Virus record (IMG/VR): IMGVR_UViG_3300031857_016023
Span: 32,001-96,000 of that record
Origin: a virus
Length of the DNA: 64,000 nucleotides
Reading direction: 5' to 3' (one strand)
The position numbers and the translations under genes were made by a program. Shown piece by piece: positions 1 through 64,000 of this stretch; within the stretch, counting starts at the first letter, position 1, and the number at the start of each line of letters is the position of its first letter. The notes below the pieces were generated by a model. The model saw nothing but the letters and a program-made list of their open reading frames with translations. It did no database searches and had not been told where the DNA came from.

Positions 1-1465
1 AGATATTATATTCTTGATTTCCGTATTCACAATTAAAACCTAAATCCATAGCACGAACGGCACCTGATTCAGTAAAACCATAAACAACAAACGGAATGTT
101 CACTTTGCGGCAGAACATCGACAATACCAAAATCTGCTCAATAGAACCAGACATATTCTTTGACATTGAACCTGAACGGTCAAGTAACAATACCAGGCCA
201 TGCGATTTGCCTTTGGGTGTCATCATTACTTTACGGAAAATGTTGTCATCAAATTTGTACGATGATAATTTGTTAATGTCAATATCGCCTGTGTCAGACA
301 GTTTAGATTTACTAAATGCTTTGGCAGCCTTACGCATTTCAAATTCTTTCGCAAGTAGACCAATGTACCGCTCATTACGGCGTTTGAATTCATTGACCAA
401 CTCCATTGCTTTTTCTGGTTTAAGGTATTTCTCTTTAACGAACTTGGCATATTCTTTTGTCATCAACTCCTGAACTCGCTTCGCAGGTGTAATGATATTG
501 TTCATGTTTGGCTTAGGAATATCCACATACAAAAACTCTTTGCACTTATCATCAAGCAATTGCACTTCGTTACGGCGATAGTTTTGATCCGTTTCACAAG
601 TAGGGTCAAATTGGTCAACATCACCAGGATGAGATTCTTTATCGTGGTTAATGCTATTACCATTCTCTAATTCATCGTCACCTGGTTCTTCACCACCAGC
701 TTGACTGCGTTTAGATTTAGTATCGCCTTCTTCAAACTCATCACTTGGAGAATTGCCTTCACCTTTACCATCTTCATCATCTTCACCGTCATCACCATAG
801 TCAGAATCATAATCAGACATATCATAGCCGTCATCATCGCTTTCATCGGCCATATTCGCCATCATGTCATCATAATACTGTAATGCCATTTCATGTTGTT
901 CTTCTTTTGAATACTCATACACCTTGTTAGTGATACGAACAACATCGTCCCAGGTTTCTGCAGCCTGAACTTCTTTCACCAATAATTCTTCTTTAGCAGA
1001 GAATTGAATCCATGTGGAAGACCATTGTGATTTGCTGAATAGATTCAGTCGGTCAATAAATGGCATTTCGTTTACCTCACGACCTTTAATACCAAAGAAA
1101 TCACGGATATTTAATTCTTGGTATGCTTGACGGAAAGAAGAATTTAAACCAGGATATTTGCGTTTAACTTTCTTTTCGATACGAGCATCTTCAATGACAT
1201 TCAAAAAGTTTTTGTAATTTTTGTTCTTGTCATTGTCCATCACCGCATCGTGCCAACCTTCGGCAGGAGTATAGAGAGCATGACCAACTTCATGGCCAAC
1301 CAACAGGTCATAGATAATACCTGTCATGTTTTGCCAGATAGGCAAATAGAGAATACGATTCTTGGTATCAAATTTAGCGGTGTTGATTTTCTGGTGCTGA
1401 ACCGAAAGATTCTCGGTTGCCAGTAATTTCGCTAATTGGGATTTTTGTTCGGCAGTAAAAGACAT
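1..1465 (-). CDS. CobT-like metallopeptidase + vWA domain protein (runs off window start; absent from ORF track)
   Basis: Hand translation from ATG at 1465 gives MSFTAEQKSQLAKLLATENL...HEVGHALYTP (HExxH), NVIEDARIE, an acidic linker, then LLLDRSGSM (MIDAS DxSxS). GAGG RBS and a consensus promoter lie upstream. Confidence 0.85.
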   Translation of the reverse strand, partial: MSFTAEQKSQLAKLLATENLSVQHQKINTAKFDTKNRILYLPIWQNMTGIIYDLLVGHEVGHALYTPAEGWHDAVMDNDKNKNYKNFLNVIEDARIEKKVKRKYPGLNSSFRQAYQELNIRDFFGIKGREVNEMPFIDRLNLFSKSQWSSTWIQFSAKEELLVKEVQAAETWDDVVRITNKVYEYSKEEQHEMALQYYDDMMANMADESDDDGYDMSDYDSDYGDDGEDDEDGKGEGNSPSDEFEEGDTKSKRSQAGGEEPGDDELENGNSINHDKESHPGDVDQFDPTCETDQNYRRNEVQLLDDKCKEFLYVDIPKPNMNNIITPAKRVQELMTKEYAKFVKEKYLKPEKAMELVNEFKRRNERYIGLLAKEFEMRKAAKAFSKSKLSDTGDIDINKLSSYKFDDNIFRKVMMTPKGKSHGLVLLLDRSGSMSKNMSGSIEQILVLSMFCRKVNIPFVVYGFTESGAVRAMDLGFNCEYGNQEYNI

Positions 1466-1492
1466 AATACCCTCATTCATTATTATTTAACC

Positions 1493-1521
1493 ATTATAAC
1501 ATTACCCGGCCTGCCTGTCAA
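1493..1521 (-). promoter_or_regulatory. sigma70-type early promoter
   Basis: TTGACA-17 nt-TATAAT, a perfect consensus, 28 nt upstream of the ATG at 1465. Confidence 0.9.
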
Positions 1522-1527
1522 CCACTT

Positions 1528-1545
1528 TGTTGTATAAAAACAACA
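1528..1545. promoter_or_regulatory. Inverted repeat just upstream of the -35 box (operator-like)
   Basis: TGTTGT-ataaaa-ACAACA. Confidence 0.45.
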
Positions 1546-1595
1546 CTATATGGCGTAGACCTGGTCTATGTTAGTGAACACTTACTTACATTGAA

Positions 1596-1659
1596 TGGAG
1601 CGGTTAACAGGAGTTAAACCTGTCTGCCTACGGGGGTAGGCTGTTCTCGGACTCACCGC
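1596..1659 (-). ncRNA. Non-canonical tRNA-Gly-like RNA (64 nt, no D stem, encoded CCA)
   Basis: GCGGTGA GTCCGAGAACA GCCTAC CCCC GTAGGC AG ACAGG TTTAACT CCTGT TAACCGC T CCA. Acceptor stem has 6/7 pairs, T stem is 5 bp with a 7-nt loop, the anticodon-like hairpin is C-rich, discriminator is U73. TATAAT at 1670-1675 lies upstream. Confidence 0.75.
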
Positions 1660-1681
1660 ATGAAAGGATATTATACGCTAC

Positions 1682-2959
1682 TTATCGACCCACTTGAGGC
1701 AGATATTTAGCCTTTGTTTCTTCCCATGATAACACGGTAAGGTCATCATAGAAAAGAGTGTCAGAAGAAACTCTGCCTTTTTTAACCAACTGCTTGATTC
1801 TTGGTTTGGCGTGCTTCTCTTTCCATATATTACTTAGGCTTTCTACATCAGTATTAAACAACTTTTTCATATCTTTGCCATCATTATCGCCTCGGAGAAA
1901 TTCACAAGTCTTATCATACAGAGGCGCAAAGTAAATGCCTCTTGCATGTTCAGAACGAATCAAATCTTTTGGCACACTTAACTTAGCATAAGCAAAAGAC
2001 AATGAACGATTTTTGTGGTCACGCTTATGAGGTTGACCACTTGGTTTCTTTGCAACATACCATTCAAAATACTTCCGTGTATGATTCACTTTCAACCACT
2101 CACGAATCATATACCGAGTTTCTTGTAATGGTTCAAACGATACTGAACCTGAGGTAAAGCCCATTGGCTGCCAGAAATCCAGATTATCATATTGAGATAA
2201 ACCACCAGCTTTTGTTTTACCATAAAGTGATGTTGTTGTGATACTTACCAACTTATCACCATATAGTTTCTCCCATAATTGTTGTATGGGTGTGGCTAAA
2301 CAAAGCAAAGCCAACAATTTACCACCAACATAATTAAAACCAAGAGGTTGTAATGGCACAATCGTAGAACCAATTGCAGTATGGTTAATCATACCACCTT
2401 GTGTTTTCTTTTCTCTACTCCAACCAATAAAGTTATCTCTTGGTGTTAAATCTAAAAAGTCAGATGAAATACAAATAACACCAAGGTATTTCTGTGTTGG
2501 TTTATCTTTAACAATAAAGTTTAGATTACGACCAATGTTAGCATTGTTTTTCATTGTAGAAGAAAAGGTACGAATACAATTCCACAATTCAGGTAAGTCA
2601 TCCTGTTTATTCGCATACACCAGTTCAGGTTCTAATGCCAAGTATGCTTCGGGATCATTTGGTATCCAAAAGTTATTTTTTATTTCCTGAATAGCACGGC
2701 GTTGGCCTTCATCTTCCAATAATCGTTCTTCACCCCATAAAGTTTGTGATACGATAGATGGATATTTCTCCTGCACCTCACACCACTTCTGAAACAAGGT
2801 ATACTCTTTCACATCCATTTGTGAAACATAACCTAGTTCTTTAATGGTCTGCTCACGCAGTTCATCTTCGGTGAAAGACAATGGTTGAATTGGCGTTTGT
2901 TCTTGCCATTTTTGCCATTGGGTTTCTACATCATCTTTTGGATCAAAGCTGTATGCCAT
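1682..2959 (-). CDS. DUF4338 / Druantia DruA-like protein
   Basis: Motifs GRNLNFIVKD..LGVICISSD..RDNFIGW, VPLQPLGFNYVGGKLLALL and ITTTSLYG...SQYD. Confidence 0.7.
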   Translation of the reverse strand: MAYSFDPKDDVETQWQKWQEQTPIQPLSFTEDELREQTIKELGYVSQMDVKEYTLFQKWCEVQEKYPSIVSQTLWGEERLLEDEGQRRAIQEIKNNFWIPNDPEAYLALEPELVYANKQDDLPELWNCIRTFSSTMKNNANIGRNLNFIVKDKPTQKYLGVICISSDFLDLTPRDNFIGWSREKKTQGGMINHTAIGSTIVPLQPLGFNYVGGKLLALLCLATPIQQLWEKLYGDKLVSITTTSLYGKTKAGGLSQYDNLDFWQPMGFTSGSVSFEPLQETRYMIREWLKVNHTRKYFEWYVAKKPSGQPHKRDHKNRSLSFAYAKLSVPKDLIRSEHARGIYFAPLYDKTCEFLRGDNDGKDMKKLFNTDVESLSNIWKEKHAKPRIKQLVKKGRVSSDTLFYDDLTVLSWEETKAKYLPQVGR

Positions 2960-3533
2960 TGCCTGTCTTTTTATGGTTGCGAATTGCTTTTTTAACTATC
3001 TTATTTTGTTTTCGTTTAGCGACTTGTAGTGCGACTGGTCCTACATTGTCAGTAAATTTTTTACCATTCATGTGTTCTAATTCATGGACAAAACACCGAG
3101 CAGTTATTCCCTTTAATGTTGTTTGTTGTAATTCCCCATTTTCATCGGTATATTCAACAACAACTGATTCTGGTCTTGCTATTTTAAGATATAAACCAGG
3201 GTAGGAGAGGCAACCTTCATCTATTTTAACAACATCATCCAAAACCGATATTACTTTTGGGTTAATACAAGCCATTTGGAAATCATCAGTACCAATTACA
3301 AACACCCTTTCATATACACCGCATTGATTAGCAGATAATCCAATACCACCATAAAGTTTTCTGGTTAATTGTAACCGCTTAATCAAGTTTGACATATGTG
3401 GATTTGGTAGAGAACCTTTATACTCAGGCATTTCAGCAGCTAACATCGGATGATCACCTTCATATAAAGGTAATCTGTTTATAGGTTCTTCTACTATGCC
3501 TAAACCAGTATCAATTTTTAAAATATCATTCAT
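2943..3533 (-). CDS. def: Peptide deformylase
   Basis: All three PDF motifs: GIGLSANQ, EGCLS, HELEH. Confidence 0.95.
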   Translation of the reverse strand: MNDILKIDTGLGIVEEPINRLPLYEGDHPMLAAEMPEYKGSLPNPHMSNLIKRLQLTRKLYGGIGLSANQCGVYERVFVIGTDDFQMACINPKVISVLDDVVKIDEGCLSYPGLYLKIARPESVVVEYTDENGELQQTTLKGITARCFVHELEHMNGKKFTDNVGPVALQVAKRKQNKIVKKAIRNHKKTGNGIQL

Positions 3534-3712
3534 TTTTTAAACACCCACCTTTCTGCAAATCGTTCAGCTTCTTCTAATGTTTTAAACCAAGCATTTTGGT
3601 GATAATCACTAGAGGCTTCGAACATAATTATTTGATATGTGCCATCATTACATGGTAAAATATCTATGGTTCTTTCGTGACCATCTGTAATTCGTATTTG
3701 ATCTTTTGTCAT
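3530..3712 (-). CDS. Hypothetical protein (60 aa)
   Basis: ATGA overlaps with both neighbours. Confidence 0.7.
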   Translation of the reverse strand: MTKDQIRITDGHERTIDILPCNDGTYQIIMFEASSDYHQNAWFKTLEEAERFAERWVFKK

Positions 3713-5421
3713 TTTACAATCCTCGAAAAATTTTTCTCTTTATCGAATCGTATTACATTCATAAATTTGTCCTGTAATATATCTCCTTTATGTGAGATAA
3801 CAAACAGGTTTACACCTTCTAACATTTGTAGTATCTTCATCAATTCTTCTGTGCCATTTGTATCGAGGCTAGAATCAAATGTTTCATCAAGTATCAACAG
3901 ATTAGTATTTGATGAGTTCTTTAACTTAGCAACAGCACGCCAAGTTAACATCAATGCCATATCAATTCGTTGTTTCTCACCTTCACTAAAGTTATTGTAA
4001 GTAAACTCGTCACGATGCCTAGATTTAATTGTTTCTTTAAATGATTCATCTAAGTTAAAGTTTACAAAGAAATCTAGTGATGCTAAATACTTATTGACCA
4101 GTTTGTTGATGACTGGTAGATACTGCCTTACAATTTTTGTTTTGATGCCAGTATCTTTTAACAGATTACTTGCCACTTCATAATATGTTTTTTCTTCTAT
4201 CAGTTCTTTTAATGCAGCTTGCAACTCTGTCAATGAGTCCTTTAGTAATTTTAATTGCTGCTCTTCTAAGTCTGTCACTACTTTAGAATCCTTTAACTCA
4301 TCTACCAACTTACGCAAGCGAGCAATCATTTTGTTTGTTTCGGTAATTGTTGTATTGTAAGTAGCAATCTCAACCTGTTTTTTGTTAATGAGTTTTTGTT
4401 TCTCATTAATGTCATTCAGTTTTTCTTGTTCTTCATTTAGTTTGGTTTCTAACTGTGATAGACCGTGTTCACACTCACCAACTTTGGTGTCGAGGGTTTT
4501 AAGCTCTTCTTCTTTAAAAGAACTGGCAATGGCTTGCCTACATGTTGGACAATCATCATGTGATTGGAAGAAACTAATATCTTTGCGAAATTTGGATAAG
4601 TTGCTTTCAATTTGAGATTCAAGTTTTGTAATCTTCTTGACCTTAGCCTCTGTTTCAATCTTATTTGCAACCACAAATTGAAGTTCTTCCGTTTCGGCGC
4701 TGAGGGTCCCAACATTTGCGAGTAAGGTGGATACGGTATCATTATGCAATTGAATCTCATCATCATATTCTTTTACCTTATCATCATTATTCTGTTTCAA
4801 TTCTTCAATATGCTTTTTCTGCATATCGTGCTTCTGTGATGCTAAATCAATCTCATGTTTCTTTTCTGAGATTAGGTCTTTATTGTTTGATATTTTATCT
4901 CTAACCAATCCATTCATTGTAGAAAAGATTTGAATGTCTAATAAATCTTCAATGATAGCACGGCGGTCTGATGCCGACAACTGCATGAACGGAGTAAACG
5001 AAGCACTACCAAGAATTACAATCTGTGTAAATGATTTATAATTTAATTTAAGAATGTATTTCTCAAGTAACTCTTGGTAATCTCTACTTGCAGCTTCTTG
5101 ATTAATGAGTTCACCGTTGCAATAAATTTCAAACACATTTGGTTTGATGCCACGAACAATGCGATAGTTCTTGTTGTTGGTGTCGAGTGAAACCTCAACT
5201 ACACAATCTTTACCATTGATTGAGTTGACCAGTTGTGGTTTATTGATTGAACGGAATGGTTTACCAAACAAAGCAAAACACAACGCATCGAGCATTGTGC
5301 TTTTACCAGAACCATTTTCACCAACAACAAGAGTGTTTGGTGTACTGTCTAGTTTAATCTCTGTAAAATAATTACCTGTGCTTAACAGGTTTTTCCACTT
5401 AACATTACGAAATATAATCAT
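3709..5421 (-). CDS. gp46: Recombination endonuclease ATPase subunit (SbcC/Rad50-like)
   Basis: Walker A GENGSGKS, CPTC zinc hook, FSEGE signature, LILDE Walker B. Confidence 0.97.
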   Translation of the reverse strand: MIIFRNVKWKNLLSTGNYFTEIKLDSTPNTLVVGENGSGKSTMLDALCFALFGKPFRSINKPQLVNSINGKDCVVEVSLDTNNKNYRIVRGIKPNVFEIYCNGELINQEAASRDYQELLEKYILKLNYKSFTQIVILGSASFTPFMQLSASDRRAIIEDLLDIQIFSTMNGLVRDKISNNKDLISEKKHEIDLASQKHDMQKKHIEELKQNNDDKVKEYDDEIQLHNDTVSTLLANVGTLSAETEELQFVVANKIETEAKVKKITKLESQIESNLSKFRKDISFFQSHDDCPTCRQAIASSFKEEELKTLDTKVGECEHGLSQLETKLNEEQEKLNDINEKQKLINKKQVEIATYNTTITETNKMIARLRKLVDELKDSKVVTDLEEQQLKLLKDSLTELQAALKELIEEKTYYEVASNLLKDTGIKTKIVRQYLPVINKLVNKYLASLDFFVNFNLDESFKETIKSRHRDEFTYNNFSEGEKQRIDMALMLTWRAVAKLKNSSNTNLLILDETFDSSLDTNGTEELMKILQMLEGVNLFVISHKGDILQDKFMNVIRFDKEKNFSRIVK

Positions 5422-6488
5422 TCAGCTACTTCTGTATTCAATGCCTCAACATATAACTCTCGCATAAGAGTTTTTAATTTATCGGGTTCAACATCCAATT
5501 CCAAGTTATCAATATACTTAGAAAGAATTGTCATCGTATCTTCAGCCTGATCAATGATTTCTTGGTCATTATCAACTATCGTATCACTAAAATCTTCTAC
5601 AATGGATAAATCAGCAATACCAACCTTGTAAAGGTTATCTACTACATGGTCAAACAAAAATGGATTCTGTTTGTTCAACACCACAACTTTTACATAGGTA
5701 TCTTTTAGAGCATCAAACTCATATGTTTTCCACCAATCAAAGTCATAAGCAGTATCGTCATACACCACTTTGTTAAACATCGTAAATGGGTTGCGAACAA
5801 ATTCCAACTGCCTAGTTGATGTATCAAAGATATGAAAACCTTTTGGGTCATTGTAATCGGCCCATGTCATTTCATATGGTGTGCCCACATATACAATGTT
5901 ATGGTCTGACGATTTATGATGAAAATGGCCAGACAAAACAATATCATAACTCTTTAATAGGTCTTTGTCAATCCCTACTTCTGAAACATTGCCACGATCC
6001 ATTTCAAAACCACGAATCTCAAAATGCCCAAAAGCAATCTGTGAGCTAGAATCTTTCATCGCCTTTAGAATATGCTCGGCGTTCTCATCACACATCCAAG
6101 GTACAACATCAACTTGAACACCATCAAACTCTATTGTGGTAAATTCATCATAGTATTGGACATTGGAGTATTCATTCAATAATAGACCTGTTGAATTTAC
6201 TTCTAATGTATTTTTGAAAGCTACATCGTGATTGCCAAGAAGTGTGTGAACTTTAATGCCTAATTCTTTGCACTTATCAAAGAAATATTTACGGCATAGA
6301 TAGAGTGAGTTGAAATTAATAAACTTTCGTCTATCAAATAAATCACCCATCTGAAAAATAACATTGATATTATTTTCTACTAGGTATGGAAAAAACACTT
6401 CATCATAGAAGCGCTCAAAGTATTTGTGGAAGTCTAATGAATCACCTCGAGCACCGAAGTGTGTATCGCCAAGAATACAAATTTTCAT
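5418..6488 (-). CDS. gp47: Recombination endonuclease nuclease subunit (SbcD/Mre11-like)
   Basis: GDTHFG, GDLFD, GNHD and SGHFH metallophosphoesterase motifs; adjacent to gp46. Confidence 0.97.
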   Translation of the reverse strand: MKICILGDTHFGARGDSLDFHKYFERFYDEVFFPYLVENNINVIFQMGDLFDRRKFINFNSLYLCRKYFFDKCKELGIKVHTLLGNHDVAFKNTLEVNSTGLLLNEYSNVQYYDEFTTIEFDGVQVDVVPWMCDENAEHILKAMKDSSSQIAFGHFEIRGFEMDRGNVSEVGIDKDLLKSYDIVLSGHFHHKSSDHNIVYVGTPYEMTWADYNDPKGFHIFDTSTRQLEFVRNPFTMFNKVVYDDTAYDFDWWKTYEFDALKDTYVKVVVLNKQNPFLFDHVVDNLYKVGIADLSIVEDFSDTIVDNDQEIIDQAEDTMTILSKYIDNLELDVEPDKLKTLMRELYVEALNTEVAE

Positions 6489-6489
6489 A

Positions 6490-7119
6490 TCAATAATTAG
6501 TTACTTTATAATCGGACAAACAATATAAAGAATCACGAGCACCATCAAAAATTTTGTTGTAACCTATATCTTTCATTAGCTGGTCAAATTCACCACGATT
6601 GGTGCCTGTTAAATAATGTTCAAATGTTACCACTTCAGCCCAAACACATTTAGGTTTACAATCACCAACATTTTGAAATACTTTTAATTCAGCACCTTCA
6701 ACATCGATGTGAACAAAGTCAGGTATGACATTAAACCTTTTGCAAAATGTTTCTAAACGAATTGCTTTAGCATCATATGGTTCACCATAAATTTTACCAT
6801 GATTGTCTTGTGGATTTACTGTAAAGATACTGCCAGAATCTGGATGATGGTGGCCGTTTTGTGTTAGTGATGGATTAAATGGTATTGTTCCATCAACATG
6901 ACAAACAGCAGCATGAAAATAATGGATGCCATTATCAAATGCTCGTTTAGAATTGTTTTCATACCATTCATTCGAACATTCAAAGGCATAGATTTTAGCC
7001 CTTGGAATTTCTTGTCTAACTTTTATGGAATCATCCATATTCATACAACCAACATCAAAGAAAACAAAATTGTTCTCATCAAAATTTTGTTTGACCCAAT
7101 TTAAATTTAAATCACTCAT
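6490..7119 (-). CDS. FkbM-family methyltransferase
   Basis: FFDVGC, IYAFEC, HIDVEGAELKV. Confidence 0.8.
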   Translation of the reverse strand: MSDLNLNWVKQNFDENNFVFFDVGCMNMDDSIKVRQEIPRAKIYAFECSNEWYENNSKRAFDNGIHYFHAAVCHVDGTIPFNPSLTQNGHHHPDSGSIFTVNPQDNHGKIYGEPYDAKAIRLETFCKRFNVIPDFVHIDVEGAELKVFQNVGDCKPKCVWAEVVTFEHYLTGTNRGEFDQLMKDIGYNKIFDGARDSLYCLSDYKVTNY

Positions 7120-7294
7120 TTATTTTTACCTTTAAACTTTGTATTTCGTCTTTAAGCCTAAGTTTTCTTTTCTTAATCATGGTAACTAATCTATCTTCAC
7201 CATAATGTTTTATTTGTTCAGCTAATTGAACATCCAATTCATCATGTTCTTGCTGTAAATGTTTGATATGATTTTTTATTTTTTCTGCATCCAT
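7112..7294 (-). CDS. DUF465/YdcH-like small coiled-coil protein
   Basis: HLQQEHDELD...IKKRKLRLKDEI. Confidence 0.75.
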   Translation of the reverse strand: MDAEKIKNHIKHLQQEHDELDVQLAEQIKHYGEDRLVTMIKKRKLRLKDEIQSLKVKINE

Positions 7295-7426
7295 TTACCA
7301 CTCCAAAGCTTTAATATCTGACATATCACATGGGTTTTCTTTACTGCAATTCTTATGCACATAATAGATTAAAGGTACACAAGCGGTCATTGTAACACAA
7401 ATAAACAAAATAATCAAGCGTTTCAA
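7295..7426 (-). CDS. Putative 43-aa lipoprotein (not in ORF track)
   Basis: TTG start overlaps the gp55 stop. Translation MKRLIILFICVTMTA-CVPLIYYVHKNCSKENPCDMSDIKALEW. Its TAA abuts the next ATG. Confidence 0.6.
   Translation of the reverse strand: MKRLIILFICVTMTACVPLIYYVHKNCSKENPCDMSDIKALEW
7389..7417 (-). promoter_or_regulatory. sigma70-type promoter upstream of the DUF465-FkbM-gp47-gp46 genes
   Basis: TTGATT-17 nt-TACAAT. Confidence 0.55.
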
Positions 7427-7965
7427 GGCAAATCTTCTTCAATAAATTTTTCTAAACCTTTAGTCTTGCCTTCTTTCTTCTTGCGTTTATTTTCTTCAAA
7501 ATTGTAGATGAATTCGGAGATGTTTTCATAAAGTTCAAACTGCCTCATATTTCCGTTCTCATCTTCCATCATTTCAAACTCATCTAATATACCAAACTGT
7601 TCTGTTGCCTTATATTTGACATACAGTTGTTTCTTTTCTTTCATAATACGGCGAAGAAATGCGTAGTAGATGATCTGTGTAAAGTAAGCAAATGGGTTCT
7701 TTGATTTGTCAGGATCAAAGTTACGAAAATACATAAGGCAGTTTTCAATACCATCTGCAATCATCTCATCTCGGAAAGAATATGATATGAAGTTGGGTTT
7801 GCGTGACAGGTGGTCAGCAATCTTTAGAAAACACTCACCAATATAATTTGGTATTTGTGGATCTGGCTTGTTTTTCTTTTTGGCCTCATCACAAGCCTTC
7901 TTGTATTCAATCAATGCTGATAGAAAATCGGCATTGTTCACATAATGTTTAGTTGCTTTTGTCAT
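7423..7965 (-). CDS. gp55: Late-transcription sigma factor
   Basis: HYVNNADF, YIGECFLKIA, NFISYSFRDEMIADGIEN, NPFAYFTQI. Confidence 0.97.
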   Translation of the reverse strand: MTKATKHYVNNADFLSALIEYKKACDEAKKKNKPDPQIPNYIGECFLKIADHLSRKPNFISYSFRDEMIADGIENCLMYFRNFDPDKSKNPFAYFTQIIYYAFLRRIMKEKKQLYVKYKATEQFGILDEFEMMEDENGNMRQFELYENISEFIYNFEENKRKKKEGKTKGLEKFIEEDLP

Positions 7966-8404
7966 CTTCGCCTCTTTTTACGCTTGACATATGTAATAAT
8001 GGTGGTGTTCCGGTTGCAAGTAATTTATTACTAACTATATCCAGGAGCTTAAACACTCTCTTTCTATAATCAAATCCTAACATTGAAGCTTTCTCCCCTT
8101 TATTATAAGGTGGTGTTCTTCCTGTTGAGTGATACTGATCCGCTGTAATGTCAATTCTTTCTCCTTCTTTAGTAACTGCCCACCAATGCCAGATACCTTC
8201 ATCATCCAAACCACGGTATAACTTAATGTTCTTACTACCAAACAATTTCTGTAAACAAGCAGAAGCGGTATGACAATGACCAAACATAGGATTTGTAGAG
8301 TTTCTTTCCACCCACTTCTTAGGTAAAAGGTCTGGCGTTAAGTGTTTGGTAATTATATCACAAGCCTTATCTAAAAGCAAGCGGTTATATTCAAACATTT
8401 CCAT
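7949..8404 (-). CDS. Hypothetical protein, YunG-like with possible Cys-His-Asp triad
   Basis: GHCHTAS..LQKLFG, HWWAV, IDITADQY. Confidence 0.55.
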   Translation of the reverse strand: MEMFEYNRLLLDKACDIITKHLTPDLLPKKWVERNSTNPMFGHCHTASACLQKLFGSKNIKLYRGLDDEGIWHWWAVTKEGERIDITADQYHSTGRTPPYNKGEKASMLGFDYRKRVFKLLDIVSNKLLATGTPPLLHMSSVKRGEDDKSN

Positions 8405-9314
8405 ATTTGGTATTCTTTAGCATGGCATATCCTTTAAGTAACTCTTGAATACCCATATCTAAATCAAAGTTAGGTTTAAATCCTTCCTTTTCAATCTTTT
8501 CATTGGAGACCATGTAGTTTCTTTGGTCTTTATCTTTACCAATTTCTGCTTCAACAATTTCAAATCGTGGTACATATTTTTTAATCGTATCACACAGTTC
8601 ACGCTTTGATACATTGGCAGATGAAAGGCCTATATTATAAATTTGGCCTCTCATATTCTTATTTTCTAATGCCATTGTAAATGCTTGGCATACATCTAAT
8701 ACATGAATATAATTTCGTTTAAAGTGTGATTCAAATAACACAACGAAACCATCATTGACAGCACGGTAAGTCATATCATTTACCAACAAATCAATTCTCA
8801 TTCTTGGTGACATACCAAATACAGTTGCAAGCCTAAAACTTGTGGCATTTGGATGTTCCATCAAAACCTTTTCTACTTCTACTTTATCTTTAGCATATCT
8901 AGAAATAGGATTCAATGGTGAATTTTCATCACAATAATCACCTGTACCATAAGCACTATTGGTAGTAGGCATCAAAACAATTTGTTCTTGTGACAGGTAC
9001 TTCATCATCATAAAAATAGCATCTCTGTTTGTAGAAGATGCTCCAATTGGATCTCTATCACATAAAGGTGCACCAACATAAGCTGCAAGAGGTATAATTA
9101 TATCAGCTTGTTTTAGAATTGGCAATAGGTCTGCTTCTACTCTTACATCACCACGATAAATCCTAAAATTTGGGTGATAGCATAATTGGCCAAGTGATGA
9201 TTGTTGGTACATAAAATTATCTAACACAGTAACATTATGACCTAAACCTAATAGGTCTTGTGATAACATCGACCCAATATAACCTGCACCACCTGTAACT
9301 AATATATTTGCCAT
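8391..9314 (-). CDS. NAD-dependent epimerase/dehydratase/reductase (extended SDR)
   Basis: TGGAGYIG, YAKDK (YxxxK), RLATVFG. Confidence 0.9.
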   Translation of the reverse strand: MANILVTGGAGYIGSMLSQDLLGLGHNVTVLDNFMYQQSSLGQLCYHPNFRIYRGDVRVEADLLPILKQADIIIPLAAYVGAPLCDRDPIGASSTNRDAIFMMMKYLSQEQIVLMPTTNSAYGTGDYCDENSPLNPISRYAKDKVEVEKVLMEHPNATSFRLATVFGMSPRMRIDLLVNDMTYRAVNDGFVVLFESHFKRNYIHVLDVCQAFTMALENKNMRGQIYNIGLSSANVSKRELCDTIKKYVPRFEIVEAEIGKDKDQRNYMVSNEKIEKEGFKPNFDLDMGIQELLKGYAMLKNTKYGNV

Positions 9315-9315
9315 A

Positions 9316-10485
9316 TTAAGCCTCGTTTAATGTTTTGGTAATAAAATCAATTTCATCTAATTGCATTGATGGGAAATTACCAATATAAAATCCATAAAAA
9401 TGAATATGTTCAGTATTTGGAAAATTCAAATGATAGTTTTCTGGCACAATATTTTTAAGGTATGGTTGTCTTGTTTGATTACCACCACCTGCACTTCCAC
9501 GGCGAAATTCAATGCCTTCTTCTTTCATTCTCGTCATAATTCTATTTGCGAAATCTTGGTCTTTATCATTGAGTATTAGATTGAAAGCATAGTTACTAGA
9601 GCCTATTAATTTAAAGCCAGTAAAAAATTTCTTTGGGCTTAACTTAGATAAAAACCTTTCGTGATTTCTATTCCGTAGTTTAACATTTTCATTTAATTTT
9701 GGCAACTGTGAAAGACCAAGTATACCGCCTAAATCGGTGTTACGCATATTGTATGCTGGGTAAGCAAAGATAAAATCAGGATTCAACTGTGGGTATTGTA
9801 TCTTGTAAGCCAGTTTCATTTTTTCATTACCACATTCTCTGACCATACCATGTGAACGAAGCATGCGAATTGTATTGTAAACTTCTTCATCGTTGGTACA
9901 AACCATACCGCCTTCAATCGTTGTCATATGGTGTGCGTAATAGAAAGAGAAATTGGACATCCATCCAATACTGCCGCAAAGCTTCTCTCCGTGTCTTGCG
10001 CCATGCGACTCGCAAACATCTTCAATCAATGGAATGTTGTTTCTAGCTAGAGTTGATATGAGATCATCAGTTAATGCATTAAACCCTTGAATATGTGATA
10101 AAAATACAGCACGGGTATTTGGAGTAATTGCACGAATGATAGAATCAGGATTCATACCTAAAGTGTCCATATCCACATCAACGAATACTGGTGTAAATCC
10201 ACATTGAATCACAGAGGCAACATCAGATATCCATGTTAAAGGTGGAACAATTACTTCACCGCCTTGTGGATATTTTATCTTCAACATGGTCATTGATAAT
10301 AAATTGGCAGATGCGCCAGAGTTTACAAATACGGAATACTTTACGCCTAACCATTTCGACCAAGCTTCTTCAAACTCTCGGCATTTTGGACCGTTAGTTA
10401 GAATAGGGTCATCTTGTTTTAGATGCTCAATCATGGCATCTAAATCTTGTCTTGTAACATTATTTCTCATCAAAGGAAATTTCAT
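9316..10485 (-). CDS. DegT/DnrJ-family PLP enzyme, ColD/E1-type 3-dehydratase
   Basis: VNSGASAN, EDVCESHG, SFYYAHHMTTIEGG (His at the usual Schiff-base Lys position). Confidence 0.85.
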   Translation of the reverse strand: MKFPLMRNNVTRQDLDAMIEHLKQDDPILTNGPKCREFEEAWSKWLGVKYSVFVNSGASANLLSMTMLKIKYPQGGEVIVPPLTWISDVASVIQCGFTPVFVDVDMDTLGMNPDSIIRAITPNTRAVFLSHIQGFNALTDDLISTLARNNIPLIEDVCESHGARHGEKLCGSIGWMSNFSFYYAHHMTTIEGGMVCTNDEEVYNTIRMLRSHGMVRECGNEKMKLAYKIQYPQLNPDFIFAYPAYNMRNTDLGGILGLSQLPKLNENVKLRNRNHERFLSKLSPKKFFTGFKLIGSSNYAFNLILNDKDQDFANRIMTRMKEEGIEFRRGSAGGGNQTRQPYLKNIVPENYHLNFPNTEHIHFYGFYIGNFPSMQLDEIDFITKTLNEA

Positions 10486-10492
10486 TTTAACC

Positions 10493-11482
10493 TCACGAAT
10501 TGTTTAATATAACTTGAGTACCATGATTATCGAACTTAAATGGCACCCATACCTTTATTTGTTCCATCTTTAACTTGAATTCTTTTTGTTGATCTGGCGG
10601 CACAAGAAACATAAAGAAACCGCCGCCGCCTGCACCCATTAGTTTACCACCATAAGCACCACTTTCAATGGCTGTATAATATATGTCATCTATCCATGGT
10701 TCAGTAACACCATCTGCTAGACCTCGTTTAATTTCCCAAGCTTTGTGCATCAACTCACCTATTATAAACATTTCTTTTTCTTTGGCAAGCATATCGATAG
10801 CTTCGTTTGCTAAGTTTACCGTTTCTAATAAAAGACTATCTGTTTTGCCTTCTTTGATATTATCTACCTTTTTCTTTGCTTGAATTTCTGAGTGTCGAGA
10901 AACACCAGAAAAACCAAGCATGATGTGTGATTCTAGATATGTTTTATAATCTAAATTCATTTTAAATGATTTGGCATCCCAACCTTCACTCGACATAGAA
11001 ATAACTTGAATACCGCCAAGTGCAGACATAATTTGATCTTGTATGCCAACATTTTCGCCAATAATATCTTGTTCAACTTCAATGGCTCTTTCTGCTAATT
11101 CTTTCTGTGTTAAATTATATTTCTTTAAACGATAGATTGCATTTAACAAACCTACTGTAAAGGTTGATGATGAACCAATACCAGACCTTGCAGGTAAATC
11201 ACCTTCATGGCTAATAGAAATGTTTTCTGTTATATTGGTGTATTGCAAACAAGCACGTATAGCTGGGTGATCAATATCTTCTATTGAATTAACATTTTCT
11301 ATTTTTGAATAAGTTAAACGAATGGTATGGTCAAAAAATGGCGGCAATTCTTTTATATGAACATAACAGTAATGTGCCATTGCAGCAGATATACATTTAC
11401 TTGGATGTTTTGAAAACCAAGCAGGGTAATCGGTGCCGCCACCAAACAAAGAAAGTCTATAAGGAGTTTTTGTAATAATCAT
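10493..11482 (-). CDS. GHMP sugar kinase (HddA/heptose-7-phosphate kinase-like)
   Basis: RLSLFGGGTDYP, LPARSGIGSSS, GIQDQ, GGKLMGAGGGGF. Confidence 0.9.
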   Translation of the reverse strand: MIITKTPYRLSLFGGGTDYPAWFSKHPSKCISAAMAHYCYVHIKELPPFFDHTIRLTYSKIENVNSIEDIDHPAIRACLQYTNITENISISHEGDLPARSGIGSSSTFTVGLLNAIYRLKKYNLTQKELAERAIEVEQDIIGENVGIQDQIMSALGGIQVISMSSEGWDAKSFKMNLDYKTYLESHIMLGFSGVSRHSEIQAKKKVDNIKEGKTDSLLLETVNLANEAIDMLAKEKEMFIIGELMHKAWEIKRGLADGVTEPWIDDIYYTAIESGAYGGKLMGAGGGGFFMFLVPPDQQKEFKLKMEQIKVWVPFKFDNHGTQVILNNS

Positions 11483-12009
11483 TTTTCATTGTAATAGTCA
11501 CCCCACTCTACAAGAATTGTTGAACGATTATCATCACGCAACAATGCTTTTACATAAGCAGGAAAAATTTGAAAGGGTTCATCTAAACGGATAACTTCAA
11601 CCGTTTTACACATCGATTTAAATGCTTCAGTAAAATCTCCCACATGTTGACATTGTGGGTGTAAAGGTCTTTCTGAACCAATACTGGTACGAATAATCAC
11701 ATTGGCCTTATACTTAGACATTAAGGAAAGTTTATCCACATGATTTACTAATTGACTAACAGCACATAGTAAAAAGTTCCATCGTGGATAAATTGAAATT
11801 GGAATACGACCATGTAATGCCATACCTAATGACATACCCATTTGCATTTCTTCTGCAACAGGCAATTCAATAAGTTTATCTTTCGATACATCTTTTAGTG
11901 TGTTAGACATTCCTGTGCCTGGTACAGCAACCGCTTGGCCAAGAAAAACAGTTCTATCATCGTTAGCCAAATATTCCATTGACCGTTTTAATTCATCAAA
12001 GTATTTCAA
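11479..12009 (-). CDS. TPP enzyme, E1-beta/transketolase pyrimidine-binding domain (short)
   Basis: VFLGQAV, ELPVAEEMQMGMSLGMALHG, HPQCQH. Confidence 0.85.
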   Translation of the reverse strand: MKYFDELKRSMEYLANDDRTVFLGQAVAVPGTGMSNTLKDVSKDKLIELPVAEEMQMGMSLGMALHGRIPISIYPRWNFLLCAVSQLVNHVDKLSLMSKYKANVIIRTSIGSERPLHPQCQHVGDFTEAFKSMCKTVEVIRLDEPFQIFPAYVKALLRDDNRSTILVEWGDYYNEK

Positions 12010-12605
12010 AATTGTACCCTCACTCCAGCACCAGCATGTGGATATTTGGTTTCGTATTTGTAATAGTAAATCATATCGGTATTATAATTTTCATAAGACA
12101 ATTCTTTATCATTCCATACTTCTCTTGTATCTGTACAAACTGATTTACCATTATCTTCAATAATAAATTTAATAGGTAAATTATATTGAATTGCATACTT
12201 CATTGATTCATATGCAATTCCTGTTTCTGAAGTCATATCACCTAAAAAACAATAAACTTTAGAATCACCATTACTTTTTTTAATTGACATAGCTGTACCT
12301 ACTGCAATTGGCAAAACTCCACCCACAATAGCAGAAGAATATATTTTATATTCTGGAAAACAAAGTGAGATAGAACGACCTTCTAAAATTTCTTTTTCTA
12401 TTTCATCAGCAGGCACACCTTTTAGTAAGCATTGATAGTGTGAACGCCAAGAACAAAATACCCAATCTTGTTGGCGAACATCTTTAAATACATTAATTAG
12501 TTCATCTTCATTACCATAATAGAGATGAACCGGTGATCGTATTTTTCCATTATTAAATTGGTCAGCAATACGATTTTCAAAATCAATTAGTTCTTGTTTA
12601 GTCAC
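12006..12605 (-). CDS. TPP enzyme, E1-alpha-like subunit (short)
   Basis: HLYYGNE, WRSH, AIVGGVLPIAVG, GDM...EDN TPP-binding motif. Confidence 0.85.
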   Translation of the reverse strand: MTKQELIDFENRIADQFNNGKIRSPVHLYYGNEDELINVFKDVRQQDWVFCSWRSHYQCLLKGVPADEIEKEILEGRSISLCFPEYKIYSSAIVGGVLPIAVGTAMSIKKSNGDSKVYCFLGDMTSETGIAYESMKYAIQYNLPIKFIIEDNGKSVCTDTREVWNDKELSYENYNTDMIYYYKYETKYPHAGAGVRVQF

Positions 12606-14112
12606 CTAATATTTTCCTTTTCAAACGAATCTTTGACATTTCCTCTACATTCTGCCTTGATTGTAGGCCAAATTTATTTTCTACTAATTCTAAAAATGGT
12701 TTGTGTGAGAAGTAAGTATGCCATGCATCATCACGAAACTTTAATACTTCGGCACCAGATAACGATTTAGTTCTCAATGGTTTACAATCATATGATAAGA
12801 AAGCAAACTCATCAAAAGTTTGTGGCAATTCCCAATTATTGTTTTTGGCTTCCATATACAATGGACTACCAGGTAATGCCATTGCTGCATAGAAGTTTGC
12901 GTGTTCACAGTTTAATTCTAAAGCTAAATCTAAAGTTTCTTGCATCGTTTCTTTGGTATCTTCTGGAAATCCAAACATATAATTACCAAGAACATTAATG
13001 TCAGCGTCTTTAATTTGTTTTACAACTTCACGGATGTTTACTTGTTTGAATCTACCTTTGTCAATTTCTAAACGCACTTGTTGATTACCTGATTCAATGC
13101 CAAGTGCCAACCAATTTACGCCAGCATCTTTAAACAATTTCAGTTGATCTTCACGAACAGAATCTACTCTTGCATAAGCCCAAAAGTTAAATTTCATTCC
13201 TCTAGCCACAATGCCTTGTAATATTGGCACATAATATTTTTTATTTAAAAAGAACATCTCGTCTGTAAGGCGAATAGTTCTAACTCCATTTTCATACAGG
13301 TACTCTAATTCTTTTAACATTAATTCTGCTGACCAGAATCTCATACCACGACTATCAGCTGATACGATACCTTCTTCGTATGAAGTTCTATTCACGATGT
13401 TAATCATACAGAAGTTACAACCAAATTGGCAACCTAATGATGTATAAATTGCCGCAAACGGTGTACGGCCTTCTTCTAAAAAATTAGTATGCCAATAGTG
13501 AGCTCTGTATTTGTCTAAAAGGTTCTTATCTTTAGGTAATAAGTCCCAAGCATAACCTGGCATTATAACATCCATGTCATCAGTCTTTACTATACAACCG
13601 CTTGTTGTAGGTCTTGGAAGTCCATGTTTTTTATACCACATACCACGAACATTATCTAAATCATTTTCTAAATCTGTTTCTAATAAATCTAAAAGACCAT
13701 ATACACCTTCATTGATAAAAGCAAAGTCAACATACTTGTATTGAATTACCTCATGTGGTAATGCAGATGTATGTGACCCAATAAATGCAGTTTTTAAATT
13801 TGGATGTGATAATTTGAGTTGAGTAGCCAGAGATTTGGCACCAATCATCATTGTGGTGCCTGAATTTGGATTTTGTCCGTAGAGAACAAATACTACCAGT
13901 TTTGGTTTTGTTGCTGCGATTTGTTCTGCCGCATCTTCATCAGTTGCAGGACAAGCATCAAAATCTAAAATGCATGGATCATGGCCTTTAACACGAACTG
14001 CGGATGCCAGCAATGCTGCCCATGTAGGCATTTCAATTGCTGAATATGTTTTTGCTAAATCTTGGTAGGCTTTTGCGGCACTACTTGGTACCACGAAACA
14101 CACATTTGCCAT
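12598..14112 (-). CDS. Cobalamin-binding radical SAM enzyme
   Basis: N-terminal B12-binding-like domain (IGSHTSALP, EG), CQFGCNFC, LTDEMF, GIESG, MFGFPEDT. Confidence 0.9.
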   Translation of the reverse strand: MANVCFVVPSSAAKAYQDLAKTYSAIEMPTWAALLASAVRVKGHDPCILDFDACPATDEDAAEQIAATKPKLVVFVLYGQNPNSGTTMMIGAKSLATQLKLSHPNLKTAFIGSHTSALPHEVIQYKYVDFAFINEGVYGLLDLLETDLENDLDNVRGMWYKKHGLPRPTTSGCIVKTDDMDVIMPGYAWDLLPKDKNLLDKYRAHYWHTNFLEEGRTPFAAIYTSLGCQFGCNFCMINIVNRTSYEEGIVSADSRGMRFWSAELMLKELEYLYENGVRTIRLTDEMFFLNKKYYVPILQGIVARGMKFNFWAYARVDSVREDQLKLFKDAGVNWLALGIESGNQQVRLEIDKGRFKQVNIREVVKQIKDADINVLGNYMFGFPEDTKETMQETLDLALELNCEHANFYAAMALPGSPLYMEAKNNNWELPQTFDEFAFLSYDCKPLRTKSLSGAEVLKFRDDAWHTYFSHKPFLELVENKFGLQSRQNVEEMSKIRLKRKILGD

Positions 14113-14136
14113 AACAACCTCATTATAATAAAATAT

Positions 14137-14586
14137 TTAGTGTAACTTTTTATTCTTCTTTTCTTTGATTAATTCTAACAATTCATCAACATTAAAATCT
14201 TTTGTTTCAGTTGTTTCTTCTTCATCTTCACCATCTTCTTCATCACCATCTTCCGATTCTGAAATAAAATCAACTTCATCCATTCTTTTTTGAGCTTCCA
14301 TTACAACTTCACCATAATGTTGTATAGCAGATTCTTTTGGATCAACAATTGTAAGTATATCTGAGGTATAAAGTACCGCTTGATTATTTTCAATGATTTC
14401 AATTGGCAACCAAGGCATCATCATCATTACTGTTTGACCAGTAGTAGGTATTCTTTTAAAAATAACTTGCATTGGGTCATGTAGTATGGCAGTTTCTTTA
14501 TCTTCTGATTCAATAAAGTTAGCTATAATATCTTCACCGCCATGTAGGCGAATAATCTTGATGTTATTGTTGTTGGTTGTTTCCAT
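14137..14586 (-). CDS. Conserved T4-like hypothetical protein with acidic tail
   Basis: IKIIRLHGGEDIIA...MMPWLP; lies downstream of uvsW as in cyanophage-like myoviruses. Confidence 0.75.
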   Translation of the reverse strand: METTNNNNIKIIRLHGGEDIIANFIESEDKETAILHDPMQVIFKRIPTTGQTVMMMMPWLPIEIIENNQAVLYTSDILTIVDPKESAIQHYGEVVMEAQKRMDEVDFISESEDGDEEDGEDEEETTETKDFNVDELLELIKEKKNKKLH

Positions 14587-16045
14587 CTTTTAGCTCTATG
14601 TTATAAAATTTGTATTTGAATTTTTCTTCATCATATATTTTTACTCTCTCTATAAAATGTTTTAAGGTATAATTTGTAAACTTACCAACACGAAAATCAT
14701 CAGCTATATCAAACAATGTTGCTTCTGTTTTGTTATCACCTTTTCTTAACCCACGACCTATTGATTGAAGATTACGAATCCTGGATTTGGAGGGTGAGGC
14801 AAATATAATATTATGAAGGTTACGGATGTTAACACCAGTACTAAAAGTACCGTATGAAGCAACAATAATAGCATCAGTTTCTTTTTCAGTAATTGAACGA
14901 ACTGATTCCCGTATTTCAACATCTGTGCCGCCAAATACAAAGAACACATGACGCTTACTTGTTGCAGTTTTGATAATATTGTGTAAATCTTTTCCATGTT
15001 TCTCCACAAATTGAAATAAAATTAATGTGTTGCCTTCTAAAGACAATGCCAAATTTTTAATAAATTCATTTCGAGCTTTATTCTGAACAATATAATCAAT
15101 CTCTGTATTGTAATCCCAATCACGAGCCATTTTACAGATAGGTTCAGGATATTTTAATACAAGGCACTTAATAAAGAATTCTGCTAGATGCCCTTTCTCA
15201 ATCAATTCTGAGGTGGTTGTGGCCTTATAAACTGGACCAAACAAACCTTCTAATACTAGGCGATGTGTTTGTGTACCATCTAGTGTACCTGTGGTGCCTA
15301 TTCTATATTTAGCGTTAGTACAACCAGACAGTATCGTAGTAAGTGATTTGGCCTTAAACTGGTGTGCTTCGTCACCCATCACATAATCAAACTGTTCAAA
15401 GTAATCTTTTTCATTCTTATAGATTGATTGCCATGTGGTGATAGTAAGAAACTTGTTTGTGTGTTTCTCTTTACCAGAGTATTGACGATGGCAGTATTGG
15501 TCTGAATCATAACCATAAGAAGCAAAGTCACTATACATTTGTTCTACTAATGATGTAGTAGGAACAATTAACAACCCTCTTTTAAAATCTGCTTCTTGTA
15601 ACCAACGAACAATCAAATAAATGATAAGAGATTTACCTGATGCAGTTGGTGATAGAATGAGTTGGCGTTTATTGCGTACAGCCTGTAGAAAACATTTCCA
15701 TTGATACTCACGCAATTCATGTGGCAGTTTTAGTGTTTGTATAAACTCTAATGCCTCAACACCTGAGAATTCTTGTGTAAGCTTGATAGCATCGGCTATC
15801 TCTAAACTATAATCTCTTTCGGCACAAAATTTTTCTATGTATGGGATTAGACCATGATATATGGTAAATGTGCGTAAGTCCGCCAGGCGAATCTTTCCAT
15901 CCCATACACGGCTCTTATATGCAGGTGTAAATTGGTAATTTGGTACAAAGAATGTGAAGTAGTCTGACAGTTCTTGTGCTATACTTCTTTCACATTCAAA
16001 CTGTATAAACGCTTCATTCTTTTTGGTTAATAATAAATCAGACAC
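14564..16045 (-). CDS. uvsW: DNA helicase UvsW
   Basis: SPTASGKS, DEAH, GTTGT, QSIGRGLR. Probable GTG start at 16045 overlaps the uvsY end. Confidence 0.95.
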   Translation of the reverse strand: MSDLLLTKKNEAFIQFECERSIAQELSDYFTFFVPNYQFTPAYKSRVWDGKIRLADLRTFTIYHGLIPYIEKFCAERDYSLEIADAIKLTQEFSGVEALEFIQTLKLPHELREYQWKCFLQAVRNKRQLILSPTASGKSLIIYLIVRWLQEADFKRGLLIVPTTSLVEQMYSDFASYGYDSDQYCHRQYSGKEKHTNKFLTITTWQSIYKNEKDYFEQFDYVMGDEAHQFKAKSLTTILSGCTNAKYRIGTTGTLDGTQTHRLVLEGLFGPVYKATTTSELIEKGHLAEFFIKCLVLKYPEPICKMARDWDYNTEIDYIVQNKARNEFIKNLALSLEGNTLILFQFVEKHGKDLHNIIKTATSKRHVFFVFGGTDVEIRESVRSITEKETDAIIVASYGTFSTGVNIRNLHNIIFASPSKSRIRNLQSIGRGLRKGDNKTEATLFDIADDFRVGKFTNYTLKHFIERVKIYDEEKFKYKFYNIELKDGNNQQQ

Positions 16046-16472
16046 CTTGTATAAATTTTTCCCAATCAATAAATGATCTAAGTTGATATGTTCTACTATT
16101 TAGCTCTTTTAAAATAGACTGGCATATCTCAACAACTTCTTCGTGTATGGCCTTCTTCGCCATATACTTGTTTAAATCTTCATCACTCTCCAGATATGTA
16201 GACAGATCGGATTTGATAACAAATGGAAATGGTTCCCATCCATGTTTCTCTAATGCCTCATCATCTAACTTACCTGTGTAATACTCCCACTTAATTTTTT
16301 TCCATTTATTATAATTGAATTCTGCTTGCTTGGCAAGCATACGATGTTGAGATAATACGTTTAGGTATTTACTATGAAGTTTGGGTATATCTAACAATGC
16401 CTTACCTGGTTCGGTACGGTCAATATTGGAATCTTTCCGCCATTCTTCTAACACTTCATCCAGATTTTTCAT
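16038..16472 (-). CDS. uvsY: Recombination mediator UvsY
   Basis: IPKLHSKYL, KWEYYTGK, IDWEKF. AGGAGG RBS precedes the ATG at 16472. Confidence 0.9.
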   Translation of the reverse strand: MKNLDEVLEEWRKDSNIDRTEPGKALLDIPKLHSKYLNVLSQHRMLAKQAEFNYNKWKKIKWEYYTGKLDDEALEKHGWEPFPFVIKSDLSTYLESDEDLNKYMAKKAIHEEVVEICQSILKELNSRTYQLRSFIDWEKFIQGV

Positions 16473-16495
16473 GCCAATAAACCTCCTGTTATAGG

Positions 16496-16524
16496 AGTAT
16501 AACAAAAAACGGTTAGAATGTCAA
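16496..16524 (-). promoter_or_regulatory. sigma70-type promoter for uvsY-uvsW
   Basis: TTGACA-17 nt-TATACT. Confidence 0.85.
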
Positions 16525-16530
16525 GCTGTT

Positions 16531-17079
16531 TTAGAACAATTTTTCAACATCATAATAACTATACCGAAATGTGGCATCGGCAGTTAATATGGTATCAGGC
16601 CCATCTTGAGCATTCATTATGAAAGTTGAAAGTGTTGTTGGGAATACTTCGTAAAATTTAAAACGGTAGTATTCTTTATTTGAGGAAGAAAACAATGTTA
16701 AAGAGGCATCACTAAATTGTGGAAACTTATTACTAATATCATTCTTTGCTGATTGATATTTATTTAATTTGGATAAATTTCTATACTCTTTAAACTCCAC
16801 AGGGAAAGTCATCGCACGAATCCAATCGTGTATTTCTAACCAACCTTTTAGTTCTTCATCAATGATGAATGTGACATTTAATAAATCATAAATGGCCTTT
16901 TCGCCTGGAGAATATATGTCAACGAATGGGTTTGTAATTACAGCTTCAGATAAAGACAGACCTGGCACGGTAACATTTTGGCAAAAGTATTGCATATTTG
17001 GTACACGACCAAATGTCAATAAAAACTTATTAGGTTGTAATGGATTAGGATTACTTGGGTTGCGTGTGAGTGCGGTCAT
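16531..17079 (-). CDS. gp3: Tail tube terminator / completion protein
   Basis: NPLQPNKF, YFCQNVTVPG, FIIDEEL, FPTTLS; position after gp23. Confidence 0.85.
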   Translation of the reverse strand: MTALTRNPSNPNPLQPNKFLLTFGRVPNMQYFCQNVTVPGLSLSEAVITNPFVDIYSPGEKAIYDLLNVTFIIDEELKGWLEIHDWIRAMTFPVEFKEYRNLSKLNKYQSAKNDISNKFPQFSDASLTLFSSSNKEYYRFKFYEVFPTTLSTFIMNAQDGPDTILTADATFRYSYYDVEKLF

Positions 17080-17282
17080 AAAGTTTTCTTAATATGCAGA
17101 CCAATATCAATGACATGTTCTTTTTCAATCATGTTAATAATACGATTTGTTAGTGTTATTTCCTGTTGAATAAAAGTCATCTTTAATTGGAGTTCTTTTA
17201 ATTGTTGATTATAGAAATCCAATTCTTTTAGTTTTCTGGCTCTTATATCGAGCAAGTCAGACATTACTATAATATCGGTCAT
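17076..17282 (-). CDS. Hypothetical coiled-coil protein (68 aa)
   Basis: ATGA overlap with gp3; late promoter upstream. Confidence 0.7.
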   Translation of the reverse strand: MTDIIVMSDLLDIRARKLKELDFYNQQLKELQLKMTFIQQEITLTNRIINMIEKEHVIDIGLHIKKTL

Positions 17283-17287
17283 AAGGT

Positions 17288-17295
17288 TATTTATG
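17288..17295 (-). promoter_or_regulatory. T4-type late promoter variant
   Basis: CATAAATA between the gp23 terminator and the next gene. Confidence 0.6.
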
Positions 17296-17298
17296 TAT

Positions 17299-17330
17299 AA
17301 AAAAAGACCCGCTTTTTAGGGCGGGTCTTT
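17299..17330 (-). terminator. Intrinsic terminator after gp23
   Basis: AAAGACCCGC-8 nt-GCGGGTCTTT followed by a T tract. Confidence 0.9.
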
Positions 17331-17381
17331 AAGTTTTAGCGGGTATCTTATAGTTATTCTTATTATGATACCCTAGTTAGA

Positions 17382-18719
17382 TTACATTAGGTTAGCAATC
17401 TGGAATGCACGATAGTAGAAGTTGGACTGTGCTGTCAAAGCGCCTGAACCAACATTTGTACCTTCTGCAAACGGATTAGCAACTAGACCGTAACGAGTCT
17501 TGAAGCCAATTTTTGGTTGGAAAGTACCTGTATCTACTGCACGAACCATTTGCAGCGGAACATATGGGCAGTAGAAAATACCTGCGTCATATGCATTAGA
17601 TCCTTTGTAGCCGAGAACAGCAAACTCGGAAGTCGAGGACGTTGGAGCATACGGATCGATATACACTTTGATACGACCAAACAGCGTACCAGCAAATGTA
17701 TTGCCAGTATCATCAACTGTCAGGTTAACTTGACCTTGCAGAGCAGATTGATAGTCGAGGATGCCAGCCATTGCAAGAGCAGAAGCAACATCAGACGAGC
17801 AAATCATAACATTACCTTTACCTCTACGAGTCGTTTTAGCAATTGTATTAGCTTCACGCTCGAGTTGGAAAGCAAGACCTTTAACTTTTTCAACCATCCA
17901 ACGACCGTTTGAATCGGTGTCGAGGTCAAATTTACCAGCAGTAGTAGTACCTACTTGGCAACCAATCTTAGCTACACCGTAGATTGTACGGATAACTTCA
18001 CGATTGATTTCAGCAAGAATTTCTGTAGACAGAATGTTTGCGAGCTCGGTTTCTGCATCGAGACCATGAACTGCTTTCAGGTCTTGTGCAAGTTCCATCG
18101 AGTATTCTGCTTTGAGAGCACGGGTCTTTGCAGTAACCGTAACTTTCTCAATTGAGAATGCCATTTCTTGGAATGTGTTAGCAGCTTGGCCATCACCAAG
18201 AGCCTCACCACGAGCTGTTGTCATAGCAGCAACAGCAGCAGCGTTAGAAGTAAATACTTCAGTTGGCAAAGTGCCAGTAGAGATAGCTGTTTGTGCGGTA
18301 CCAAGACCAGCAAAACCGGTATTAGCTTCGTTGTAGAAAGCCTCTGTGCCGCCTTGCGTTGCATAACGGGAACGCATAGCGAAGATCAGTCCTGTAGGAC
18401 CAGTCATCGGCTGAACTCCTGCAACATCATAAGCAATCAGGTTTGGCAGCGAACGGCGAACCAACGAGATAAGGATTGGGTCGAAACCAGCAACTGGAGT
18501 TGTAGCAGAACCAGAGAAACCGGTCTGTGTACCACCAGCAGATGCTGAGTTAGTTGGCGTGGCTTCCATAAGGATGCCAGAAGCCTTTTGCATTTCTTGA
18601 GCTTGATTCTCAAGAATAACAGCCGTAACGGCTTTACGATATGGATCTTTAATAGACGGCAGATCTGCGTGATCTAGAACGCCTTCCCATTTCTTTTGTA
18701 GATTTTCGGACAAATACAT
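17382..18719 (-). CDS. gp23: Major capsid protein
   Basis: FDPILISLVRR, GVQPMTGPTGLIFAMR, RALKAEYSMELAQDLKAVHGLDAE, FQPKIGFKTRYG. Confidence 0.99.
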   Translation of the reverse strand: MYLSENLQKKWEGVLDHADLPSIKDPYRKAVTAVILENQAQEMQKASGILMEATPTNSASAGGTQTGFSGSATTPVAGFDPILISLVRRSLPNLIAYDVAGVQPMTGPTGLIFAMRSRYATQGGTEAFYNEANTGFAGLGTAQTAISTGTLPTEVFTSNAAAVAAMTTARGEALGDGQAANTFQEMAFSIEKVTVTAKTRALKAEYSMELAQDLKAVHGLDAETELANILSTEILAEINREVIRTIYGVAKIGCQVGTTTAGKFDLDTDSNGRWMVEKVKGLAFQLEREANTIAKTTRRGKGNVMICSSDVASALAMAGILDYQSALQGQVNLTVDDTGNTFAGTLFGRIKVYIDPYAPTSSTSEFAVLGYKGSNAYDAGIFYCPYVPLQMVRAVDTGTFQPKIGFKTRYGLVANPFAEGTNVGSGALTAQSNFYYRAFQIANLM

Positions 18720-18743
18720 TTAAATCTCCTTAATTGTTATTAC

Positions 18744-19799
18744 TTAAATTTTTGTTTTAGAAATTGCTTGGGATACTGCTGCAACGAATGGGTCAGCAAT
18801 GACTTTCTTCTCGCCTTCAGCATCTTCTACTTTTTCGTGCAGTTGCTCTTCATCTGCTTTTTTAACGCCAGATGGGAAATAGTTCTCACGAATTGTTTCA
18901 AGCTTCTCTTTGTATTCTTCCTCTGTGGAGAATTCAACACTCTCTGCGAGCTGTTTTACTTTTTCAGCTTGTGTGGTTGTGAGGCCTTCAGTAACTTCAC
19001 GGGTAATTTCATTCTTGCGGGACTCTACGAGAGCCTTGGCAAAACCAATGCCACGCTCAATTTCTTCGTTGAGTTTGCTTTCGAGTTCATCAACTTTACC
19101 AGCAAGCTCATCAACGAGGTCAACCTTCTCAGCAGGAACATCGATATAATGCTCAGCAAAGAGGTTACGCAGACCAGCAATGAATTCTTCGGTGAGTTCA
19201 GAACGGAGTCCCGACTCAATTGCAATTTCGTTATCTGCCAACCATTGCTCAACAACATAGTTGAGGTAGTCATCTACTTTGGTTGTCAGATCAGATTTGA
19301 TTTGATCGACTGCTTCGGAAAGCATATCAGCATATTTTGCTTCAGTTTCTTCCTGAATTTGAGCAACACGATCAGCAACCCGTGCTTCAAAAATGGTAGA
19401 AACTTTTGATTTGAATTCTTCAGAAATGGTAGAATCATCTGCAAAGAGGGCATCAACATCCTCTTTCATTTTCTTCTTCTTCATTTCTTCTTTATCATCT
19501 TCGTCTTCCATTTCATGGGACTTTTCAGCGATGATTTCTTCTTCGGTTTCAGCTTGTTCTTTTTTCATCTTAAGCTGAGTATCTGGAGAAGCATTAGAAG
19601 CTTTGGTTGTTGGTGCCGTAGCACTCTTAGACGATGGTGTAATCTTTGCAGAATCATCATCGGGTTTTGAATTTTGTGGTGTTGGGCCGCCAGCATCGTG
19701 AATCTCTGCTGCTAGTTTTTCAGCAGGCATAGCTGTAGCTTTGCTTTTTGATCCTGACAGGATCTCTGCTGCGGCTTCCATGAGTTTTGATGTTGCCAT
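18744..19799 (-). CDS. gp22: Prohead core scaffold protein
   Basis: SEEFKSKVSTIFEA, KVDDYLNYVVEQW, LFAEHYIDVP; synteny. Confidence 0.93.
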   Translation of the reverse strand: MATSKLMEAAAEILSGSKSKATAMPAEKLAAEIHDAGGPTPQNSKPDDDSAKITPSSKSATAPTTKASNASPDTQLKMKKEQAETEEEIIAEKSHEMEDEDDKEEMKKKKMKEDVDALFADDSTISEEFKSKVSTIFEARVADRVAQIQEETEAKYADMLSEAVDQIKSDLTTKVDDYLNYVVEQWLADNEIAIESGLRSELTEEFIAGLRNLFAEHYIDVPAEKVDLVDELAGKVDELESKLNEEIERGIGFAKALVESRKNEITREVTEGLTTTQAEKVKQLAESVEFSTEEEYKEKLETIRENYFPSGVKKADEEQLHEKVEDAEGEKKVIADPFVAAVSQAISKTKI

Positions 19800-19821
19800 T
19801 AGGAATCTCCTTATGATTTCT

Positions 19822-19829
19822 TATTTATA
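19822..19829 (-). promoter_or_regulatory. T4 late promoter
   Basis: Exact TATAAATA upstream of gp22. Confidence 0.85.
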
Positions 19830-19832
19830 AAA

Positions 19833-20483
19833 TTAAAGTTTTCTGAGGTAATTTTCGAATAATTTAAGAGCGGTTTCCTCTATTTTTGCCTTAGAAACCC
19901 TCTGAATTGTTTTCTTTGTACGGTCAAAATCCGCCTCTACAAATTTGCCGTCAATCATCATCCATTCTTTGTTTTCCATAATGCCTTGAACAAATGCACC
20001 AGGTGCAGATGGATCGGCAACAATGTCAGCTGCCGTGGCCAGTCGCAGATCGTCTTGTACCAAATTATAACCCTCTTTGGTCTGTTGTAGAGAACCAAGA
20101 GCTCTGGAAGATACACCAACTTGAATGTCATTGTTGATAAAGTTCTCAACGATTTGACCGTATGGTGTGCCAAGAATAAGTGCTTTGCCATAGAAAGTGT
20201 TGCCATCTTCTTTTAGAGATACAATCTTATGTGATACACGCTCAAGGTTAATTGATGGTGTATCTGGATGACCTAGTTCACCAAGCGCACGATTGGTGTC
20301 AATGAATTCTTCTGTATAACGAGTAACTTCATTACGAAGTGTGTCCATTTTATACATGCGATTGTTCTTGTTAACTGCATCGCCAACAAGAAATGTTCCT
20401 TCAATGTAAAGTTTTTTCTTACCATCTTCTGTTTTTTCAACAAGGTATTTTACATTTTCTATGGATTCTCTAATAAGTTTCAT
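19833..20483 (-). CDS. gp21: Prohead protease
   Basis: ALGELGHP, GVSSRALGS, DIVADPSAPGAFV. Confidence 0.97.
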   Translation of the reverse strand: MKLIRESIENVKYLVEKTEDGKKKLYIEGTFLVGDAVNKNNRMYKMDTLRNEVTRYTEEFIDTNRALGELGHPDTPSINLERVSHKIVSLKEDGNTFYGKALILGTPYGQIVENFINNDIQVGVSSRALGSLQQTKEGYNLVQDDLRLATAADIVADPSAPGAFVQGIMENKEWMMIDGKFVEADFDRTKKTIQRVSKAKIEETALKLFENYLRKL

Positions 20484-20842
20484 ATTGTTTGTCCTGTATA
20501 TGGGTCAACATTATATGTGGCTTCTTTTGAAACTTCCAAGAAAATAGTTCCGCCTGTACCAATTGTAACAACTATATTTCCAGTATTGTTGCTAGTAATA
20601 GCACCACCAAATTCATCAAATCTCATTTCACCAGATTGATGTAAACTTAATGCTGTTACACCGCCTCTAGCTACTGAGATACTGCCACTTGTTGACCAAG
20701 TTACTCTTTTGATCGCTGCATTTGTTACCAATTCTGTAGTAGCATTTGATCTTAAATCGTTAAGTGTAATTGTATAGGTGCCAGCATCAACAGCTCGAAT
20801 GATTGATGGCCCTCTTGTAGAATTATTAATATATGCTGGCAT
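20480..20842 (-). CDS. Hypothetical beta-rich protein in the head cluster
   Basis: Tightly coupled ORF between gp68-like and gp21. Confidence 0.7.
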   Translation of the reverse strand: MPAYINNSTRGPSIIRAVDAGTYTITLNDLRSNATTELVTNAAIKRVTWSTSGSISVARGGVTALSLHQSGEMRFDEFGGAITSNNTGNIVVTIGTGGTIFLEVSKEATYNVDPYTGQTI

Positions 20843-20843
20843 T

Positions 20844-21281
20844 TTATCTTAGTCCCATTGATGTTCGCCTACGCATTGACATTTTTCTTTTCAATAAGCT
20901 TCGGCGAAGTTTAGCTCTTCTAGTTGTTTTCCATGATCGCTTTAATAAGCGAGCCTTCCTTAATCTTGCAGCTGCAGGTATACGGCGAACAGTATTACCT
21001 ACAATCCTATAACCTTTAATGCCTGACCGTCTTTTATTTTTCTGAACAACTATACGGCCTTTTGCATTACGCCGAATACGCCGGCGAATTTTTTGTATTC
21101 TACCTTGACGAATGATATTAGGATTTCTCCTAACTGCTTCATCGAGTTCTTCAAAAACATCTGCTTGCACATAACGCTTTGCTTCTTGCAACCGTTTACC
21201 GGCAATTTCATTTAAGCGAGAACGCAATTGTTCTCTTGCCTCATCTAATTTACCAGATACAATTAAATCTATAAAATTCAT
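20844..21281 (-). CDS. gp68: Basic prohead core protein, gp68-like
   Basis: Arg/Lys-rich, C-terminal KRKMSMRRRTSMGL; position. Confidence 0.65.
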   Translation of the reverse strand: MNFIDLIVSGKLDEAREQLRSRLNEIAGKRLQEAKRYVQADVFEELDEAVRRNPNIIRQGRIQKIRRRIRRNAKGRIVVQKNKRRSGIKGYRIVGNTVRRIPAAARLRKARLLKRSWKTTRRAKLRRSLLKRKMSMRRRTSMGLR

Positions 21282-22090
21282 TTTGCTCTACTAAAAGCAA
21301 AGTCAGAAGCTTTTGCTAAGTGTGCAGGCGATTTATGAACCATATCCGCAAACTTCTTTTTGTTATCATCATTCAAAGCTTTATGTACTTGCGTAATAGC
21401 AGAAGCTGTAAAATGGTCTACCTTCTTTGATTGACCATTACCAAATTTAACTGTTTGTGCCTGTTTATCAGCAACAATTTTATGAAGCTGATCCATAACA
21501 GCTTCTTCTATTTGTGTTTCTTCTGCCTGTATAGCAGCACCAAGAGGGCCGCCATACGGTACAGAGAAATACTTATCTAATGTTTTACTGTAATACAACG
21601 CAACTTTTGTTTTATCAGGATACAATCTGATGGCTCTGCGTTTCAAAACCAAAACAAAAGGTGGGTCATTATCAAAATCTACTGGTGCTTCAACTAATTC
21701 AAAATCTTCTTTAATATCTTTTTCAACACCGTAAGCAAGATCACCTATTTTAATACGATGTGCTCTTACTTTACGGCCAGAAGGACCAACTTTAAAATCT
21801 GATGTGTCAACAACATCTTCTTCTAGTTCTTCTTTTACTGCCTGTCTTGTCTTTTGAAAAACTTGTTTATTATTGGCAATTAAATCTACCATACGATTAA
21901 ACAAATTTCTCACAATCTCTTTATCAGCATTATTGAACTGTGGCCGCTCTTCGGTCATCTTATCCAAAATGCGATGAATTCGTGCCAGTTGTGCCTTATT
22001 GGCAAGACCAGCACGAACAAGCATATCAAACTTTGTGTAGTCTGACTTTTCTTCTTCTACAAGATTACGAAATTCTTGTAAATCTTTCAT
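21278..22090 (-). CDS. Hypothetical head-cluster protein
   Basis: Coupled ORF between the gp67-like and gp68-like genes. Confidence 0.7.
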   Translation of the reverse strand: MKDLQEFRNLVEEEKSDYTKFDMLVRAGLANKAQLARIHRILDKMTEERPQFNNADKEIVRNLFNRMVDLIANNKQVFQKTRQAVKEELEEDVVDTSDFKVGPSGRKVRAHRIKIGDLAYGVEKDIKEDFELVEAPVDFDNDPPFVLVLKRRAIRLYPDKTKVALYYSKTLDKYFSVPYGGPLGAAIQAEETQIEEAVMDQLHKIVADKQAQTVKFGNGQSKKVDHFTASAITQVHKALNDDNKKKFADMVHKSPAHLAKASDFAFSRAK

Positions 22091-22290
22091 TCTTCTGCGG
22101 CAGTTTCTTCTGTATCTTGTACTTCAGGCTCTGAGGTTTCTTCTTCGCCTGTAAATAGTGTTTGTGCCATTTCAATTTTTTTAGCATCAAGTGCTTCAAA
22201 AGCTTTAGCAGCTAAAAGATCATTTAGCAAATCTTTTGCACTCGCAGCATCACCTGCTGCAACTTGATTAATAAATGTTTGCGTATCCAT
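22087..22290 (-). CDS. gp67: Small acidic prohead core protein, gp67-like
   Basis: Follows the portal gene; ALDAKKIEMAQTLF plus acidic tail. Confidence 0.6.
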   Translation of the reverse strand: MDTQTFINQVAAGDAASAKDLLNDLLAAKAFEALDAKKIEMAQTLFTGEEETSEPEVQDTEETAAEE

Positions 22291-22302
22291 AGTATTCTCC
22301 GT

Positions 22303-23958
22303 TTAGCGCCTATTTAGTAATGCTGAATATTTTTCTACCTCAGCATCTAACATTGGTGTCATTGATTCATTTGCAGCACCAGTATTATCTTCTGGTGGGT
22401 ACTGTTGTTCCATTGCCTGTTGTTGTGCTTGTGCTTCAGGCGGCATTGTTGGTCCACCATTACCTGCATCCGACTCTTGTTTGATTTGTTCATCAATAGC
22501 TTCAATTTCTTCTTGTGTTTGTTGAAGAATATGTTTACGAACCCATTCAGCAGAGAAGTAACGACCAACATATGGATCAACAACTTGAAGTGTTTGAACA
22601 CGATTCTGTAAAAGCTCTGCATCACGCAGTTCAGTAAAGTTATTATCTTTTACATAATCATAATAGATTTGTTCTTTAAAATTTTGCCATTCTTCTCTAG
22701 TACAAATACCTTTAAGAACTAATTGTTTCTCTAAAGCGTGGTCAAAAATTTGTGAGAATTTATTGCGTAGACGAATGATGAATTTAAGAAACTTAACCTC
22801 ATCACGGGTAACCTCAGTTGTACGACCAAGACCAATCATACCACCTTGTTGTGGTTCTAAACGACTGATAGGTACATTAAGTGATTGTAGAAGTTTTTGA
22901 CGGAAGTATTTTACATCTTCCAACTCACCAAGGTTTTGGCCTGCTGGTAATGTGGTAATCTCTGTGCCTTTACCACCTTCACGGCGTGGTAACCAAAAAT
23001 CTTCAAGCATCGAGAGATGTTTACGATCATCACGCAACTCACCAGTGTTCGCATCGTAAACCATTTTGTTACGATATTTGACCATGATCGATTGAATATA
23101 CTGTTCAGCCTTACCTCTTGGTAAATTACCTACATCAATATAAAATATACGGCGTTCTGGTGCTCGTGAGAGGCGATAGATTACAACCGCATCTTCAATC
23201 ATTCTTAACTGATTAAGTGGCTTTATCGCCTTATGAAGAAAAGAAATAACAAATGTGTTTTTGGCATCCATCAAACCAGAGTTTACATTTACAATCGCAT
23301 CTGGTGCAATACGAAGGCCAGAGTTTACTGATGCACCATAAGATTGTGTTGCAGTACCACGATCACTATAAACATAATACTCAGCAATCGATTTGATAAT
23401 GTCTGCACCAGTTTTTGGGTCACGTTCTTTTTTAACTTCACGCACTTTACGAATCTTGCGTGGGTCGATGTACCGTAGTTCTTGTATGCCTGATTTTGGA
23501 TCGTTTTCGTCTACAACCACATGGTAGTAAATACGACCATCAATATACCAACGCTTAAACAGGTCATCTGAAAGATTACCAAAGTTTAGCATACGAAGAA
23601 TGTTTTCGAATTCTTCCGTAATTTTTTTCTTAACTGCATCTGGTTGTTTCAGTTTATCTAATACGATATTGACTGTACGACCAGATTCATCGTGTGAAAT
23701 GGCTTCATTGACAATATCATCAATTGCCATTTCTAATTCTGGATGATTTGCCATTTCACGGTACCGAGTAATGAGTTCTAATTCATTACGAATAGAACCT
23801 TCTAGGTCAACATATGTACCGTAATAGGCATTTTGTGTGATTGTAACTGCACCATCATCGAGTGCAGGAGTTGGAAGTGCAAAAGAGGGTTGCTCAGGTG
23901 ATTGAACCTGAACAACATCTTTTTTGCCTAGGGTGAAGCCGAAGAGCTTAATAGCCAT
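22303..23958 (-). CDS. gp20: Portal vertex protein
   Basis: WYIDGRIYYH, YRLSRAPERRIFYIDVGNLP, EDFWLPRREGGKGTEI. Confidence 0.98.
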   Translation of the reverse strand: MAIKLFGFTLGKKDVVQVQSPEQPSFALPTPALDDGAVTITQNAYYGTYVDLEGSIRNELELITRYREMANHPELEMAIDDIVNEAISHDESGRTVNIVLDKLKQPDAVKKKITEEFENILRMLNFGNLSDDLFKRWYIDGRIYYHVVVDENDPKSGIQELRYIDPRKIRKVREVKKERDPKTGADIIKSIAEYYVYSDRGTATQSYGASVNSGLRIAPDAIVNVNSGLMDAKNTFVISFLHKAIKPLNQLRMIEDAVVIYRLSRAPERRIFYIDVGNLPRGKAEQYIQSIMVKYRNKMVYDANTGELRDDRKHLSMLEDFWLPRREGGKGTEITTLPAGQNLGELEDVKYFRQKLLQSLNVPISRLEPQQGGMIGLGRTTEVTRDEVKFLKFIIRLRNKFSQIFDHALEKQLVLKGICTREEWQNFKEQIYYDYVKDNNFTELRDAELLQNRVQTLQVVDPYVGRYFSAEWVRKHILQQTQEEIEAIDEQIKQESDAGNGGPTMPPEAQAQQQAMEQQYPPEDNTGAANESMTPMLDAEVEKYSALLNRR

Positions 23959-23980
23959 TAATATATCATCCTATAAAAGT

Positions 23981-24004
23981 GAAGAAAGGCCGAAGCCTTT
24001 CTTC
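23981..24004 (-). terminator. UUCG-tetraloop hairpin/terminator after gp19
   Basis: GAAGAAAGGC-TTCG-GCCTTTCTTC followed by ACTTTT. Confidence 0.8.
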
Positions 24005-24550
24005 TTACACTACACCGTCTGCTACTGATTCCCACCATTGATAGGTGAGAGTAACTGAAAACTCCTCAATTGTATCATTTGAACCCCAATCAACATCAAT
24101 TGGAGTAACATCGCTTGGAAAGAGTCCAACAAACTTGTATTTCTTTAGAGTGTTGCCTGTTTTACCAAACTGCGTAACATCACCATCAACAGTATAACCA
24201 AGTGGTGAAAGTGCAGCTGGGGTGCGAACATTAAGATTGTGTGAATTGATGCCGTTCATCCAACGCTCAAATGCGTTACGAATAACGAAATCTTCATCAT
24301 TGATAACCGTAATTGTCCAGTCAGCAAATGTTCTGTTACCTACAAATTTGAGTTCACGACCAAAGTATTGAACAGGCACAACACCTAGCGTAGCGCCAGG
24401 TAATTGTGCTGTCTTACACATGAATGTTAATTTTGTTTGTGCGTTACCTGGTGCAGAGAAACCAGGGAACGGCATAGAAACTTCAAACAGATTAGGACGA
24501 GCACCGTCTCCAATCATTTGACTTCTAAATTCGTTTACATTAAATGCCAT
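24005..24550 (-). CDS. gp19: Tail tube protein
   Basis: GARPNLFEV, GNRTFADWTITVINDEDF, IEEFSVTL. Confidence 0.97.
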   Translation of the reverse strand: MAFNVNEFRSQMIGDGARPNLFEVSMPFPGFSAPGNAQTKLTFMCKTAQLPGATLGVVPVQYFGRELKFVGNRTFADWTITVINDEDFVIRNAFERWMNGINSHNLNVRTPAALSPLGYTVDGDVTQFGKTGNTLKKYKFVGLFPSDVTPIDVDWGSNDTIEEFSVTLTYQWWESVADGVV

Positions 24551-24573
24551 TTAATTTTCTCCCGTTTCTCTAT

Positions 24574-26250
24574 TTAGAACTGTCCTACAACCTCATCAAA
24601 CGAAACACCTGTGCGAACGGCCACAAAGTTAAGTTGAATGAAGTTGATCGAACGAGCAGGTTTAATATAAATGTCACCAACAAATTCGTTCCGGTCAATA
24701 ACTTCACCGGTATTATTTGTTTCATCGCAAACAACACGGAAGTCTGTGATACCACGGCGACCTTGTACATCACGCAAGAATGGTTCTACGAGCGCTACAA
24801 ACTGAGCACGGGTAAATTGATCATTAAATTCGAATAGAGAGAAGCGGGCTGCACGAGCAATTGCTTTCTCCAGAACAATGAATAGTCGGCGAACATTAAT
24901 GCGGTCAAACGCAGATGGTTTACTTAACATTGTTTTATCGCCAAACAGAACCGTACCTTCACCTTGGAAAGAAACAATTGGATTAATTCCTTTTACATAT
25001 AAGTCATCACGGTTTGTTTTGGTTGGATTGTAGGCCAACTTAATAACATTTTTTAAAATACCACGATTTAGTCCACCAGGTGAGAACCAAGGATCACGTT
25101 CTAAATCTGTACGAGCACAAAGACCAGCAACATCACCATTGCATGGTACCCAACGATACACATCATTGTATTTGTCGTATTGATATTTCCAGTTGCCATC
25201 TAATACTGCATATGAAGATGAAGTAAGAGTATTGCGATAAGCAACTGTATCGGTAACTTCATCACCAGGATTGTTTACACAATCTGCTTTTTCTGGTGAT
25301 AAGAAAACTAAACAATCTTTACGTGATATTGCCATTGAAATCAATGAGTCAGCCAAAGTTTGTTCTGCTGGTCCAGAAATAACTAATGAAATATCTACTG
25401 ATTCAGCAGAATCAAAAGAATCGTAAGCGGTAACTACGTTAGCAGTACCAATTGTGCCATCAACACCACCAGTTAAAGAAACTGTTACATTTGAAGATAG
25501 ATTAGCAAATGCTTTAGCTGAAACCGTTGTTCCCCAATTTGTAGCACCATTTGCTATTGCATGGTCCATCCAGTAAACATATTTTGATTGTGCAGAAATT
25601 ACATTTCTATAATAACTAGAATTACCAGAATCATCTTTTGCATCTGAACCTTTGGATACAAATGCATATTTTTCTAATACAGTACCTTGAGTGCCACTTA
25701 TTAGTCCATCTTCATCAATAACAATTACATGTAATTCATCAAAAGAACCACCTTGTTTTACAGCATAGGCTGAATTAGCTGGTGCTGAAGTAAATTGTGA
25801 AGCATATGTCCAAGTGCTGTAAGTAGCAGCATCGGCCATGGAAACTTTAAGTGAGTTACCTATAGAACCAGCATATCTTGCAGCAAATACACCATAGGCG
25901 TTTGAGGAACCTCCTGCATAGGTATTTTCCCAAGAATCTTCATTTTTAATTAGAATAGCTGTACCACTTGTAGCGTTTTTGCTAGTACCTTCATTTATAG
26001 CTCGAACAACTTTTAAGTTATTTGAATATGCCAAAAAATTTGCAGCAGAGAACCAGTATTCATAATTTGTAGAGTCAGGTTTGCCAAATGTATCAACAAG
26101 ACGGACCTCATCGGAAATAGTGATGATTTCACCAGCTGGACCCCAAGCAAATGGACCGGCAAATGCTCCAATCGAAGTGGAGACTGATGGGACAATTGTA
26201 GTCAGATCGATTTCTGATACATTCACCCCAGCGGATAATTGAAATGCCAT
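24574..26250 (-). CDS. gp18: Contractile tail sheath protein
   Basis: SAGVNVSEIDLT, WFSPGG, FDRINVRRLF, IYIKPARSINFIQLNF. Confidence 0.97.
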   Translation of the reverse strand: MAFQLSAGVNVSEIDLTTIVPSVSTSIGAFAGPFAWGPAGEIITISDEVRLVDTFGKPDSTNYEYWFSAANFLAYSNNLKVVRAINEGTSKNATSGTAILIKNEDSWENTYAGGSSNAYGVFAARYAGSIGNSLKVSMADAATYSTWTYASQFTSAPANSAYAVKQGGSFDELHVIVIDEDGLISGTQGTVLEKYAFVSKGSDAKDDSGNSSYYRNVISAQSKYVYWMDHAIANGATNWGTTVSAKAFANLSSNVTVSLTGGVDGTIGTANVVTAYDSFDSAESVDISLVISGPAEQTLADSLISMAISRKDCLVFLSPEKADCVNNPGDEVTDTVAYRNTLTSSSYAVLDGNWKYQYDKYNDVYRWVPCNGDVAGLCARTDLERDPWFSPGGLNRGILKNVIKLAYNPTKTNRDDLYVKGINPIVSFQGEGTVLFGDKTMLSKPSAFDRINVRRLFIVLEKAIARAARFSLFEFNDQFTRAQFVALVEPFLRDVQGRRGITDFRVVCDETNNTGEVIDRNEFVGDIYIKPARSINFIQLNFVAVRTGVSFDEVVGQF

Positions 26251-26297
26251 GGATTTCTCCTTTTGTTATCGGGTCAAATTCTTTTCAATTTATAGTG

Positions 26298-26305
26298 TAT
26301 TTATG
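26298..26305 (-). promoter_or_regulatory. Late promoter variant upstream of gp18
   Basis: CATAAATA. Confidence 0.6.
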
Positions 26306-26308
26306 TTT

Positions 26309-27931
26309 TTACAATCTTGACGAAATATAACCTTTTTCCGACCAAACATCACCTGAATCCACAGTAACTTCTGGTTTTAAACCATCATCTATGAATCCAA
26401 CTGGTGCCATATCTTCATCACCAAGCATATCGTTTTCTTCCAAAAGTACCTTACGAATGTCAATATTCGTAGAATCTTTGAAGTATGTCTGTGCGGTAAG
26501 CCACGCAAACAGTACCAGACCCATCACTATGTCGTCATTATTACCTTCTTCAGCCGCATATGAATCCCTTACACGAACAAAAGTATTCAATTCTGCTATT
26601 GTATCAAAGTCTTGGATGAGTAACTTGTCGGACTCAATGAGGGTTTTGAGGTTAGCACAACCAATTTTCTTAACGGTTTTGGTAGTTTTAATGCCAAAAC
26701 CAGAGGACTTTCTAAATCCACCTGAGATTGTTTGACCTTTGATGTGGTGATGATCAATCTTATAAACATATTCATACTCCAAATCATAATGTAAAATATC
26801 TACCACCTGTTGACCCACATTATTCGTTTCAATCAATGCGTAGGCCTCATTGTATCTCTTGCACAGGCTATAAATCACCGTTGGAAAGAACAAAAGTGGC
26901 AACTTGTTATTTCTATATTTAGCGACCTGCCTATAGGGGGTTTCAGTTACATCTAAAACATTAATTGTATGATAGTCTAGGCCAACACCTTCTGAACAAT
27001 CTACGGTGGCAATATACATTCTGCCTTGTTGTGGTTGTTCATAAATGTCCAAGCAATCTTCTTGCCATGGCGGGTCACGAAATGCTAATGACCTTAGTTT
27101 GGCGCCAGTGATCAAAGTGGCAGAAGAACCAATAAACTCCGTTTCAAACTCTTGGCGAAATTGTTCTTCTGAGGTATTACGAATCGTTTCTTCTTTCCAC
27201 TTTGCATCACGACCTGGTACCTGTGACCAATGAATCTCAATTGGTTTATAGAGGCTACGTTTTTCTGTGGCATCCACCCACATCTTATAGAAATGATTGA
27301 GGCCACACGGTGTAGAAACTATAATAACCTTAGAGGTTTGACCAGAAGAAATAACCGGGTAAGTAGATGTGAAGAATTCATCTGCCATATTCTTAGGTAC
27401 GAAAGCAAATTCGTCTAAGAAAATTAAATTGTATGTACCGCCTCGAACACCGGCTGCAGATGTTGCGTATGCAAAAATCTTTGAACCATTTTCTAGTTCA
27501 ATGTTTCTTTTATTCCATGTGATAATACCTTGTTGTAACCACAATGGAAGATATTCGTAAGCCTTTTGAACCCGAGATAGAATCTCTTGTGCTAATTGAC
27601 CTTTGTTAGCAAGAATAGCAATATTGTATTCTTCTTGGAATAAAACACACCACAACATATAACCAACCGTTGTAGTAGTTTTACCAACCTGCCGAGGCAT
27701 TTTACAGATAGAGAAACGATTGGCATGAAAGTCACGCACCATTTCTTCTTGGAAATCCCACATATTAAAAGGAATAAGACCTGAGTCCACATTCACAATT
27801 TTTACATAGGTTTTTATGAAATAAACAGGATCAGAAGCACACTTAATAAACTCTTGTGCTTCTTCTTCGGTAAATGATATAGTAACTCCAACCCTTTTTA
27901 GGTTGGAATTTCCCAAATAACCATCGTTCAT
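26309..27931 (-). CDS. gp17: Terminase large subunit
   Basis: PRQVGKTT, LIFLDEFAF, IVSTPCG, FRQEFE, NDDIVM. Confidence 0.98.
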   Translation of the reverse strand: MNDGYLGNSNLKRVGVTISFTEEEAQEFIKCASDPVYFIKTYVKIVNVDSGLIPFNMWDFQEEMVRDFHANRFSICKMPRQVGKTTTTVGYMLWCVLFQEEYNIAILANKGQLAQEILSRVQKAYEYLPLWLQQGIITWNKRNIELENGSKIFAYATSAAGVRGGTYNLIFLDEFAFVPKNMADEFFTSTYPVISSGQTSKVIIVSTPCGLNHFYKMWVDATEKRSLYKPIEIHWSQVPGRDAKWKEETIRNTSEEQFRQEFETEFIGSSATLITGAKLRSLAFRDPPWQEDCLDIYEQPQQGRMYIATVDCSEGVGLDYHTINVLDVTETPYRQVAKYRNNKLPLLFFPTVIYSLCKRYNEAYALIETNNVGQQVVDILHYDLEYEYVYKIDHHHIKGQTISGGFRKSSGFGIKTTKTVKKIGCANLKTLIESDKLLIQDFDTIAELNTFVRVRDSYAAEEGNNDDIVMGLVLFAWLTAQTYFKDSTNIDIRKVLLEENDMLGDEDMAPVGFIDDGLKPEVTVDSGDVWSEKGYISSRL

Positions 27932-28366
27932 TTATTTTGTGATGCTACGAAGCATCCATTGGTGTTTACTATGAGTATCAATACGACCTGCAATAAAATC
28001 AGCAAGCCCTTGTTTGTCAAATTGATCTGCTAATTTAAAAGCAACATTTAAAGTGGCAAGAACTCTTTCGTTATCAGTCATTAAACGGCGAGCCATTTCT
28101 ACACCTGCAGGTACAGAAGTTTCATCTTCAATCTCTGATAGTTCCATAAAACGAGTGAAAGAACCTGGTGCATATGTGTCTAAAGAACGAATCTGTTCGG
28201 CAATTGGATCTACCGCACCATGCAGTTCTTCATAGAGATTACCAAAGAATTCATGGTATTGTGGAAAATTAGAACCTTCCACATTCCAATGGTAGTTGTG
28301 AGCTTTAAGGTATAATGCAAAAGTATCTGCAAGAACCTTCTTCATTATTTCTTGTAAAGTTTCCAT
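27932..28366 (-). CDS. dps: Dps-family ferritin-like DNA-protection protein
   Basis: LYLKAHNYHWNVEG..F..YHEFF..LYEE...DPIAEQIR, KHQWML. Confidence 0.93.
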   Translation of the reverse strand: METLQEIMKKVLADTFALYLKAHNYHWNVEGSNFPQYHEFFGNLYEELHGAVDPIAEQIRSLDTYAPGSFTRFMELSEIEDETSVPAGVEMARRLMTDNERVLATLNVAFKLADQFDKQGLADFIAGRIDTHSKHQWMLRSITK

Positions 28367-28370
28367 GGTT

Positions 28371-28757
28371 TTATTTATTTTCTTTCAATTGTTTAAGTAG
28401 TTCTGCCGTAGATCCAACAAATACAGCTTTATCTATGTTCAAATTTTGAGTATTGTTTGTGGTCTTTGGTTGTAAATCTTGTTTGCGTTTCTGTACCTCT
28501 AATAAATCTTTATTCATATCTGCAAGGTTTTTCAACATACCTGCTACAACCTCAAATGCTCTTGGGTGATCAGATTGTTTGGCAACAGAAATGATATGGT
28601 CTGCTGCATCATTACCTTTTTCAATTAAATCACGAAGGTTTTGTCTAGCAAACTCAGCATCATCTTCAACAGTATCTTTTACTTCTACAATTTCTGTTGT
28701 TATTGGTATTGGTTCTATCTCTAATGCTTCAGATAATTTCTCATTTAATTTTTTCAT
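28371..28757 (-). CDS. gp16: Terminase small subunit
   Basis: DAEFARQNL, SDHPRAFEV, AVFVGSTAELLK. Confidence 0.92.
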   Translation of the reverse strand: MKKLNEKLSEALEIEPIPITTEIVEVKDTVEDDAEFARQNLRDLIEKGNDAADHIISVAKQSDHPRAFEVVAGMLKNLADMNKDLLEVQKRKQDLQPKTTNNTQNLNIDKAVFVGSTAELLKQLKENK

Positions 28758-28790
28758 ATTAAAGTATTATTAACTATTATGTTTTAATTT

Positions 28791-31700
28791 TTAATATTCT
28801 GGAAGATCATTACCATTTTCGGGATCAACATTTGCTTTTTTGATAAACAAAACTAACGATCCACCAGGCTTTATATCAACCCATTTATCATAAGGGCTAA
28901 TATATCCTACTTGTACAGGACTACTCCTATAGGCATTAGAATTGTCAACAGTATAACCATGAATTCCGACATTCCCACCCCAGGCCCACATAGTACCATT
29001 GGTTTTCATAGCTCCAGCTGCACCGTGAGCATCAAATGTCATATGCCAATTAGTATTGGCACCAATTTGATTAGGTGAAGATCGGCTAACGCCACCCCCT
29101 TCAGAATTACCTGTGATGCCGTATAATTGACTCCCAGTCGCCCAAAGTGTTCCATCTGTTTTAACAAAAAGAAGGTTTTGGTTTAAAAGTGTAACCGATT
29201 TCCAATTAGTTTCAGTACCTAATTGTGTTGGAGATGACCTTCTTACAACTACTCCTTCATTTAATCCAAGTTTACCGTAAGCATTTCCACCCCATAACCA
29301 AAGTGTTCCATCATCTTTTAAAGCAGCTTTGCCACCATTTCCTATTCTGTCCGAAAATAATTTTTTCCAACCAGCATATGTTCCAACTTGAGTTGGACTT
29401 GATCTATTGGCTGTATCATTAAGACCTAATTGAGCAACAGCATTTTTTCCCCAAGTCCATAAAGTTCCAGTACCTTTTAAAGCCATTACACTATCAACAC
29501 TAGCTATAACATCTGTCCAAGTATTACTTGTTCCTATTTGCACAGGTGAAGAAAATGCAGCATTAAAAGCACCATCTAAACCTAATTCTCCACTTGATTG
29601 TGTGCCCCAACCCCAAAGTGTTCCATCCATCTTTAAAGCAACAGTAAAATCTAATCCTTTACTGACAGTTCTCCAACTACCACCTCCAAGGACTTGTACA
29701 GGAGAACTTATATAATTAGTTGCATTATCACCTCTTTGACCACCAGTTCCCGTTCCCCAAGACCATAAAGTGCCATCTGTTTTGATGGCTGATCCTGTTT
29801 TTATTTGGGTATAACCTGCACCTGTAGCCAATTTTTTCCAATTTGTAGCTGTTGTAAGTTGAACTGGTGAAGAAATATTTTGGCCTGGACGTCCTAGTAA
29901 AATACCATTACTGAAACCGTCACTACCAATTCCCCACAATTGTCTTTCAGGACCACCACTACCACTAGAAGCCGCCGCAGCTGCAGCATTGGCCGCAGCA
30001 AAGGCACCGTTAGCATATACACCAGCAGAAGTAGCATTGACATTTGCTGAGTTAGCAGCTGTAAATGCAGCAGTAATAGAATTGTTTTGTGTTATATTTG
30101 TAGTAGTAGCTGCATTAGCAGCAGCAAAGGCACCATTAGCATAAACTCCAGCAGAAGTAGCAATGACACTTACTGTATTGGAATTAGCAAAGGCACCGTT
30201 AGCATAAACTCCAGCAGAAGTAGCAACGGCATTTGCTGAGTTAGCAGCTGTAAAAGCAGCATTAGCATGGATAAAAGAACTGTTAGCATGAATAAAAGAA
30301 CTGTTAGCATGAATGAAAGCAGCATTAGCATGATTTCTAGCAAAACTATCAGAAGCGAATAAAGCTGCATTTGCAGCTGCAAAAGCACCATTAGCGTAAA
30401 TACCAGCAGAATTAGCAGCTATGAAAGCATTGTTAGCATGAATGAAAGCAGCATTAGCAACAGCAAAAGCACCAACACTATTAGCTGCATTAGCTAATGC
30501 AGAATGACTAATAATTACAATATTGCCATTAGAAAAATTAGCTGAAGCTCCGTTTTCATATTTGTAAATTTTACCTTCAGCTGACGTAGGAACTTTCCAA
30601 TATACAGAACCAGCAAATTTAGGGGTACTGCTATAAGATGCGCCAGTTATAGAACTTGTATTAGCAGTAGAAACATAAGCTACATTTCCTGTAAATTCAG
30701 TATTACTATCATCAAGAAGTCTAAAGTAACTAGAACTTCCACTACGATCTTGGTTAAAATTAAAATCAAAAACATATGTTTGACCTGATATAACATATAT
30801 TGTTGGGTAATTTCCTGAATATTGATCTATTTGCCAATTGGCTCCACTAGCTCCTTCAGTAATTCTAAATTTTGTAGCTGCAGGTGTTAATGATCTATAA
30901 ATTGCTGTGTTTGATGCGGTATTAGCAGCACTAAATGCAAGACCACCATCAGCTGGACTTTGTACTCTAATAGAACCAAAAATTGAATTATATGTGGTAT
31001 CACCGTAGCCAAGAGTGGTATTACCAACTAAACTGGTAGGTGCGGTCCAATATAAAATACCATTTGTATATCCAGATGTTGCATTTGAAGTAACTACTCC
31101 AGAAGATGAAACGTGTGTAACTCCTGAGAGAGCACTACCGCTTGCAAAAGGAGAAGCGGTATATAATTTAAAACCACCAAAACCAGAACCTTCTATAGCA
31201 CTAACGTCAAAAGCATATGTTTGCCCAGCAATAACATTTAATGTTGGGCTATTAGCTGTTGGACCAGCAATATCAGGAAATCTATAACGAAAAGAAATTC
31301 CGCCTTCTTGGAAAACAACAAGTCTTTGTTTTGTAGCTGAAATAAAATTTGTTCTATAAGCAATATTAGCAGTATTATTGGCAGTATTTGCTGTCAAAAA
31401 CGCTGCGTTAGCAGTATTTCTTGCAACTTGATCTGCTCCACTAGCATTGTTAGCAGCTAAAAATGCAGCATCAGCAGTATTTTGTGCATTGGTAATATTG
31501 GTATTCTGTGTAGCATTAACACCAGCTTCATTGTTAGCTGCTGCAAAAGCAGCTGTAATGCTATTATTTTGTGTAGTGTTTATACCATCAATATTATTAG
31601 CAGAAGCAAAAGATGCATTTGCTGTATTATAAGCACCATCAATATATGTTTGTAAATTTTGGTTGTTTAATGTAATTAATTGAGTTTTTAAGTTAGCATT

Positions 31701-33980
31701 AAGAGTTGCTTTTTTGAATGAAGGATCTGTAATAATAACGTCATTATTCGCACCAATTTCACCTGTATAACCTTCAAACAGTTGCCACTCTTTTGTTCCG
31801 TGATCTCGAATTAAACCAGTATGAGCATTGACACCATCGTTATAGTGTGCTGAAATACCAATATCTAATAAATCGGAAGTATAATTGCCAGCACCAAGAA
31901 GAATAACAGTATCATTAGCAACGATTGTTGTAGCACTTATAGTAAATGTATTTCCTAAAACACTTAGGTTACCTGTAATGCTAACATCACCAGTAATTGT
32001 TCCGCCGTTGTTTGCATTGAGGGAATTATTAGCACGAATAAATGCGGCGTTTGCTGTATTAAAAGAAGGTTGTATTTGAGGAAATACATTATTAGCTGCA
32101 TTGAAGGAAGCATTAGCGTGAATAAATGCAGCATCACCGGTATTTTGAGCATTGGTAATATTGGTATTCTGTGTAGCATTTACACCAGCTTCATTGTTGG
32201 CTTTAAGGAAAGCCGCATCACCGGTATTTTGAGCGTTGGTAATGTTTGTATTTTGTGTAGCATTAACACCAGCTTCATTATTAGCTTTGGCAAAAGCACC
32301 ATTAGCCGTAGTAAAAGCTGGTTCAATTTGTGGTGCTACATTATTAGCTGAAGCAAAAGCTGCATTAGCATGATTTCTAGCATAAGGATCAATCTCATCA
32401 CCAGGCACATAGGCTGTAGTTTGAACTGTGCTATCAGGAAATGTTATTGTTCCATCTTTATTAAAATTCCATTGTGAGAAGGTTGCACCACCAGTATTTG
32501 CTTGTATTATAACCTCTGTATTTGCATATACTGTTGATACACCTGTTGCTAGAGCAATAAAACCAGAAACATCAGTATCAACATTTGCGGTAATTGCTAT
32601 TTGATTTGTTGGTAAATTTAATATTCCACCACCGCCACCAAATTTTAAATCTCCGGTCATTGTGTCGCCGGACTTACTTACTTTGGTGTTAGCAGAAGCA
32701 AAAGCTCCATTAGCAGTATCTCTTGCAACTTGATCTGAACCTGAGATTTGTGTTGGTGGTTGCCCGCCAACAGAAACAGCCAAAGTACCATTTTGATTGC
32801 TTAATACTAACCCACCTAAATCAATTGATCCTGGCCCAACATAAAGAGAATGCCAACGATTAGAATCTGAACCAAGGTAATAAGTGTTAGTAGTGGTTGG
32901 TAATAAATTTCCACTAATTGCACCGCCAGTATTTGCATTAAGAGAATTGTTAGCACGAATAAATGCAGCATCACCGGTATTTTGAGCGTTGGTAATGTTT
33001 GTATTTTGTGTAGCATTAACACCAGCTTCATTGTTGGCTTTAAGGAAAGCCGCATCACCGGTATTTTGAGCATTGGTAATATTGGTATTCTGTGTTGCAT
33101 TTACACCAGCTTCATTATTGGCTGCATTGAAAGAAGCATTAGCATGAACGAAACCGGCATCTGCTGTATTTTGAGCTATTGTTATATTGGTGTTTTGAGT
33201 TGCATTAACACCAGCTTCATTATTGGCTGAAGCAAAAGCACCATTAGCATAAAATCCTGCTGAAGTACCTTTATTATCTGCTGTTGCAGCTGCTGTTCTA
33301 GCTACGTTGTCGATTGATGCACCACCTGATATAGTATTAGCATAATCAAATGCAGCATTAGCATAATTCCAAATATACGATATATTGGTATTTTGAGTTG
33401 CATCTACTGTATTGGAATAAGCAGCTGCACTATTAGCAACATCAAATGATGCATTAGCATGGCCAAAAGAACTGTTAGCATGGTTCCTAGCAAATTGTAT
33501 ACTGGTATTCTGAGAATCACTTACGGTATTGGAGTAAGCAGCTGCACTATTAGCAATATCAAATGAAGCATTAGCATGGTTCCTAGCAAATTGTATACTG
33601 GTATTCTGAGAATCACTTACGGTATTGGAGTAAGCAGCTGCACTATTAGCAATATCAAATGAAGCATTAGAATGGTTTCTAGAATAAGGATCAACCTGAG
33701 TATCACTTACAATAGTATTAGCGTAATTAAAAGCAGCTTGAGCAAGAACACTAGCTGAATTAGCAGCTGTAAAAGCTCCATTAGCGTAAATACTAGAACT
33801 ATTGGCTAATGCAAATCCAGCGTTAGCTTGTAAAAATGCAGCACTAATGCTATTGTTTTGTGTGCTATTTGTATTGTATAACTCAGTAAAGTTATTGTTT
33901 GTTTTGGTAAATCCAACTCTTATTCGATCACCAGTTCCATCGTTTGCAACTGTACCAATATTAATCGATTCTTTTGCCAT
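28791..33980 (-). CDS. Long fibre-like virion protein: gp9/gp10-like N-terminus, Asn/Ala heptad stalk, C-terminal RCC1/BLIP-II-like propeller
   Basis: INIGTVANDGTGD..R..F.K.N.NF.ELY; many AxxxANxA repeats; repeated KTDGTLWxWG / SSPVQ. Confidence 0.85.
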   Translation of the reverse strand: MAKESINIGTVANDGTGDRIRVGFTKTNNNFTELYNTNSTQNNSISAAFLQANAGFALANSSSIYANGAFTAANSASVLAQAAFNYANTIVSDTQVDPYSRNHSNASFDIANSAAAYSNTVSDSQNTSIQFARNHANASFDIANSAAAYSNTVSDSQNTSIQFARNHANSSFGHANASFDVANSAAAYSNTVDATQNTNISYIWNYANAAFDYANTISGGASIDNVARTAAATADNKGTSAGFYANGAFASANNEAGVNATQNTNITIAQNTADAGFVHANASFNAANNEAGVNATQNTNITNAQNTGDAAFLKANNEAGVNATQNTNITNAQNTGDAAFIRANNSLNANTGGAISGNLLPTTTNTYYLGSDSNRWHSLYVGPGSIDLGGLVLSNQNGTLAVSVGGQPPTQISGSDQVARDTANGAFASANTKVSKSGDTMTGDLKFGGGGGILNLPTNQIAITANVDTDVSGFIALATGVSTVYANTEVIIQANTGGATFSQWNFNKDGTITFPDSTVQTTAYVPGDEIDPYARNHANAAFASANNVAPQIEPAFTTANGAFAKANNEAGVNATQNTNITNAQNTGDAAFLKANNEAGVNATQNTNITNAQNTGDAAFIHANASFNAANNVFPQIQPSFNTANAAFIRANNSLNANNGGTITGDVSITGNLSVLGNTFTISATTIVANDTVILLGAGNYTSDLLDIGISAHYNDGVNAHTGLIRDHGTKEWQLFEGYTGEIGANNDVIITDPSFKKATLNANLKTQLITLNNQNLQTYIDGAYNTANASFASANNIDGINTTQNNSITAAFAAANNEAGVNATQNTNITNAQNTADAAFLAANNASGADQVARNTANAAFLTANTANNTANIAYRTNFISATKQRLVVFQEGGISFRYRFPDIAGPTANSPTLNVIAGQTYAFDVSAIEGSGFGGFKLYTASPFASGSALSGVTHVSSSGVVTSNATSGYTNGILYWTAPTSLVGNTTLGYGDTTYNSIFGSIRVQSPADGGLAFSAANTASNTAIYRSLTPAATKFRITEGASGANWQIDQYSGNYPTIYVISGQTYVFDFNFNQDRSGSSSYFRLLDDSNTEFTGNVAYVSTANTSSITGASYSSTPKFAGSVYWKVPTSAEGKIYKYENGASANFSNGNIVIISHSALANAANSVGAFAVANAAFIHANNAFIAANSAGIYANGAFAAANAALFASDSFARNHANAAFIHANSSFIHANSSFIHANAAFTAANSANAVATSAGVYANGAFANSNTVSVIATSAGVYANGAFAAANAATTTNITQNNSITAAFTAANSANVNATSAGVYANGAFAAANAAAAAASSGSGGPERQLWGIGSDGFSNGILLGRPGQNISSPVQLTTATNWKKLATGAGYTQIKTGSAIKTDGTLWSWGTGTGGQRGDNATNYISSPVQVLGGGSWRTVSKGLDFTVALKMDGTLWGWGTQSSGELGLDGAFNAAFSSPVQIGTSNTWTDVIASVDSVMALKGTGTLWTWGKNAVAQLGLNDTANRSSPTQVGTYAGWKKLFSDRIGNGGKAALKDDGTLWLWGGNAYGKLGLNEGVVVRRSSPTQLGTETNWKSVTLLNQNLLFVKTDGTLWATGSQLYGITGNSEGGGVSRSSPNQIGANTNWHMTFDAHGAAGAMKTNGTMWAWGGNVGIHGYTVDNSNAYRSSPVQVGYISPYDKWVDIKPGGSLVLFIKKANVDPENGNDLPEY
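33475..33670. repeat. Perfect 96-bp tandem duplication inside the fibre gene
   Basis: 33475-33570 is identical to 33571-33666 and encodes NASFDIANSAAAYSNTVSDSQNTSIQFARNHA. Confidence 0.9.
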
Positions 33981-33982
33981 TT

Positions 33983-35104
33983 TTATTCCCTGTCTACGGT
34001 ATAAATGATTGTATCTGCTCCAAATAATGTACTATCACCAAAAGGCACATATGTATCTTGAACATCTTGTTCTGGCCATTCCGCTATATCAGTTAAAAAT
34101 CCAAAATCTCCATCATATTCAGCATTTCTTGGAACAGCCCTAGTCACAATTGATACTGCCTTAACTGGCAAAATATCAATCTCTGTTATTTTATAATTTG
34201 CTTTTGTATAATCACCAATTACATTATCATTTACTTTTAGTAATTCTGTTAGTTCACCTAAAATTAAAATTCCTGAGCTAGTATTACTGAAATAAACTAC
34301 TTTACCTGTAATTTCATTTGTACCATTTCTATTTACACGAATTGTTTCGCCTGTGCTAAAGTAATTATTTCCTGTAGAATAATTTACATAAACTTTTTGA
34401 GCATCACGTTTTTGATTATCAATAAAAATATTTGTGTTTGCAGTACCATATCGACCTGTTATTGGACTAAAGGCACCGATAATAGATGTATTACCTGTTA
34501 TGTTAGGCCACAGATAACTTTTAACAGTAAACTCTAAATCCCAAACAATTAAACGAGTGGTTCCATCACTTAAACCACCTTCATAATCTGTAGTCATATT
34601 TACAGAATTTAATATAATTGGCATATCATATTTTTGATCCATACTTGGAATCATGTTTACAGTAACAGTAAAATCAGGTTTAAAAAATGGCAATATTTGT
34701 TCTACAATTTGTGTGCCATCTTCTGTGTTGCGAACAAAAATTGACATACTAAAATTGAAATCATACGGTACAGGAACATACTGAGATTCTAAACGACCAC
34801 TTGAATTTTTAGAAAAATTCTTTAATAGTGATTGTTGTTTACGGCTATTGTCATAAGACATACCGGTAAGTTCAAATGAAATTCTTGGTACGGAAACAGC
34901 AATTGATTTTGTTAAAGTTGGATCAGATTCGATAGCTGTTAACCAACGCTCTTTTGAACCATAAGTTAATGGTACTTTAAATATTTCAAAATTTGTTGCG
35001 CCGTCTTTAGATGTTCTTTGTATTTGAAGATCATTGAAAATTGTTCCAAATGCTACAACAACCTTGCGAATTGAACGATTATAATATTGTGATTTGCCTA
35101 GCAT
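33983..35104 (-). CDS. gp15: Tail sheath stabiliser / completion protein
   Basis: SIRKVVVAFGTIFN, VPLTYGSKE, PRISFE, QIVEQILPFF. Confidence 0.95.
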   Translation of the reverse strand: MLGKSQYYNRSIRKVVVAFGTIFNDLQIQRTSKDGATNFEIFKVPLTYGSKERWLTAIESDPTLTKSIAVSVPRISFELTGMSYDNSRKQQSLLKNFSKNSSGRLESQYVPVPYDFNFSMSIFVRNTEDGTQIVEQILPFFKPDFTVTVNMIPSMDQKYDMPIILNSVNMTTDYEGGLSDGTTRLIVWDLEFTVKSYLWPNITGNTSIIGAFSPITGRYGTANTNIFIDNQKRDAQKVYVNYSTGNNYFSTGETIRVNRNGTNEITGKVVYFSNTSSGILILGELTELLKVNDNVIGDYTKANYKITEIDILPVKAVSIVTRAVPRNAEYDGDFGFLTDIAEWPEQDVQDTYVPFGDSTLFGADTIIYTVDRE

Positions 35105-35994
35105 TATGGTTCACCAAATGGGTTTGTTTCAGTAAAATCAATAATGCCATCAGATTCGGATTCAATTCTTGCGTTATCTTGTATATCTTCAAAGGCAGTA
35201 TTCATGTATGCGGTATCATTTACAGATAGAACTGTCCAATCAGCTAAACTTGTATTGCCTTTTATTGCTGCACCTGAAACAAAAGTTCCTCTTGTTAAGA
35301 TTATATCTATATGAGTATTTGGAACAAAGTCATAAACTTGAGCTTGTGCTGTTGCATAAGTTAAGTTTGCGCCTTGATAGATAATCTCATCATTAACAAA
35401 TTTACCATTACCACCAACACTCAAAGCAATTTTTGTTCTTGGATAGTAACTGCGAATTTGATTATCAATTTCTGGAATACCAACTTCAACAACTTCATTA
35501 GAAAATACATATTGTTTAAGTTTTAATCCATAAACATAAACATTACCACCACGACCACGACCCAAAGTATAGAACATAGCTTGATCATTTTCATGTTCTA
35601 CAAATGTAATCTCAAAGAAGTTTCGTAGTAAAGGAATATAAAGCAAGTCGCCTTCTAAAGGCCTTGTCATTGGTATTACTGCTTGAAATCTTCGGCGAGA
35701 AACTAAGAATTGAACCTCATCACGAATTTCTAAACCAAATTTAGATATAAAATCTTGTTCGCCATCCATACCCGTAACATTTTCCAAATACATTTCAATT
35801 GGGTAAGCATTTACATACTGTTTAAGTGTATCTTCTCCATATAAAAAATCAACTTCATCACGACTTGAACGTGGAAGATAGTAAACATCCATACCATATA
35901 TTTGTAAAGCTTCAATAACCAAATCTTCAATGAGCAATTGCTCAGAAGTTATTTGACTAGAAGGAAAGTTATTGAAGTATAGATTGGTTGCCAT
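35104..35994 (-). CDS. gp14: Neck protein
   Basis: EALQIYGMDVYYLPR, SKFGLEIRD, RPLEGDLLY, DFTETNPFG. Confidence 0.95.
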   Translation of the reverse strand: MATNLYFNNFPSSQITSEQLLIEDLVIEALQIYGMDVYYLPRSSRDEVDFLYGEDTLKQYVNAYPIEMYLENVTGMDGEQDFISKFGLEIRDEVQFLVSRRRFQAVIPMTRPLEGDLLYIPLLRNFFEITFVEHENDQAMFYTLGRGRGGNVYVYGLKLKQYVFSNEVVEVGIPEIDNQIRSYYPRTKIALSVGGNGKFVNDEIIYQGANLTYATAQAQVYDFVPNTHIDIILTRGTFVSGAAIKGNTSLADWTVLSVNDTAYMNTAFEDIQDNARIESESDGIIDFTETNPFGEP

Positions 35995-35999
35995 TCATT

Positions 36000-36953
36000 T
36001 TAACCTGTAATTATCTCACTTGGCAAACTGTTAAATTGATATAATTCTTCTTCTACTTCTTTGATTTCTGCTCTAGCTTCTTCTGCAATACGAACACCAT
36101 CCAATGTTACACCTCCTGGCATTTGTATACCAGAAAACTTAGAAAGGTTATTACCCCATTGAAGTTTGATTAAAGCAGTAGCATACTTTTTAAGGAATCG
36201 ATCATTCCAAACATCAGAAATGCCTGTAACTGTGGCCGTTCCACTTGCTAAATTTGAAGCAAGAGGACTTTGTAATTCTAATGTTGTTGGTGAAATAATT
36301 TTTTTAACCTGTTTTGATTCACCATTGATATTGATGAAATCATTTTCTAATAATTCTTGGTCAAAAATGGTATTTGTTCCTGTTACAGTATTTGCGGTTG
36401 TATTTCCAGACATTGTACCGGTTAAAGTTACTGTATCTGGCCGCATAGCTCTATAGCATTTAACAATTACATAATCACCAACTTCTAAATCTCTAGACCA
36501 ATCTATGTCTAAAAATACTTTATTTTGTTTACGATTGAAACGAAATTGTGGTGTGCCAGAAAACAACAATTGTAATGAGCGAATGTGTTGCATGGTAATC
36601 TCATATGACACATACGATACCGATGTAAAGTCATAAAGATCATGCAAGCGTAATTGATACCGCAAATCAAACATATTGATTGACGAATTTGAATCATCAA
36701 ATGGAAATACTGCGGTAACAAAAGTCACCGAATCAGGACAATATATCCAACCACGTTGAATATCTTCTGATGATATACGGTGTTTCATATACATTTCTTC
36801 TACACCATCAAAATGATAATCTTCAAAAAATTGAAGAGCATCATCAATACGATCATCTACTTGATCATCATCAACATTTATATCAATAACGGGCCAACCT
36901 AGACGCCGCAGGCAATAATTTTTAAATGTTGCTCTTGTTGTAGGATTAGCCAT
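36000..36953 (-). CDS. gp13: Neck protein
   Basis: YCLRRLGWPVIDINV, YHFDG, QWGNNLSKFSGIQMPGGVTLDG. Confidence 0.95.
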   Translation of the reverse strand: MANPTTRATFKNYCLRRLGWPVIDINVDDDQVDDRIDDALQFFEDYHFDGVEEMYMKHRISSEDIQRGWIYCPDSVTFVTAVFPFDDSNSSINMFDLRYQLRLHDLYDFTSVSYVSYEITMQHIRSLQLLFSGTPQFRFNRKQNKVFLDIDWSRDLEVGDYVIVKCYRAMRPDTVTLTGTMSGNTTANTVTGTNTIFDQELLENDFININGESKQVKKIISPTTLELQSPLASNLASGTATVTGISDVWNDRFLKKYATALIKLQWGNNLSKFSGIQMPGGVTLDGVRIAEEARAEIKEVEEELYQFNSLPSEIITG

Positions 36954-36980
36954 ATATTATTTGAATGTTTTTGTTTTTAA

Positions 36981-37310
36981 TTATAAAGCTGCAATTGCAG
37001 TTTTAAAATCATTATATGTTGCAGAATTAGCTACTAAAACTTTTAAATTAGCAATAGTAATTGTTGTACTATTAATACCATTAGCACGATCAAAAGAAGC
37101 ATTAGCTTGATTTCTAGCATAAGTATCAACCTGTACATCACTTACTTCAAAGTTTCCAGTACTAGAATTGTATATTAATATATCACCTTCTTTAACACCA
37201 CTTAAATTTACTCCACTTATATCTGATATATCAATTTTGGCCGAATAGTTCTGTGAAACAATTGACGGCCTAGTTGCTTGCCGTATCTTTACTATGCCTA
37301 CCTTGGACAC
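36981..37310 (-). CDS. Small structural protein, paralogue of 45851-46153
   Basis: Shared pattern GxVxI..SQN....DV...GD.L.YN..TG.FE. Confidence 0.65.
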   Translation of the reverse strand: MSKVGIVKIRQATRPSIVSQNYSAKIDISDISGVNLSGVKEGDILIYNSSTGNFEVSDVQVDTYARNQANASFDRANGINSTTITIANLKVLVANSATYNDFKTAIAAL

Positions 37311-37322
37311 TTTATTTCTTTT

Positions 37323-37517
37323 TTAAGGTAGAATAGGGGTCAACTCAGGCATATTAAATTCACGATTAGTAGTATAGATTACTCTACCACCATATTGCAC
37401 AACATGCTCATCAGCGCTCGAAAGACGAGCACAAAGGTTCATGGCAGCCGTTATTGGCAAATTTACTTCATAGAAACGATGAAATCCAGGGTACATTGCT
37501 AAAAGTTCATTATACAT
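37323..37517 (-). CDS. Hypothetical protein
   Basis: AAGGA RBS before the ATG at 37517; CATAAATA at 37557-37564. Confidence 0.55.
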   Translation of the reverse strand: MYNELLAMYPGFHRFYEVNLPITAAMNLCARLSSADEHVVQYGGRVIYTTNREFNMPELTPILP

Positions 37518-37571
37518 TTGACTGTCCTTAAAAAAATAAAAAAACAATAGTTCTTCTATTTATGCTATTTG

Positions 37572-39863
37572 TTAGTTCCAAAATTGTAATGGTTCAGACT
37601 TAACTCTAAACGCTGGATCAGCGGCAGAAAATACTCTGCCAGTTTTGGACATAATGCTAGCTATTTTACCTAAATTTGGTTGTAAGTTAAATACTGTTGA
37701 TTGAAATTGATTTAATTTAAAAGGTTCAATTAAGTCTACTTTAAATACCCTTTGGTCATACTCTTTAGATACAGCATTTTTTATAACAACAATAGGTTTT
37801 GTTAATGTATTTGTATCAAATATTTTTTCTTCTAAAAATTTAGAAAAAGCATTTCGTACAACAAAACCTTTAGAGATAAAATTAGAATTAAATTTCTTAG
37901 TATCAAAATCTTTTGGAAAAACATCTTTTAAAGCAATATAGGCTTTGTTTAATTGGGGTAAAGTAGTATTTAAATCAAATACTTGAGTTTTTGTAAATGG
38001 TGTTTTAAAATTACCATAAGATACATCAAATATTTTTTCATCTAAATCTTTTGGAAAAATATTTCTGGCAACAAAACCAGATTTTAATGTGCTAACTCTA
38101 TACCCCTGTTCTTCCAAAGATTTTGGAAAAGCAGGTTTTAATCGAACTATTGGTTTTGTTAATTCAGTAACATTAAATCTATTTTGAGGAGTTGGAGTTG
38201 CAGCAAAACGGCTTCGACTAGAATATAAACCTGGTGCTATTATTGCATAATATAAATTTTCTCCTGGAGTTGTAGGAGCTGTAGTTGGGTAAACATTAGA
38301 TTGAGCAATAAAATTACTTACGTTAAGTGTATCAAGATAAACACGGTTGCTAAGTGGTGTTTTAACAATGAGTTTAGGATTGTTTAATACCGTTACAACT
38401 TTAGCTTCTAATGATTTAGGAAAAGCAGGTACTGTAGGTAATAAAGCATTACTCCATGGCCTACGAGATTTATCTGCTCTTAAACCTGGTGCTCTAGTGA
38501 AATAATAAAAGTTTTCACGGGCATTGGTTGGAGCTAAAAGTGTAATAACTGTATTTTGGCTAACATTAGAAGTTATGACTCCTCTTGCATCTTTACTAAT
38601 TGTTATTGTAAGAGATTTAGACCATGGTGCTCTAGCTTTATCTGCTCTTAAACCTGGTGCTCTAGTGAAATAATAAAAGTTTTCACGGGCATTGGTTGGC
38701 GAAACAAGTGTACTTACGGTATTTTGGCGAACATTAGAAGATATGTTTGCTTGTCTACCATTTAATGCTGCAATGTTGATGTAAGCCGGAAATGTTTTAG
38801 ACCATATTGCTCTGGCTTTATCTGCTCTTTTACCTGGAGCTATGGTAAAATAATAAAAATTTTCACGAGCATTGGTTGGCTCTAAAAGTGTGCTTACGGT
38901 ATTTTGTCGAACATTGGAAGAAACATTGGCGATAGTTGTTCCTAAAGAAAATACTTGTAATCTATCTGCTCCTTTTTTCCCAGAATAATTAACATTTGCG
39001 GAGGCATCAACCTTAATTATAACATTCGACAGTAGACTTAATGCTGGTTGAGACCAAATATCTCTAGCTCTATCCGCTCTTTTACCTGGAGCTATTGTGA
39101 AGTAATAGAAATTCTCACGAGCATTGGTTGGAGCTAATTTTGTGCTAACATTAGCTTGTGCTACATTTGAGGTTATATTTGCTTGTCTACTAAGAGAACG
39201 TATATCAATTAAACCTGGTGTTGTTCTAAAAAATATATCTCTAGCTAGATCTTGGCGTTTACCAGGAGCTATGGTAAAGTAATAGAAGTTTTCACGAGCA
39301 TTAATTGGTGCAGTAGTTGTACTGACTGTATTTTGGCGAATATTAGAAGAAACATTAGCAATTGTTGTTTTTAAAGAAAAAATAACATCAGTTTTTACTT
39401 TACCAACAGATTTTAATTTACCAAACAATCGATTAGGTAAAGGAGTTCGCAAAACTGTAAAAGCTTTGTTTAATTGAGTAACTATTTTATTTAAAGAAAA
39501 TACCTGTGTTTGAGCAATAGGTAATTTAAAATCGCCATAAGAAACATCAAATACCTTTTCATCTAAATCTTTCGAAAAAGCATTTTTTACTACAAGACCC
39601 TTAGAAACTATATTTGATTTAAATAATGTGGATTCATAAGTTTTTGGTAAAGCACTTCGAATAACATCTCTACGGTTTACATTACCTACTTTGCGGTTGT
39701 TTACTTCATTATTTTTTGGTAAAGGATTTTTTAATTGAAGGCTAGTTTTATTGGAAATAAAACTTTTGGTTACACTAAAACCAGTAAATGAATTAGCTGT
39801 ATCTGTCCATTGTGCATTGTTATTGCCTACTGGACCTGGAGCGGGAAAAATTAAAGCTGGCAT
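37572..39863 (-). CDS. Basic repeat protein of unknown function (763 aa)
   Basis: Five NARENFYYFT(I/R)APG repeats plus a degenerate sixth; duplicated FxKDLDEKxFDVSYG block. Confidence 0.8.
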   Translation of the reverse strand: MPALIFPAPGPVGNNNAQWTDTANSFTGFSVTKSFISNKTSLQLKNPLPKNNEVNNRKVGNVNRRDVIRSALPKTYESTLFKSNIVSKGLVVKNAFSKDLDEKVFDVSYGDFKLPIAQTQVFSLNKIVTQLNKAFTVLRTPLPNRLFGKLKSVGKVKTDVIFSLKTTIANVSSNIRQNTVSTTTAPINARENFYYFTIAPGKRQDLARDIFFRTTPGLIDIRSLSRQANITSNVAQANVSTKLAPTNARENFYYFTIAPGKRADRARDIWSQPALSLLSNVIIKVDASANVNYSGKKGADRLQVFSLGTTIANVSSNVRQNTVSTLLEPTNARENFYYFTIAPGKRADKARAIWSKTFPAYINIAALNGRQANISSNVRQNTVSTLVSPTNARENFYYFTRAPGLRADKARAPWSKSLTITISKDARGVITSNVSQNTVITLLAPTNARENFYYFTRAPGLRADKSRRPWSNALLPTVPAFPKSLEAKVVTVLNNPKLIVKTPLSNRVYLDTLNVSNFIAQSNVYPTTAPTTPGENLYYAIIAPGLYSSRSRFAATPTPQNRFNVTELTKPIVRLKPAFPKSLEEQGYRVSTLKSGFVARNIFPKDLDEKIFDVSYGNFKTPFTKTQVFDLNTTLPQLNKAYIALKDVFPKDFDTKKFNSNFISKGFVVRNAFSKFLEEKIFDTNTLTKPIVVIKNAVSKEYDQRVFKVDLIEPFKLNQFQSTVFNLQPNLGKIASIMSKTGRVFSAADPAFRVKSEPLQFWN

Positions 39864-39901
39864 ATAGGCTATTTACCAAAAATTTTGTTTATTCCTAAAA
39901 A

Positions 39902-39928
39902 GAAATAGCCGTACTAGACGGCTATTTC
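39902..39928 (-). terminator. Intrinsic terminator after the 973-aa gene
   Basis: 11-bp stem GAAATAGCCGT/ACGGCTATTTC with a 5-nt loop, followed by a T tract on the - strand. Confidence 0.8.
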
Positions 39929-39954
39929 CAAACACTTCTAAGTTTAATTGCTGT

Positions 39955-42876
39955 TTAAGCAGGTATAGCGAATCGGAAGTTATTAGTAAATGCTGCCTGT
40001 GTATTAATTGCTTGAGGTCCAGTACCATCTTCCAAACTACGGTATGATTGAGAAATAGTTGTACCAAAGAATTGGAATCTTGTAGTGACAACTGTAGAAG
40101 TTAATACCCAATGATCAACAGCAGATTGAGTTGAATCATAGAAGAAATCACTATCAGAAGTAATGCTTACTGTATCCATTAAAGTACCAAGAGCACTTGG
40201 AATAACTTTCAATCCGTAAAATCTACCACGAATATCTGGATCATATGTTGGTCCAAGAACAACAACTGGACTAAACATAAAGCGCTTACTGTTGTATACA
40301 TTGGTTGCAACAGGTACAAGATGACCCAAATGAGGTTGAGGAATCGTGTTAGCTGGATTAGTTGTCAGAATACCAGCAACTGGTGCGTTAGTTCCCTGAT
40401 AAGCACCAGAACCACCAATTTCATACAAATGTCCCCAGCGACCAGTTGTAATTGTACAAGCACTATAAACGTGTGCATTGTGATCAACTAGGTCACCAGC
40501 GGAGTTACGAGCTCTAGGCACAGAAAACACGCAACCATGTACCGGACTGTTTTGGAGAACAGGGAAAGTTGGGAACAATTGAGCGCCAACCGGGAATCTG
40601 TTTCCGTTAATGTGAGCATATGTTGGCCATGGACTTATTGCAGTTGCACCAGTAATATTGTTGTTTGCAGGCGATACTGAGAAGTTAATACCTGTAACAC
40701 CAAGACCTGTCGAAGCATCTTCTGGTTGAGCTCTTTCAAACTCAACGCAACCTAGCCAGTTTGTTGCTAGGTTAGCAAAAGATTTACCTTGTATGATAAA
40801 GTAACGAGGATTTCCAAAGAGATACAAGAAACCGCCAGATGTTTGTGTTGTCGAAACAACATCGTTAGCGTTACTTGCTGGGCCAGGACCAGTAGAACCG
40901 TTAACTGTAACTGTTGTAAGTGTTTGTGAACCAGACACCGTATATGTTCCTGTGTTACCTGTACCAGTACCAAAGGCAGTTACGTTACCAATTGATGAAC
41001 CCATAAATGTACCAATTCTGATTTGGCCAGAGGTCATCGTGTTAACTGTTAACGATGTAGTTGTTTGAGAAACTTGAGCAACAATACCACCTGATTGGTC
41101 AGCGATGTTAACACCAACACCGTTTGTAGCACCATAAGAACCTAACCAACGCTCATAAACTGGTAATGAGTAAGTTGCGTTAGCAGTTGTAATGACACCA
41201 GTATTAAACAATGGGAAGTATCTGAATCCCATGAACTTGCGGTCATTACTTGTGTTGCGTAATGTTGTGGTTGCCTCAGCTGATTTGTTTGGACAAGAAT
41301 AAACGTACTCAATAAAGTCAGCACCAGCAATTGTAGCCGTTGTTAAGTTACCTGGAGTAAAGAGTTTTGGTGGGTTAGCACCAACAGAAGTTATAGTGTT
41401 TAAAAGTGGATTACCAAGTGTAAGGTTATTACCAGCAACACCAGCAAGATAAGTAAACAATGGAACTGATCTGTATAAACTAACAGGACTAGTAACAGTA
41501 ATTGGCAGGTTAACCGTCAATGTTGTGTTGTTACTGATTGCGTTAACAACTAAATGTTGACCAGCGATAACGATTTCAGCACCAACATGAAGCTCGGTTG
41601 TAAAGAGTGTTGATTGACCGTTAACTTGTGTTGTAGCTGCCGCCGTAAGAATATTACCGGTCAATCGTGTTGCTTGACCACCACCACTTTGTACTTTAAC
41701 GATGTTATTTAAAGTGAAACCAGTAGCAGAAGTAACTGTTACTAATGTTGTGCCTGCCGGAAATACTGTATTAGCAGTTGCGGTCATTGTGGACTCAATA
41801 CCTAATTTACCGTTAGCGTGCTGAGCTGTGTTACCACTACCTTCACGGGTTCCTTCTAGTATCCAACCATGGAGTTTTCTTTTCTTGTAGATTGCAACAC
41901 CACTAAGATTGCTTACAATTGGACGATTTAATCGTATAAGAGTATCTGATAAAATTTCATTAACTGAATATTCAGAACCATCAATCATAATTTCTTCATT
42001 CACACGAAGTTCTGTTGTAAATGTGGTTCCTGTGCCAGTCAAATAAGTTTCTTTTACACGAACTGGCATACCTAGTACGCCTTGTGTCATTGCTGCTGCT
42101 GGTTGTCCTGGTAAAGTTGTAAGCGTAGCAGCTGTTGCAGTTGTTGGAGTAAATACTCGTAATTCATCTCCAATATATACTTCTTCTCCTGAAATAATAT
42201 CAGCAGTAAAGTTAGTGCCAGTACCAGTTACAGAAGCTGAACCGCCACTCACAGCAACAGTTCCTCTTGGAGTTACTCTATAGCGTAGTCCAGCATCTGT
42301 AAAGTCCATTGCTGCACCTAGGGTCATAGAGGTATTACTTGCAATAGCACTAATAACTCTGACACGACCATTAATAACAATTGTTCTACCAGCTACTCCT
42401 GCTGTATTTGCAGCATCAAATGTAGCTTCAGTTAAAAAGAATGTTCCGTTACCTGTAACCGTTGCGGAACCGTTTGTAACAGACACAGTACCTGAAGTAT
42501 TGCCAGACACGTTTGTTACATCTGCGGTACCTGTTAAAGTGTACTGAATAAATTTAACTGCACATGCGTCTGTTGGTGTTCTTGTCCAAGGTGCAGTAAC
42601 AGTAAAAGAAGTGTCAGAAGCAACTGCCGCAACAGTACGAACTTGGCCGTAGATACTAATTACATCACCTGCTCTTAATTGAGTAGTGAAAATTGTTCCA
42701 ACACCCGTTACGGTTCCGGTGCCACCTGGATTAGTAATATTGACATAACCCTGTAGAGTATCATTTCTTAACCATTGATCTACTAAGGCAAAAGTTGGCC
42801 ATATATCCGCACCTGTTGTATAAGGGCCATAGGTAATAGAGGCACTATTTCTACCTAATTCATTTAGTGTTGCCAT
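39955..42876 (-). CDS. Thr/Gly-rich beta-structured virion protein (fibre/spike-like)
   Basis: Repeated VTGxGTxFTT.L..G..I.I.G modules; GGAG RBS; two ACTAAATA sites upstream (42930-42937, 42958-42965). Confidence 0.75.
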   Translation of the reverse strand: MATLNELGRNSASITYGPYTTGADIWPTFALVDQWLRNDTLQGYVNITNPGGTGTVTGVGTIFTTQLRAGDVISIYGQVRTVAAVASDTSFTVTAPWTRTPTDACAVKFIQYTLTGTADVTNVSGNTSGTVSVTNGSATVTGNGTFFLTEATFDAANTAGVAGRTIVINGRVRVISAIASNTSMTLGAAMDFTDAGLRYRVTPRGTVAVSGGSASVTGTGTNFTADIISGEEVYIGDELRVFTPTTATAATLTTLPGQPAAAMTQGVLGMPVRVKETYLTGTGTTFTTELRVNEEIMIDGSEYSVNEILSDTLIRLNRPIVSNLSGVAIYKKRKLHGWILEGTREGSGNTAQHANGKLGIESTMTATANTVFPAGTTLVTVTSATGFTLNNIVKVQSGGGQATRLTGNILTAAATTQVNGQSTLFTTELHVGAEIVIAGQHLVVNAISNNTTLTVNLPITVTSPVSLYRSVPLFTYLAGVAGNNLTLGNPLLNTITSVGANPPKLFTPGNLTTATIAGADFIEYVYSCPNKSAEATTTLRNTSNDRKFMGFRYFPLFNTGVITTANATYSLPVYERWLGSYGATNGVGVNIADQSGGIVAQVSQTTTSLTVNTMTSGQIRIGTFMGSSIGNVTAFGTGTGNTGTYTVSGSQTLTTVTVNGSTGPGPASNANDVVSTTQTSGGFLYLFGNPRYFIIQGKSFANLATNWLGCVEFERAQPEDASTGLGVTGINFSVSPANNNITGATAISPWPTYAHINGNRFPVGAQLFPTFPVLQNSPVHGCVFSVPRARNSAGDLVDHNAHVYSACTITTGRWGHLYEIGGSGAYQGTNAPVAGILTTNPANTIPQPHLGHLVPVATNVYNSKRFMFSPVVVLGPTYDPDIRGRFYGLKVIPSALGTLMDTVSITSDSDFFYDSTQSAVDHWVLTSTVVTTRFQFFGTTISQSYRSLEDGTGPQAINTQAAFTNNFRFAIPA

Positions 42877-42979
42877 TAATTATTCTCCTAGAACATGTAC
42901 CGCAATTTTTACGGATTTAGTTTGTATATTATTTAGTTAAAGTTGTGGATTTCCGCTTATTTAGTATTTTAAACCATTA

Positions 42980-43993
42980 TCAAGTATTGAACAAGGTCAT
43001 AGAAAAATTACTGCCTATTCCTTCTATGATACTAACTTTTATATAATCAGTAGTAATTATTGCATAGTCTAAATCACTATATTTGACTGTAAACTGACCC
43101 ATAGGTAATGTAAAATATTGTAAAAGAATATCATTTTTATACAGGCCTGCGGTCAAATTTCTATCTACAGGACCTCCATTTGTTAAGCGAACTGAGCGAA
43201 TGGTGTTTGTTGCTTCAGGTACAAATATGGCTTTACCTGGAACTGGCGCTGAAAAATCACTTAGAACATTGAAAGTTTTAATTAAATTGCTACCTGAACC
43301 ACCACCGGTATTTGCAGCATTAAATGCAGCATTAGCATGATTAAAAATTCTACCGCCATCAAAAGTAATTGACTTCGGATTGGCCAGCGTATTGCTGGTA
43401 ATTGAAATACCATTAGATGCAACAAACGCAATTGTATCTAGGCCATTCGCAATTAGATCATTTTGACCTGCAATCTTCCACGTTTTAAATGTGGAGTTCA
43501 TGGCAATCTTTACATTGCCAGATCCTAAATTCGTTACATCAAAACCTGAGTTGGCATCAAAACGAATGCCAGTTACAGCTGTTACTACATTTGTATAGTT
43601 ATTTGAATCATCAGTTAGGCTTACGGTTAGTGGACTACCGCCACCTCCAGATCCAGCATTTGCAGTATATTGCCGACTACCATCACCAAACTGAATGTAA
43701 TCTCTTGTAGCAACAGTATTAGCTGTTACATTACCAGTTCTAAAGAGGCCTGTTGCTTTATCAAAGGTTAATCTTGGTGAAGAACCAAGAATACCAGAAT
43801 CATTGAATTGGATTTCAGTATCTAAACCCGCCGGGCCTTCATACCTTTCAATGGTCTGGATTGTATTGGAAGGGCCACCACGATAGAAAATTTTGCCATC
43901 ATATGTGTTGATGGCAATTTCACCATTTGCTAGGCTAGTAGGAACATTCCCACTAATATAGGAATGCCGTAACTCAATGACTGTATTAGACAT
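42980..43993 (-). CDS. Fibre-like structural protein
   Basis: N-terminal IELRHS..GNVPTSLANGEIAINTYDGKIF fibre-attachment motif; IQFND. Confidence 0.7.
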   Translation of the reverse strand: MSNTVIELRHSYISGNVPTSLANGEIAINTYDGKIFYRGGPSNTIQTIERYEGPAGLDTEIQFNDSGILGSSPRLTFDKATGLFRTGNVTANTVATRDYIQFGDGSRQYTANAGSGGGGSPLTVSLTDDSNNYTNVVTAVTGIRFDANSGFDVTNLGSGNVKIAMNSTFKTWKIAGQNDLIANGLDTIAFVASNGISITSNTLANPKSITFDGGRIFNHANAAFNAANTGGGSGSNLIKTFNVLSDFSAPVPGKAIFVPEATNTIRSVRLTNGGPVDRNLTAGLYKNDILLQYFTLPMGQFTVKYSDLDYAIITTDYIKVSIIEGIGSNFSMTLFNT

Positions 43994-44454
43994 TAGAACG
44001 AGCTGCCGTCATTTACCTTTATATTAAAAAGATCAGTAACTTTTTGCTCAACCTTCTTTTCTTCCATTTTTTCTGGATTTAACTTCTTTAATTTGGAAGG
44101 TGTGGCAATGTTTTCTAATTTTTCAACGTATTCTTTTAGATTAGTAATTTCTGTTTTTTTGTTTTCTAAATCTTTTTGAAGGGCTGTATTTTTCTTCATT
44201 ACATCATTTAAAGCACCTTGCAACCTAGATTTTTCCTCATGAGCAGTAGCGTTTACTTCTGCTTTCATTTTGAATTCTTTTAATTCTTCATAAGTCTTAA
44301 TCAGCTCATTATATTTTTGTTCTACTTCTACTTTTGCTTTACCGGTATCTTCTGCTAATTTTAACTGAGTTTGAAATACAAAATTTTGCTTAATGATTGA
44401 AACTAAGTTATCAAGCAATATCTCCTGGTAAGCATTTGAAAATTCTACATTCAT
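43993..44454 (-). CDS. Coiled-coil hypothetical protein (possible fibre chaperone)
   Basis: K/E-rich heptads between two fibre genes. Confidence 0.65.
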   Translation of the reverse strand: MNVEFSNAYQEILLDNLVSIIKQNFVFQTQLKLAEDTGKAKVEVEQKYNELIKTYEELKEFKMKAEVNATAHEEKSRLQGALNDVMKKNTALQKDLENKKTEITNLKEYVEKLENIATPSKLKKLNPEKMEEKKVEQKVTDLFNIKVNDGSSF

Positions 44455-44473
44455 AACGACCCCTTATCATTGT

Positions 44474-45850
44474 TTAAAATGTTCCACCAGATAGGTGAGC
44501 AAATGTTGGAACGCCAGTATTATTAATTGTCAAAACATGACCTTCAGTTGATGAAGATGCGGTAGTAAATGCTCCTGAACCTTGGCCAAGTAAAACACCG
44601 TTTGTTGTAAATGTTCCTGCACCAGTACCGCCTCTTGCAACACCTAATGTACCTGAAGTAATTTGCGATGCAGAAATGCCAATAAGTGTTGAATTGGCCT
44701 GTGAGATTCGGCCATTTGCTTCTAATGTAAATGAAGCAATTGTTGCACCATTACCATAACTTCCTGCAGCCGCTGTTATTGTTGTATAATCTGTATTAGC
44801 CTGATTAAATGCCGCATTAGCATGATTGAAAGCGGCTTGTACATATGCAGAAGAACCTGCGGCGTTTGCAGCTGCAAAAGCGGCATTAGCCTGATCAAAT
44901 GCAGCAGTAATATTGGTGTTCTGTGAAAGATTTACACCATTGATATTGTTTGCAGAAATGAAAGCTGCATTAGCGGTATTATAAGAATTATAAACTAATG
45001 TCTGTAAATCTTGTCCGTTTAATGTAATTGACTGTGATTTTAGATTAGCCCTAAGAGTTGCAATCTTAAATGAAGGATTATTAATATCGATGTTATTGTT
45101 AGCACCAATTTCTGCTGTATAACCTTCAAAAAGTTGAAATTCTTTTGTACCTGCATCACGAATAAGACCGGTATGAGCATTGACACCATCGTTATAGTGA
45201 CCTGTAAAACCAATATCAAGTATGTCTGAAGTATAATTACCTGCAGCAAGAATAATTAAACTGTCATTAGCAACAATCTGCGAAGAACTTACAGTAAAGG
45301 TATTACCTAAAACACTTAAATTGCCTGTAATACTTAAATCACCAGAGATTGTGCCGCCAGTATTTGCATTAATCGAATTATTAGCACGAATGAAAGCAGC
45401 AGTAGCAGTATTTTGTGCATTAGTAATATTGGTGTTCTGTGTATTATTAACACCAGCTTCATTGTTGGCCTTAGCAAAGGCGCCGTTAGCATAAATGCTT
45501 GCTGAGTTAGCTGCAGCAAAAGCGCCGTTTGCATAGATTCCAGCCGAAGTAGCAGTTACGAGAGCAGTATTTGCTTGAATGAAAGCTGCATTAGCGTGAT
45601 TTCTTGCATATACATCAGCACCAGCATTAGCAACAGTATTTGCAAGGTCATAGGCAGCATTAGCATGATTATAAGCTCTTTCAAACTTATCAATGTAAAA
45701 CTTACCGCCAATTGCAATCGAACCTGTGCCATCAGGTGAACCAATAAACAGAGTATTACTTGCATATGAATAAGCTGGTTCACCGGCAAGTAGAGAGGTT
45801 GGCGTTGCCGTTCCTGTAGAAAACTTTAATTGTATTACGGTATTAGCCAT
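44474..45850 (-). CDS. Fibre-like structural protein (Mtd-N-like N-terminus)
   Basis: IQLKFS....PTSLLAGEPAYS, AN heptads, GTLGVARGGTG; shares a module with the 1729-aa fibre. Confidence 0.75.
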   Translation of the reverse strand: MANTVIQLKFSTGTATPTSLLAGEPAYSYASNTLFIGSPDGTGSIAIGGKFYIDKFERAYNHANAAYDLANTVANAGADVYARNHANAAFIQANTALVTATSAGIYANGAFAAANSASIYANGAFAKANNEAGVNNTQNTNITNAQNTATAAFIRANNSINANTGGTISGDLSITGNLSVLGNTFTVSSSQIVANDSLIILAAGNYTSDILDIGFTGHYNDGVNAHTGLIRDAGTKEFQLFEGYTAEIGANNNIDINNPSFKIATLRANLKSQSITLNGQDLQTLVYNSYNTANAAFISANNINGVNLSQNTNITAAFDQANAAFAAANAAGSSAYVQAAFNHANAAFNQANTDYTTITAAAGSYGNGATIASFTLEANGRISQANSTLIGISASQITSGTLGVARGGTGAGTFTTNGVLLGQGSGAFTTASSSTEGHVLTINNTGVPTFAHLSGGTF

Positions 45851-46153
45851 TTAAAATGAGCCTCCGACTATTATTGTAACTGGTGGTTTTATTTCGTATT
45901 TTCCTGTGTCCGCATTAAACACAACACTATCTCCATCTTCAGCTGAGCCAGTAACATCAACAAGTTCTGCTAAAGCAACATTTGGTTTTGGTCGGAAATT
46001 TTGCGAAATCATTACTGATTTGTTTGTTTGAGTAATTCGTACTTTGCCTAAAAGATTTATTTGAGGCTCAGCAACATTTGCACTTGGTGTAAAATTTTGT
46101 GATGCTAATTTAGGTTTAACACCTGGCCGTATTCTAATTGCGCCTATATCCAT
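45851..46153 (-). CDS. Small structural protein
   Basis: Coupled ORF ending GGSF; paralogue of 36981-37310. Confidence 0.65.
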   Translation of the reverse strand: MDIGAIRIRPGVKPKLASQNFTPSANVAEPQINLLGKVRITQTNKSVMISQNFRPKPNVALAELVDVTGSAEDGDSVVFNADTGKYEIKPPVTIIVGGSF

Positions 46154-46485
46154 TATCGTGTTATTCCAGGTAGAACATTTACTATGCCTTCAACAACTCT
46201 TGTTCTTGTGGTATCTGGAGCTGTAATAACCAAATCATACAAATATCTTCCGGGAGTTATATTTGCAGTATTGGCTGCTGTCATCGTGAGAGTGATTTCA
46301 CCATTTGAGATGCCCGTAACTGTTGCGGTAAAGTTATTGGCTACTGAAGAATAATATGATTTTCTTATTTGAGATGCAGCGGTATAACCTGCCAAGTTAA
46401 TTGAATCACCGCCAATATCATCAACATTAATTATGACAGAAAAAGACGCATTTTGTTCGATATTAAGTTCTGAATAAGCAGCCAC
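46153..46485 (-). CDS. Conserved small virion protein (Ig/BppU-like)
   Basis: IEQNASF, SQIRKSY, GRYLYDL, RVVEGIVNV.PG.T; GTG start with GGGAG RBS. Confidence 0.75.
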   Translation of the reverse strand: MAAYSELNIEQNASFSVIINVDDIGGDSINLAGYTAASQIRKSYYSSVANNFTATVTGISNGEITLTMTAANTANITPGRYLYDLVITAPDTTRTRVVEGIVNVLPGITR

Positions 46486-46493
46486 AAATTACT

Positions 46494-46524
46494 CCCGTTT
46501 TATCGTCTATTTAGTTAAAACGGG
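46494..46524 (-). promoter_or_regulatory. Hairpin with a late promoter in the loop and the RBS partly in the stem
   Basis: CCCGTTTTA-ACTAAATAGACGA-TAAAACGGG-AG. Confidence 0.65.
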
Positions 46525-46539
46525 TACTTACCAAAAAAT

Positions 46540-47367
46540 CTAATTTAAACCCATTTCTTGACGAATTTTAGTGGCTGATATTGAATGAATTGTATCATCA
46601 AAGGTTTCTTGTTCGATTTTATAACCAACATCTCGTCCATAGGTTATATTGACAATATTTGGCACAAGAAGAATTTCATATTGACCTTGATAAAGGGGGT
46701 CGAGGTCTTTCTTAATGAGTTCTTTAACTTGGTTTGACGCAAAAGGATTTGATCCATTCCAACCTTGGCAATCACGAATCATAATTACAACTTGTCCTGT
46801 CTTAGAGATTGCTCTATCAAATAAAGCCCTATGCCCTTTATGCCAAGGTTGCCATCTACCTAACATTTGAACAGTTTCTTTCTTCCAATCAAAAGTTGGC
46901 CGGCGCCGGTCAGAAAGTATATGGTCACCAACAAATTCTACCCACTTCTCCGCATTTTGTTCTGTTATACGAAAATCATAAACCTCTGGAGGAACAAAAA
47001 CTTTATTTGTATCTTCAAATCTACCTTTTTCGATTGTGTCGATCCATATGGTCCAATCTGCTTTAAAATTATGCCTCATTTCTGGTAATGGAGCTATAAA
47101 ATCTGCAATAACAAAATCTTTTAAAAAAGAATCTGCTAACTCTCTCATTCTGATTGATTGACGTATTCTGCCTTCATTAGAGAAATCCCAATCATTATAT
47201 TTTTTTCTTACATCGTCTGCATTTATCCACTTAACTTTAGCTCTAGTTTCACCAACATTATCAGCCATATTAAAAAATTCTGAATGATCCTCTAGATATT
47301 TTTTTAATTTTTCTGCAAAATATGTTTTACCAGATCCTGGTAATCCCATTATCAATATTCTTTTCAT
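46540..47367 (-). CDS. APS kinase (CysC)-like P-loop domain fused to an HxGH nucleotidyltransferase domain
   Basis: GLPGSGKT, NADDVR..DWDFSNEGR; C-terminal LGRWQPWHKGH and ISATKIR. Confidence 0.85.
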   Translation of the reverse strand: MKRILIMGLPGSGKTYFAEKLKKYLEDHSEFFNMADNVGETRAKVKWINADDVRKKYNDWDFSNEGRIRQSIRMRELADSFLKDFVIADFIAPLPEMRHNFKADWTIWIDTIEKGRFEDTNKVFVPPEVYDFRITEQNAEKWVEFVGDHILSDRRRPTFDWKKETVQMLGRWQPWHKGHRALFDRAISKTGQVVIMIRDCQGWNGSNPFASNQVKELIKKDLDPLYQGQYEILLVPNIVNITYGRDVGYKIEQETFDDTIHSISATKIRQEMGLN

Positions 47368-48155
47368 ATTTTATAATCTTTCTCCATTTCAACAAAACGA
47401 TTGTAAAGTTCTTCTCCTAAAATTTCTTTTGGATCTTTAGCTGTCTTTTGTAGTTTTGGCCTAATTGTATGTAATCCTTCAATACCCCAAGCAAGTAAAT
47501 CAGCATCCTGCGTATCATTTTCTATATCATCAAAATTATAATTCCATTTTGGTAGTTCTAAAAATTCTTCAATTTTTTGTATTTGTTTTATTGGTTGATT
47601 AATAAGATCATCATAATTCACAATTACAATTTTGTTTGGCGCCTCTATTTTAATTTGTTTTAAAACTTCCATATCTTCTTTAACTATTTCATACCAGATA
47701 AATCCCATTCGAGTATCATCATTTATTAAACAGTTATTTTCGTGTAGTATCTTATCTACATTTGAAGTTATATCTTTTTTAATTAATGAAAGCCAACTTG
47801 CCATTACACTTGGTAAATCTCTTTCTGTTACTATAGCTTTCATTTCTCTACCAAATAATTCCGAAGCATATAACATATTTTTTCCCCAAGCTCTGTCTTT
47901 ATCGATTATTATTGGTTCTGAACGATGTTTCCAAAAAGCAGGAAGTATTGCTTTTGTTATATTATTAATTTGTTCAACAAAACGATTTGCATTAACTGCT
48001 GGTTCTTTATCCCATATTTCTTGAAGTTTTGAAGTTACTTGAAGCATAGGAGAAGTTGGAGTAACATAAACATTTGGATTCTGATTTAAAATTGAAGCTA
48101 AAACAGTTGATCCTGATCTTGATAGTCCTGCCATAAAGTGATAAGTTTTATCCAT
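47364..48155 (-). CDS. Sulfotransferase family protein
   Basis: GLSRSGSTVLASILNQNP (5'-PSB), RDLPSVMAS (3'-PB), VNYDDL. Confidence 0.85.
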   Translation of the reverse strand: MDKTYHFMAGLSRSGSTVLASILNQNPNVYVTPTSPMLQVTSKLQEIWDKEPAVNANRFVEQINNITKAILPAFWKHRSEPIIIDKDRAWGKNMLYASELFGREMKAIVTERDLPSVMASWLSLIKKDITSNVDKILHENNCLINDDTRMGFIWYEIVKEDMEVLKQIKIEAPNKIVIVNYDDLINQPIKQIQKIEEFLELPKWNYNFDDIENDTQDADLLAWGIEGLHTIRPKLQKTAKDPKEILGEELYNRFVEMEKDYKI

Positions 48156-48514
48156 TATTTTAAAGTCATATTTGGTATATTTGGGTGATGATTTTTACGA
48201 CAGTCAAATTGACGACAAGCTATTGGCCTATCTTCATATATTGAACATTTACCATTAATGAACATACCACATCCACCTTCTTTTTTTCTATAGAGAACAA
48301 TTGTTGGACCAACATTTGGGTTTATTTCTAAATGACCTTCATTTGGATTTAATAAGCTGATTGGATATTTACCAGAAGCAACTTCTTCAATTGTAAGATA
48401 TGGAGATAATTTTTCACAACAAAAAGTGCAAGTACCGCAAGGCACTTCGGATATTTCTTCATCGGATCTAATTGAAGTTATATTAATATTTTTTATATCA
48501 AAGTTAATTTTCAT
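48155..48514 (-). CDS. YkgJ-family CxxCxxCC protein
   Basis: CGTCTFCC, CGMF..GKCSIYEDRPIACRQFDC. Confidence 0.9.
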   Translation of the reverse strand: MKINFDIKNINITSIRSDEEISEVPCGTCTFCCEKLSPYLTIEEVASGKYPISLLNPNEGHLEINPNVGPTIVLYRKKEGGCGMFINGKCSIYEDRPIACRQFDCRKNHHPNIPNMTLK

Positions 48515-49811
48515 GTAGGTATTCTTTAAGCTCTGCTAAAGGTAGATCCCAATTATCATATCGTTTTTGTCTAAAAATAGTAAGATTATCATTATACCAT
48601 TTTGTTTTATGACCAGGTATTGCCCAAGTATAATAGTTTAAAAGTGGTGTTAAAACCACAGAAAGTTTTCCCATAGCTCCTGCTGCATGAATCAAAGAGG
48701 TGCAACTAGAAACAACTATGTCCATTTGATCGATATAGTCGAAGGTATCATCCCAATTTTTAATTTTGTCTTTTAAATTAATCACTCTTGGATGATTAAA
48801 ATCTTCATCCATGTGAAAGGAATAAATTGTATAATCTTCTGGAATACAATCTATCATTTGCTCAAAAGGAACAGTTCGATGAAGGTCTTGGTCATAGTGT
48901 GGATTTCCCATCGATTTAATACCAATTTTTTTCTTACCTTCTAATTTTGGCGCTTTTCTGATGGGTGACAAATATGGCCCATACCATAATTCATTTTGTT
49001 CTAGTTCTAAGTAACTAGGTACAGGCATCGAATATGTCCATAACCAATCGTCTGGTAATTGTTTGACATTTGACATGCAAGGAAAACCACATCTTTCAAA
49101 TATATTAATAACGGCTTTACTGTTTGAAAACCATATAGGATTTAAACCTCTTTCTTTAAGGTGCTTCATAAACCTTACAGAGATAATCTCATCACCAATA
49201 CCGCCTTCAGCGCAAACAAGTATGGTTTTTCCTTTTGCTGGTTCTCCTTGCCAAAGATTAGTTTTTGGAAAAGGAAATTCATGCCAAGAATTAAACGCTC
49301 GACCTCCTAACAAGACTTCTCTCAAACCTTTTTTAAATAATCCATTTCTCAGATCATATGTGCCAAGATTAAATTTTACTTTTCTACCAAGTTCTTCATC
49401 GTGAGGTTTAGTTAGAATATCCCTTAAAACTTTTTCACCTAAATCTTTTCGATCTAATAAAAAATAAGTAAAAGCTTCTTCCATTCTAAGTTCTGGATCA
49501 TCAGGATTATCTTTTAGAGATAATTGTATAAATTTTAAAGCATCTTCAGGTTTGTTTAGTTGAAGGTAACCTCTTATAATATTTGTTCTTACTTTATATT
49601 TTTCTTCTGTTGGTAAAGAAAAATCATTATACATCTTTAATGCTATTTTTAATGATCCATCAAAACTTTTACATCTCACATATAATTGTCCTAATTCATC
49701 AAAATGCTCTATATTTTGAGCATAAGGAAACATTAGATCTAAAACAATTTTAGCTTTTTCTTTTTGATTAATGTCAATAAGAAATTTAGCTGTTGATAGA
49801 GGATCATTCAT
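48504..49811 (-). CDS. TPR protein with a C-terminal GT-B (GT9-like) glycosyltransferase-like domain
   Basis: Helical N-terminus; W.GEP..GKTILV.AEGGIGDEI; DIVVSSCTSLIHAAGAMG. Confidence 0.8.
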   Translation of the reverse strand: MNDPLSTAKFLIDINQKEKAKIVLDLMFPYAQNIEHFDELGQLYVRCKSFDGSLKIALKMYNDFSLPTEEKYKVRTNIIRGYLQLNKPEDALKFIQLSLKDNPDDPELRMEEAFTYFLLDRKDLGEKVLRDILTKPHDEELGRKVKFNLGTYDLRNGLFKKGLREVLLGGRAFNSWHEFPFPKTNLWQGEPAKGKTILVCAEGGIGDEIISVRFMKHLKERGLNPIWFSNSKAVINIFERCGFPCMSNVKQLPDDWLWTYSMPVPSYLELEQNELWYGPYLSPIRKAPKLEGKKKIGIKSMGNPHYDQDLHRTVPFEQMIDCIPEDYTIYSFHMDEDFNHPRVINLKDKIKNWDDTFDYIDQMDIVVSSCTSLIHAAGAMGKLSVVLTPLLNYYTWAIPGHKTKWYNDNLTIFRQKRYDNWDLPLAELKEYLHEN

Positions 49812-50307
49812 TTTTTTCTTCTAATCTAAAAATTTGTACTAAGCCGCCTGAAAAAGAATGAAACAACCATGGTCTAAACAAAACGCCTTGGCCTGGTTTA
49901 AAATCATAAGATACAATTAAATCCCAATCATGTAAATTTCTATAATTCAATTTATATTCTTCTAAAGCAGTTTTAGGACCGTTTAAATTTTCATAGATGT
50001 TTAACAAAGTCCTGTCTAATGCTACAACAAAAATCCATTCGTTTAATTTTTCAAAACTTTCAAAATGAATAAAAGGAAAAGGATGCCTAAAAATTCCTGA
50101 TTTTTCTTTATTGACAATAACATTAGTGCCTAAAACAATTTTAAATCTTTCTTCAATATCTTTAGGTATCATATTGAAATCTGGTATTTCTTTTCCAAAT
50201 TCTTTATCTACAAAGCTCAAATTGCTAGTAATATTGCCAATATTTGTAGAATCTTCTCTTGTAATAAAATCGTCTACACTAATTATTTTAACTAATCGAT
50301 GTAACAT
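49804..50307 (-). CDS. Degenerate 2OG-Fe(II) oxygenase-like protein
   Basis: ISVDDF, IHFES, GVLFRPWLFHS, VQIF. Confidence 0.5.
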   Translation of the reverse strand: MLHRLVKIISVDDFITREDSTNIGNITSNLSFVDKEFGKEIPDFNMIPKDIEERFKIVLGTNVIVNKEKSGIFRHPFPFIHFESFEKLNEWIFVVALDRTLLNIYENLNGPKTALEEYKLNYRNLHDWDLIVSYDFKPGQGVLFRPWLFHSFSGGLVQIFRLEEKNE

Positions 50308-50309
50308 CT

Positions 50310-50903
50310 TTAAGTATTAGCAACTTGATACATTATATTTTGTGGTTCATCTATTTTATGAACCGACCATGTTATTAATATTTCAGCAATAACATTATTA
50401 TGTGTTCTGGAAGCATGAATACATTGTTCATCATTATAATTTTTGAATATTTTGTCCCAATAAGGATCAAGAACAAACTTATAATCTATAACACGCATAT
50501 CAACATCGTGAATTAATCCAAGAGGAGTTTCACTTCCGCCGCTTTTAATGTCTTCCTTATTTCTTTTTTTGGAAAACATATCAAGAGTGTGGCTATAGAT
50601 TGCTCTTTTATGTGTGGGATCTATGAGGAAAATATCATGTCGAGGATGAGGAACTCTAATATCAATTTGAGTGCCGTGTTTACAAACACGAAAAAGTTCT
50701 TTAATGCAATGAAAAAAACCATCACCTAAGTGTTCAAGTATGTGGTGTGCAATCACATGGTCTACACTATCATTATCAAAAGGCAAATTATCCCGTTCTA
50801 AATCTAGAACATGATCTGGTTCAGAACCAGCATAACTGTCTATATTAATATAATCGGGAATTCTTTTGTTGCCTGAACCAATATTTATTTTCATAATTAT
50901 CAC
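50310..50903 (-). CDS. SAM-dependent methyltransferase (type 11-like)
   Basis: INIGSG...YINID, LPFDNDSVD, HILEHL, DPTH. Confidence 0.85.
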   Translation of the reverse strand: MIIMKINIGSGNKRIPDYINIDSYAGSEPDHVLDLERDNLPFDNDSVDHVIAHHILEHLGDGFFHCIKELFRVCKHGTQIDIRVPHPRHDIFLIDPTHKRAIYSHTLDMFSKKRNKEDIKSGGSETPLGLIHDVDMRVIDYKFVLDPYWDKIFKNYNDEQCIHASRTHNNVIAEILITWSVHKIDEPQNIMYQVANT

Positions 50904-50941
50904 CTTTAAACATGAAATTATAACACATCTTTATTTATTTG

Positions 50942-52195
50942 TCAATAATACAAATTAGAAATAGCGGCAATTGTATTGTTTCCACTTAAATATGGTGTAA
51001 AAAGTTTTGAGCTGGAGATTGTACTCCATTTTCTGTCTGTGACTATTTGAACAGGAGAAGATACTCCTATTGCACCTCTTGTACCTTGTGGAGATTCTTG
51101 ATTATTTCCAAATACTCCGGCTTCATTTCTTCCCCAAGCCCATAATGTTCCATCTTCTTTAAGAGCAAAAGAAGTATCTTGTGAAACGGAAATTTCTGTC
51201 CAATCACTTCTACTGGATATTTGTGTTGGAGAAGATCGTTGTGCTAAACCTAAGCCAGCTTCTGATCCAATTAAAGGCAAACCTAATTGTCCATAACCAT
51301 TAGATCCCCAACCCCAAAGAGTTCCATCGGTTTTAATAGCTAAAAAATGTATGTCTGCTGCTAGCGAATTTGGCCCAGCAATTTTTTTCCAATTAGTTGA
51401 AGAATCGAATTGAACCGGAGAAGATCGGTCTACTTTTATTCCTAAACGCTCTTGAGTTTGGCCCCAAACCCAAAGAGTTCCGTCAACTTTAATAGCTGTC
51501 ACTACATTTTGGCGTGAAGAAGGATTAACAAATTTCCAAGTCCTGTCTAATCCAATTTGAACTGGAGAAGATCGATGTAAAAGAACACCACTATTAATAC
51601 CTAAAGTACCATAATCATTAGAACCCCAAGAGTATAATCTACCTTCATCTTTATCGCCTCTAATAGCAAATGTTGTATCTAATCCACAAACAACATATTT
51701 CCACCAAGTGTTTGATCCAATTTGAACAGGAGAAGATACACTAATACTTATGCTAGTATTAGTTCCTAGTTGACCGTATTCATTTCTTCCCCAACTCCAT
51801 AATGTTCCATCCGTTTTTACAGCGCTACTATGTGCATTACCAGCAGATATATGAGCCCAATTTGTATCAACTCCAATTTGAACAGGAGAAGATAAATTGA
51901 TTGTTGTGCTATTTCCTAATTGGCCATATTCGTTTTTTCCCCAACTCCATAATGTTCCATCCGTTTTTAACGCTAAGGCATGACCAGATATATCAATTTC
52001 TTTCCAAAATTGGGAAGATTGTAATTGTACAGGTGATGATCTGGAAATTGTTGTTCCGTCACCAATAATACCAGATCTTCCGTCAGGTGAATTATCTCCC
52101 CAAATGAATATATGACCAAATTTTGTTACCCTTTTTAAAATATTAGGTTTTAAAAATCTAGAAGTAACGTCTTTATTCCTCGATCTATATGTCAT
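50942..52195 (-). CDS. RCC1/BLIP-II-like beta-propeller protein
   Basis: About seven repeats of KTDGTLWxWG.N..GQLG...SSPVQIG. Confidence 0.9.
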   Translation of the reverse strand: MTYRSRNKDVTSRFLKPNILKRVTKFGHIFIWGDNSPDGRSGIIGDGTTISRSSPVQLQSSQFWKEIDISGHALALKTDGTLWSWGKNEYGQLGNSTTINLSSPVQIGVDTNWAHISAGNAHSSAVKTDGTLWSWGRNEYGQLGTNTSISISVSSPVQIGSNTWWKYVVCGLDTTFAIRGDKDEGRLYSWGSNDYGTLGINSGVLLHRSSPVQIGLDRTWKFVNPSSRQNVVTAIKVDGTLWVWGQTQERLGIKVDRSSPVQFDSSTNWKKIAGPNSLAADIHFLAIKTDGTLWGWGSNGYGQLGLPLIGSEAGLGLAQRSSPTQISSRSDWTEISVSQDTSFALKEDGTLWAWGRNEAGVFGNNQESPQGTRGAIGVSSPVQIVTDRKWSTISSSKLFTPYLSGNNTIAAISNLYY

Positions 52196-52201
52196 TTTGT
52201 T

Positions 52202-53428
52202 TTAACCAAAAAAAGTTTCATCTTTTATACCAACAAATCCAGAAGCGACAGATGATACACTTACCCAATTATTGGCCCAATCAGTCCTGCTAGGATTCCA
52301 CGAACCAAATAAAACAGGTGAACTTTCTGGTCCTGTTACGCCGAGCCTATATCCGTTAAAAGGTACGTTACTGCCCCACCCCCAAAGAGTTCCATCCGCT
52401 TTGATAGCCATATTATAACGAAAAACTTCTACCCAATCGTTTGATGTTCCAATCTGTACCGGAGATGATTTTGCCGATCCAGTACCAGGCGGTTCATTTA
52501 AGAAACTTCCTCCCCAAGCCCATAATGTTCCATCGGTTTTAACTGCTGTAGCGCTGATCTCTGATCTTATTACTGATTTCCAATTATTTTCTGTACCAAG
52601 TTGTACAGGTTCTCCCCGCGTATCAGAATAACCGCTAGTAGAATTTCCAAACCCTCCGTAAAAATTTTGACCCCAAATCCAAAGAGTCCCATATCTATCA
52701 ATTACAGCATAGGTGTCTACTAATTTACTCCAATCTCTGGATGATCCAATTTGGGTTGGAGAGGAAAATATTGTAATATTATTAATATCAATGCCCCATT
52801 TCCAAAGAGTTCCATCTGATTTGAGAGCAAACGCTCTGTGATTACCCTGATCAGATTTTACAGATACCCATTTATTATCTGTACCTATTTGTGTTGGAGA
52901 AGATACGTTGTTGGATAAAGATCCAAAAGTAAAAGATGGTGGACCATAACCTAATTGGGCTCTATAATTATGCCCCCAAGACCAAAGAGTTCCATCGGTT
53001 TTAATAGCAAAGGTTGAATATATACTTCGTTCTACCATTAACCAGTTAGTATCTGCTCCAATTTGAGTAGGAGAAGATTTTCCTTGCAAGAAGTTTGATG
53101 TATTATCTCCAATTTGACCATAATCGTTTGCACCCCAACCCCAAAGAGTTCCATCCGACTTAATAGCGTGAACACCTAAAGCATCACAAGAAATTGAAGC
53201 CCAACCAACTCCACTTCCAAGTAAAACGGCAGATGATCGATAAGTTTGATCATTAAGACCTAATTGGGCTCGATCATTTGCGCCTAAACCATAAAGATAA
53301 CTTTGTAAAGGAAAATCTCTAATATATCCATAGTTGTCAAATAATCTAGTCGTAGACACATATGATCCAAGTGAAGTATTGGATATATCTGTTGTGGTGC
53401 TATTTTGAGTAATGAGATAATTAGTCAT
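52202..53428 (-). CDS. RCC1/BLIP-II-like beta-propeller protein
   Basis: Same repeat. Confidence 0.9.
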   Translation of the reverse strand: MTNYLITQNSTTTDISNTSLGSYVSTTRLFDNYGYIRDFPLQSYLYGLGANDRAQLGLNDQTYRSSAVLLGSGVGWASISCDALGVHAIKSDGTLWGWGANDYGQIGDNTSNFLQGKSSPTQIGADTNWLMVERSIYSTFAIKTDGTLWSWGHNYRAQLGYGPPSFTFGSLSNNVSSPTQIGTDNKWVSVKSDQGNHRAFALKSDGTLWKWGIDINNITIFSSPTQIGSSRDWSKLVDTYAVIDRYGTLWIWGQNFYGGFGNSTSGYSDTRGEPVQLGTENNWKSVIRSEISATAVKTDGTLWAWGGSFLNEPPGTGSAKSSPVQIGTSNDWVEVFRYNMAIKADGTLWGWGSNVPFNGYRLGVTGPESSPVLFGSWNPSRTDWANNWVSVSSVASGFVGIKDETFFG

Positions 53429-53433
53429 TTGTA

Positions 53434-54651
53434 TTATTTAAAACCTGGATCTTTTAAAGCCAAAAAATTTACACTACCCGTCACGCCTGAGGCCGACTGG
53501 ATTGTAGAAATCTTTCTAAATCCAACATTTGATGTAACGGGTATTGGGGCAGTCGCATGAAGTGTCAAGAGTTGAACTGGAGATGATCGATAAGGAATCC
53601 ATGTTCCGTCAGCTGTATTTGAAGGATTATAACTCCATGTGCCCCAAACCCAAAGAGTTCCATCTGATTTTATGCCCATACCGTGATTGCTACCAGAAAA
53701 AAACTTGTTTCCGCCAATTTCCACATATCTCCATGGAAGTTGACCATTACCTTGTCCAAGCACCTGAACAGGAGAGCTTCTAGAAATATTTGTACCATCA
53801 CCAAGTTGTCCTACTGTATTACTTCCCCAAGCCCATAATGTTCCATCGGTTTTAAATGCTGTAATTCCTCCAGAATTAACTGATCTCCAATTCGTGTTTG
53901 CTCCAATTTGAACGGGTGACGAATACTCTTTACCAAATGGAGAAGTTTCAGCCGGATTTAAACGAGCAGCGTTGCCCCATAACCAGAGAGTTCCATTTGA
54001 TTTAATAGCTGCTCTAACAGAACTAGAACTACTAATATATTTCCAATTTGTGTTTGTTCCAATTTGAACAGGAGAGCTTCTGGGAATTATCGTATTATCA
54101 CCAACTTCACCATTAGAATTAAAGCCCCAAGACCAAAGAGTTCCATTATTTTTAAGGGCTAATCCATATTCTATTGCAAACCAATCATTTGAACTACCAA
54201 TTTGAGTAGGAGAAGAACGATCAATTAGGTCACCAAGACCTAGGCCACCAACATTATTAAGCCCCCAAGACCAAATAGTTCCATCAGTTTTAACAGCGTT
54301 AGCCACATAACTGAAAGCTGAAATTTTTTTCCAATTTCTGTTTGTTCCAATTTGAACTGGTGATGTAATATTTGTTCCTGGAGCACTTCCAGTATACCAT
54401 TGTGGGTCATATCCGTAAGCCCATAATGTTCTATCCGATCTGATAAGAAAAGCATAATTTGAGCCTGGATCTCCCTCTATTTCTCTCCAAGAAGCTGAGT
54501 TTGCTGTTACATCATAAAATTTTTCTCCATTGCTATTTCTATTGTAATAATGCCATACTGTTCCACCAATGGTTATACTATCTAAAAATTCAAGATCGGT
54601 ATCAATTGCATCGCTTAAAAGATCTTGATCAGTATTAACTTTAAATACCAT
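53434..54651 (-). CDS. RCC1/BLIP-II-like beta-propeller protein
   Basis: Same repeat. Confidence 0.9.
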   Translation of the reverse strand: MVFKVNTDQDLLSDAIDTDLEFLDSITIGGTVWHYYNRNSNGEKFYDVTANSASWREIEGDPGSNYAFLIRSDRTLWAYGYDPQWYTGSAPGTNITSPVQIGTNRNWKKISAFSYVANAVKTDGTIWSWGLNNVGGLGLGDLIDRSSPTQIGSSNDWFAIEYGLALKNNGTLWSWGFNSNGEVGDNTIIPRSSPVQIGTNTNWKYISSSSSVRAAIKSNGTLWLWGNAARLNPAETSPFGKEYSSPVQIGANTNWRSVNSGGITAFKTDGTLWAWGSNTVGQLGDGTNISRSSPVQVLGQGNGQLPWRYVEIGGNKFFSGSNHGMGIKSDGTLWVWGTWSYNPSNTADGTWIPYRSSPVQLLTLHATAPIPVTSNVGFRKISTIQSASGVTGSVNFLALKDPGFK

Positions 54652-55192
54652 TTTTATTTTCTAATTCTTGTACTCTATGATTTAATTCTTTAACTGTTTC
54701 TACCAAATAAGCAATAAGACCTTGATAGTTTATTGTTTTGAAACCTTGTGTTGTTTCATTTACTAAATGAGGTAAAGTTTTTTCAACATCTTGAGCAATA
54801 AAACCAGAAGCTTTTCTACCGTTATCTTTCCAATTAAATTCAACTCCAGATAATTTTGAAATCATTGAAATTGGATTTTCAATTTCTAAAATATTGTTTT
54901 TTAATGTTATATCGGATACCGTATTAAAATTAATTGAAGTAAGAGTTGCTGTATTTGGATTAAAATACAATTGAGTATTTGATATGAAAACATTTGGAGA
55001 AAGTAAACCAGTATTAGAAGAAGCCAAACAAACTGGATAATCTAAATTTGTAGAGGTGTTTACGGTAGCAATAGCCGGTACAGCTATTGAAACATTAGAA
55101 ATTTGATAAACTTTACCTTGTGTGTCTACACTAACAATTGCAGTTATTAAATTACTTCCATATGTTCCTGCAGGTACGCCAAGAATAGCCAT
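54641..55192 (-). CDS. Short fibre-like protein with an S74 intramolecular chaperone domain
   Basis: SDITLK, FNWK, GFIAQDVE..LP.LV, INYQGLIAYLVETVKEL. Confidence 0.88.
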   Translation of the reverse strand: MAILGVPAGTYGSNLITAIVSVDTQGKVYQISNVSIAVPAIATVNTSTNLDYPVCLASSNTGLLSPNVFISNTQLYFNPNTATLTSINFNTVSDITLKNNILEIENPISMISKLSGVEFNWKDNGRKASGFIAQDVEKTLPHLVNETTQGFKTINYQGLIAYLVETVKELNHRVQELENKNGI

Positions 55193-55193
55193 T

Positions 55194-55520
55194 TTATGTT
55201 ATCTCCAAAGCTGAAACAACCACATCAGCTGAACTTGCCAAAGAAGTTTGAACATTTATAAAATCTCCAGCTTCTAAAACTAATTTTTGATCTCCTCCAA
55301 TTGGCACTAAAGTTTGACCTGTAGCTATGGGTGCCATGTGAGTTAAAAAGCATAATGTGCCGCCGGAATTTATCATCACATTTGCTGTAATTGCTGTTCC
55401 AGTTTTATTAGCAACAGACATACCAATTATTGTTGTTTGAGTTGCAGCTTGACAAATGTAAACATTTGAAGCTGAAGTACCAACCGAATTAGTTAAATTA
55501 TTTTTAAAACTATTTGCCAT
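55194..55520 (-). CDS. Conserved small virion structural protein
   Basis: MANSFKN, TTIIG..VAN, KLVLEAGD, S.LEIT; typically follows genes ending in IALG. Confidence 0.75.
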   Translation of the reverse strand: MANSFKNNLTNSVGTSASNVYICQAATQTTIIGMSVANKTGTAITANVMINSGGTLCFLTHMAPIATGQTLVPIGGDQKLVLEAGDFINVQTSLASSADVVVSALEIT

Positions 55521-55531
55521 TTTAGTACCTT

Positions 55532-56080
55532 TTATCCTAAAGCAATTGAAAATGCAAGAGCATCCGCACTAGCAACATTTGCCGCAGTGAAAGCTCCGTT
55601 AGCGTATACAGCAGCTGAATTCGATTTAGCTGAAGTTGTGTTTAAGAGATTACCAGCAGATCCAACCAATAAAGTCACATTTGCTATTTCGTGATTACCA
55701 TATGAAACAAATGTTGTGCCAGCAAATGTTGCAGTATTTTGTATAATGGATGTTGTATTGCCAACATACAAATCTCTAGTTATATCTAAAGTTTTAAGTA
55801 TGTTAACATTACCAGAAACATTTAAATCTTCTAAAATATATCCAGAACCGTTTACATTGAGATTATCAAAACCAATAACATCTAAAGTGATATTACCACT
55901 TACTGTAAGATCTCCTCCAATTGTAACGTCATTTTCAATATGCATGTTGGTGTTAGCAACATAAGTTTTGGTTACACCACCTTCTCTCAATAAATTTATA
56001 TCATCAACTATATTTTGAGTTGTTGATAACCATTGATAAAATGTGTTAGTGGTAACTACTGCGCTTATTATATTAGCCAT
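55532..56080 (-). CDS. Fibre-like structural protein
   Basis: TNTFYQW...TQ N-terminus, GxLxVxG repeats, C-terminal ALAFSIALG. Confidence 0.7.
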   Translation of the reverse strand: MANIISAVVTTNTFYQWLSTTQNIVDDINLLREGGVTKTYVANTNMHIENDVTIGGDLTVSGNITLDVIGFDNLNVNGSGYILEDLNVSGNVNILKTLDITRDLYVGNTTSIIQNTATFAGTTFVSYGNHEIANVTLLVGSAGNLLNTTSAKSNSAAVYANGAFTAANVASADALAFSIALG

Positions 56081-56325
56081 TATTGTTTCCGGAGTGAGGC
56101 AATTTCAATGAGTAAATTTTTAATATCTTGCATATCAGATTCTAATTTTGCCAATCGTTGTTTAGTTTCACTTTCATCTTTTTTAAGTGCTTGAACGAGA
56201 TTTTTTTTATTTCTATATTCTCTTAAAGCCGCTAAATTATTATTTAGAAGAGCTTTGGAATTTACATCTCTAACTAAATTTTCATCTTCAGTTTGTATTA
56301 AAATATTAGAATCTATCATTGTCAT
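56080..56325 (-). CDS. Conserved small coiled-coil protein
   Basis: LVRDVNSKALLN...DMQDIKNLL. Confidence 0.75.
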   Translation of the reverse strand: MTMIDSNILIQTEDENLVRDVNSKALLNNNLAALREYRNKKNLVQALKKDESETKQRLAKLESDMQDIKNLLIEIASLRKQ

Positions 56326-57908
56326 GGTGCTAATGCTATTGCTCTAAAATCTTTAATTATAGGAACATAATTTGTATCTGAAGATCTCATCACTATTTTA
56401 ATTGAGAATGTTTTAAAGTTATTGTATGTCACACCATCTGTTCCAAGGTAAGAACAGTCTAATGTTGATGGTTTAAACAAATATTCTATAAAATCTGTTT
56501 CAACTTGTGATTTAAGAGTATTTAAAATTGATTCATTACCTTGTTGAACATTTATCATTCTAACATAAGGTCTATCTTCAAATAAAGTTTCATCTTCATC
56601 TGCTAAAACTCTGTAGTAAACTTCAATAGTTGTTGCTGATGGTTGATAAGCAGTAAGGTAAACACGAATCATATTTGCATCAAAACCATCTGCTAAATTA
56701 ACTCTACGTGTAATGTAACGAGCTGCAGCTGGTCCACCTGTTGGACTAATTTCCGATTCGCAAGATATAACAGCTCTATTTTCTGAAGTAGATTGTGGAC
56801 CTCCTGCATCATAAGATAGAAATATATTCGTATTACCTACGTAACCAGAACCTTCAGTCGTTATTTCAATTCTTTCTATTTTACCTGATGTTGTATTAGC
56901 TACTGCTTTTCCTACAAAACCTGAACCTGGATAAACATCTGAATAAGATGCTGTGCTATTAGAAACATAGAGAGTAGCATTACCTGTTTGATTTCTACCA
57001 GCATCAACAATAGTAAATTTATTCAAAGCTAACCCACAATCATTAATTACATTTTTAACTCCAATCAAATTAACTCTAGTAGAATCAATCATGGGCGAAA
57101 CTGTATTATCTGATGTTACTAAACCAGCTTTAATAAAAACTGAATTTCCACTGGTATAAACTACTTTTCTAGTATCTAAAACTAAATTTTCATCTTGTAA
57201 AAAAGAAGTATATTCAGTATCTAAAACGCCGCTAGAATTATCTCTTAATCTATACGAATAATTTGTTGAGGCTCCGTCAAATAATAACTCTTGTGTTCCA
57301 ACTTTCATTAAATCAAATTCAATATTTGAAGTTGGACTTATATTTTCAAAAACAACTTCTGTAGTTGAATTTGGTGTAAAATCACATGCGTTTAAACGAA
57401 ACATTAAATCAATATCTTGATATGCGGTATAAGTTGATCCGTTTTGTGATTTAAAAAATGAACCCGTATAAACTTGTTTATCTACTCGGCGATCTGAACC
57501 ATCAAGTCTTGTACCGCCAACCTCTGCTATAAAAACTTCATAATTATCAGAATTGGTAAACATAACAATAGCATGCTCGCCAGGTAAAAGAAAAATTGGC
57601 GCAGGAAATTTAAATCTTGTATAATGATTTGGATTTGAAAGATTTGGAATATTAGTACCAGAACCAGTAACAACATTAATTTTATCTGGCCTTAATGATA
57701 CTTGGCCAAGAGCTGCACTACTATGAATTAATGATGAGTGTGGGTAACCATTTATAACAGGTCTAAGTTGAACTGTAAATGGTTGATATGTTACTTGGTC
57801 TTTTTTCTTAAAAACTAAATCAACACTATGTACAAACATACCTTTTGGATATGTTGCTGCGTCAACAAAAAAAGTTTGTGCTACTGGATCAATAAACGAT
57901 GTTGCCAT
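56322..57908 (-). CDS. Structural protein equivalent to the C-terminal part of DUF4815/VrlC-like proteins
   Basis: Starts DPVAQTFFV..GMFV.SVDLVF; GSFFKSQNGS; ends FSIKIVM..VP.IKDFRAIAL. Confidence 0.8.
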   Translation of the reverse strand: MATSFIDPVAQTFFVDAATYPKGMFVHSVDLVFKKKDQVTYQPFTVQLRPVINGYPHSSLIHSSAALGQVSLRPDKINVVTGSGTNIPNLSNPNHYTRFKFPAPIFLLPGEHAIVMFTNSDNYEVFIAEVGGTRLDGSDRRVDKQVYTGSFFKSQNGSTYTAYQDIDLMFRLNACDFTPNSTTEVVFENISPTSNIEFDLMKVGTQELLFDGASTNYSYRLRDNSSGVLDTEYTSFLQDENLVLDTRKVVYTSGNSVFIKAGLVTSDNTVSPMIDSTRVNLIGVKNVINDCGLALNKFTIVDAGRNQTGNATLYVSNSTASYSDVYPGSGFVGKAVANTTSGKIERIEITTEGSGYVGNTNIFLSYDAGGPQSTSENRAVISCESEISPTGGPAAARYITRRVNLADGFDANMIRVYLTAYQPSATTIEVYYRVLADEDETLFEDRPYVRMINVQQGNESILNTLKSQVETDFIEYLFKPSTLDCSYLGTDGVTYNNFKTFSIKIVMRSSDTNYVPIIKDFRAIALAP

Positions 57909-57909
57909 A

Positions 57910-60900
57910 TTAATTCCTAATTAATTTACTTTTGAAGTATTCTTTAATTACTTTAAACGGTGAAGTTACAATATTAATTGAAGAAACTAATATGTAAAAT
58001 GCTACCATGAAAGTAAAGATAGTGTAACCTTTTAATCTAGAATCTGGTTTACTTAGGTTTGGATTTGTTAAACCAACTATTGAACAAATAATTAAACCTA
58101 ACCAAAACACAAGTTTACCAACTAAAGAACCTTCGTCACGAACTCTTTCAACATATGCCATTTCATCTGACCAAGGTCTTGCAATTACTTCTGTCATATG
58201 TAGTGCTATATTTCTTTGCATTTCGTTATTGTCTTTCATATCCCAAAGATATAAACTTGGCCCACGACCCTTTAACCATTCGACAATTGTTTTTGCCCAA
58301 TACACATAACCACGATAAATGATTGGATGATTACGTTGCAGGCGGCGACCAAATCTTTGATCGGCTTCATTTATATCTGGCGCAAAGAAACCTTGTTGTG
58401 CCATTTCAGAGCAGATAATTTTACAACCAGAACCTCCGCCACTTGGAGGTGGAGTTCTATCTCGAATTAGAGTTGATCCAAGAACTTCTCTTTGAACAAC
58501 CGAACTTTTTGCAATATTATCTTGTCTTTCATAAATTGCTTGAACTTGAATAGTAGGAACACGAACAGAAACCGAAACATTTTCAACAGTATTTAAAACA
58601 CCTTGAGCATACCATTGTTCTTCTGCAAAAGAACTTGTTAGTTGAGGATCATTTGTTGAAGAATTCGTTAATCTGATTAAACGAGCTCCTGTCCTGCTTC
58701 TCCATCCATTGTCATAAGCGGTTGGGCCATAATTTGGCAAATACCATCGGCCCGCCATATCGCCATGATCATCAGACTGTGGTTTACCTACAGACCAACG
58801 AGAGGTGCTATCAGGATTTACATCCCAATTGGAAGAAAGTGTTGCAACTTTAGTGCTTCCATTATAATTTATAATTGTTCTTTCTTGGCCAATTCCTGTA
58901 CCAGCAATAATTCTTATTTTATAAAATTGTGTTGCATCAATTGGATCTTCTAAAACTTTAGTTCCAGTAAATGGCCAAGTGACATTTGCATAGGTTGTTA
59001 CAACATCAACATATGTGTTATTATAAGGAGCTCCAGAACCAAGAGTTACTGTGTTGGCAGTAGCAGATGTTACATTACCGTTATTCCAAAACATAATATC
59101 AATTTTAGCTGTAGCTCCACTTAATGTACCTGTAATTGTATCATTTGCTGCAAAAGTTCCTCTTACATCACTTAAATAAATGACAGGTTGATCTAATGAC
59201 CAAGATCTACCAGATTGTTTTACAACAATAGCTGAACCACCACTAGAAGAAGTTACTCTTTCATAAACTCCATAACTATCATTAAAATCACTACTTACAT
59301 TAGCTAACCAAGCTATAGAAGGAAATTCAATATATTTTGTTCCGTCAAGATCTCCTTGTTCTGCATACAAATAGTGATATTCATTTGGCCTTAAATTTTT
59401 TGCTACTGTAATAATCCATTGAGCTCGAATATAAGGTATAATAGAGAGATCAACTTGCCTAGCTCCAATACTTTTAGTTATTCTTTCAGGAACAAGAACC
59501 TTTTTAGTTCCTGTTCTATCTTTTGAATAATATGTTGTTGTAGTAGTTGATTTTACAGTATCATTATAATCGAGATATCCTGATGATCTTCCTTCAACCC
59601 GTGTTTGCACATCAACAGTTTGTCCAGAAACAAAAGTATTCCAAGAATTCCATTGATTACCCCAACCAGCCGCTCTAGTGTCGTGAAGTGCTTCTCCAAT
59701 TTGAGCCCATGCGTCATTTTCGCCTTCTAGGTTTACAAGAACATCTGGCCGTGTTTCTTTATCGATCCAAAAATCTCCTGGCGGAGTAAAATCAAGTGTG
59801 CCAGAATAATTTGAAAGAACAAAAGGATTTACAGCAATTCCATTTGTTGCTACATTTTGACTAATTATTGATTTGATTGTATATGGACTAACTACAATTT
59901 GACCAGCTTCCACATTAGCAGTTGTAAAACTTGTATTTACAACAAAAGAAATGCTTTCATCTTCAAAATAAGGTCTAAGTTCTCCAGCTTCAAAATCCAT
60001 CGCACACTTATAATCAACATTTTTAACATCGCCAACTTGATGACCTCTAAATGTATCAGTTAAAATACCATTTTTAAATCTTTCTAAACCATTATCATCA
60101 AGAACAGTTAAATCTTGAGCTGATCTTTCTAATAGATTTAGTGTAGTATAATATTCTAGATTATCAATACGTTTTTCTAATTTACCAATATCTCGCATTG
60201 TATATCGTTTGTTTTCAATATACTTAACCTTTGTATCAGAAGGAAAAAAAGTATACGGATTAACAAAAATAGTATACAAACTCATTGTACCATCTGGTTC
60301 AGCTGGCGTATTTGGATTTAAAGAAGAAATTCCTTTAACAACTCTAAATTTTTTATCTTCACCTAAAACAATTCTATCTATTCTTGGAATATAATAACTA
60401 TAATCAGATTCTAAAGCTTCATCTGCTCTAGGGATTGAAATACCAGAAAGAGTAAAATTTCCTGAAACAGCACTAGCATTGGTACGAATTGGCCTAAAAT
60501 CAACACAATCTCTAAGTTTATACACTTCACCAGTTGCCGGACTTGTATAATTTGGTATTTTAGCATATCGAATATCTTCAGTTGCTCCAAGTGAAGCATT
60601 ATTATATGAATCAACAGTAAAATAACCATCTCCAGTATGAGTAAAATAATTAACTAATACTAAAAGTTGTCCTGTTGGAGGCAAAGCACCAGCTTTTAAT
60701 GTAATAGAACCATGATCGTAATAAGCATCCGTTTGACCATCATTTAAGATATACCTATCAGTAATGTCTTTTGATGTGTCGGACAAATCTGCAGCAACAA
60801 CAGCAGTAGAAATATCTTTTGAATCAATGACTTTAAAAGAAGATTTATAACTGCGGCCTCCTGAAGTTATAGCAAAATACCCATAAGTTTCTTCAAATTT

Positions 60901-63198
60901 GCCTTCTAGTTTATAAATGTCAGAGATGTAAAGGCTATCTGATCTTCCAGGAATTTTATTTGGAACTGCAAGAGCAACTTGACTATCATTTAAATAAACT
61001 GTTGTATTTCCTACTGGAGAAACTCCTCCGGTTCCTATAGAATTTGTTACAGCCGATACAAGTGTTTTTACTTTTGGAGATGTTGTATTAAAATCAACAG
61101 TTGCTATAACATCAACTGTTATCGAATCACCAACATTATTAAAATTAAGTGTTGCAGTAGAACCGCCACCAGATATTTGAACGTATCTTCCATCAAATGG
61201 AAATGAAGGACCAAAACTACCAGAAGATCCAAAAGGAATAATTTGACCTTTTAAAAACTTTGTTGATGAAGTAACATTATTTGCAACAACTAAAAAATGT
61301 TGTGAAACTTGAGCTTCACTTAAAGTACCTGAGCCAACAAACAAATTTGTAGCAGAACCAGTAGAAAGAGAAAGTGCTCCAGTGCCTCCATTTACCGTTT
61401 GATTTCTAAATAAAACTTTACCTCTAAAATCTTGGTCAGTCATTCCAAAACTAACGAAAGATTGAGGCACACGATATACTAGAGATTTAAAATTCGTATC
61501 AGAAATAAATGTGTTTCCAAAAGCAGCCGAAGGAGAAGAAAGTGTTTTATTAACAGAATCTACGTTTGCTGAAGAAAGAATATGTGCGCTAGAATTTGAT
61601 TTAATAAAAGATTGTACATCTTTAATATTAAAATCTATTGTATAAGAAGAATTGCTTCTTGGTTGAGTTACAAACGTATCAGCAATTTTAGCTGTTTTGT
61701 TTAGGTGATCGTAAGAAACAATTCTATGTTTTACATTATCAGCACCATAACCAGAAGAAATGCGAACAATAGCATTGTAATAAGCATTAGCAACATTTGA
61801 TACTTGACCTGCGGTAGTTGAAAGGATTATGTGTGTTGAATTGCCTGATCCTCCACAATTTCCTGTTACTGTAGAAAGTCTTGTATCAAAGATATAAAAA
61901 TTATATTTGTGTGTATCTGAAATTGCAGTATTGGAAGCTGAGACAAATTCAATTTCACGAATTCTTGCTGTACCAATTTTAGTAGAACCGTAAGATGTGG
62001 TATTTGATGTACTTACATTTCCATTAGCTACACAATGTAAATCAAACCCTTCCATTGTTCCAGTATCAAACAATCCTTTAGCATTAGTTACAGTAATATA
62101 ATTTCCATAGTTAGCTGCAATATCATAATTTTGAACAGCATATTTTTCTCTTGCTCGTTCTAATGTTATATTTGTTGGCGATATAGTTTCAATTTCAAAA
62201 CCACGTACATATGCTTTTCCTGCACTCAGTTTAGCAGTAAATAAAGCTGAATTTGAAGTATTGGATGCACTATCAGGAACATGATCTTTTAAATAAATTG
62301 TAAAAGGTTGTACTGTATAGTTACCTGATTCATCATAAGTTCTTCTAGCAAAAGTTTTTTCTAATTCAGCATAAAGAGGGTAATTATTTCTTAATGTAAT
62401 TGTTCCGTTTTCAATTCGAACAATTTCAATAAATTTCGTGTCATCAGTAGAATTTAAACTCCTTGCAGTTAATACTAAATCTACTTTATAACGAGTAGCT
62501 CCTGGTGCTTGATAGTTTGAAGCATTTAAAGCAGGATCTAGTAGAGTAGTATCAGTTCTCTCATCAATAATACTCTCTTGATAAGCTAAACCAATTCGAT
62601 ATGATGGAGAATTATCATATTTGTTCAATACAATTGTTTGAGATGAAACTTTAACAAAAAAATCATCTATAAAATAAACACCTTCATTTACACTTGCAGT
62701 TGATCCTTTGCCCGTAGATTCTATTGGCAATAAACGAGCTTCAAATTGATCATCATCTATTGTAAAAAAAGTTTCATTGTCTACAAGAGTTAAACCTGTT
62801 TTATATTCAACAAATATTGTTGGAGGATCTGTTAATGTTCCTTCTTTTATCGCAACAACTTTTCCTAATGAACCATTTGAAGCTAAAGCGTGAGCATTAC
62901 CAATATTTTTTCCAAGAAAATTATTTACATCAATATCTTGGCCACCAACAGTTGTTGTTCTTAGTTTATGATATATTACTGAGGTAGAAACAGAAACTTC
63001 TCCTCCAGTAACAACCGATCCATTTTTAAAAATATGTTTACCAAAACGAGAAATTTGTTTTTGAAGAATGGTTTGAAGTTGAGTTAATTCTCGAGCTTGA
63101 ACAGCATAACCTGGCCGAAAAAGAACTCGAAGAAATTTTTTATCTTCATCGTAATCATCATAGTATGGATTTACATTAAAATTTTGAACTAATGCCAT
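57910..63198 (-). CDS. Large DUF4815/VrlC-like virion structural protein with a hydrophobic C-terminal domain
   Basis: NVNPYYDDY, LFRPGYAVQARELTQLQ, APGATRYK, RRTYDESGNY, YTMRDIGKLEKRI. Confidence 0.88.
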   Translation of the reverse strand: MALVQNFNVNPYYDDYDEDKKFLRVLFRPGYAVQARELTQLQTILQKQISRFGKHIFKNGSVVTGGEVSVSTSVIYHKLRTTTVGGQDIDVNNFLGKNIGNAHALASNGSLGKVVAIKEGTLTDPPTIFVEYKTGLTLVDNETFFTIDDDQFEARLLPIESTGKGSTASVNEGVYFIDDFFVKVSSQTIVLNKYDNSPSYRIGLAYQESIIDERTDTTLLDPALNASNYQAPGATRYKVDLVLTARSLNSTDDTKFIEIVRIENGTITLRNNYPLYAELEKTFARRTYDESGNYTVQPFTIYLKDHVPDSASNTSNSALFTAKLSAGKAYVRGFEIETISPTNITLERAREKYAVQNYDIAANYGNYITVTNAKGLFDTGTMEGFDLHCVANGNVSTSNTTSYGSTKIGTARIREIEFVSASNTAISDTHKYNFYIFDTRLSTVTGNCGGSGNSTHIILSTTAGQVSNVANAYYNAIVRISSGYGADNVKHRIVSYDHLNKTAKIADTFVTQPRSNSSYTIDFNIKDVQSFIKSNSSAHILSSANVDSVNKTLSSPSAAFGNTFISDTNFKSLVYRVPQSFVSFGMTDQDFRGKVLFRNQTVNGGTGALSLSTGSATNLFVGSGTLSEAQVSQHFLVVANNVTSSTKFLKGQIIPFGSSGSFGPSFPFDGRYVQISGGGSTATLNFNNVGDSITVDVIATVDFNTTSPKVKTLVSAVTNSIGTGGVSPVGNTTVYLNDSQVALAVPNKIPGRSDSLYISDIYKLEGKFEETYGYFAITSGGRSYKSSFKVIDSKDISTAVVAADLSDTSKDITDRYILNDGQTDAYYDHGSITLKAGALPPTGQLLVLVNYFTHTGDGYFTVDSYNNASLGATEDIRYAKIPNYTSPATGEVYKLRDCVDFRPIRTNASAVSGNFTLSGISIPRADEALESDYSYYIPRIDRIVLGEDKKFRVVKGISSLNPNTPAEPDGTMSLYTIFVNPYTFFPSDTKVKYIENKRYTMRDIGKLEKRIDNLEYYTTLNLLERSAQDLTVLDDNGLERFKNGILTDTFRGHQVGDVKNVDYKCAMDFEAGELRPYFEDESISFVVNTSFTTANVEAGQIVVSPYTIKSIISQNVATNGIAVNPFVLSNYSGTLDFTPPGDFWIDKETRPDVLVNLEGENDAWAQIGEALHDTRAAGWGNQWNSWNTFVSGQTVDVQTRVEGRSSGYLDYNDTVKSTTTTTYYSKDRTGTKKVLVPERITKSIGARQVDLSIIPYIRAQWIITVAKNLRPNEYHYLYAEQGDLDGTKYIEFPSIAWLANVSSDFNDSYGVYERVTSSSGGSAIVVKQSGRSWSLDQPVIYLSDVRGTFAANDTITGTLSGATAKIDIMFWNNGNVTSATANTVTLGSGAPYNNTYVDVVTTYANVTWPFTGTKVLEDPIDATQFYKIRIIAGTGIGQERTIINYNGSTKVATLSSNWDVNPDSTSRWSVGKPQSDDHGDMAGRWYLPNYGPTAYDNGWRSRTGARLIRLTNSSTNDPQLTSSFAEEQWYAQGVLNTVENVSVSVRVPTIQVQAIYERQDNIAKSSVVQREVLGSTLIRDRTPPPSGGGSGCKIICSEMAQQGFFAPDINEADQRFGRRLQRNHPIIYRGYVYWAKTIVEWLKGRGPSLYLWDMKDNNEMQRNIALHMTEVIARPWSDEMAYVERVRDEGSLVGKLVFWLGLIICSIVGLTNPNLSKPDSRLKGYTIFTFMVAFYILVSSINIVTSPFKVIKEYFKSKLIRN

Positions 63199-63207
63199 TT
63201 TTAACCT

Positions 63208-64000
63208 TTAAAAATTAATAATAATTTTAATATTTTCAGCTTGACCAAGTATTCTGTCTGTTTTTTGTTCATTCGTTACATATAAAAATTCACCAGAATA
63301 TGGTTCAAATTCAGGATTATCAATTGTAACTATTGTTCTAGTAGCTCCAGAGGTAAAGCCAGTTATGATACCTCCAGAAGTAAATGTGCCTTTTACTTTT
63401 GTTAATTTTACAGAACTAAGTGTTTGGTCATTAACAAATCCGTAAGCAATAGGACTACTTGTATTGCCTTGGTAAACATATTCGTTTAAATTAAAACTTG
63501 CTCCAGCAATCAAAGATAAATCTGTTGTTTGTGAAAATACTGAATTTGATGTGCTATTATTTGAAGCTAAAAGTTCTTCATATTTATGAGGATTTCTTAA
63601 AAGACTAACTTGCCTAAAACTTGTATTTGGAGAAATTAAACCACTTTCTGTGGTATCATTTTCTCCGATAGTAACAGCTATCATTACGTTATTTGCATTT
63701 AGTTCTCTTGCTGGGTTAAAACCATGGCCGTATTTTGAAGGTAAAATTACACGGCAATTTGCTCCTGTTCCTGAACCATATATTGTTGCATTAGCATATG
63801 TGTAACCTGTACCAATACTCGTTACTGTTACTTTAGAAACATTTGCATTTGCAGCAGAAACACCTGAAGAAGTATCAGATAACAAAACATTTGCTGCTGC
63901 ACCTGTGCCTGAACCATCAATAAAAAGTCTTGTGGATATTGAAAGGTCATTTGTGTTCCCTCCAGTTCCAGTTGTTGTTGAAGAAAGATTTATAACACCA
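63208..64000 (-). CDS. gp8: Baseplate wedge subunit (5' end outside window)
   Basis: Frame is open to the window end; GHGFNPAREL, FRQVSLLRNP, SGEFLY, QAENIKIIINF. Confidence 0.8.
   Translation of the reverse strand, partial: GVINLSSTTTGTGGNTNDLSISTRLFIDGSGTGAAANVLLSDTSSGVSAANANVSKVTVTSIGTGYTYANATIYGSGTGANCRVILPSKYGHGFNPARELNANNVMIAVTIGENDTTESGLISPNTSFRQVSLLRNPHKYEELLASNNSTSNSVFSQTTDLSLIAGASFNLNEYVYQGNTSSPIAYGFVNDQTLSSVKLTKVKGTFTSGGIITGFTSGATRTIVTIDNPEFEPYSGEFLYVTNEQKTDRILGQAENIKIIINF

Follow-up and report, generated by a model that had tools for sequence, protein, structure and literature searches.

A tRNA-like RNA gene directly follows a DruA-family enzyme gene

The window, i.e. the whole 64,000-nt stretch of DNA that was analysed, comes from a freshwater T4-like phage. 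The features considered here are listed by position.

2-1480, next gene, phrog_459 'peptidase' (PHROG match)
1493..1521, minus strand, sigma-70 promoter for the next gene (12/12, promoter scan)
1596..1659, minus strand, non-canonical tRNA-Gly-like RNA of type A, 64 nt (sequence, fold and covariation), with G1 at 1659, the discriminator U at 1599 and CCA at 1596-1598
1600..1604, minus strand, 3' strand of the acceptor stem, paired with 1655-1659 (G1-C, C2-G, G3-C, G4-C, U5-A)
1607..1623, minus strand, T-arm equivalent, 5-bp stem and 7-nt loop UUUAACU (1612-1618)
1627..1640, minus strand, anticodon-arm equivalent, 5-bp stem and 4-nt loop CCCC (1632-1635)
1670..1675, minus strand, TATAAT -10 hexamer, 10 nt before G1 of the RNA (read from the sequence)
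1682..2959, minus strand, gene (ORF) of the DruA/DUF4338-family enzyme, 425 aa, predicted GNAT fold, stop codon at 1682-1684
2943..3533, minus strand, peptide deformylase gene (ORF; Pfam Pep_deformylase, 4.3e-32)

The original prediction had placed a tRNA-Gly-like element 22 nt behind the stop codon of a DUF4338-like gene on the same strand, and this arrangement was confirmed: the spacer between the stop codon and G1 of the RNA measures exactly 22 nt (1660-1681). The 425-aa protein matches DruA in Pfam (PF14236; E 2e-20, 73.6 bits with a cut-off of 27) and in PADLOC (1.1e-17) and is also assigned to phrog_19197; a Pfam scan at E<=1 returned DruA alone, with the Mom family PF25680 absent. The peptide deformylase gene shares 17 nt with the beginning of the enzyme gene, and both genes are found in the same order in phage Mosig. 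Further neighbours are gp46/gp47-like genes and the peptidase. In type I Druantia, a single operon unites druA with druB-druE (large helicase). No such operon surrounds the enzyme gene, and the sole helicase in the window is UvsW-like; by its neighbours, the locus is not a type I Druantia system.

The RNA in the window reads GCGG...CCGCUCCA and forms a cloverleaf with four helices, an acceptor stem, a discriminator base and a 3' CCA. Folded as a single sequence it reaches -22.9 kcal/mol (z -3.5), and none of 200 shuffled sequences folded as well. It occurs once in the whole 123.8-kb record. Overlap with the coding region leaves its promoter with a weak -35 element in the window, and a simple promoter scan of the window listed no promoter at the -10 site. 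Among relatives, the distance from the end of a -10 hexamer to G1 is 8-13 nt in 102 of 106 contexts; TTGACA-N17-TATAAT scores at least 10/12 in 57 of 107. Metatranscriptome contigs (4 runs, 3 studies) share only small parts, at 88-99% likeness. As a side observation, contigs break at 1596 (X6 and X7, from a single study) and at 1659 (X6), which matches the predicted ends of the RNA, but neither RNA ends nor expression can be read from contigs.

The RNA belongs to a structurally constrained family

Relatives were collected with a regular expression that fixed G1:C72, C2:G71, G3:C70 and G4:C69 and also permitted U as base 71 and C as base 73. The resulting family comprises 149 distinct RNAs of 63-70 nt from uncultured phage contigs. 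In the 22 distinct relatives of type A, all 396 cells of the helices are paired (100%) and 7 of 18 pairs show changes on both sides (41 cells), a score reached by none of 500 shuffles; slid controls gave only 36-55% pairing. Acceptor pairs 1-4 are invariant in type A and pair 5 covaries (UA 16, AU 6), while both-sided changes affect three of the five pairs in the anticodon-arm equivalent and likewise in the T-arm equivalent. Across RNA types, 98.3% of 354 cells are paired and 10/18 pairs are changed on both sides in a model-fitted alignment. With the acceptor stem alone constrained, 135 of the 149 distinct RNAs fold into a cloverleaf with three hairpins. The covariance model matches the window RNA with 87.4 bits. 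A blastn search with the locus and with RNAs of types C and B returned no match in 50,697 phage records.

The body of the RNA is exchanged quickly and in the manner of a cassette; the ends stay fixed. By its covariation, its fold and its own promoter, the element is almost certainly a real structured RNA gene. The RNAs might instead be decaying, functionless pseudogenes of phage tRNA-Gly, as suggested by their truncation relative to adjoining canonical tRNA-Gly genes and by their invisibility to tRNA detectors. This reading is very unlikely, since compensatory changes maintain pairing over 149 distinct sequences, the identity positions do not vary, U is found at base -1 in 148/149, the promoters are conserved, and the RNA is still present where the enzymes have diverged to as little as 59% identity.

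The glycine identity positions are retained and decoding features are lost

ARAGORN called no gene either in the window or in 40 loci, and Rfam gave no tRNA match to the RNA at E<=10, nor anything over its cut-off in the whole record. Since the standard detectors make no tRNA call, the term 'tRNA-Gly-like' is a reading of architecture and identity positions: the label given in the original prediction is borne out by the cloverleaf, the covariation and the glycine identity positions, but not by ARAGORN or Rfam.

Determinants for bacterial GlyRS are G1C72, C2G71, C35, C36 and U73 together with purine-4/pyrimidine-69, and the enzyme also requires the tRNA arms and the L shape, as described in the available text of PMC10464925. 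The acceptor-end letters are present in all 149 RNAs, partly by definition of the search, and the middle loop contains CC in all 135 folded members, where the equivalence of CC in a 4-5-nt loop to C35/C36 is assumed. The covariance model search found no RNAs with other ends. The end signature points to glycine: all 49 frames that bear it and are called by ARAGORN are tRNA-Gly, and among the 28 tRNAs of XacN1 it occurs in one, namely tRNA-Gly. When the RNA bodies were compared with the same 28 tRNAs, a small test whose tRNA-Gly reference, at 86 nt, is atypical, no resemblance specific to tRNA-Gly emerged apart from the ends. In other phages, 3-7 nt separate the RNAs from canonical tRNA-Gly genes, so that we regard them as tRNA-Gly paralogues; an ARAGORN-called tRNA within 15 nt of a non-canonical RNA is tRNA-Gly in 38 of 39 cases. 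Taken from these sequence features, the RNA is likely to be a substrate of GlyRS.

U33 is universal in tRNA anticodon loops. In the phage RNAs the middle loop measures 3-6 nt as folded, mostly 4-5 nt, and the D loop 3-5 nt; some variants carry the 7-nt loop UGUCCAA, with G at position 33. None of the 135 folded RNAs has GG in the D loop or UUC in the T loop, whereas UUC is present in 30/32 canonical phage tRNA-Gly genes. The T loops contain UGC (40), UGU (2), UUU (39), AGC (38) or other variants; the window RNA carries UUU, not UGC/UGU. The UCC within the loop UGUCCAA and a 74-nt relative in phage HTVC008M, which ARAGORN calls tRNA-Gly(ACC) and Rfam scores at 49.5 bits, could suggest a true, if unusual, tRNA-Gly that takes part in decoding and supplements phage translation. 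We consider this hardly credible, given the 4-nt CCCC loop in the window, the G of the 7-nt loops where U33 is universal, the lack of D-loop GG and T-loop UUC in 135/135, and the canonical tRNA-Gly genes that adjoin the RNAs in the same phages. The RNA is thus very likely not a decoder, as judged from its predicted fold. A stripped-down RNA had been proposed originally, and the family agrees with it: the GlyRS determinants are kept and the decoding features are absent (149 members, 135 folded).

The enzyme model adopts a GNAT fold with Mom as the top-ranked match

The AF2 model of the enzyme has a mean pLDDT of 94.5, and its GNAT core spans about residues 104-369, to which the fold assignment is limited. 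In a structural comparison, 236 chains were found at Z>=5 and the top 50 were nearly all GNATs, so that the enzyme, according to the model, is a GNAT-fold protein; DUF4338 is also termed a GNAT domain by the Aravind laboratory (PMC10853773, available text). The best match among 48,161 chains was Mom of phage Mu (8bv8_B; Z 9.9, rmsd 4.0, 172/202 residues aligned), and Mom was again on top in a second comparison (Z 9.8; aligned span 172-174/202 over both). Its Z score lies within about 1 of those of SpeG and other CoA-dependent GNATs. Most others align over 132-158 residues and Naa60 over as many as 175, against 172-174 for Mom. FemA (1lrz) ranked 38th with Z 7.9. Foldseek returned no match at E<=0.001 in the PDB, with Mom in 24th place (E 0.08). 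Alignment of the DruA-like family to the Mom family by hhalign indicated no relation (probability 0.14), and phmmer and the family profile found nothing useful among PDB sequences, the profile search missing Mom. The comparison with Mom and Fem enzymes suggested in the original prediction therefore stands as regards the GNAT fold and Mom's top rank, but Mom is about tied with generic GNATs.

In the enzyme, a Q-x-x-G...GGK stretch follows strand 4, with Q204, P205, G207 and G212-K214 nearly invariant; judged from its sequence, this stretch could still bind CoA. In another reading, the RNA is a substrate or cofactor of the enzyme and not a donor. The enzyme, as a GNAT dependent on CoA, would then attach an acyl group to the RNA or to the glycine on it (cf. 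enzymes of the TmcA and TacT/AtaT type), or the RNA would serve as scaffold or guide. This reading is consistent with the conserved glycine-rich stretch, with the near tie in structural score between CoA-dependent GNATs and Mom, and with the existence of tRNA-acting GNATs (PMC13219725, available text). Against it, DruA domains occur in DNA-centred settings, i.e. Druantia and a fusion to DndF, Mom's aligned span is the longest except for Naa60, and a phage would have little reason to encode both RNA and enzyme merely to modify that RNA. We regard this reading as improbable.

RNA and enzyme gene are linked in one clade

In the clade of the window, the enzyme gene lies directly upstream of the RNA in 77 of 77 assessable loci, all of them found by the RNA pattern alone. 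Five RNA types occupy the same site after the enzyme gene. Of eight loci scored as lacking the RNA, four were covered by the covariance-model search (L008, L014, L015 and L037), which located the RNA behind an inserted opposite-strand gene in each; it is likewise present on the contig of L016, and locus L022 has just 188 nt of sequence downstream of the enzyme gene. The RNA's own promoter is retained even after insertion of an endonuclease gene. The adjacency probably goes back to a single ancestral insertion that one clade (107 tree rows) inherited, and the 77 loci therefore do not represent 77 independent events. Outside this arrangement, 37/79 type C-like and 44/79 type B-like matches have no adjacent enzyme gene, and in other phages the RNAs sit in tRNA-Gly clusters far from it. 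A conserved tRNA-like neighbour at homologous loci, as originally expected, is thus a feature of the window's lineage and does not extend to these phages. All 15 large contigs with the RNA elsewhere encode the enzyme, including 4/4 that are at least 90% complete, in a sample made up of RNA-bearing contigs. The enzyme may simply belong to the core genes of these phages, in which case co-occurrence at the genome level would be uninformative. Two complete enzyme-bearing phages have canonical tRNA-Gly alone in an end-signature search. The cultured relatives HTVC008M and Mosig encode the enzyme as well as an odd tRNA-Gly.

These data also bear on the possibility that the mini tRNA-Gly acts without the enzyme. 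It might, for instance, lure or soak up some host factor recognising tRNA-Gly or Gly-tRNA-Gly, as a decoy or sponge, and a historical accident in one lineage would have put it next to the DruA-like gene. Candidate targets would be a tRNA-targeting defence, a GNAT toxin acetylating Gly-tRNA-Gly, or GlyRS or its regulation; GNAT toxins specific for tRNA-Gly are mentioned in the Mom paper (PMC13219725, available text). The mapping of the adjacency to a single clade, the many phages in which the RNA adjoins canonical tRNA-Gly and not the enzyme gene, and the quick turnover of bodies with fixed ends, as expected if the body is targeted, all speak for such a role. Against it stand the enzyme encoded on all 15 large RNA-bearing contigs tested and the retention of five RNA types after the enzyme gene, even past the endonuclease-gene insertion. 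A decoy for an anticodon nuclease should moreover keep a normal anticodon loop, but most loops here have 4-5 nt. We judge a function independent of the enzyme unlikely.

A private glycyl donor is the favoured reading

The reading that we favour takes the RNA as a glycyl donor dedicated to the DruA-family enzyme, and we consider it plausible, with a probability of roughly 0.45. The 64-nt RNA would be a tRNA-Gly paralogue that is encoded by the phage and miniaturised. Its transcription would start from its own -10 or read through from the enzyme gene, and it would be trimmed in the fashion of a tRNA. Because every known bacterial GlyRS determinant is kept, host GlyRS probably charges it with glycine. 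Without a U33-bearing 7-nt anticodon loop, D-loop GG and T-loop UUC, the RNA should not work on the ribosome. The DruA-family GNAT would then take glycine from this carrier and pass it to an acceptor. Such a carrier would avoid drawing on the Gly-tRNA needed for translation, as in the case of the staphylococcal non-proteogenic tRNA-Gly for Fem enzymes.

By analogy with Mom, the favoured acceptor would be a DNA base, whose modification would shield phage DNA from host nucleases; DNA as the acceptor is nonetheless somewhat doubtful. That Mom is a GNAT using Gly-tRNA-Gly, as stated in the original prediction, is indeed published: it transfers the glycine to N6-adenine of double-stranded DNA, with R111 and S124 as essential residues (PMC13219725, available text). 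Expression of type I Druantia leads to a PacBio 'm6A' signal at CAGCTGNC (bioRxiv 10.1101/2024.04.14.589459, available text). In a broader and rather speculative scheme, all DruA-family GNATs, including the phage copies and the DruA of Druantia, would be Mom-like, aminoacyl-tRNA-dependent modifiers of nucleic acids, and freshwater and marine T4-like phages with minimal, ribosome-blind tRNA-Gly carriers as orthogonal donors would possess a two-gene module for DNA hypermodification. If this held, the 'm6A' signal of Druantia would be a glycine-derived N6-adenine adduct. The original interpretation is partly supported, every part of it that was accessible to in silico checks having been upheld.

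Comparison with known systems

In S. aureus and S. epidermidis, the tRNA-Gly species NP1-3 are the glycine donors for FmhB/FemA/FemB, and dedicated non-proteogenic tRNAs have so far been found in these two staphylococci only, according to the available text of PMC7826273. They embody the same idea, a non-ribosomal glycyl transferase that does not compete with translation. Like the phage RNAs, they are extra tRNA-Gly paralogues beside normal ones and keep the features recognised by GlyRS. D and T regions are altered in both, and the staphylococcal change of T-loop UUC to UGC/UGU is also seen in 42 of the 135 phage RNAs (PMC7826273, available text). The phage-encoded RNAs are, in contrast, much smaller (63-70 nt), with a D loop of 3-5 nt and 'anticodon' loops of mostly 4-5 nt; they are missed by tRNA detectors, come in several interchangeable body types and have as putative partner a DruA-family GNAT instead of a Fem enzyme. 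The two groups arose independently.

Mom (PF25680, PDB 8bv8) and the DruA-like enzyme are both phage proteins of the GNAT fold, the latter as modelled, and in both cases a glycine tRNA is linked to the phage enzyme. They belong to different Pfam families without a profile-profile relation, and the DruA-like enzyme exceeds Mom by about 200 residues and is extended at both the N and the C terminus. Mom draws on host tRNA-Gly, Mu encoding no carrier, whereas the phage of the window has a putative one. DruA of type I Druantia shares the Pfam family PF14236/DUF4338 with the phage enzyme, whose locus is without the Druantia operon. Ordinary phage tRNA genes resemble the RNAs in that they occur in T4-like phages, have CCA encoded and are often clustered, but the RNAs are not detectable as tRNAs and are without decoding features.

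The literature searched yielded no description of a phage-encoded dedicated carrier tRNA or of the biochemistry of DruA. If the favoured reading is correct, a dedicated non-ribosomal tRNA would for the first time be seen outside staphylococci, and for the first time encoded by a virus, and, with DNA as the acceptor, abundant aquatic phages would harbour an undescribed DNA modification. The reading would also provide the DruA family, whose role in Druantia the papers found leave undescribed, with a concrete hypothesis on its biochemistry. The RNAs show how far a tRNA can shrink with its synthetase identity kept, which is useful for orthogonal charging systems, and they represent a large class of tRNA-derived genes that escapes standard tRNA finders.

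A tRNA-Gly-like RNA gene downstream of a DruA-family gene

The source record (123,821 bp, 35.2% G+C, estimated to be 69% complete in IMG/VR) is that of a T4-like myovirus carrying gp46- and gp47-like genes, UvsW, UvsY, gp23, portal, sheath and terminase. Judged by the enzyme gene, its nearest cultured relatives are the Pelagibacter phages Mosig (57% identity) and HTVC008M (55%). Four features make up the locus:

1596..1659, minus strand: tRNA-Gly-like RNA, 64 nt, reading GCGG...CCGCUCCA, exactly 22 nt past the enzyme stop codon
1682..2959, minus strand: DruA-like enzyme gene, 425-aa open reading frame (Pfam DruA/DUF4338, E 2e-20; PADLOC DruA; phrog_19197)
2943-3533, minus strand: peptide deformylase gene, its end overlapped by the start of the enzyme gene
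2-1480, minus strand: large 'peptidase' gene (phrog_459)

The original prediction had placed a tRNA-Gly-like element 22 nt past the stop codon of the 425-aa gene on the same strand, and every coordinate was correct. Mosig has the same succession of genes (peptide deformylase, DruA-like enzyme, large 'peptidase' of phrog_459); in HTVC008M the DruA-like and peptidase genes are kept and the upstream gene is annotated only as 'hypothetical protein'.

ARAGORN called no tRNA anywhere in the record, the window included, nor in 40 related loci, and Rfam gave no tRNA match for the RNA even at E<=10. The window RNA folds into a closed three-way junction (-22.9 kcal/mol, z -3.5). The possibility that it is a pseudogene was weighed against the conservation of this fold. 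In 22 distinct type A sequences (the body class of the window RNA) 100% of 396 cells pair in the cloverleaf, a structure read from the same 22 sequences; 7 of its 18 pairs change on both sides, a score reached by 0 of 500 shuffles, and slid controls of the alignment gave only 36-55% pairing. An alignment across RNA types, model-fitted and biased in favour of the structure, has 98.3% of 354 cells paired and changes on both sides in 10 of 18 pairs.

Among 79 sources (78 loci and the window, each with at least 60 nt of downstream sequence), 71 carry a related RNA no more than 260 nt past the stop codon. Eight appeared to be exceptions. In four of them (L008, L014, L015 and L037) an opposite-strand gene intervenes and the RNA follows about 550-770 nt downstream, an arrangement shared by the contig of L016; L009 and L017 were outside the model search, and L022 has 188 nt of downstream sequence only. 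The intervening gene presumably resembles a homing endonuclease. The inserted reading frames of L008 (4259-4705, 148 aa) and L014 (4258-4923, 221 aa) are probably homing endonucleases because they contain an HNH-like motif and repeated basic segments. The displaced RNAs retain their own TTGACT-N17-TATAAT promoter.

Of 106 distinct contexts, 102 have a -10 hexamer ending 8-13 nt before G1, and sigma-70 matches scoring 10/12 or better occur in 57 of 107. In the window the TATAAT (1670-1675) is the sole good element, and a simple promoter scan listed nothing at the site upstream of the RNA. Simple terminators follow the RNA in only 11 of 107 cases, and the 3' end is therefore probably made by processing. 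In locus L207 the place of the mini-tRNA downstream of the enzyme gene (~2800-3018) is taken by a promoter and, after it, a structured-looking, G+C-rich stretch unlike the sequence of its relatives.

Glycine identity positions and loss of decoding features

The positions kept in the RNA family coincide with the determinants reported for bacterial GlyRS, namely G1:C72, C2:G71, C35, C36, U73, purine 4 and pyrimidine 69 (PMC10464925). Among the 28 tRNAs of phage XacN1 just one, a tRNA-Gly, bears the acceptor signature; the bodies bear no specific likeness to XacN1 tRNAs beyond the ends. Pattern scans with type C-like and type B-like signatures returned 92 and 109 stretches, respectively, and 79 loci of each were examined. 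In many of these phages canonical 74-75-nt tRNA-Gly genes lie 3-7 nt from the non-canonical RNA, and a called tRNA within 15 nt of it was tRNA-Gly in 38 of 39 cases. The RNAs are therefore taken to be paralogues of phage tRNA-Gly genes. It is this genomic kinship, together with the identity positions, that supports the putative tRNA-Gly assignment.

All loci collected yielded 204 distinct GCGG...CCGCUCCA frames. ARAGORN called 49, all tRNA-Gly (UCC 36, GCC 12, ACC 1), and left uncalled 149 frames of 63-70 nt as well as six longer ones, which were excluded from the census. A U immediately precedes G1 in 148 of the 149, and 135 fold into a three-hairpin cloverleaf. One rival reading is a true decoder tRNA. 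All 135 folded RNAs have CC inside the middle loop; the D loop is of 3-5 nt in 133, and none has GG in the D loop or a T loop starting UUC (starts were UGC 40, UUU 39, AGC 38, AUA 9, UUA 4, UGU 2 and others 3), a start found in 30 of 32 canonical tRNA-Gly neighbours. The family has lost decoding features. The UGC/UGU deviation of some of these T loops matches that of the staphylococcal non-proteogenic tRNA-Gly, which is reported to bind EF-Tu and the ribosome poorly and to be favoured by FmhB, FemA and FemB (PMC7826273).

The RNA bodies differ strongly between types. In type A the D stem is of 3 bp and closes a 3-nt loop, a stem of 5-6 bp carries the loop CCCC or CCCA, and the T-arm loop is UUUAACU; in types B to E the interior is almost wholly different from that of other types. 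Loci L004 and L005 have enzymes 98-99% identical and identical flanks, yet the body is of type A in L004 and of type B in L005, and L044 shares the type B body of L005 with an enzyme only 79% identical; the body has therefore been exchanged as a cassette between conserved ends. Tandem RNA pairs, 2-3 nt apart, occur in five loci (L079, L071, L077, L078 and L080). In L079 (1877-2015) and L071 (1361-1500) two different mini tRNA-Gly genes share a single promoter and, after the second RNA, a common terminator (hairpin plus U-run).

Linkage of the RNA to the enzyme gene

Scanning IMG/VR with the type A RNA signature alone gave at least 120 stretches, of which 80 loci were examined. The expected conserved tRNA-like neighbour of DUF4338 homologues was borne out in 77 of the 80, where the enzyme gene lies directly upstream on the same strand (gap 23-65 nt in 71 loci, 546-765 nt in 6); of the other three, two had insufficient sequence upstream and in one the contig ended within the RNA, so that among the type A matches listed no locus had room upstream yet lacked the enzyme gene. 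With the other two signatures the expectation held for only part of the loci: the enzyme gene was upstream in 32 of 79 type C-like and 24 of 79 type B-like loci (within ~140 nt in 25 and 18, otherwise 7-10 kb away), but absent despite at least 1,300 nt of upstream sequence in 37 and 44. In a FastTree of 138 enzyme rows every locus with an adjacent RNA fell inside a single 107-row clade (support 96). Within this clade type B needs at least four changes and type C at least two. The RNA seems to have been placed there once, in an ancestor, and passed on by descent, so that the 77 loci are not independent events.

The RNAs distant from the gene bear on another rival, an enzyme-independent decoy. 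All 15 large contigs examined that have such an RNA, including four that are at least 90% complete, encode a full-length enzyme family member (E 1e-147 to 1e-152), in a sample made up of RNA-bearing contigs only; the gene may be no more than a part of the core genome of these phages. Ten of the 15 were checked further, and their enzymes fall in the clade first scored as without RNA. A second paralogue of ~370 aa is present in 14 of the 15 and in the window's own full record (G000:C1:14799-15596, outside the window; 377-aa open frame, divergent DruA-family, E 4e-40). By end-signature search, two complete phages of the clade first scored as without RNA have canonical tRNA-Gly genes only, and the genome of a cyanophage homologue has one canonical tRNA-Gly. 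Mosig and HTVC008M each have a Gly-type RNA of 74 nt whose T loop is aberrant, at a distance from the enzyme gene of ~6.5 and 3.9 kb, respectively:

KC465899 (HTVC008M, locus L082) 91140-91213: tRNA-Gly(ACC) with aberrant T loop, the sole Rfam-detectable tRNA of this phage
MT647606 (Mosig) 7779-7852: counterpart Gly-type RNA, missed by ARAGORN and Rfam

Enzyme fold and proposed mechanism

The enzyme family comprises 904 representatives at E<=1e-3. PDB sequence searches with the enzyme gave no match. An AlphaFold2 model from a 53-sequence alignment reached a mean pLDDT of 94.5, and Foldseek returned weak GNAT matches only. The predicted GNAT fold was borne out: in a full structural alignment against 48,161 chains Mu Mom (8bv8_B) ranked first (Z 9.9, rmsd 4.0, 172/202 residues, model residues 104-358), ordinary GNATs ranked below it from Z 9.0 downwards and FemA reached Z 7.9. 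A second comparison again placed Mom first (Z 9.8, 174 aligned), followed by SpeG (9.3). At the level of profiles, comparison with a 29-sequence Mom alignment gave no relation (probability 0.14). Rows within 1 Z are tied by the rule of the alignment tool, and the firm statement for the modelled enzyme is therefore a GNAT fold, Mom-like at best; DUF4338 has been called a GNAT domain by the Aravind laboratory (PMC10853773). The same ranking bears on a rival in which the RNA would be the substrate of a CoA-dependent GNAT.

The best-supported reading, whose observed part comprises the RNA gene, its structure and identity positions, the loss of decoding features, the enzyme fold and the linkage pattern, is the one originally proposed: a private glycyl carrier that ribosomes would not use, serving a GNAT-fold aminoacyl transferase. 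The RNA would be charged with glycine, the glycyl-RNA would evade EF-Tu, and the neighbouring enzyme would transfer the glycine to an acceptor. DNA would be the favoured acceptor because the best structural match is to Mom, members of the DruA family are found in DNA-centred systems and expression of type I Druantia is reported to create a PacBio 'm6A' signal. Type I Druantia is not known to have a methyltransferase, although a preprint other than that describing the signal states otherwise. The signal was reported at CAGCTGNC (10.1101/2024.04.14.589459), and its link to DruA is one that we infer. Given the conserved deformylase/enzyme/peptidase order, a protein N-terminus may be an alternative acceptor.

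Use of Gly-tRNA-Gly by Mu Mom, raised in the original prediction, is published: glycine is transferred to N6 of adenine in dsDNA, and the authors remark that borrowing from the host translation machinery may carry a cost (PMC13219725). The main text of that paper mentions neither DruA nor DUF4338 nor tRNA-like RNAs. In the published literature searched, neither RNAs of this kind nor the biochemistry of DruA were found described; dedicated non-proteogenic tRNAs are reported as so far seen in two staphylococci only (PMC7826273).

Other features of the window

A biosynthesis run on the minus strand (6490-14112) encodes an FkbM-type methyltransferase, a YunG-like protein, an NAD epimerase, a DegT-type aminotransferase, a GHMP kinase, a split thiamine-diphosphate decarboxylase-like pair and a B12-binding radical SAM enzyme, and could lead to a modified sugar or phosphonate. 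Four RCC1-like repeat proteins, one of 1,729 aa, are encoded in the structural region (28794-33980 and 50945-54651, minus strand) and are probably fibre or receptor-binding proteins. A P-loop kinase gene (APS-kinase/KTI12-like) adjoins a sulfotransferase gene (46543-48155, minus strand), a possible sulfation module, and a ferritin-like gene (27935-28366, minus strand) lies between the genes for the small and large terminase subunits.

Follow-up and report, generated by a model that had tools for sequence, protein, structure and literature searches.

A 64-nt tRNA-Gly-like RNA gene behind a DruA-like gene in an uncultured T4-like phage: a predicted non-decoding glycine carrier

In the mitochondria of nematodes and other animals, tRNAs with a reduced D arm decode, keeping the acceptor/T-arm helix and a 7-nt anticodon loop. 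The identity set of bacterial tRNA-Gly comprises G1-C72, C2-G71, G3-C70, U73, C35, and C36. Type II Druantia includes a methylase with a role in self-marking. In the available part of a study of Staphylococcus aureus and S. epidermidis, the NP1-NP3 tRNA-Gly species are glycine donors for FmhB/FemA/FemB, and the S. aureus non-proteogenic tRNA-Gly carries A49-U65 and A51-U63 and binds EF-Tu weakly (PMC7826273). The available part of a study of Mom describes movement of glycine from Gly-tRNAGly to adenine N6 in double-stranded DNA and holds no mention of a private RNA or of DruA (PMC13219725). Here we describe one 64-nt tRNA-shaped RNA gene of an uncultured T4-like phage, located on the minus strand at 1659..1596 of the window, the 64,000-nt stretch of DNA that was analyzed. 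G1 lies at 1659 and A64 at 1596, and RNA position p corresponds to window position 1660-p. The gene and its parts are as follows.

1596..1659, minus strand: mini tRNA-Gly-like RNA gene, type A (sequence, fold, covariation; model R1, 89.5 bits)
1600..1659, minus strand: acceptor stem (5' strand 1659..1655, 3' strand 1604..1600), continued by G6.A67 and A7-U66
1643..1652, minus strand: shrunken D arm, RNA positions 8-17 (GUC CGAG AAC), with 2 pairs and a C.A mismatch in the window's copy
1626..1641, minus strand: anticodon-arm remnant, 5 covarying pairs plus G19-C34, with a 4-nt CCCC loop at 1635..1632
1607..1623, minus strand: T arm (A49-U65, C50-G64, A51-U63, G52-C62, G53-C61) with the 7-nt loop UUUAACU
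1596..1599, minus strand: discriminator U73 and genome-encoded CCA, invariant in the type A alignment

The letters given for this RNA in an earlier note on this DNA were verified on the minus strand (5' GCGG, 3' CCGCTCCA), as were the T stem ACAGG/CCTGT with its T loop TTTAACT and the central hairpin, which reads GCCTAC-CCCC-GTAGGC. The minimum free energy of the fold was -22.9 kcal/mol (z = -3.54), and none of 200 shuffled sequences was as stable. A scan of the whole 123.8-kb record with model R1 returned this copy alone, at 89.5 bits. ARAGORN, from which a miss or a pseudo call had been expected, found no tRNA gene in the window or in the 123.8-kb record; its permissive mitochondrial mode made 34 calls across the record, none of them on the mini tRNA, and Rfam 15 gave no match over 1596-1659 even at E <= 10.

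The RNA belongs to a phage family of shrunken tRNA-Gly look-alikes of 63-72 nt, for which a literature search found no description and which comprises three body types, A, B, and C, together with rare intermediates. All members share the ends GCG...CGC-U-CCA, and their central loop, 4-7 nt long, includes a glycine triplet (NCC). Among 23 distinct type A variants, the 15 core pairs were paired in 100% of 345 pair cells and 6 of the 15 changed on both sides; none of 500 shuffles attained the covariation score, and slid controls were 35-54% paired. A cross-type MAFFT alignment misplaced the 5' ends of the 69-70-nt sequences and was left out of the counts; in the smaller cross-type alignment of 13 sequences used instead, 10 of 15 pairs were compensatory, all three D-stem pairs among them. 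The fold z-score, the shuffles, and the pairing across 23 variants thus place the element beyond chance, and we conclude that it is a genuine conserved structured RNA gene. Matches to the RNA pattern outside this group were set aside as chance: 37 type A pattern loci in cellular genomes of unrelated taxa, of which R1 scored only two (22.8 and 16.2 bits, with no tRNA called by ARAGORN at the better one); locus L117 of a high-GC phage, where the match overlies a coding start and ribosome-binding region; and locus L239.

The genes and signals that flank the RNA are listed here.

1682..2959, minus strand: DruA/DUF4338-family gene for a 425-aa protein whose modeled core (about residues 105-369) has a GNAT fold; the stop codon is 22 nt ahead of the RNA
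1670..1675, minus strand: -10 box TATAAT, with no good -35 box in the window's copy
1545..1528, minus strand: conserved AT-rich hairpin, upstream of the next gene's promoter
1521..1516 and 1498..1493, minus strand: TTGACA and TATAAT of a perfect sigma-70 promoter for the next gene
2..1480, minus strand: phrog_459 gene ("peptidase"), the downstream neighbor, as context

The TATAAT reported upstream of the RNA was found at 1675..1670, exactly 10 nt ahead of G1, and at the equivalent position relatives show TTGACA-17-TAnnAT or TGnTATAAT promoters. Downstream, the block of hairpin and promoter (1493..1545) marks the edge of the RNA cassette; the motif occurs a single time in the window and is therefore not a dispersed repeat there. 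The phrog_459 gene follows in 111 of 118 loci found by the RNA pattern. In relatives, contigs from RNA libraries of two studies span the element; such contigs do not establish transcription and reveal no starts, ends, strand, or level, and the libraries may contain DNA. Adapter-like loose ends of these contigs abut 1659 and 1626, an observation to be read with the fact that contigs cannot map RNA ends.

One might ask whether the element is a decaying pseudo-tRNA, or a mere processing or terminator signal that ends the DruA-like mRNA. It does lie 22 nt past a stop codon, the window's copy has no -35 box, and in two of the Mom loci described below an open frame extends across the RNA. Nevertheless, every helix has compensatory changes, the loops and the 3' end are invariant, relatives have promoters of their own, and the glycine marks are kept far beyond what a processing site would need. 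We therefore regard such an origin as largely refuted by covariation and give it very little credence. Because the stems covary, both in the 23 type A variants and in the 13-sequence cross-type alignment, the earlier proposal of selection rather than decay is borne out; random decay of the stems among homologues, which that proposal had set as its contrary, was not seen, with 15 of 15 core pairs kept in the 23 variants.

The acceptor end carries the clearest tRNA-Gly character. G1-C72, C2-G71, G3-C70, U73, and the encoded CCA, which had been named as glycine elements, are invariant in the 23 type A variants; acceptor pairs 1-4 do not vary at all, and pair 5 is split between U-A (17 variants) and A-U (6). 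The stem is not one of 7 clean pairs, however, since 5 Watson-Crick pairs are followed by G6.A67 and a nonconserved 7:66. The same acceptor end is retained in types B and C when these are located by gene position behind the same gene, without use of a sequence pattern. An equivalent of anticodon C35/C36 is likewise present: all 82 distinct variants have CC in the central loop (as CCC, UCC, or ACC), in a parse that demanded CC and that none of the 82 failed. By canonical standards the tail is that of a tRNA, with 5 acceptor pairs and 2 noncanonical positions, a 5-bp T stem, a 7-nt T loop, and UCCA, and it covaries.

The T stem changes on both sides in 2 of its 5 pairs, and both the T loop and A51-U63 are invariant in type A. 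The pairs A49-U65 and A51-U63, put forward earlier as determinants against EF-Tu, are indeed present and match those of the S. aureus non-proteogenic tRNA-Gly; they may not discriminate, however, because a normal 74-nt tRNA-Gly of these AT-rich phages has a T stem that is likewise A/U-rich.

Elsewhere the RNA departs from a canonical tRNA. The region that the earlier note had described as an 11-nt unpaired segment, making the RNA D-arm-less, is family-wide a reduced D arm, in which a stem of 3 bp closes a loop of 3-7 nt. A 3-bp Watson-Crick stem is present in 26 of 30 distinct D regions, compared with a fraction of 0.32 for shuffles, and in the 13-sequence alignment all 3 pairs covary with 97.4% of cells paired. 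The sole unpaired cell is C10.A15 of the window's copy, a mismatch due to its one extra A. Within type A the 10-nt D region GUCCGAGAC-A is invariant. The arm is not a canonical one, having a mini-stem of 3 bp and no GG (G18 G19) in the loop. The last D-loop base and T-loop position 56 resemble an A:U pair in type A and a G:C pair in types B and C (46 and 19 of 76 parsed variants), a lead only, as the T-arm parse was off by one in some type C rows. In the anticodon-arm remnant, 3 of 5 pairs change on both sides in type A. Its loop is mostly CCCC or CCCA, with rare variants of 6-7 nt that have CCC, UCC, or ACC, and one type A variant retains a 7-nt loop, CUUCCCA. A canonical 7-nt anticodon loop with U33 is absent from the window's copy, where the 4-nt CCCC is closed by C-G. 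Since that loop has only 4 nt, a decoy for anticodon nucleases, which had been offered as an alternative role, is a poor fit and unlikely.

These features bear on whether the RNA could be an odd yet functional decoding tRNA-Gly. Type B relatives retain a 7-nt loop with UCC, A37, and A38, and D-arm-reduced tRNAs do decode in some mitochondria. Against this, the window's copy has its CCCC loop of 4 nt without U33, type B has G at position 33, and both ARAGORN and Rfam reject the element. Moreover, normal tRNA-Gly(UCC) or tRNA-Gly(GCC) genes, which ARAGORN calls while never calling the minis, lie in the same arrays as minis (loci L219, L221, and L207), so the mini copies are dispensable for decoding. 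We consider a decoding function highly improbable. The RNA is best read as a miniaturized descendant of tRNA-Gly with a predicted non-decoding role.

The gene directly upstream provides a candidate partner. Its product matches Pfam PF14236 (formerly DUF4338) with 73.6 bits against a cutoff of 27 (E 2e-20, residues 108-357), and the gene sits between those for a peptide deformylase and phrog_459 in a T4-like phage. No druB-E partners, including the DruE helicase, lie beside it, so that it does not have the makeup of type I Druantia. The linkage to the RNA holds from both directions. When loci were collected by the RNA pattern only, 114 of 118 had a DruA-like gene directly upstream, and the four exceptions were three contig ends and one chance match. 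Conversely, 78 DruA-like loci offered 120 nt or more of sequence downstream, and 77 of them have a mini-tRNA within 1200 nt, in 70 cases within 70 nt. Certain relatives, whose DruA-like gene is 98% identical and whose flanks match, have a type C RNA in place of type A; the slot behind the DruA-like gene is thus maintained while the RNA body is exchanged. A distant phage DruA-like subfamily (query P0070) had no mini-tRNAs in the flanks of 8 loci, and 5 contigs (30-105 kb) lacked a GCGG...CGCTCCA gene, indicating that DruA-like enzymes do not always need a private RNA. A search for related loci with another distant DruA-like protein, P0028, found none.

Sequence and structure comparisons of the DruA-like protein gave different pictures. 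The structure model had a pLDDT of 94.8, and a VIA search with it retrieved GNATs throughout. Mu Mom came first (8bv8_B, Z 9.8, 174 aligned residues at rmsd 4.0); generic GNATs ranked below it at Z 9.0-7.7, and FemA scored Z 8.0. The lead of Mom over generic CoA-dependent GNATs, the nearest of which score Z 9.0-8.8, is less than 1 Z unit, and for this model the comparison is a tie; the enzyme may therefore catalyze a CoA-dependent reaction. In a BFVD search the first named match was a phage Mom, at rank 7 (E 7.9e-3), and Foldseek against the PDB gave weak GNAT rows only (E >= 0.014). By sequence, membership of the Mom family was rejected: Pfam Mom (PF25680) did not match at E <= 10, and hhalign probabilities were 1.0% with Mu Mom and 0.15% with an alignment of 30 Mom sequences, neither of them significant. 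A local match of 13 columns between the DruA-like protein and Mom covers an RGVY motif (E 0.054). A PDB sequence search with the DruA-like family profile returned one chance match only, and a literature search found no published function for DruA.

A second link to Mom comes from other phages. In two of them, true Mom-family genes (PF25680, 179.6 and 153.8 bits) are followed by RNAs of the mini family. Of 10 loci from the same Mom subfamily, 5 have a tRNA-Gly-like gene that a script detected 42-46 nt past the Pfam match and that includes an encoded CCA; in three more such a gene was seen by eye, without encoded CCA, and two had none.

We propose that the mini RNA carries glycine without decoding: host GlyRS would charge it, and it would supply the DruA-type enzyme. 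We give this prediction a probability of about 0.5. The RNA would be transcribed from its own -10 box or jointly with the DruA-like gene, and host tRNA-processing enzymes would cut it back to G1 and CCA. Host GlyRS would charge it with glycine via G1-C72, C2-G71, G3-C70, U73, and the loop CC, although GlyRS may be intolerant of a 4-nt loop. That same loop would exclude the RNA from translation, and the glycine would pass to the DruA-type enzyme and from there onto an acceptor; the precedent of phage Mu Mom makes DNA the foremost candidate. Donor use by a DruA-type transferase is predicted from gene linkage and the modeled fold. The weakened D mini-stem of the window's copy counts against the proposal.

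The RNA could instead partner the DruA-like protein without donating to it, either as a substrate whose base or aminoacyl group is modified or as a bound regulator that restrains a potentially toxic acyltransferase in the manner of an RNA antitoxin. The gene linkage counts equally for this reading and for the donor one, the invariant 10-nt D region of type A would suit protein contact, and GNATs with tRNA as substrate exist, TacT, AtaT, and TmcA being so described in the available part of the Mom study (PMC13219725). On the other hand, selection of the full glycine identity set, including the loop NCC, across three body types favors charging by GlyRS over mere binding, and Mom, the sole characterized enzyme with such an RNA beside its gene family, takes Gly-tRNA as donor. 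We judge a non-donor partnership decidedly unlikely.

It is also conceivable, if unlikely, that the RNA mimics the tRNA-Gly acceptor end as a decoy or sponge, absorbing an immunity factor or toxin that hits tRNA 3' ends or Gly-tRNA-Gly and thereby sparing the decoding tRNAs; GNAT toxins that acetylate Gly-tRNA-Gly and nucleases or transferases that act on the CCA tail are suggested targets. The acceptor end, U73, and CCA are the best-conserved parts of the RNA, and the exchange of bodies between near-identical loci might result from an arms race. tRNA genes that counter tRNA-directed defenses are frequent in phages, and immunity that cleaves tRNA tails has reportedly been published. Such a decoy nevertheless leaves unexplained the fixed place of the RNA behind a GNAT-fold gene, or behind true Mom genes, and no defense gene or target was identified.

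Returning to the glycyl carrier, a broader and more tentative extension, which we think somewhat doubtful, is that several phage lineages have a self-contained and orthogonal glycine-donor module. In it, a non-decoding mini tRNA-Gly charged by host GlyRS would be paired with a GNAT, of Mom type elsewhere and of DruA type here, that glycylates nucleic acid, most likely the phage's own DNA, against restriction. Bacterial DruA, whose gene is the unexplained first one of type I Druantia, would then likewise modify DNA in an aminoacyl-tRNA-dependent way and act in self-marking, and the phage copy could imitate that mark.

If the carrier reading is true, this would be the first virus-encoded RNA devoted solely to carrying an activated amino acid into a reaction other than protein synthesis, a stripped-down tRNA with the charging interface kept and the decoding interface dropped. 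It would show the minimal tRNA needed by GlyRS and a transferase, it would widen the reach of tRNA-dependent DNA modification, newly found for Mom, to far more aquatic phages, and for DruA, whose part in Druantia defense the literature searched does not explain, it would supply a first biochemical hypothesis open to testing. Apart from function, a widespread class of phage RNA genes escapes standard tRNA finders and Rfam.

Among known systems, the D-arm-reduced tRNAs of nematode and other animal mitochondria resemble the phage RNA in that the D arm is diminished or absent and the acceptor/T-arm helix persists. There, EF-Tu and the ribosomes are adapted to such tRNAs, which decode and have a 7-nt anticodon loop, whereas the phage RNA has lost the anticodon loop and resides in a bacterial cell with standard machinery. 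The neighboring gene shares PF14236 with the DruA of type I Druantia, but the phage copy belongs to a lytic T4-like phage and lacks druB-E. Mu Mom is, like the DruA-like protein, a phage enzyme of GNAT fold; it is the top structural match of the DruA-like model, tied with generic GNATs, and Mom-family genes of other phages are followed by mini-family RNAs. The window's protein differs in being of another sequence family and in its 425 aa, with extra N- and C-terminal parts, and Mu itself, by the available part of the Mom study, depends on host tRNA-Gly (PMC13219725). Finally, the staphylococcal NP tRNA-Gly species, as far as the available part of their description goes (PMC7826273), are likewise extra tRNA-Gly paralogues for extra-ribosomal glycyl transfer, a use that is predicted by analogy for the phage RNA. 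Both keep GlyRS identity elements, A49-U65 and A51-U63, and a nonstandard T loop, and the enzymes that use the NP tRNAs have a GNAT/Fem fold, like the phage's DruA-type neighbor. In that same part of the account, the NP tRNAs are cloverleaves of full size whose anticodon loop is normal, and their genes are chromosomal and form no cassette with the transferase genes; in contrast, the phage RNA is a virus-encoded molecule of 63-72 nt across its family, with a 3-bp D stem and a 4-7-nt loop, and it adjoins the gene for its enzyme.

The RNA lies in the record of an uncultured T4-like myovirus, and the window codes for gp46/gp47-type recombination nucleases, a peptide deformylase, and the major head, portal, sheath, and terminase proteins. 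Within this setting, the 64-nt RNA occupies a 201-nt intergenic gap between an upstream 425-aa gene with a Pfam DruA match (PF14236, 73.6 bits) and a downstream phrog_459 gene that has its own perfect sigma-70 promoter. The features are as follows.

1659 to 1596, minus strand: mini tRNA-Gly-like RNA, 64 nt, read 5' to 3'
1528-1545, minus strand: AT-rich hairpin (TGTTG, 8 nt, CACAA-type arm CAACA), just 5' of the next gene's perfect sigma-70 promoter
1493-1521, minus strand: perfect sigma-70 promoter of the next gene

A TATAAT box stands 10 nt 5' of the RNA. The acceptor helix is GCGG...CCGC, followed by UCCA; the T arm has a 7-nt loop on a 5-bp stem, and the central hairpin closes a 4-nt loop, CCCC. 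The predicted fold is a three-way junction (-22.9 kcal/mol, z = -3.54), and none of 200 shuffles was as stable. The earlier note had expected a tRNA finder to miss this RNA or to call it a pseudo-tRNA, and ARAGORN missed it, calling no tRNA gene anywhere in the 123.8-kb virus record, the window included; Rfam 15 gave no match over the 64 nt, even at an E value of ≤10. The mini tRNA-Gly is the sole tRNA-shaped gene seen in this record, which is 69% complete.

Using the DruA-like protein to search IMG/VR, we matched 349 stretches, of which 347 were confirmed as relatives, and 80 loci were retained for analysis. The element is present 3' of the DruA-like gene in relatives and is more highly conserved than the protein. 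The random stem decay in homologues that, by the earlier note, would refute its reading was not seen: in an alignment of 23 distinct variants of this body type (type A), all 15 core pairs stayed paired in every sequence. Six pairs had changed on both sides, namely three of the central hairpin, two of the T stem, and one acceptor pair, and the covariation score was reached by none of 500 shuffles, with slid controls only 35 to 54% paired. Acceptor pairs 1 to 4, the D-region string, the loop CCC, the T loop, and the 3' CGCUCCA were invariant. Contigs from relatives' RNA libraries cover the element, and such contigs are no proof of expression.

The earlier note had also described 11 unpaired bases in place of the D arm. 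The D stem of the window copy is marginal; across the family, a 3-bp stem covaries. Such a stem opens the D region in 26 of 30 distinct family versions, compared with a fraction of 0.32 of shuffles, and takes the forms GUC/GAC, GUU/AAC, GUA/UAC, GUG/CAC, AUU/AAU, AGU/ACU, GAU/AUC, CUC/GAG, and CCG/CGG. A cross-type alignment of 13 sequences showed both-sided changes in all three D pairs and 97.4% of cells paired; the sole unpaired cell is the window copy, in which an extra A makes GAC into GAAC. Since the D stem covaries across types, the RNA is a miniature cloverleaf and not truly D-arm-less.

Distant DruA-like loci hold other RNA versions in the same slot, in some cases as tandem pairs. In type B the loop is UGUCCAA, 7 nt long, with the anticodon UCC and a G at position 33, and the T loop reads UGCRAAU; type C has the loop UCCC, UACCC, or CACCC and the T loop AGCAWAG. 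Type C replaces type A at loci that share the window's promoter and downstream flank and carry a DruA-like gene 98% identical to that of the window. At L006, L007, and L013, three such loci, the type C body lies ~25 to 91 nt past the DruA-like stop between identical flanks, a clean cassette replacement. The slot stays, and the RNA body in it is swapped. The AT-rich hairpin at 1528-1545 is kept in most related loci and doubled in some, and it resembles the promoter-early stem-loop cassettes known from T4-type phages, a likeness that could account for the swapping of RNA cassettes.

The type B pattern yielded 44 further stretches, some behind DruA-like genes, some with their own TTGACA promoter, and some within phage tRNA arrays. 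In arrays holding mini copies, ARAGORN also calls normal tRNA-Gly(UCC/GCC) genes but never the minis. The family catalogue comprises 82 distinct variants of 63 to 72 nt, and the central loop of all 82 parses with CC preceded by C, U, or A, under a parse that required CC and that no variant failed. Loops of 6 to 7 nt persist in rare type A variants, one of them CUUCCCA. On the simplest family history, these RNAs would descend from a tRNA-Gly whose anticodon loop shrank step by step, selection being kept on positions 35 and 36.

An RNA-only pattern scan of IMG/VR gave at least 118 stretches, and an RNA model (R1) confirmed 99 matches in 100 of the listed loci. Among the matches listed, the DruA-like gene was directly upstream in 114 of 118 and phrog_459 downstream in 111 of 118; of the four that lack a DruA-like gene, three lie at contig ends and the fourth is a chance match. 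Of 78 DruA-like loci with 120 nt or more of sequence past the gene, 77 had a mini-tRNA within 1,200 nt (70 of the 77 within 70 nt), and the lone locus without one has just 191 nt of flank. For type B copies standing in tRNA arrays, the contig also carried a DruA-like gene at another position in four of five records, and in one of five in a second set of much shorter contigs. A distant DruA-like subfamily had no mini-tRNA in its flanks or in five contigs of 30 to 105 kb. Its loci L292 to L299, on other T4-like phage contigs, have a clamp-loader-like gene immediately downstream of the DruA-like gene and no mini-tRNA nearby.

Elsewhere in the window, a minus-strand gene run at 6490-11482 matches PHROG methyltransferase, nucleotide-sugar epimerase, and aminotransferase families, which suggests a sugar-modification module. 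Two minus-strand proteins (50942-52195 and 53434-54651) match the PHROG family "regulator of chromosome condensation" (RCC1-like repeats) and are probably part of the tail-fibre or baseplate region. Two very long minus-strand open reading frames (ORFs) occupy 28791-33980 and 57910-63198 (1,729 and 1,762 aa).

An AlphaFold2 model of the DruA-like protein had a mean pLDDT of 94.8 (63-sequence alignment). Foldseek against the PDB returned only weak GNAT rows; an exhaustive VIA search returned GNAT-fold proteins throughout. The top VIA match was phage Mu Mom (8bv8_B; Z 9.8, rmsd 4.0, 174 residues aligned), followed by generic acetyltransferases (Z 9.0 to 7.7) and FemA (Z 8.0); by the VIA rule, a lead of less than 1 Z unit is a tie, and so is Mom's first place. 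In BFVD, the first named match was a phage Mom at rank 7 (E = 7.9e-3), below uncharacterised relatives. By sequence, nothing linked the DruA-like protein to Mom: Pfam Mom did not match it, and hhalign gave probabilities of 1.0% against Mu Mom and 0.15% against a Mom alignment. The GNAT fold is therefore firm, whereas a closer relationship to Mom in particular is not established. A CoA-dependent activity of the enzyme is possible. The closest BFVD structures include uncharacterised giant-virus proteins (Faunusvirus, Yasminevirus, and Dasosvirus); judged from these models, DruA-like GNATs therefore extend past phages and bacteria.

Our preferred reading, to which we give even odds (a probability of about 0.5), is that the RNA is a non-decoding glycyl carrier for the DruA-type enzyme. 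What is shown is that the RNA gene is conserved and that it is linked to a GNAT gene; we infer every step after that. The mini RNA would be transcribed from its own promoter or as part of the DruA-like transcript, trimmed by host enzymes, and glycylated by host GlyRS; its 4-nt loop, and perhaps also weak EF-Tu binding, would exclude it from translation, and it would be reserved as the donor for the DruA-type enzyme. Our literature search found no paper that describes a family of mini tRNA-Gly-like RNAs or treats DruA as a GNAT, and the available text of a jumbo-phage survey (PMC7824862) treats Mom and not such an RNA.

The Staphylococcus aureus non-proteogenic tRNA-Gly (PMC7826273) is a precedent for such partitioning, and A49-U65 and A51-U63 are common to it and the phage RNA; an A/U-rich T stem also occurs in a normal phage tRNA-Gly. 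Mom, the phage Mu GNAT (PF25680), takes glycine from Gly-tRNAGly and attaches it to adenine N6 in double-stranded DNA; every tRNA-Gly isoacceptor serves it, and the authors suspect that the acceptor end is what is recognised (Silva et al., PMC13219725). DruA and tRNA-like RNAs do not come up in that paper. In two phages with divergent type-B-like RNAs, a PF25680 gene (179.6 and 153.8 bits) ends just 5' of the RNA. In these two phages, at L290 (G001:10018-10736) and L291 (G011:1321-1976), the ORF of the true Mom-family gene even continues through the tRNA-Gly-like gene; there, either RNA and protein coding overlap or the RNA is the mRNA 3' end. Among 10 IMG/VR loci of that Mom subfamily, a scripted search located a tRNA-Gly-like gene with its CCA encoded, 42 to 46 nt past the Pfam match, in five; inspection by eye added three without encoded CCA, and none was found in the remaining two. 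Taken together, the RNAs at Mom and DruA loci therefore place two distinct GNAT families in the same position ahead of RNAs of one kind, and Mom is a proven user of Gly-tRNAGly.
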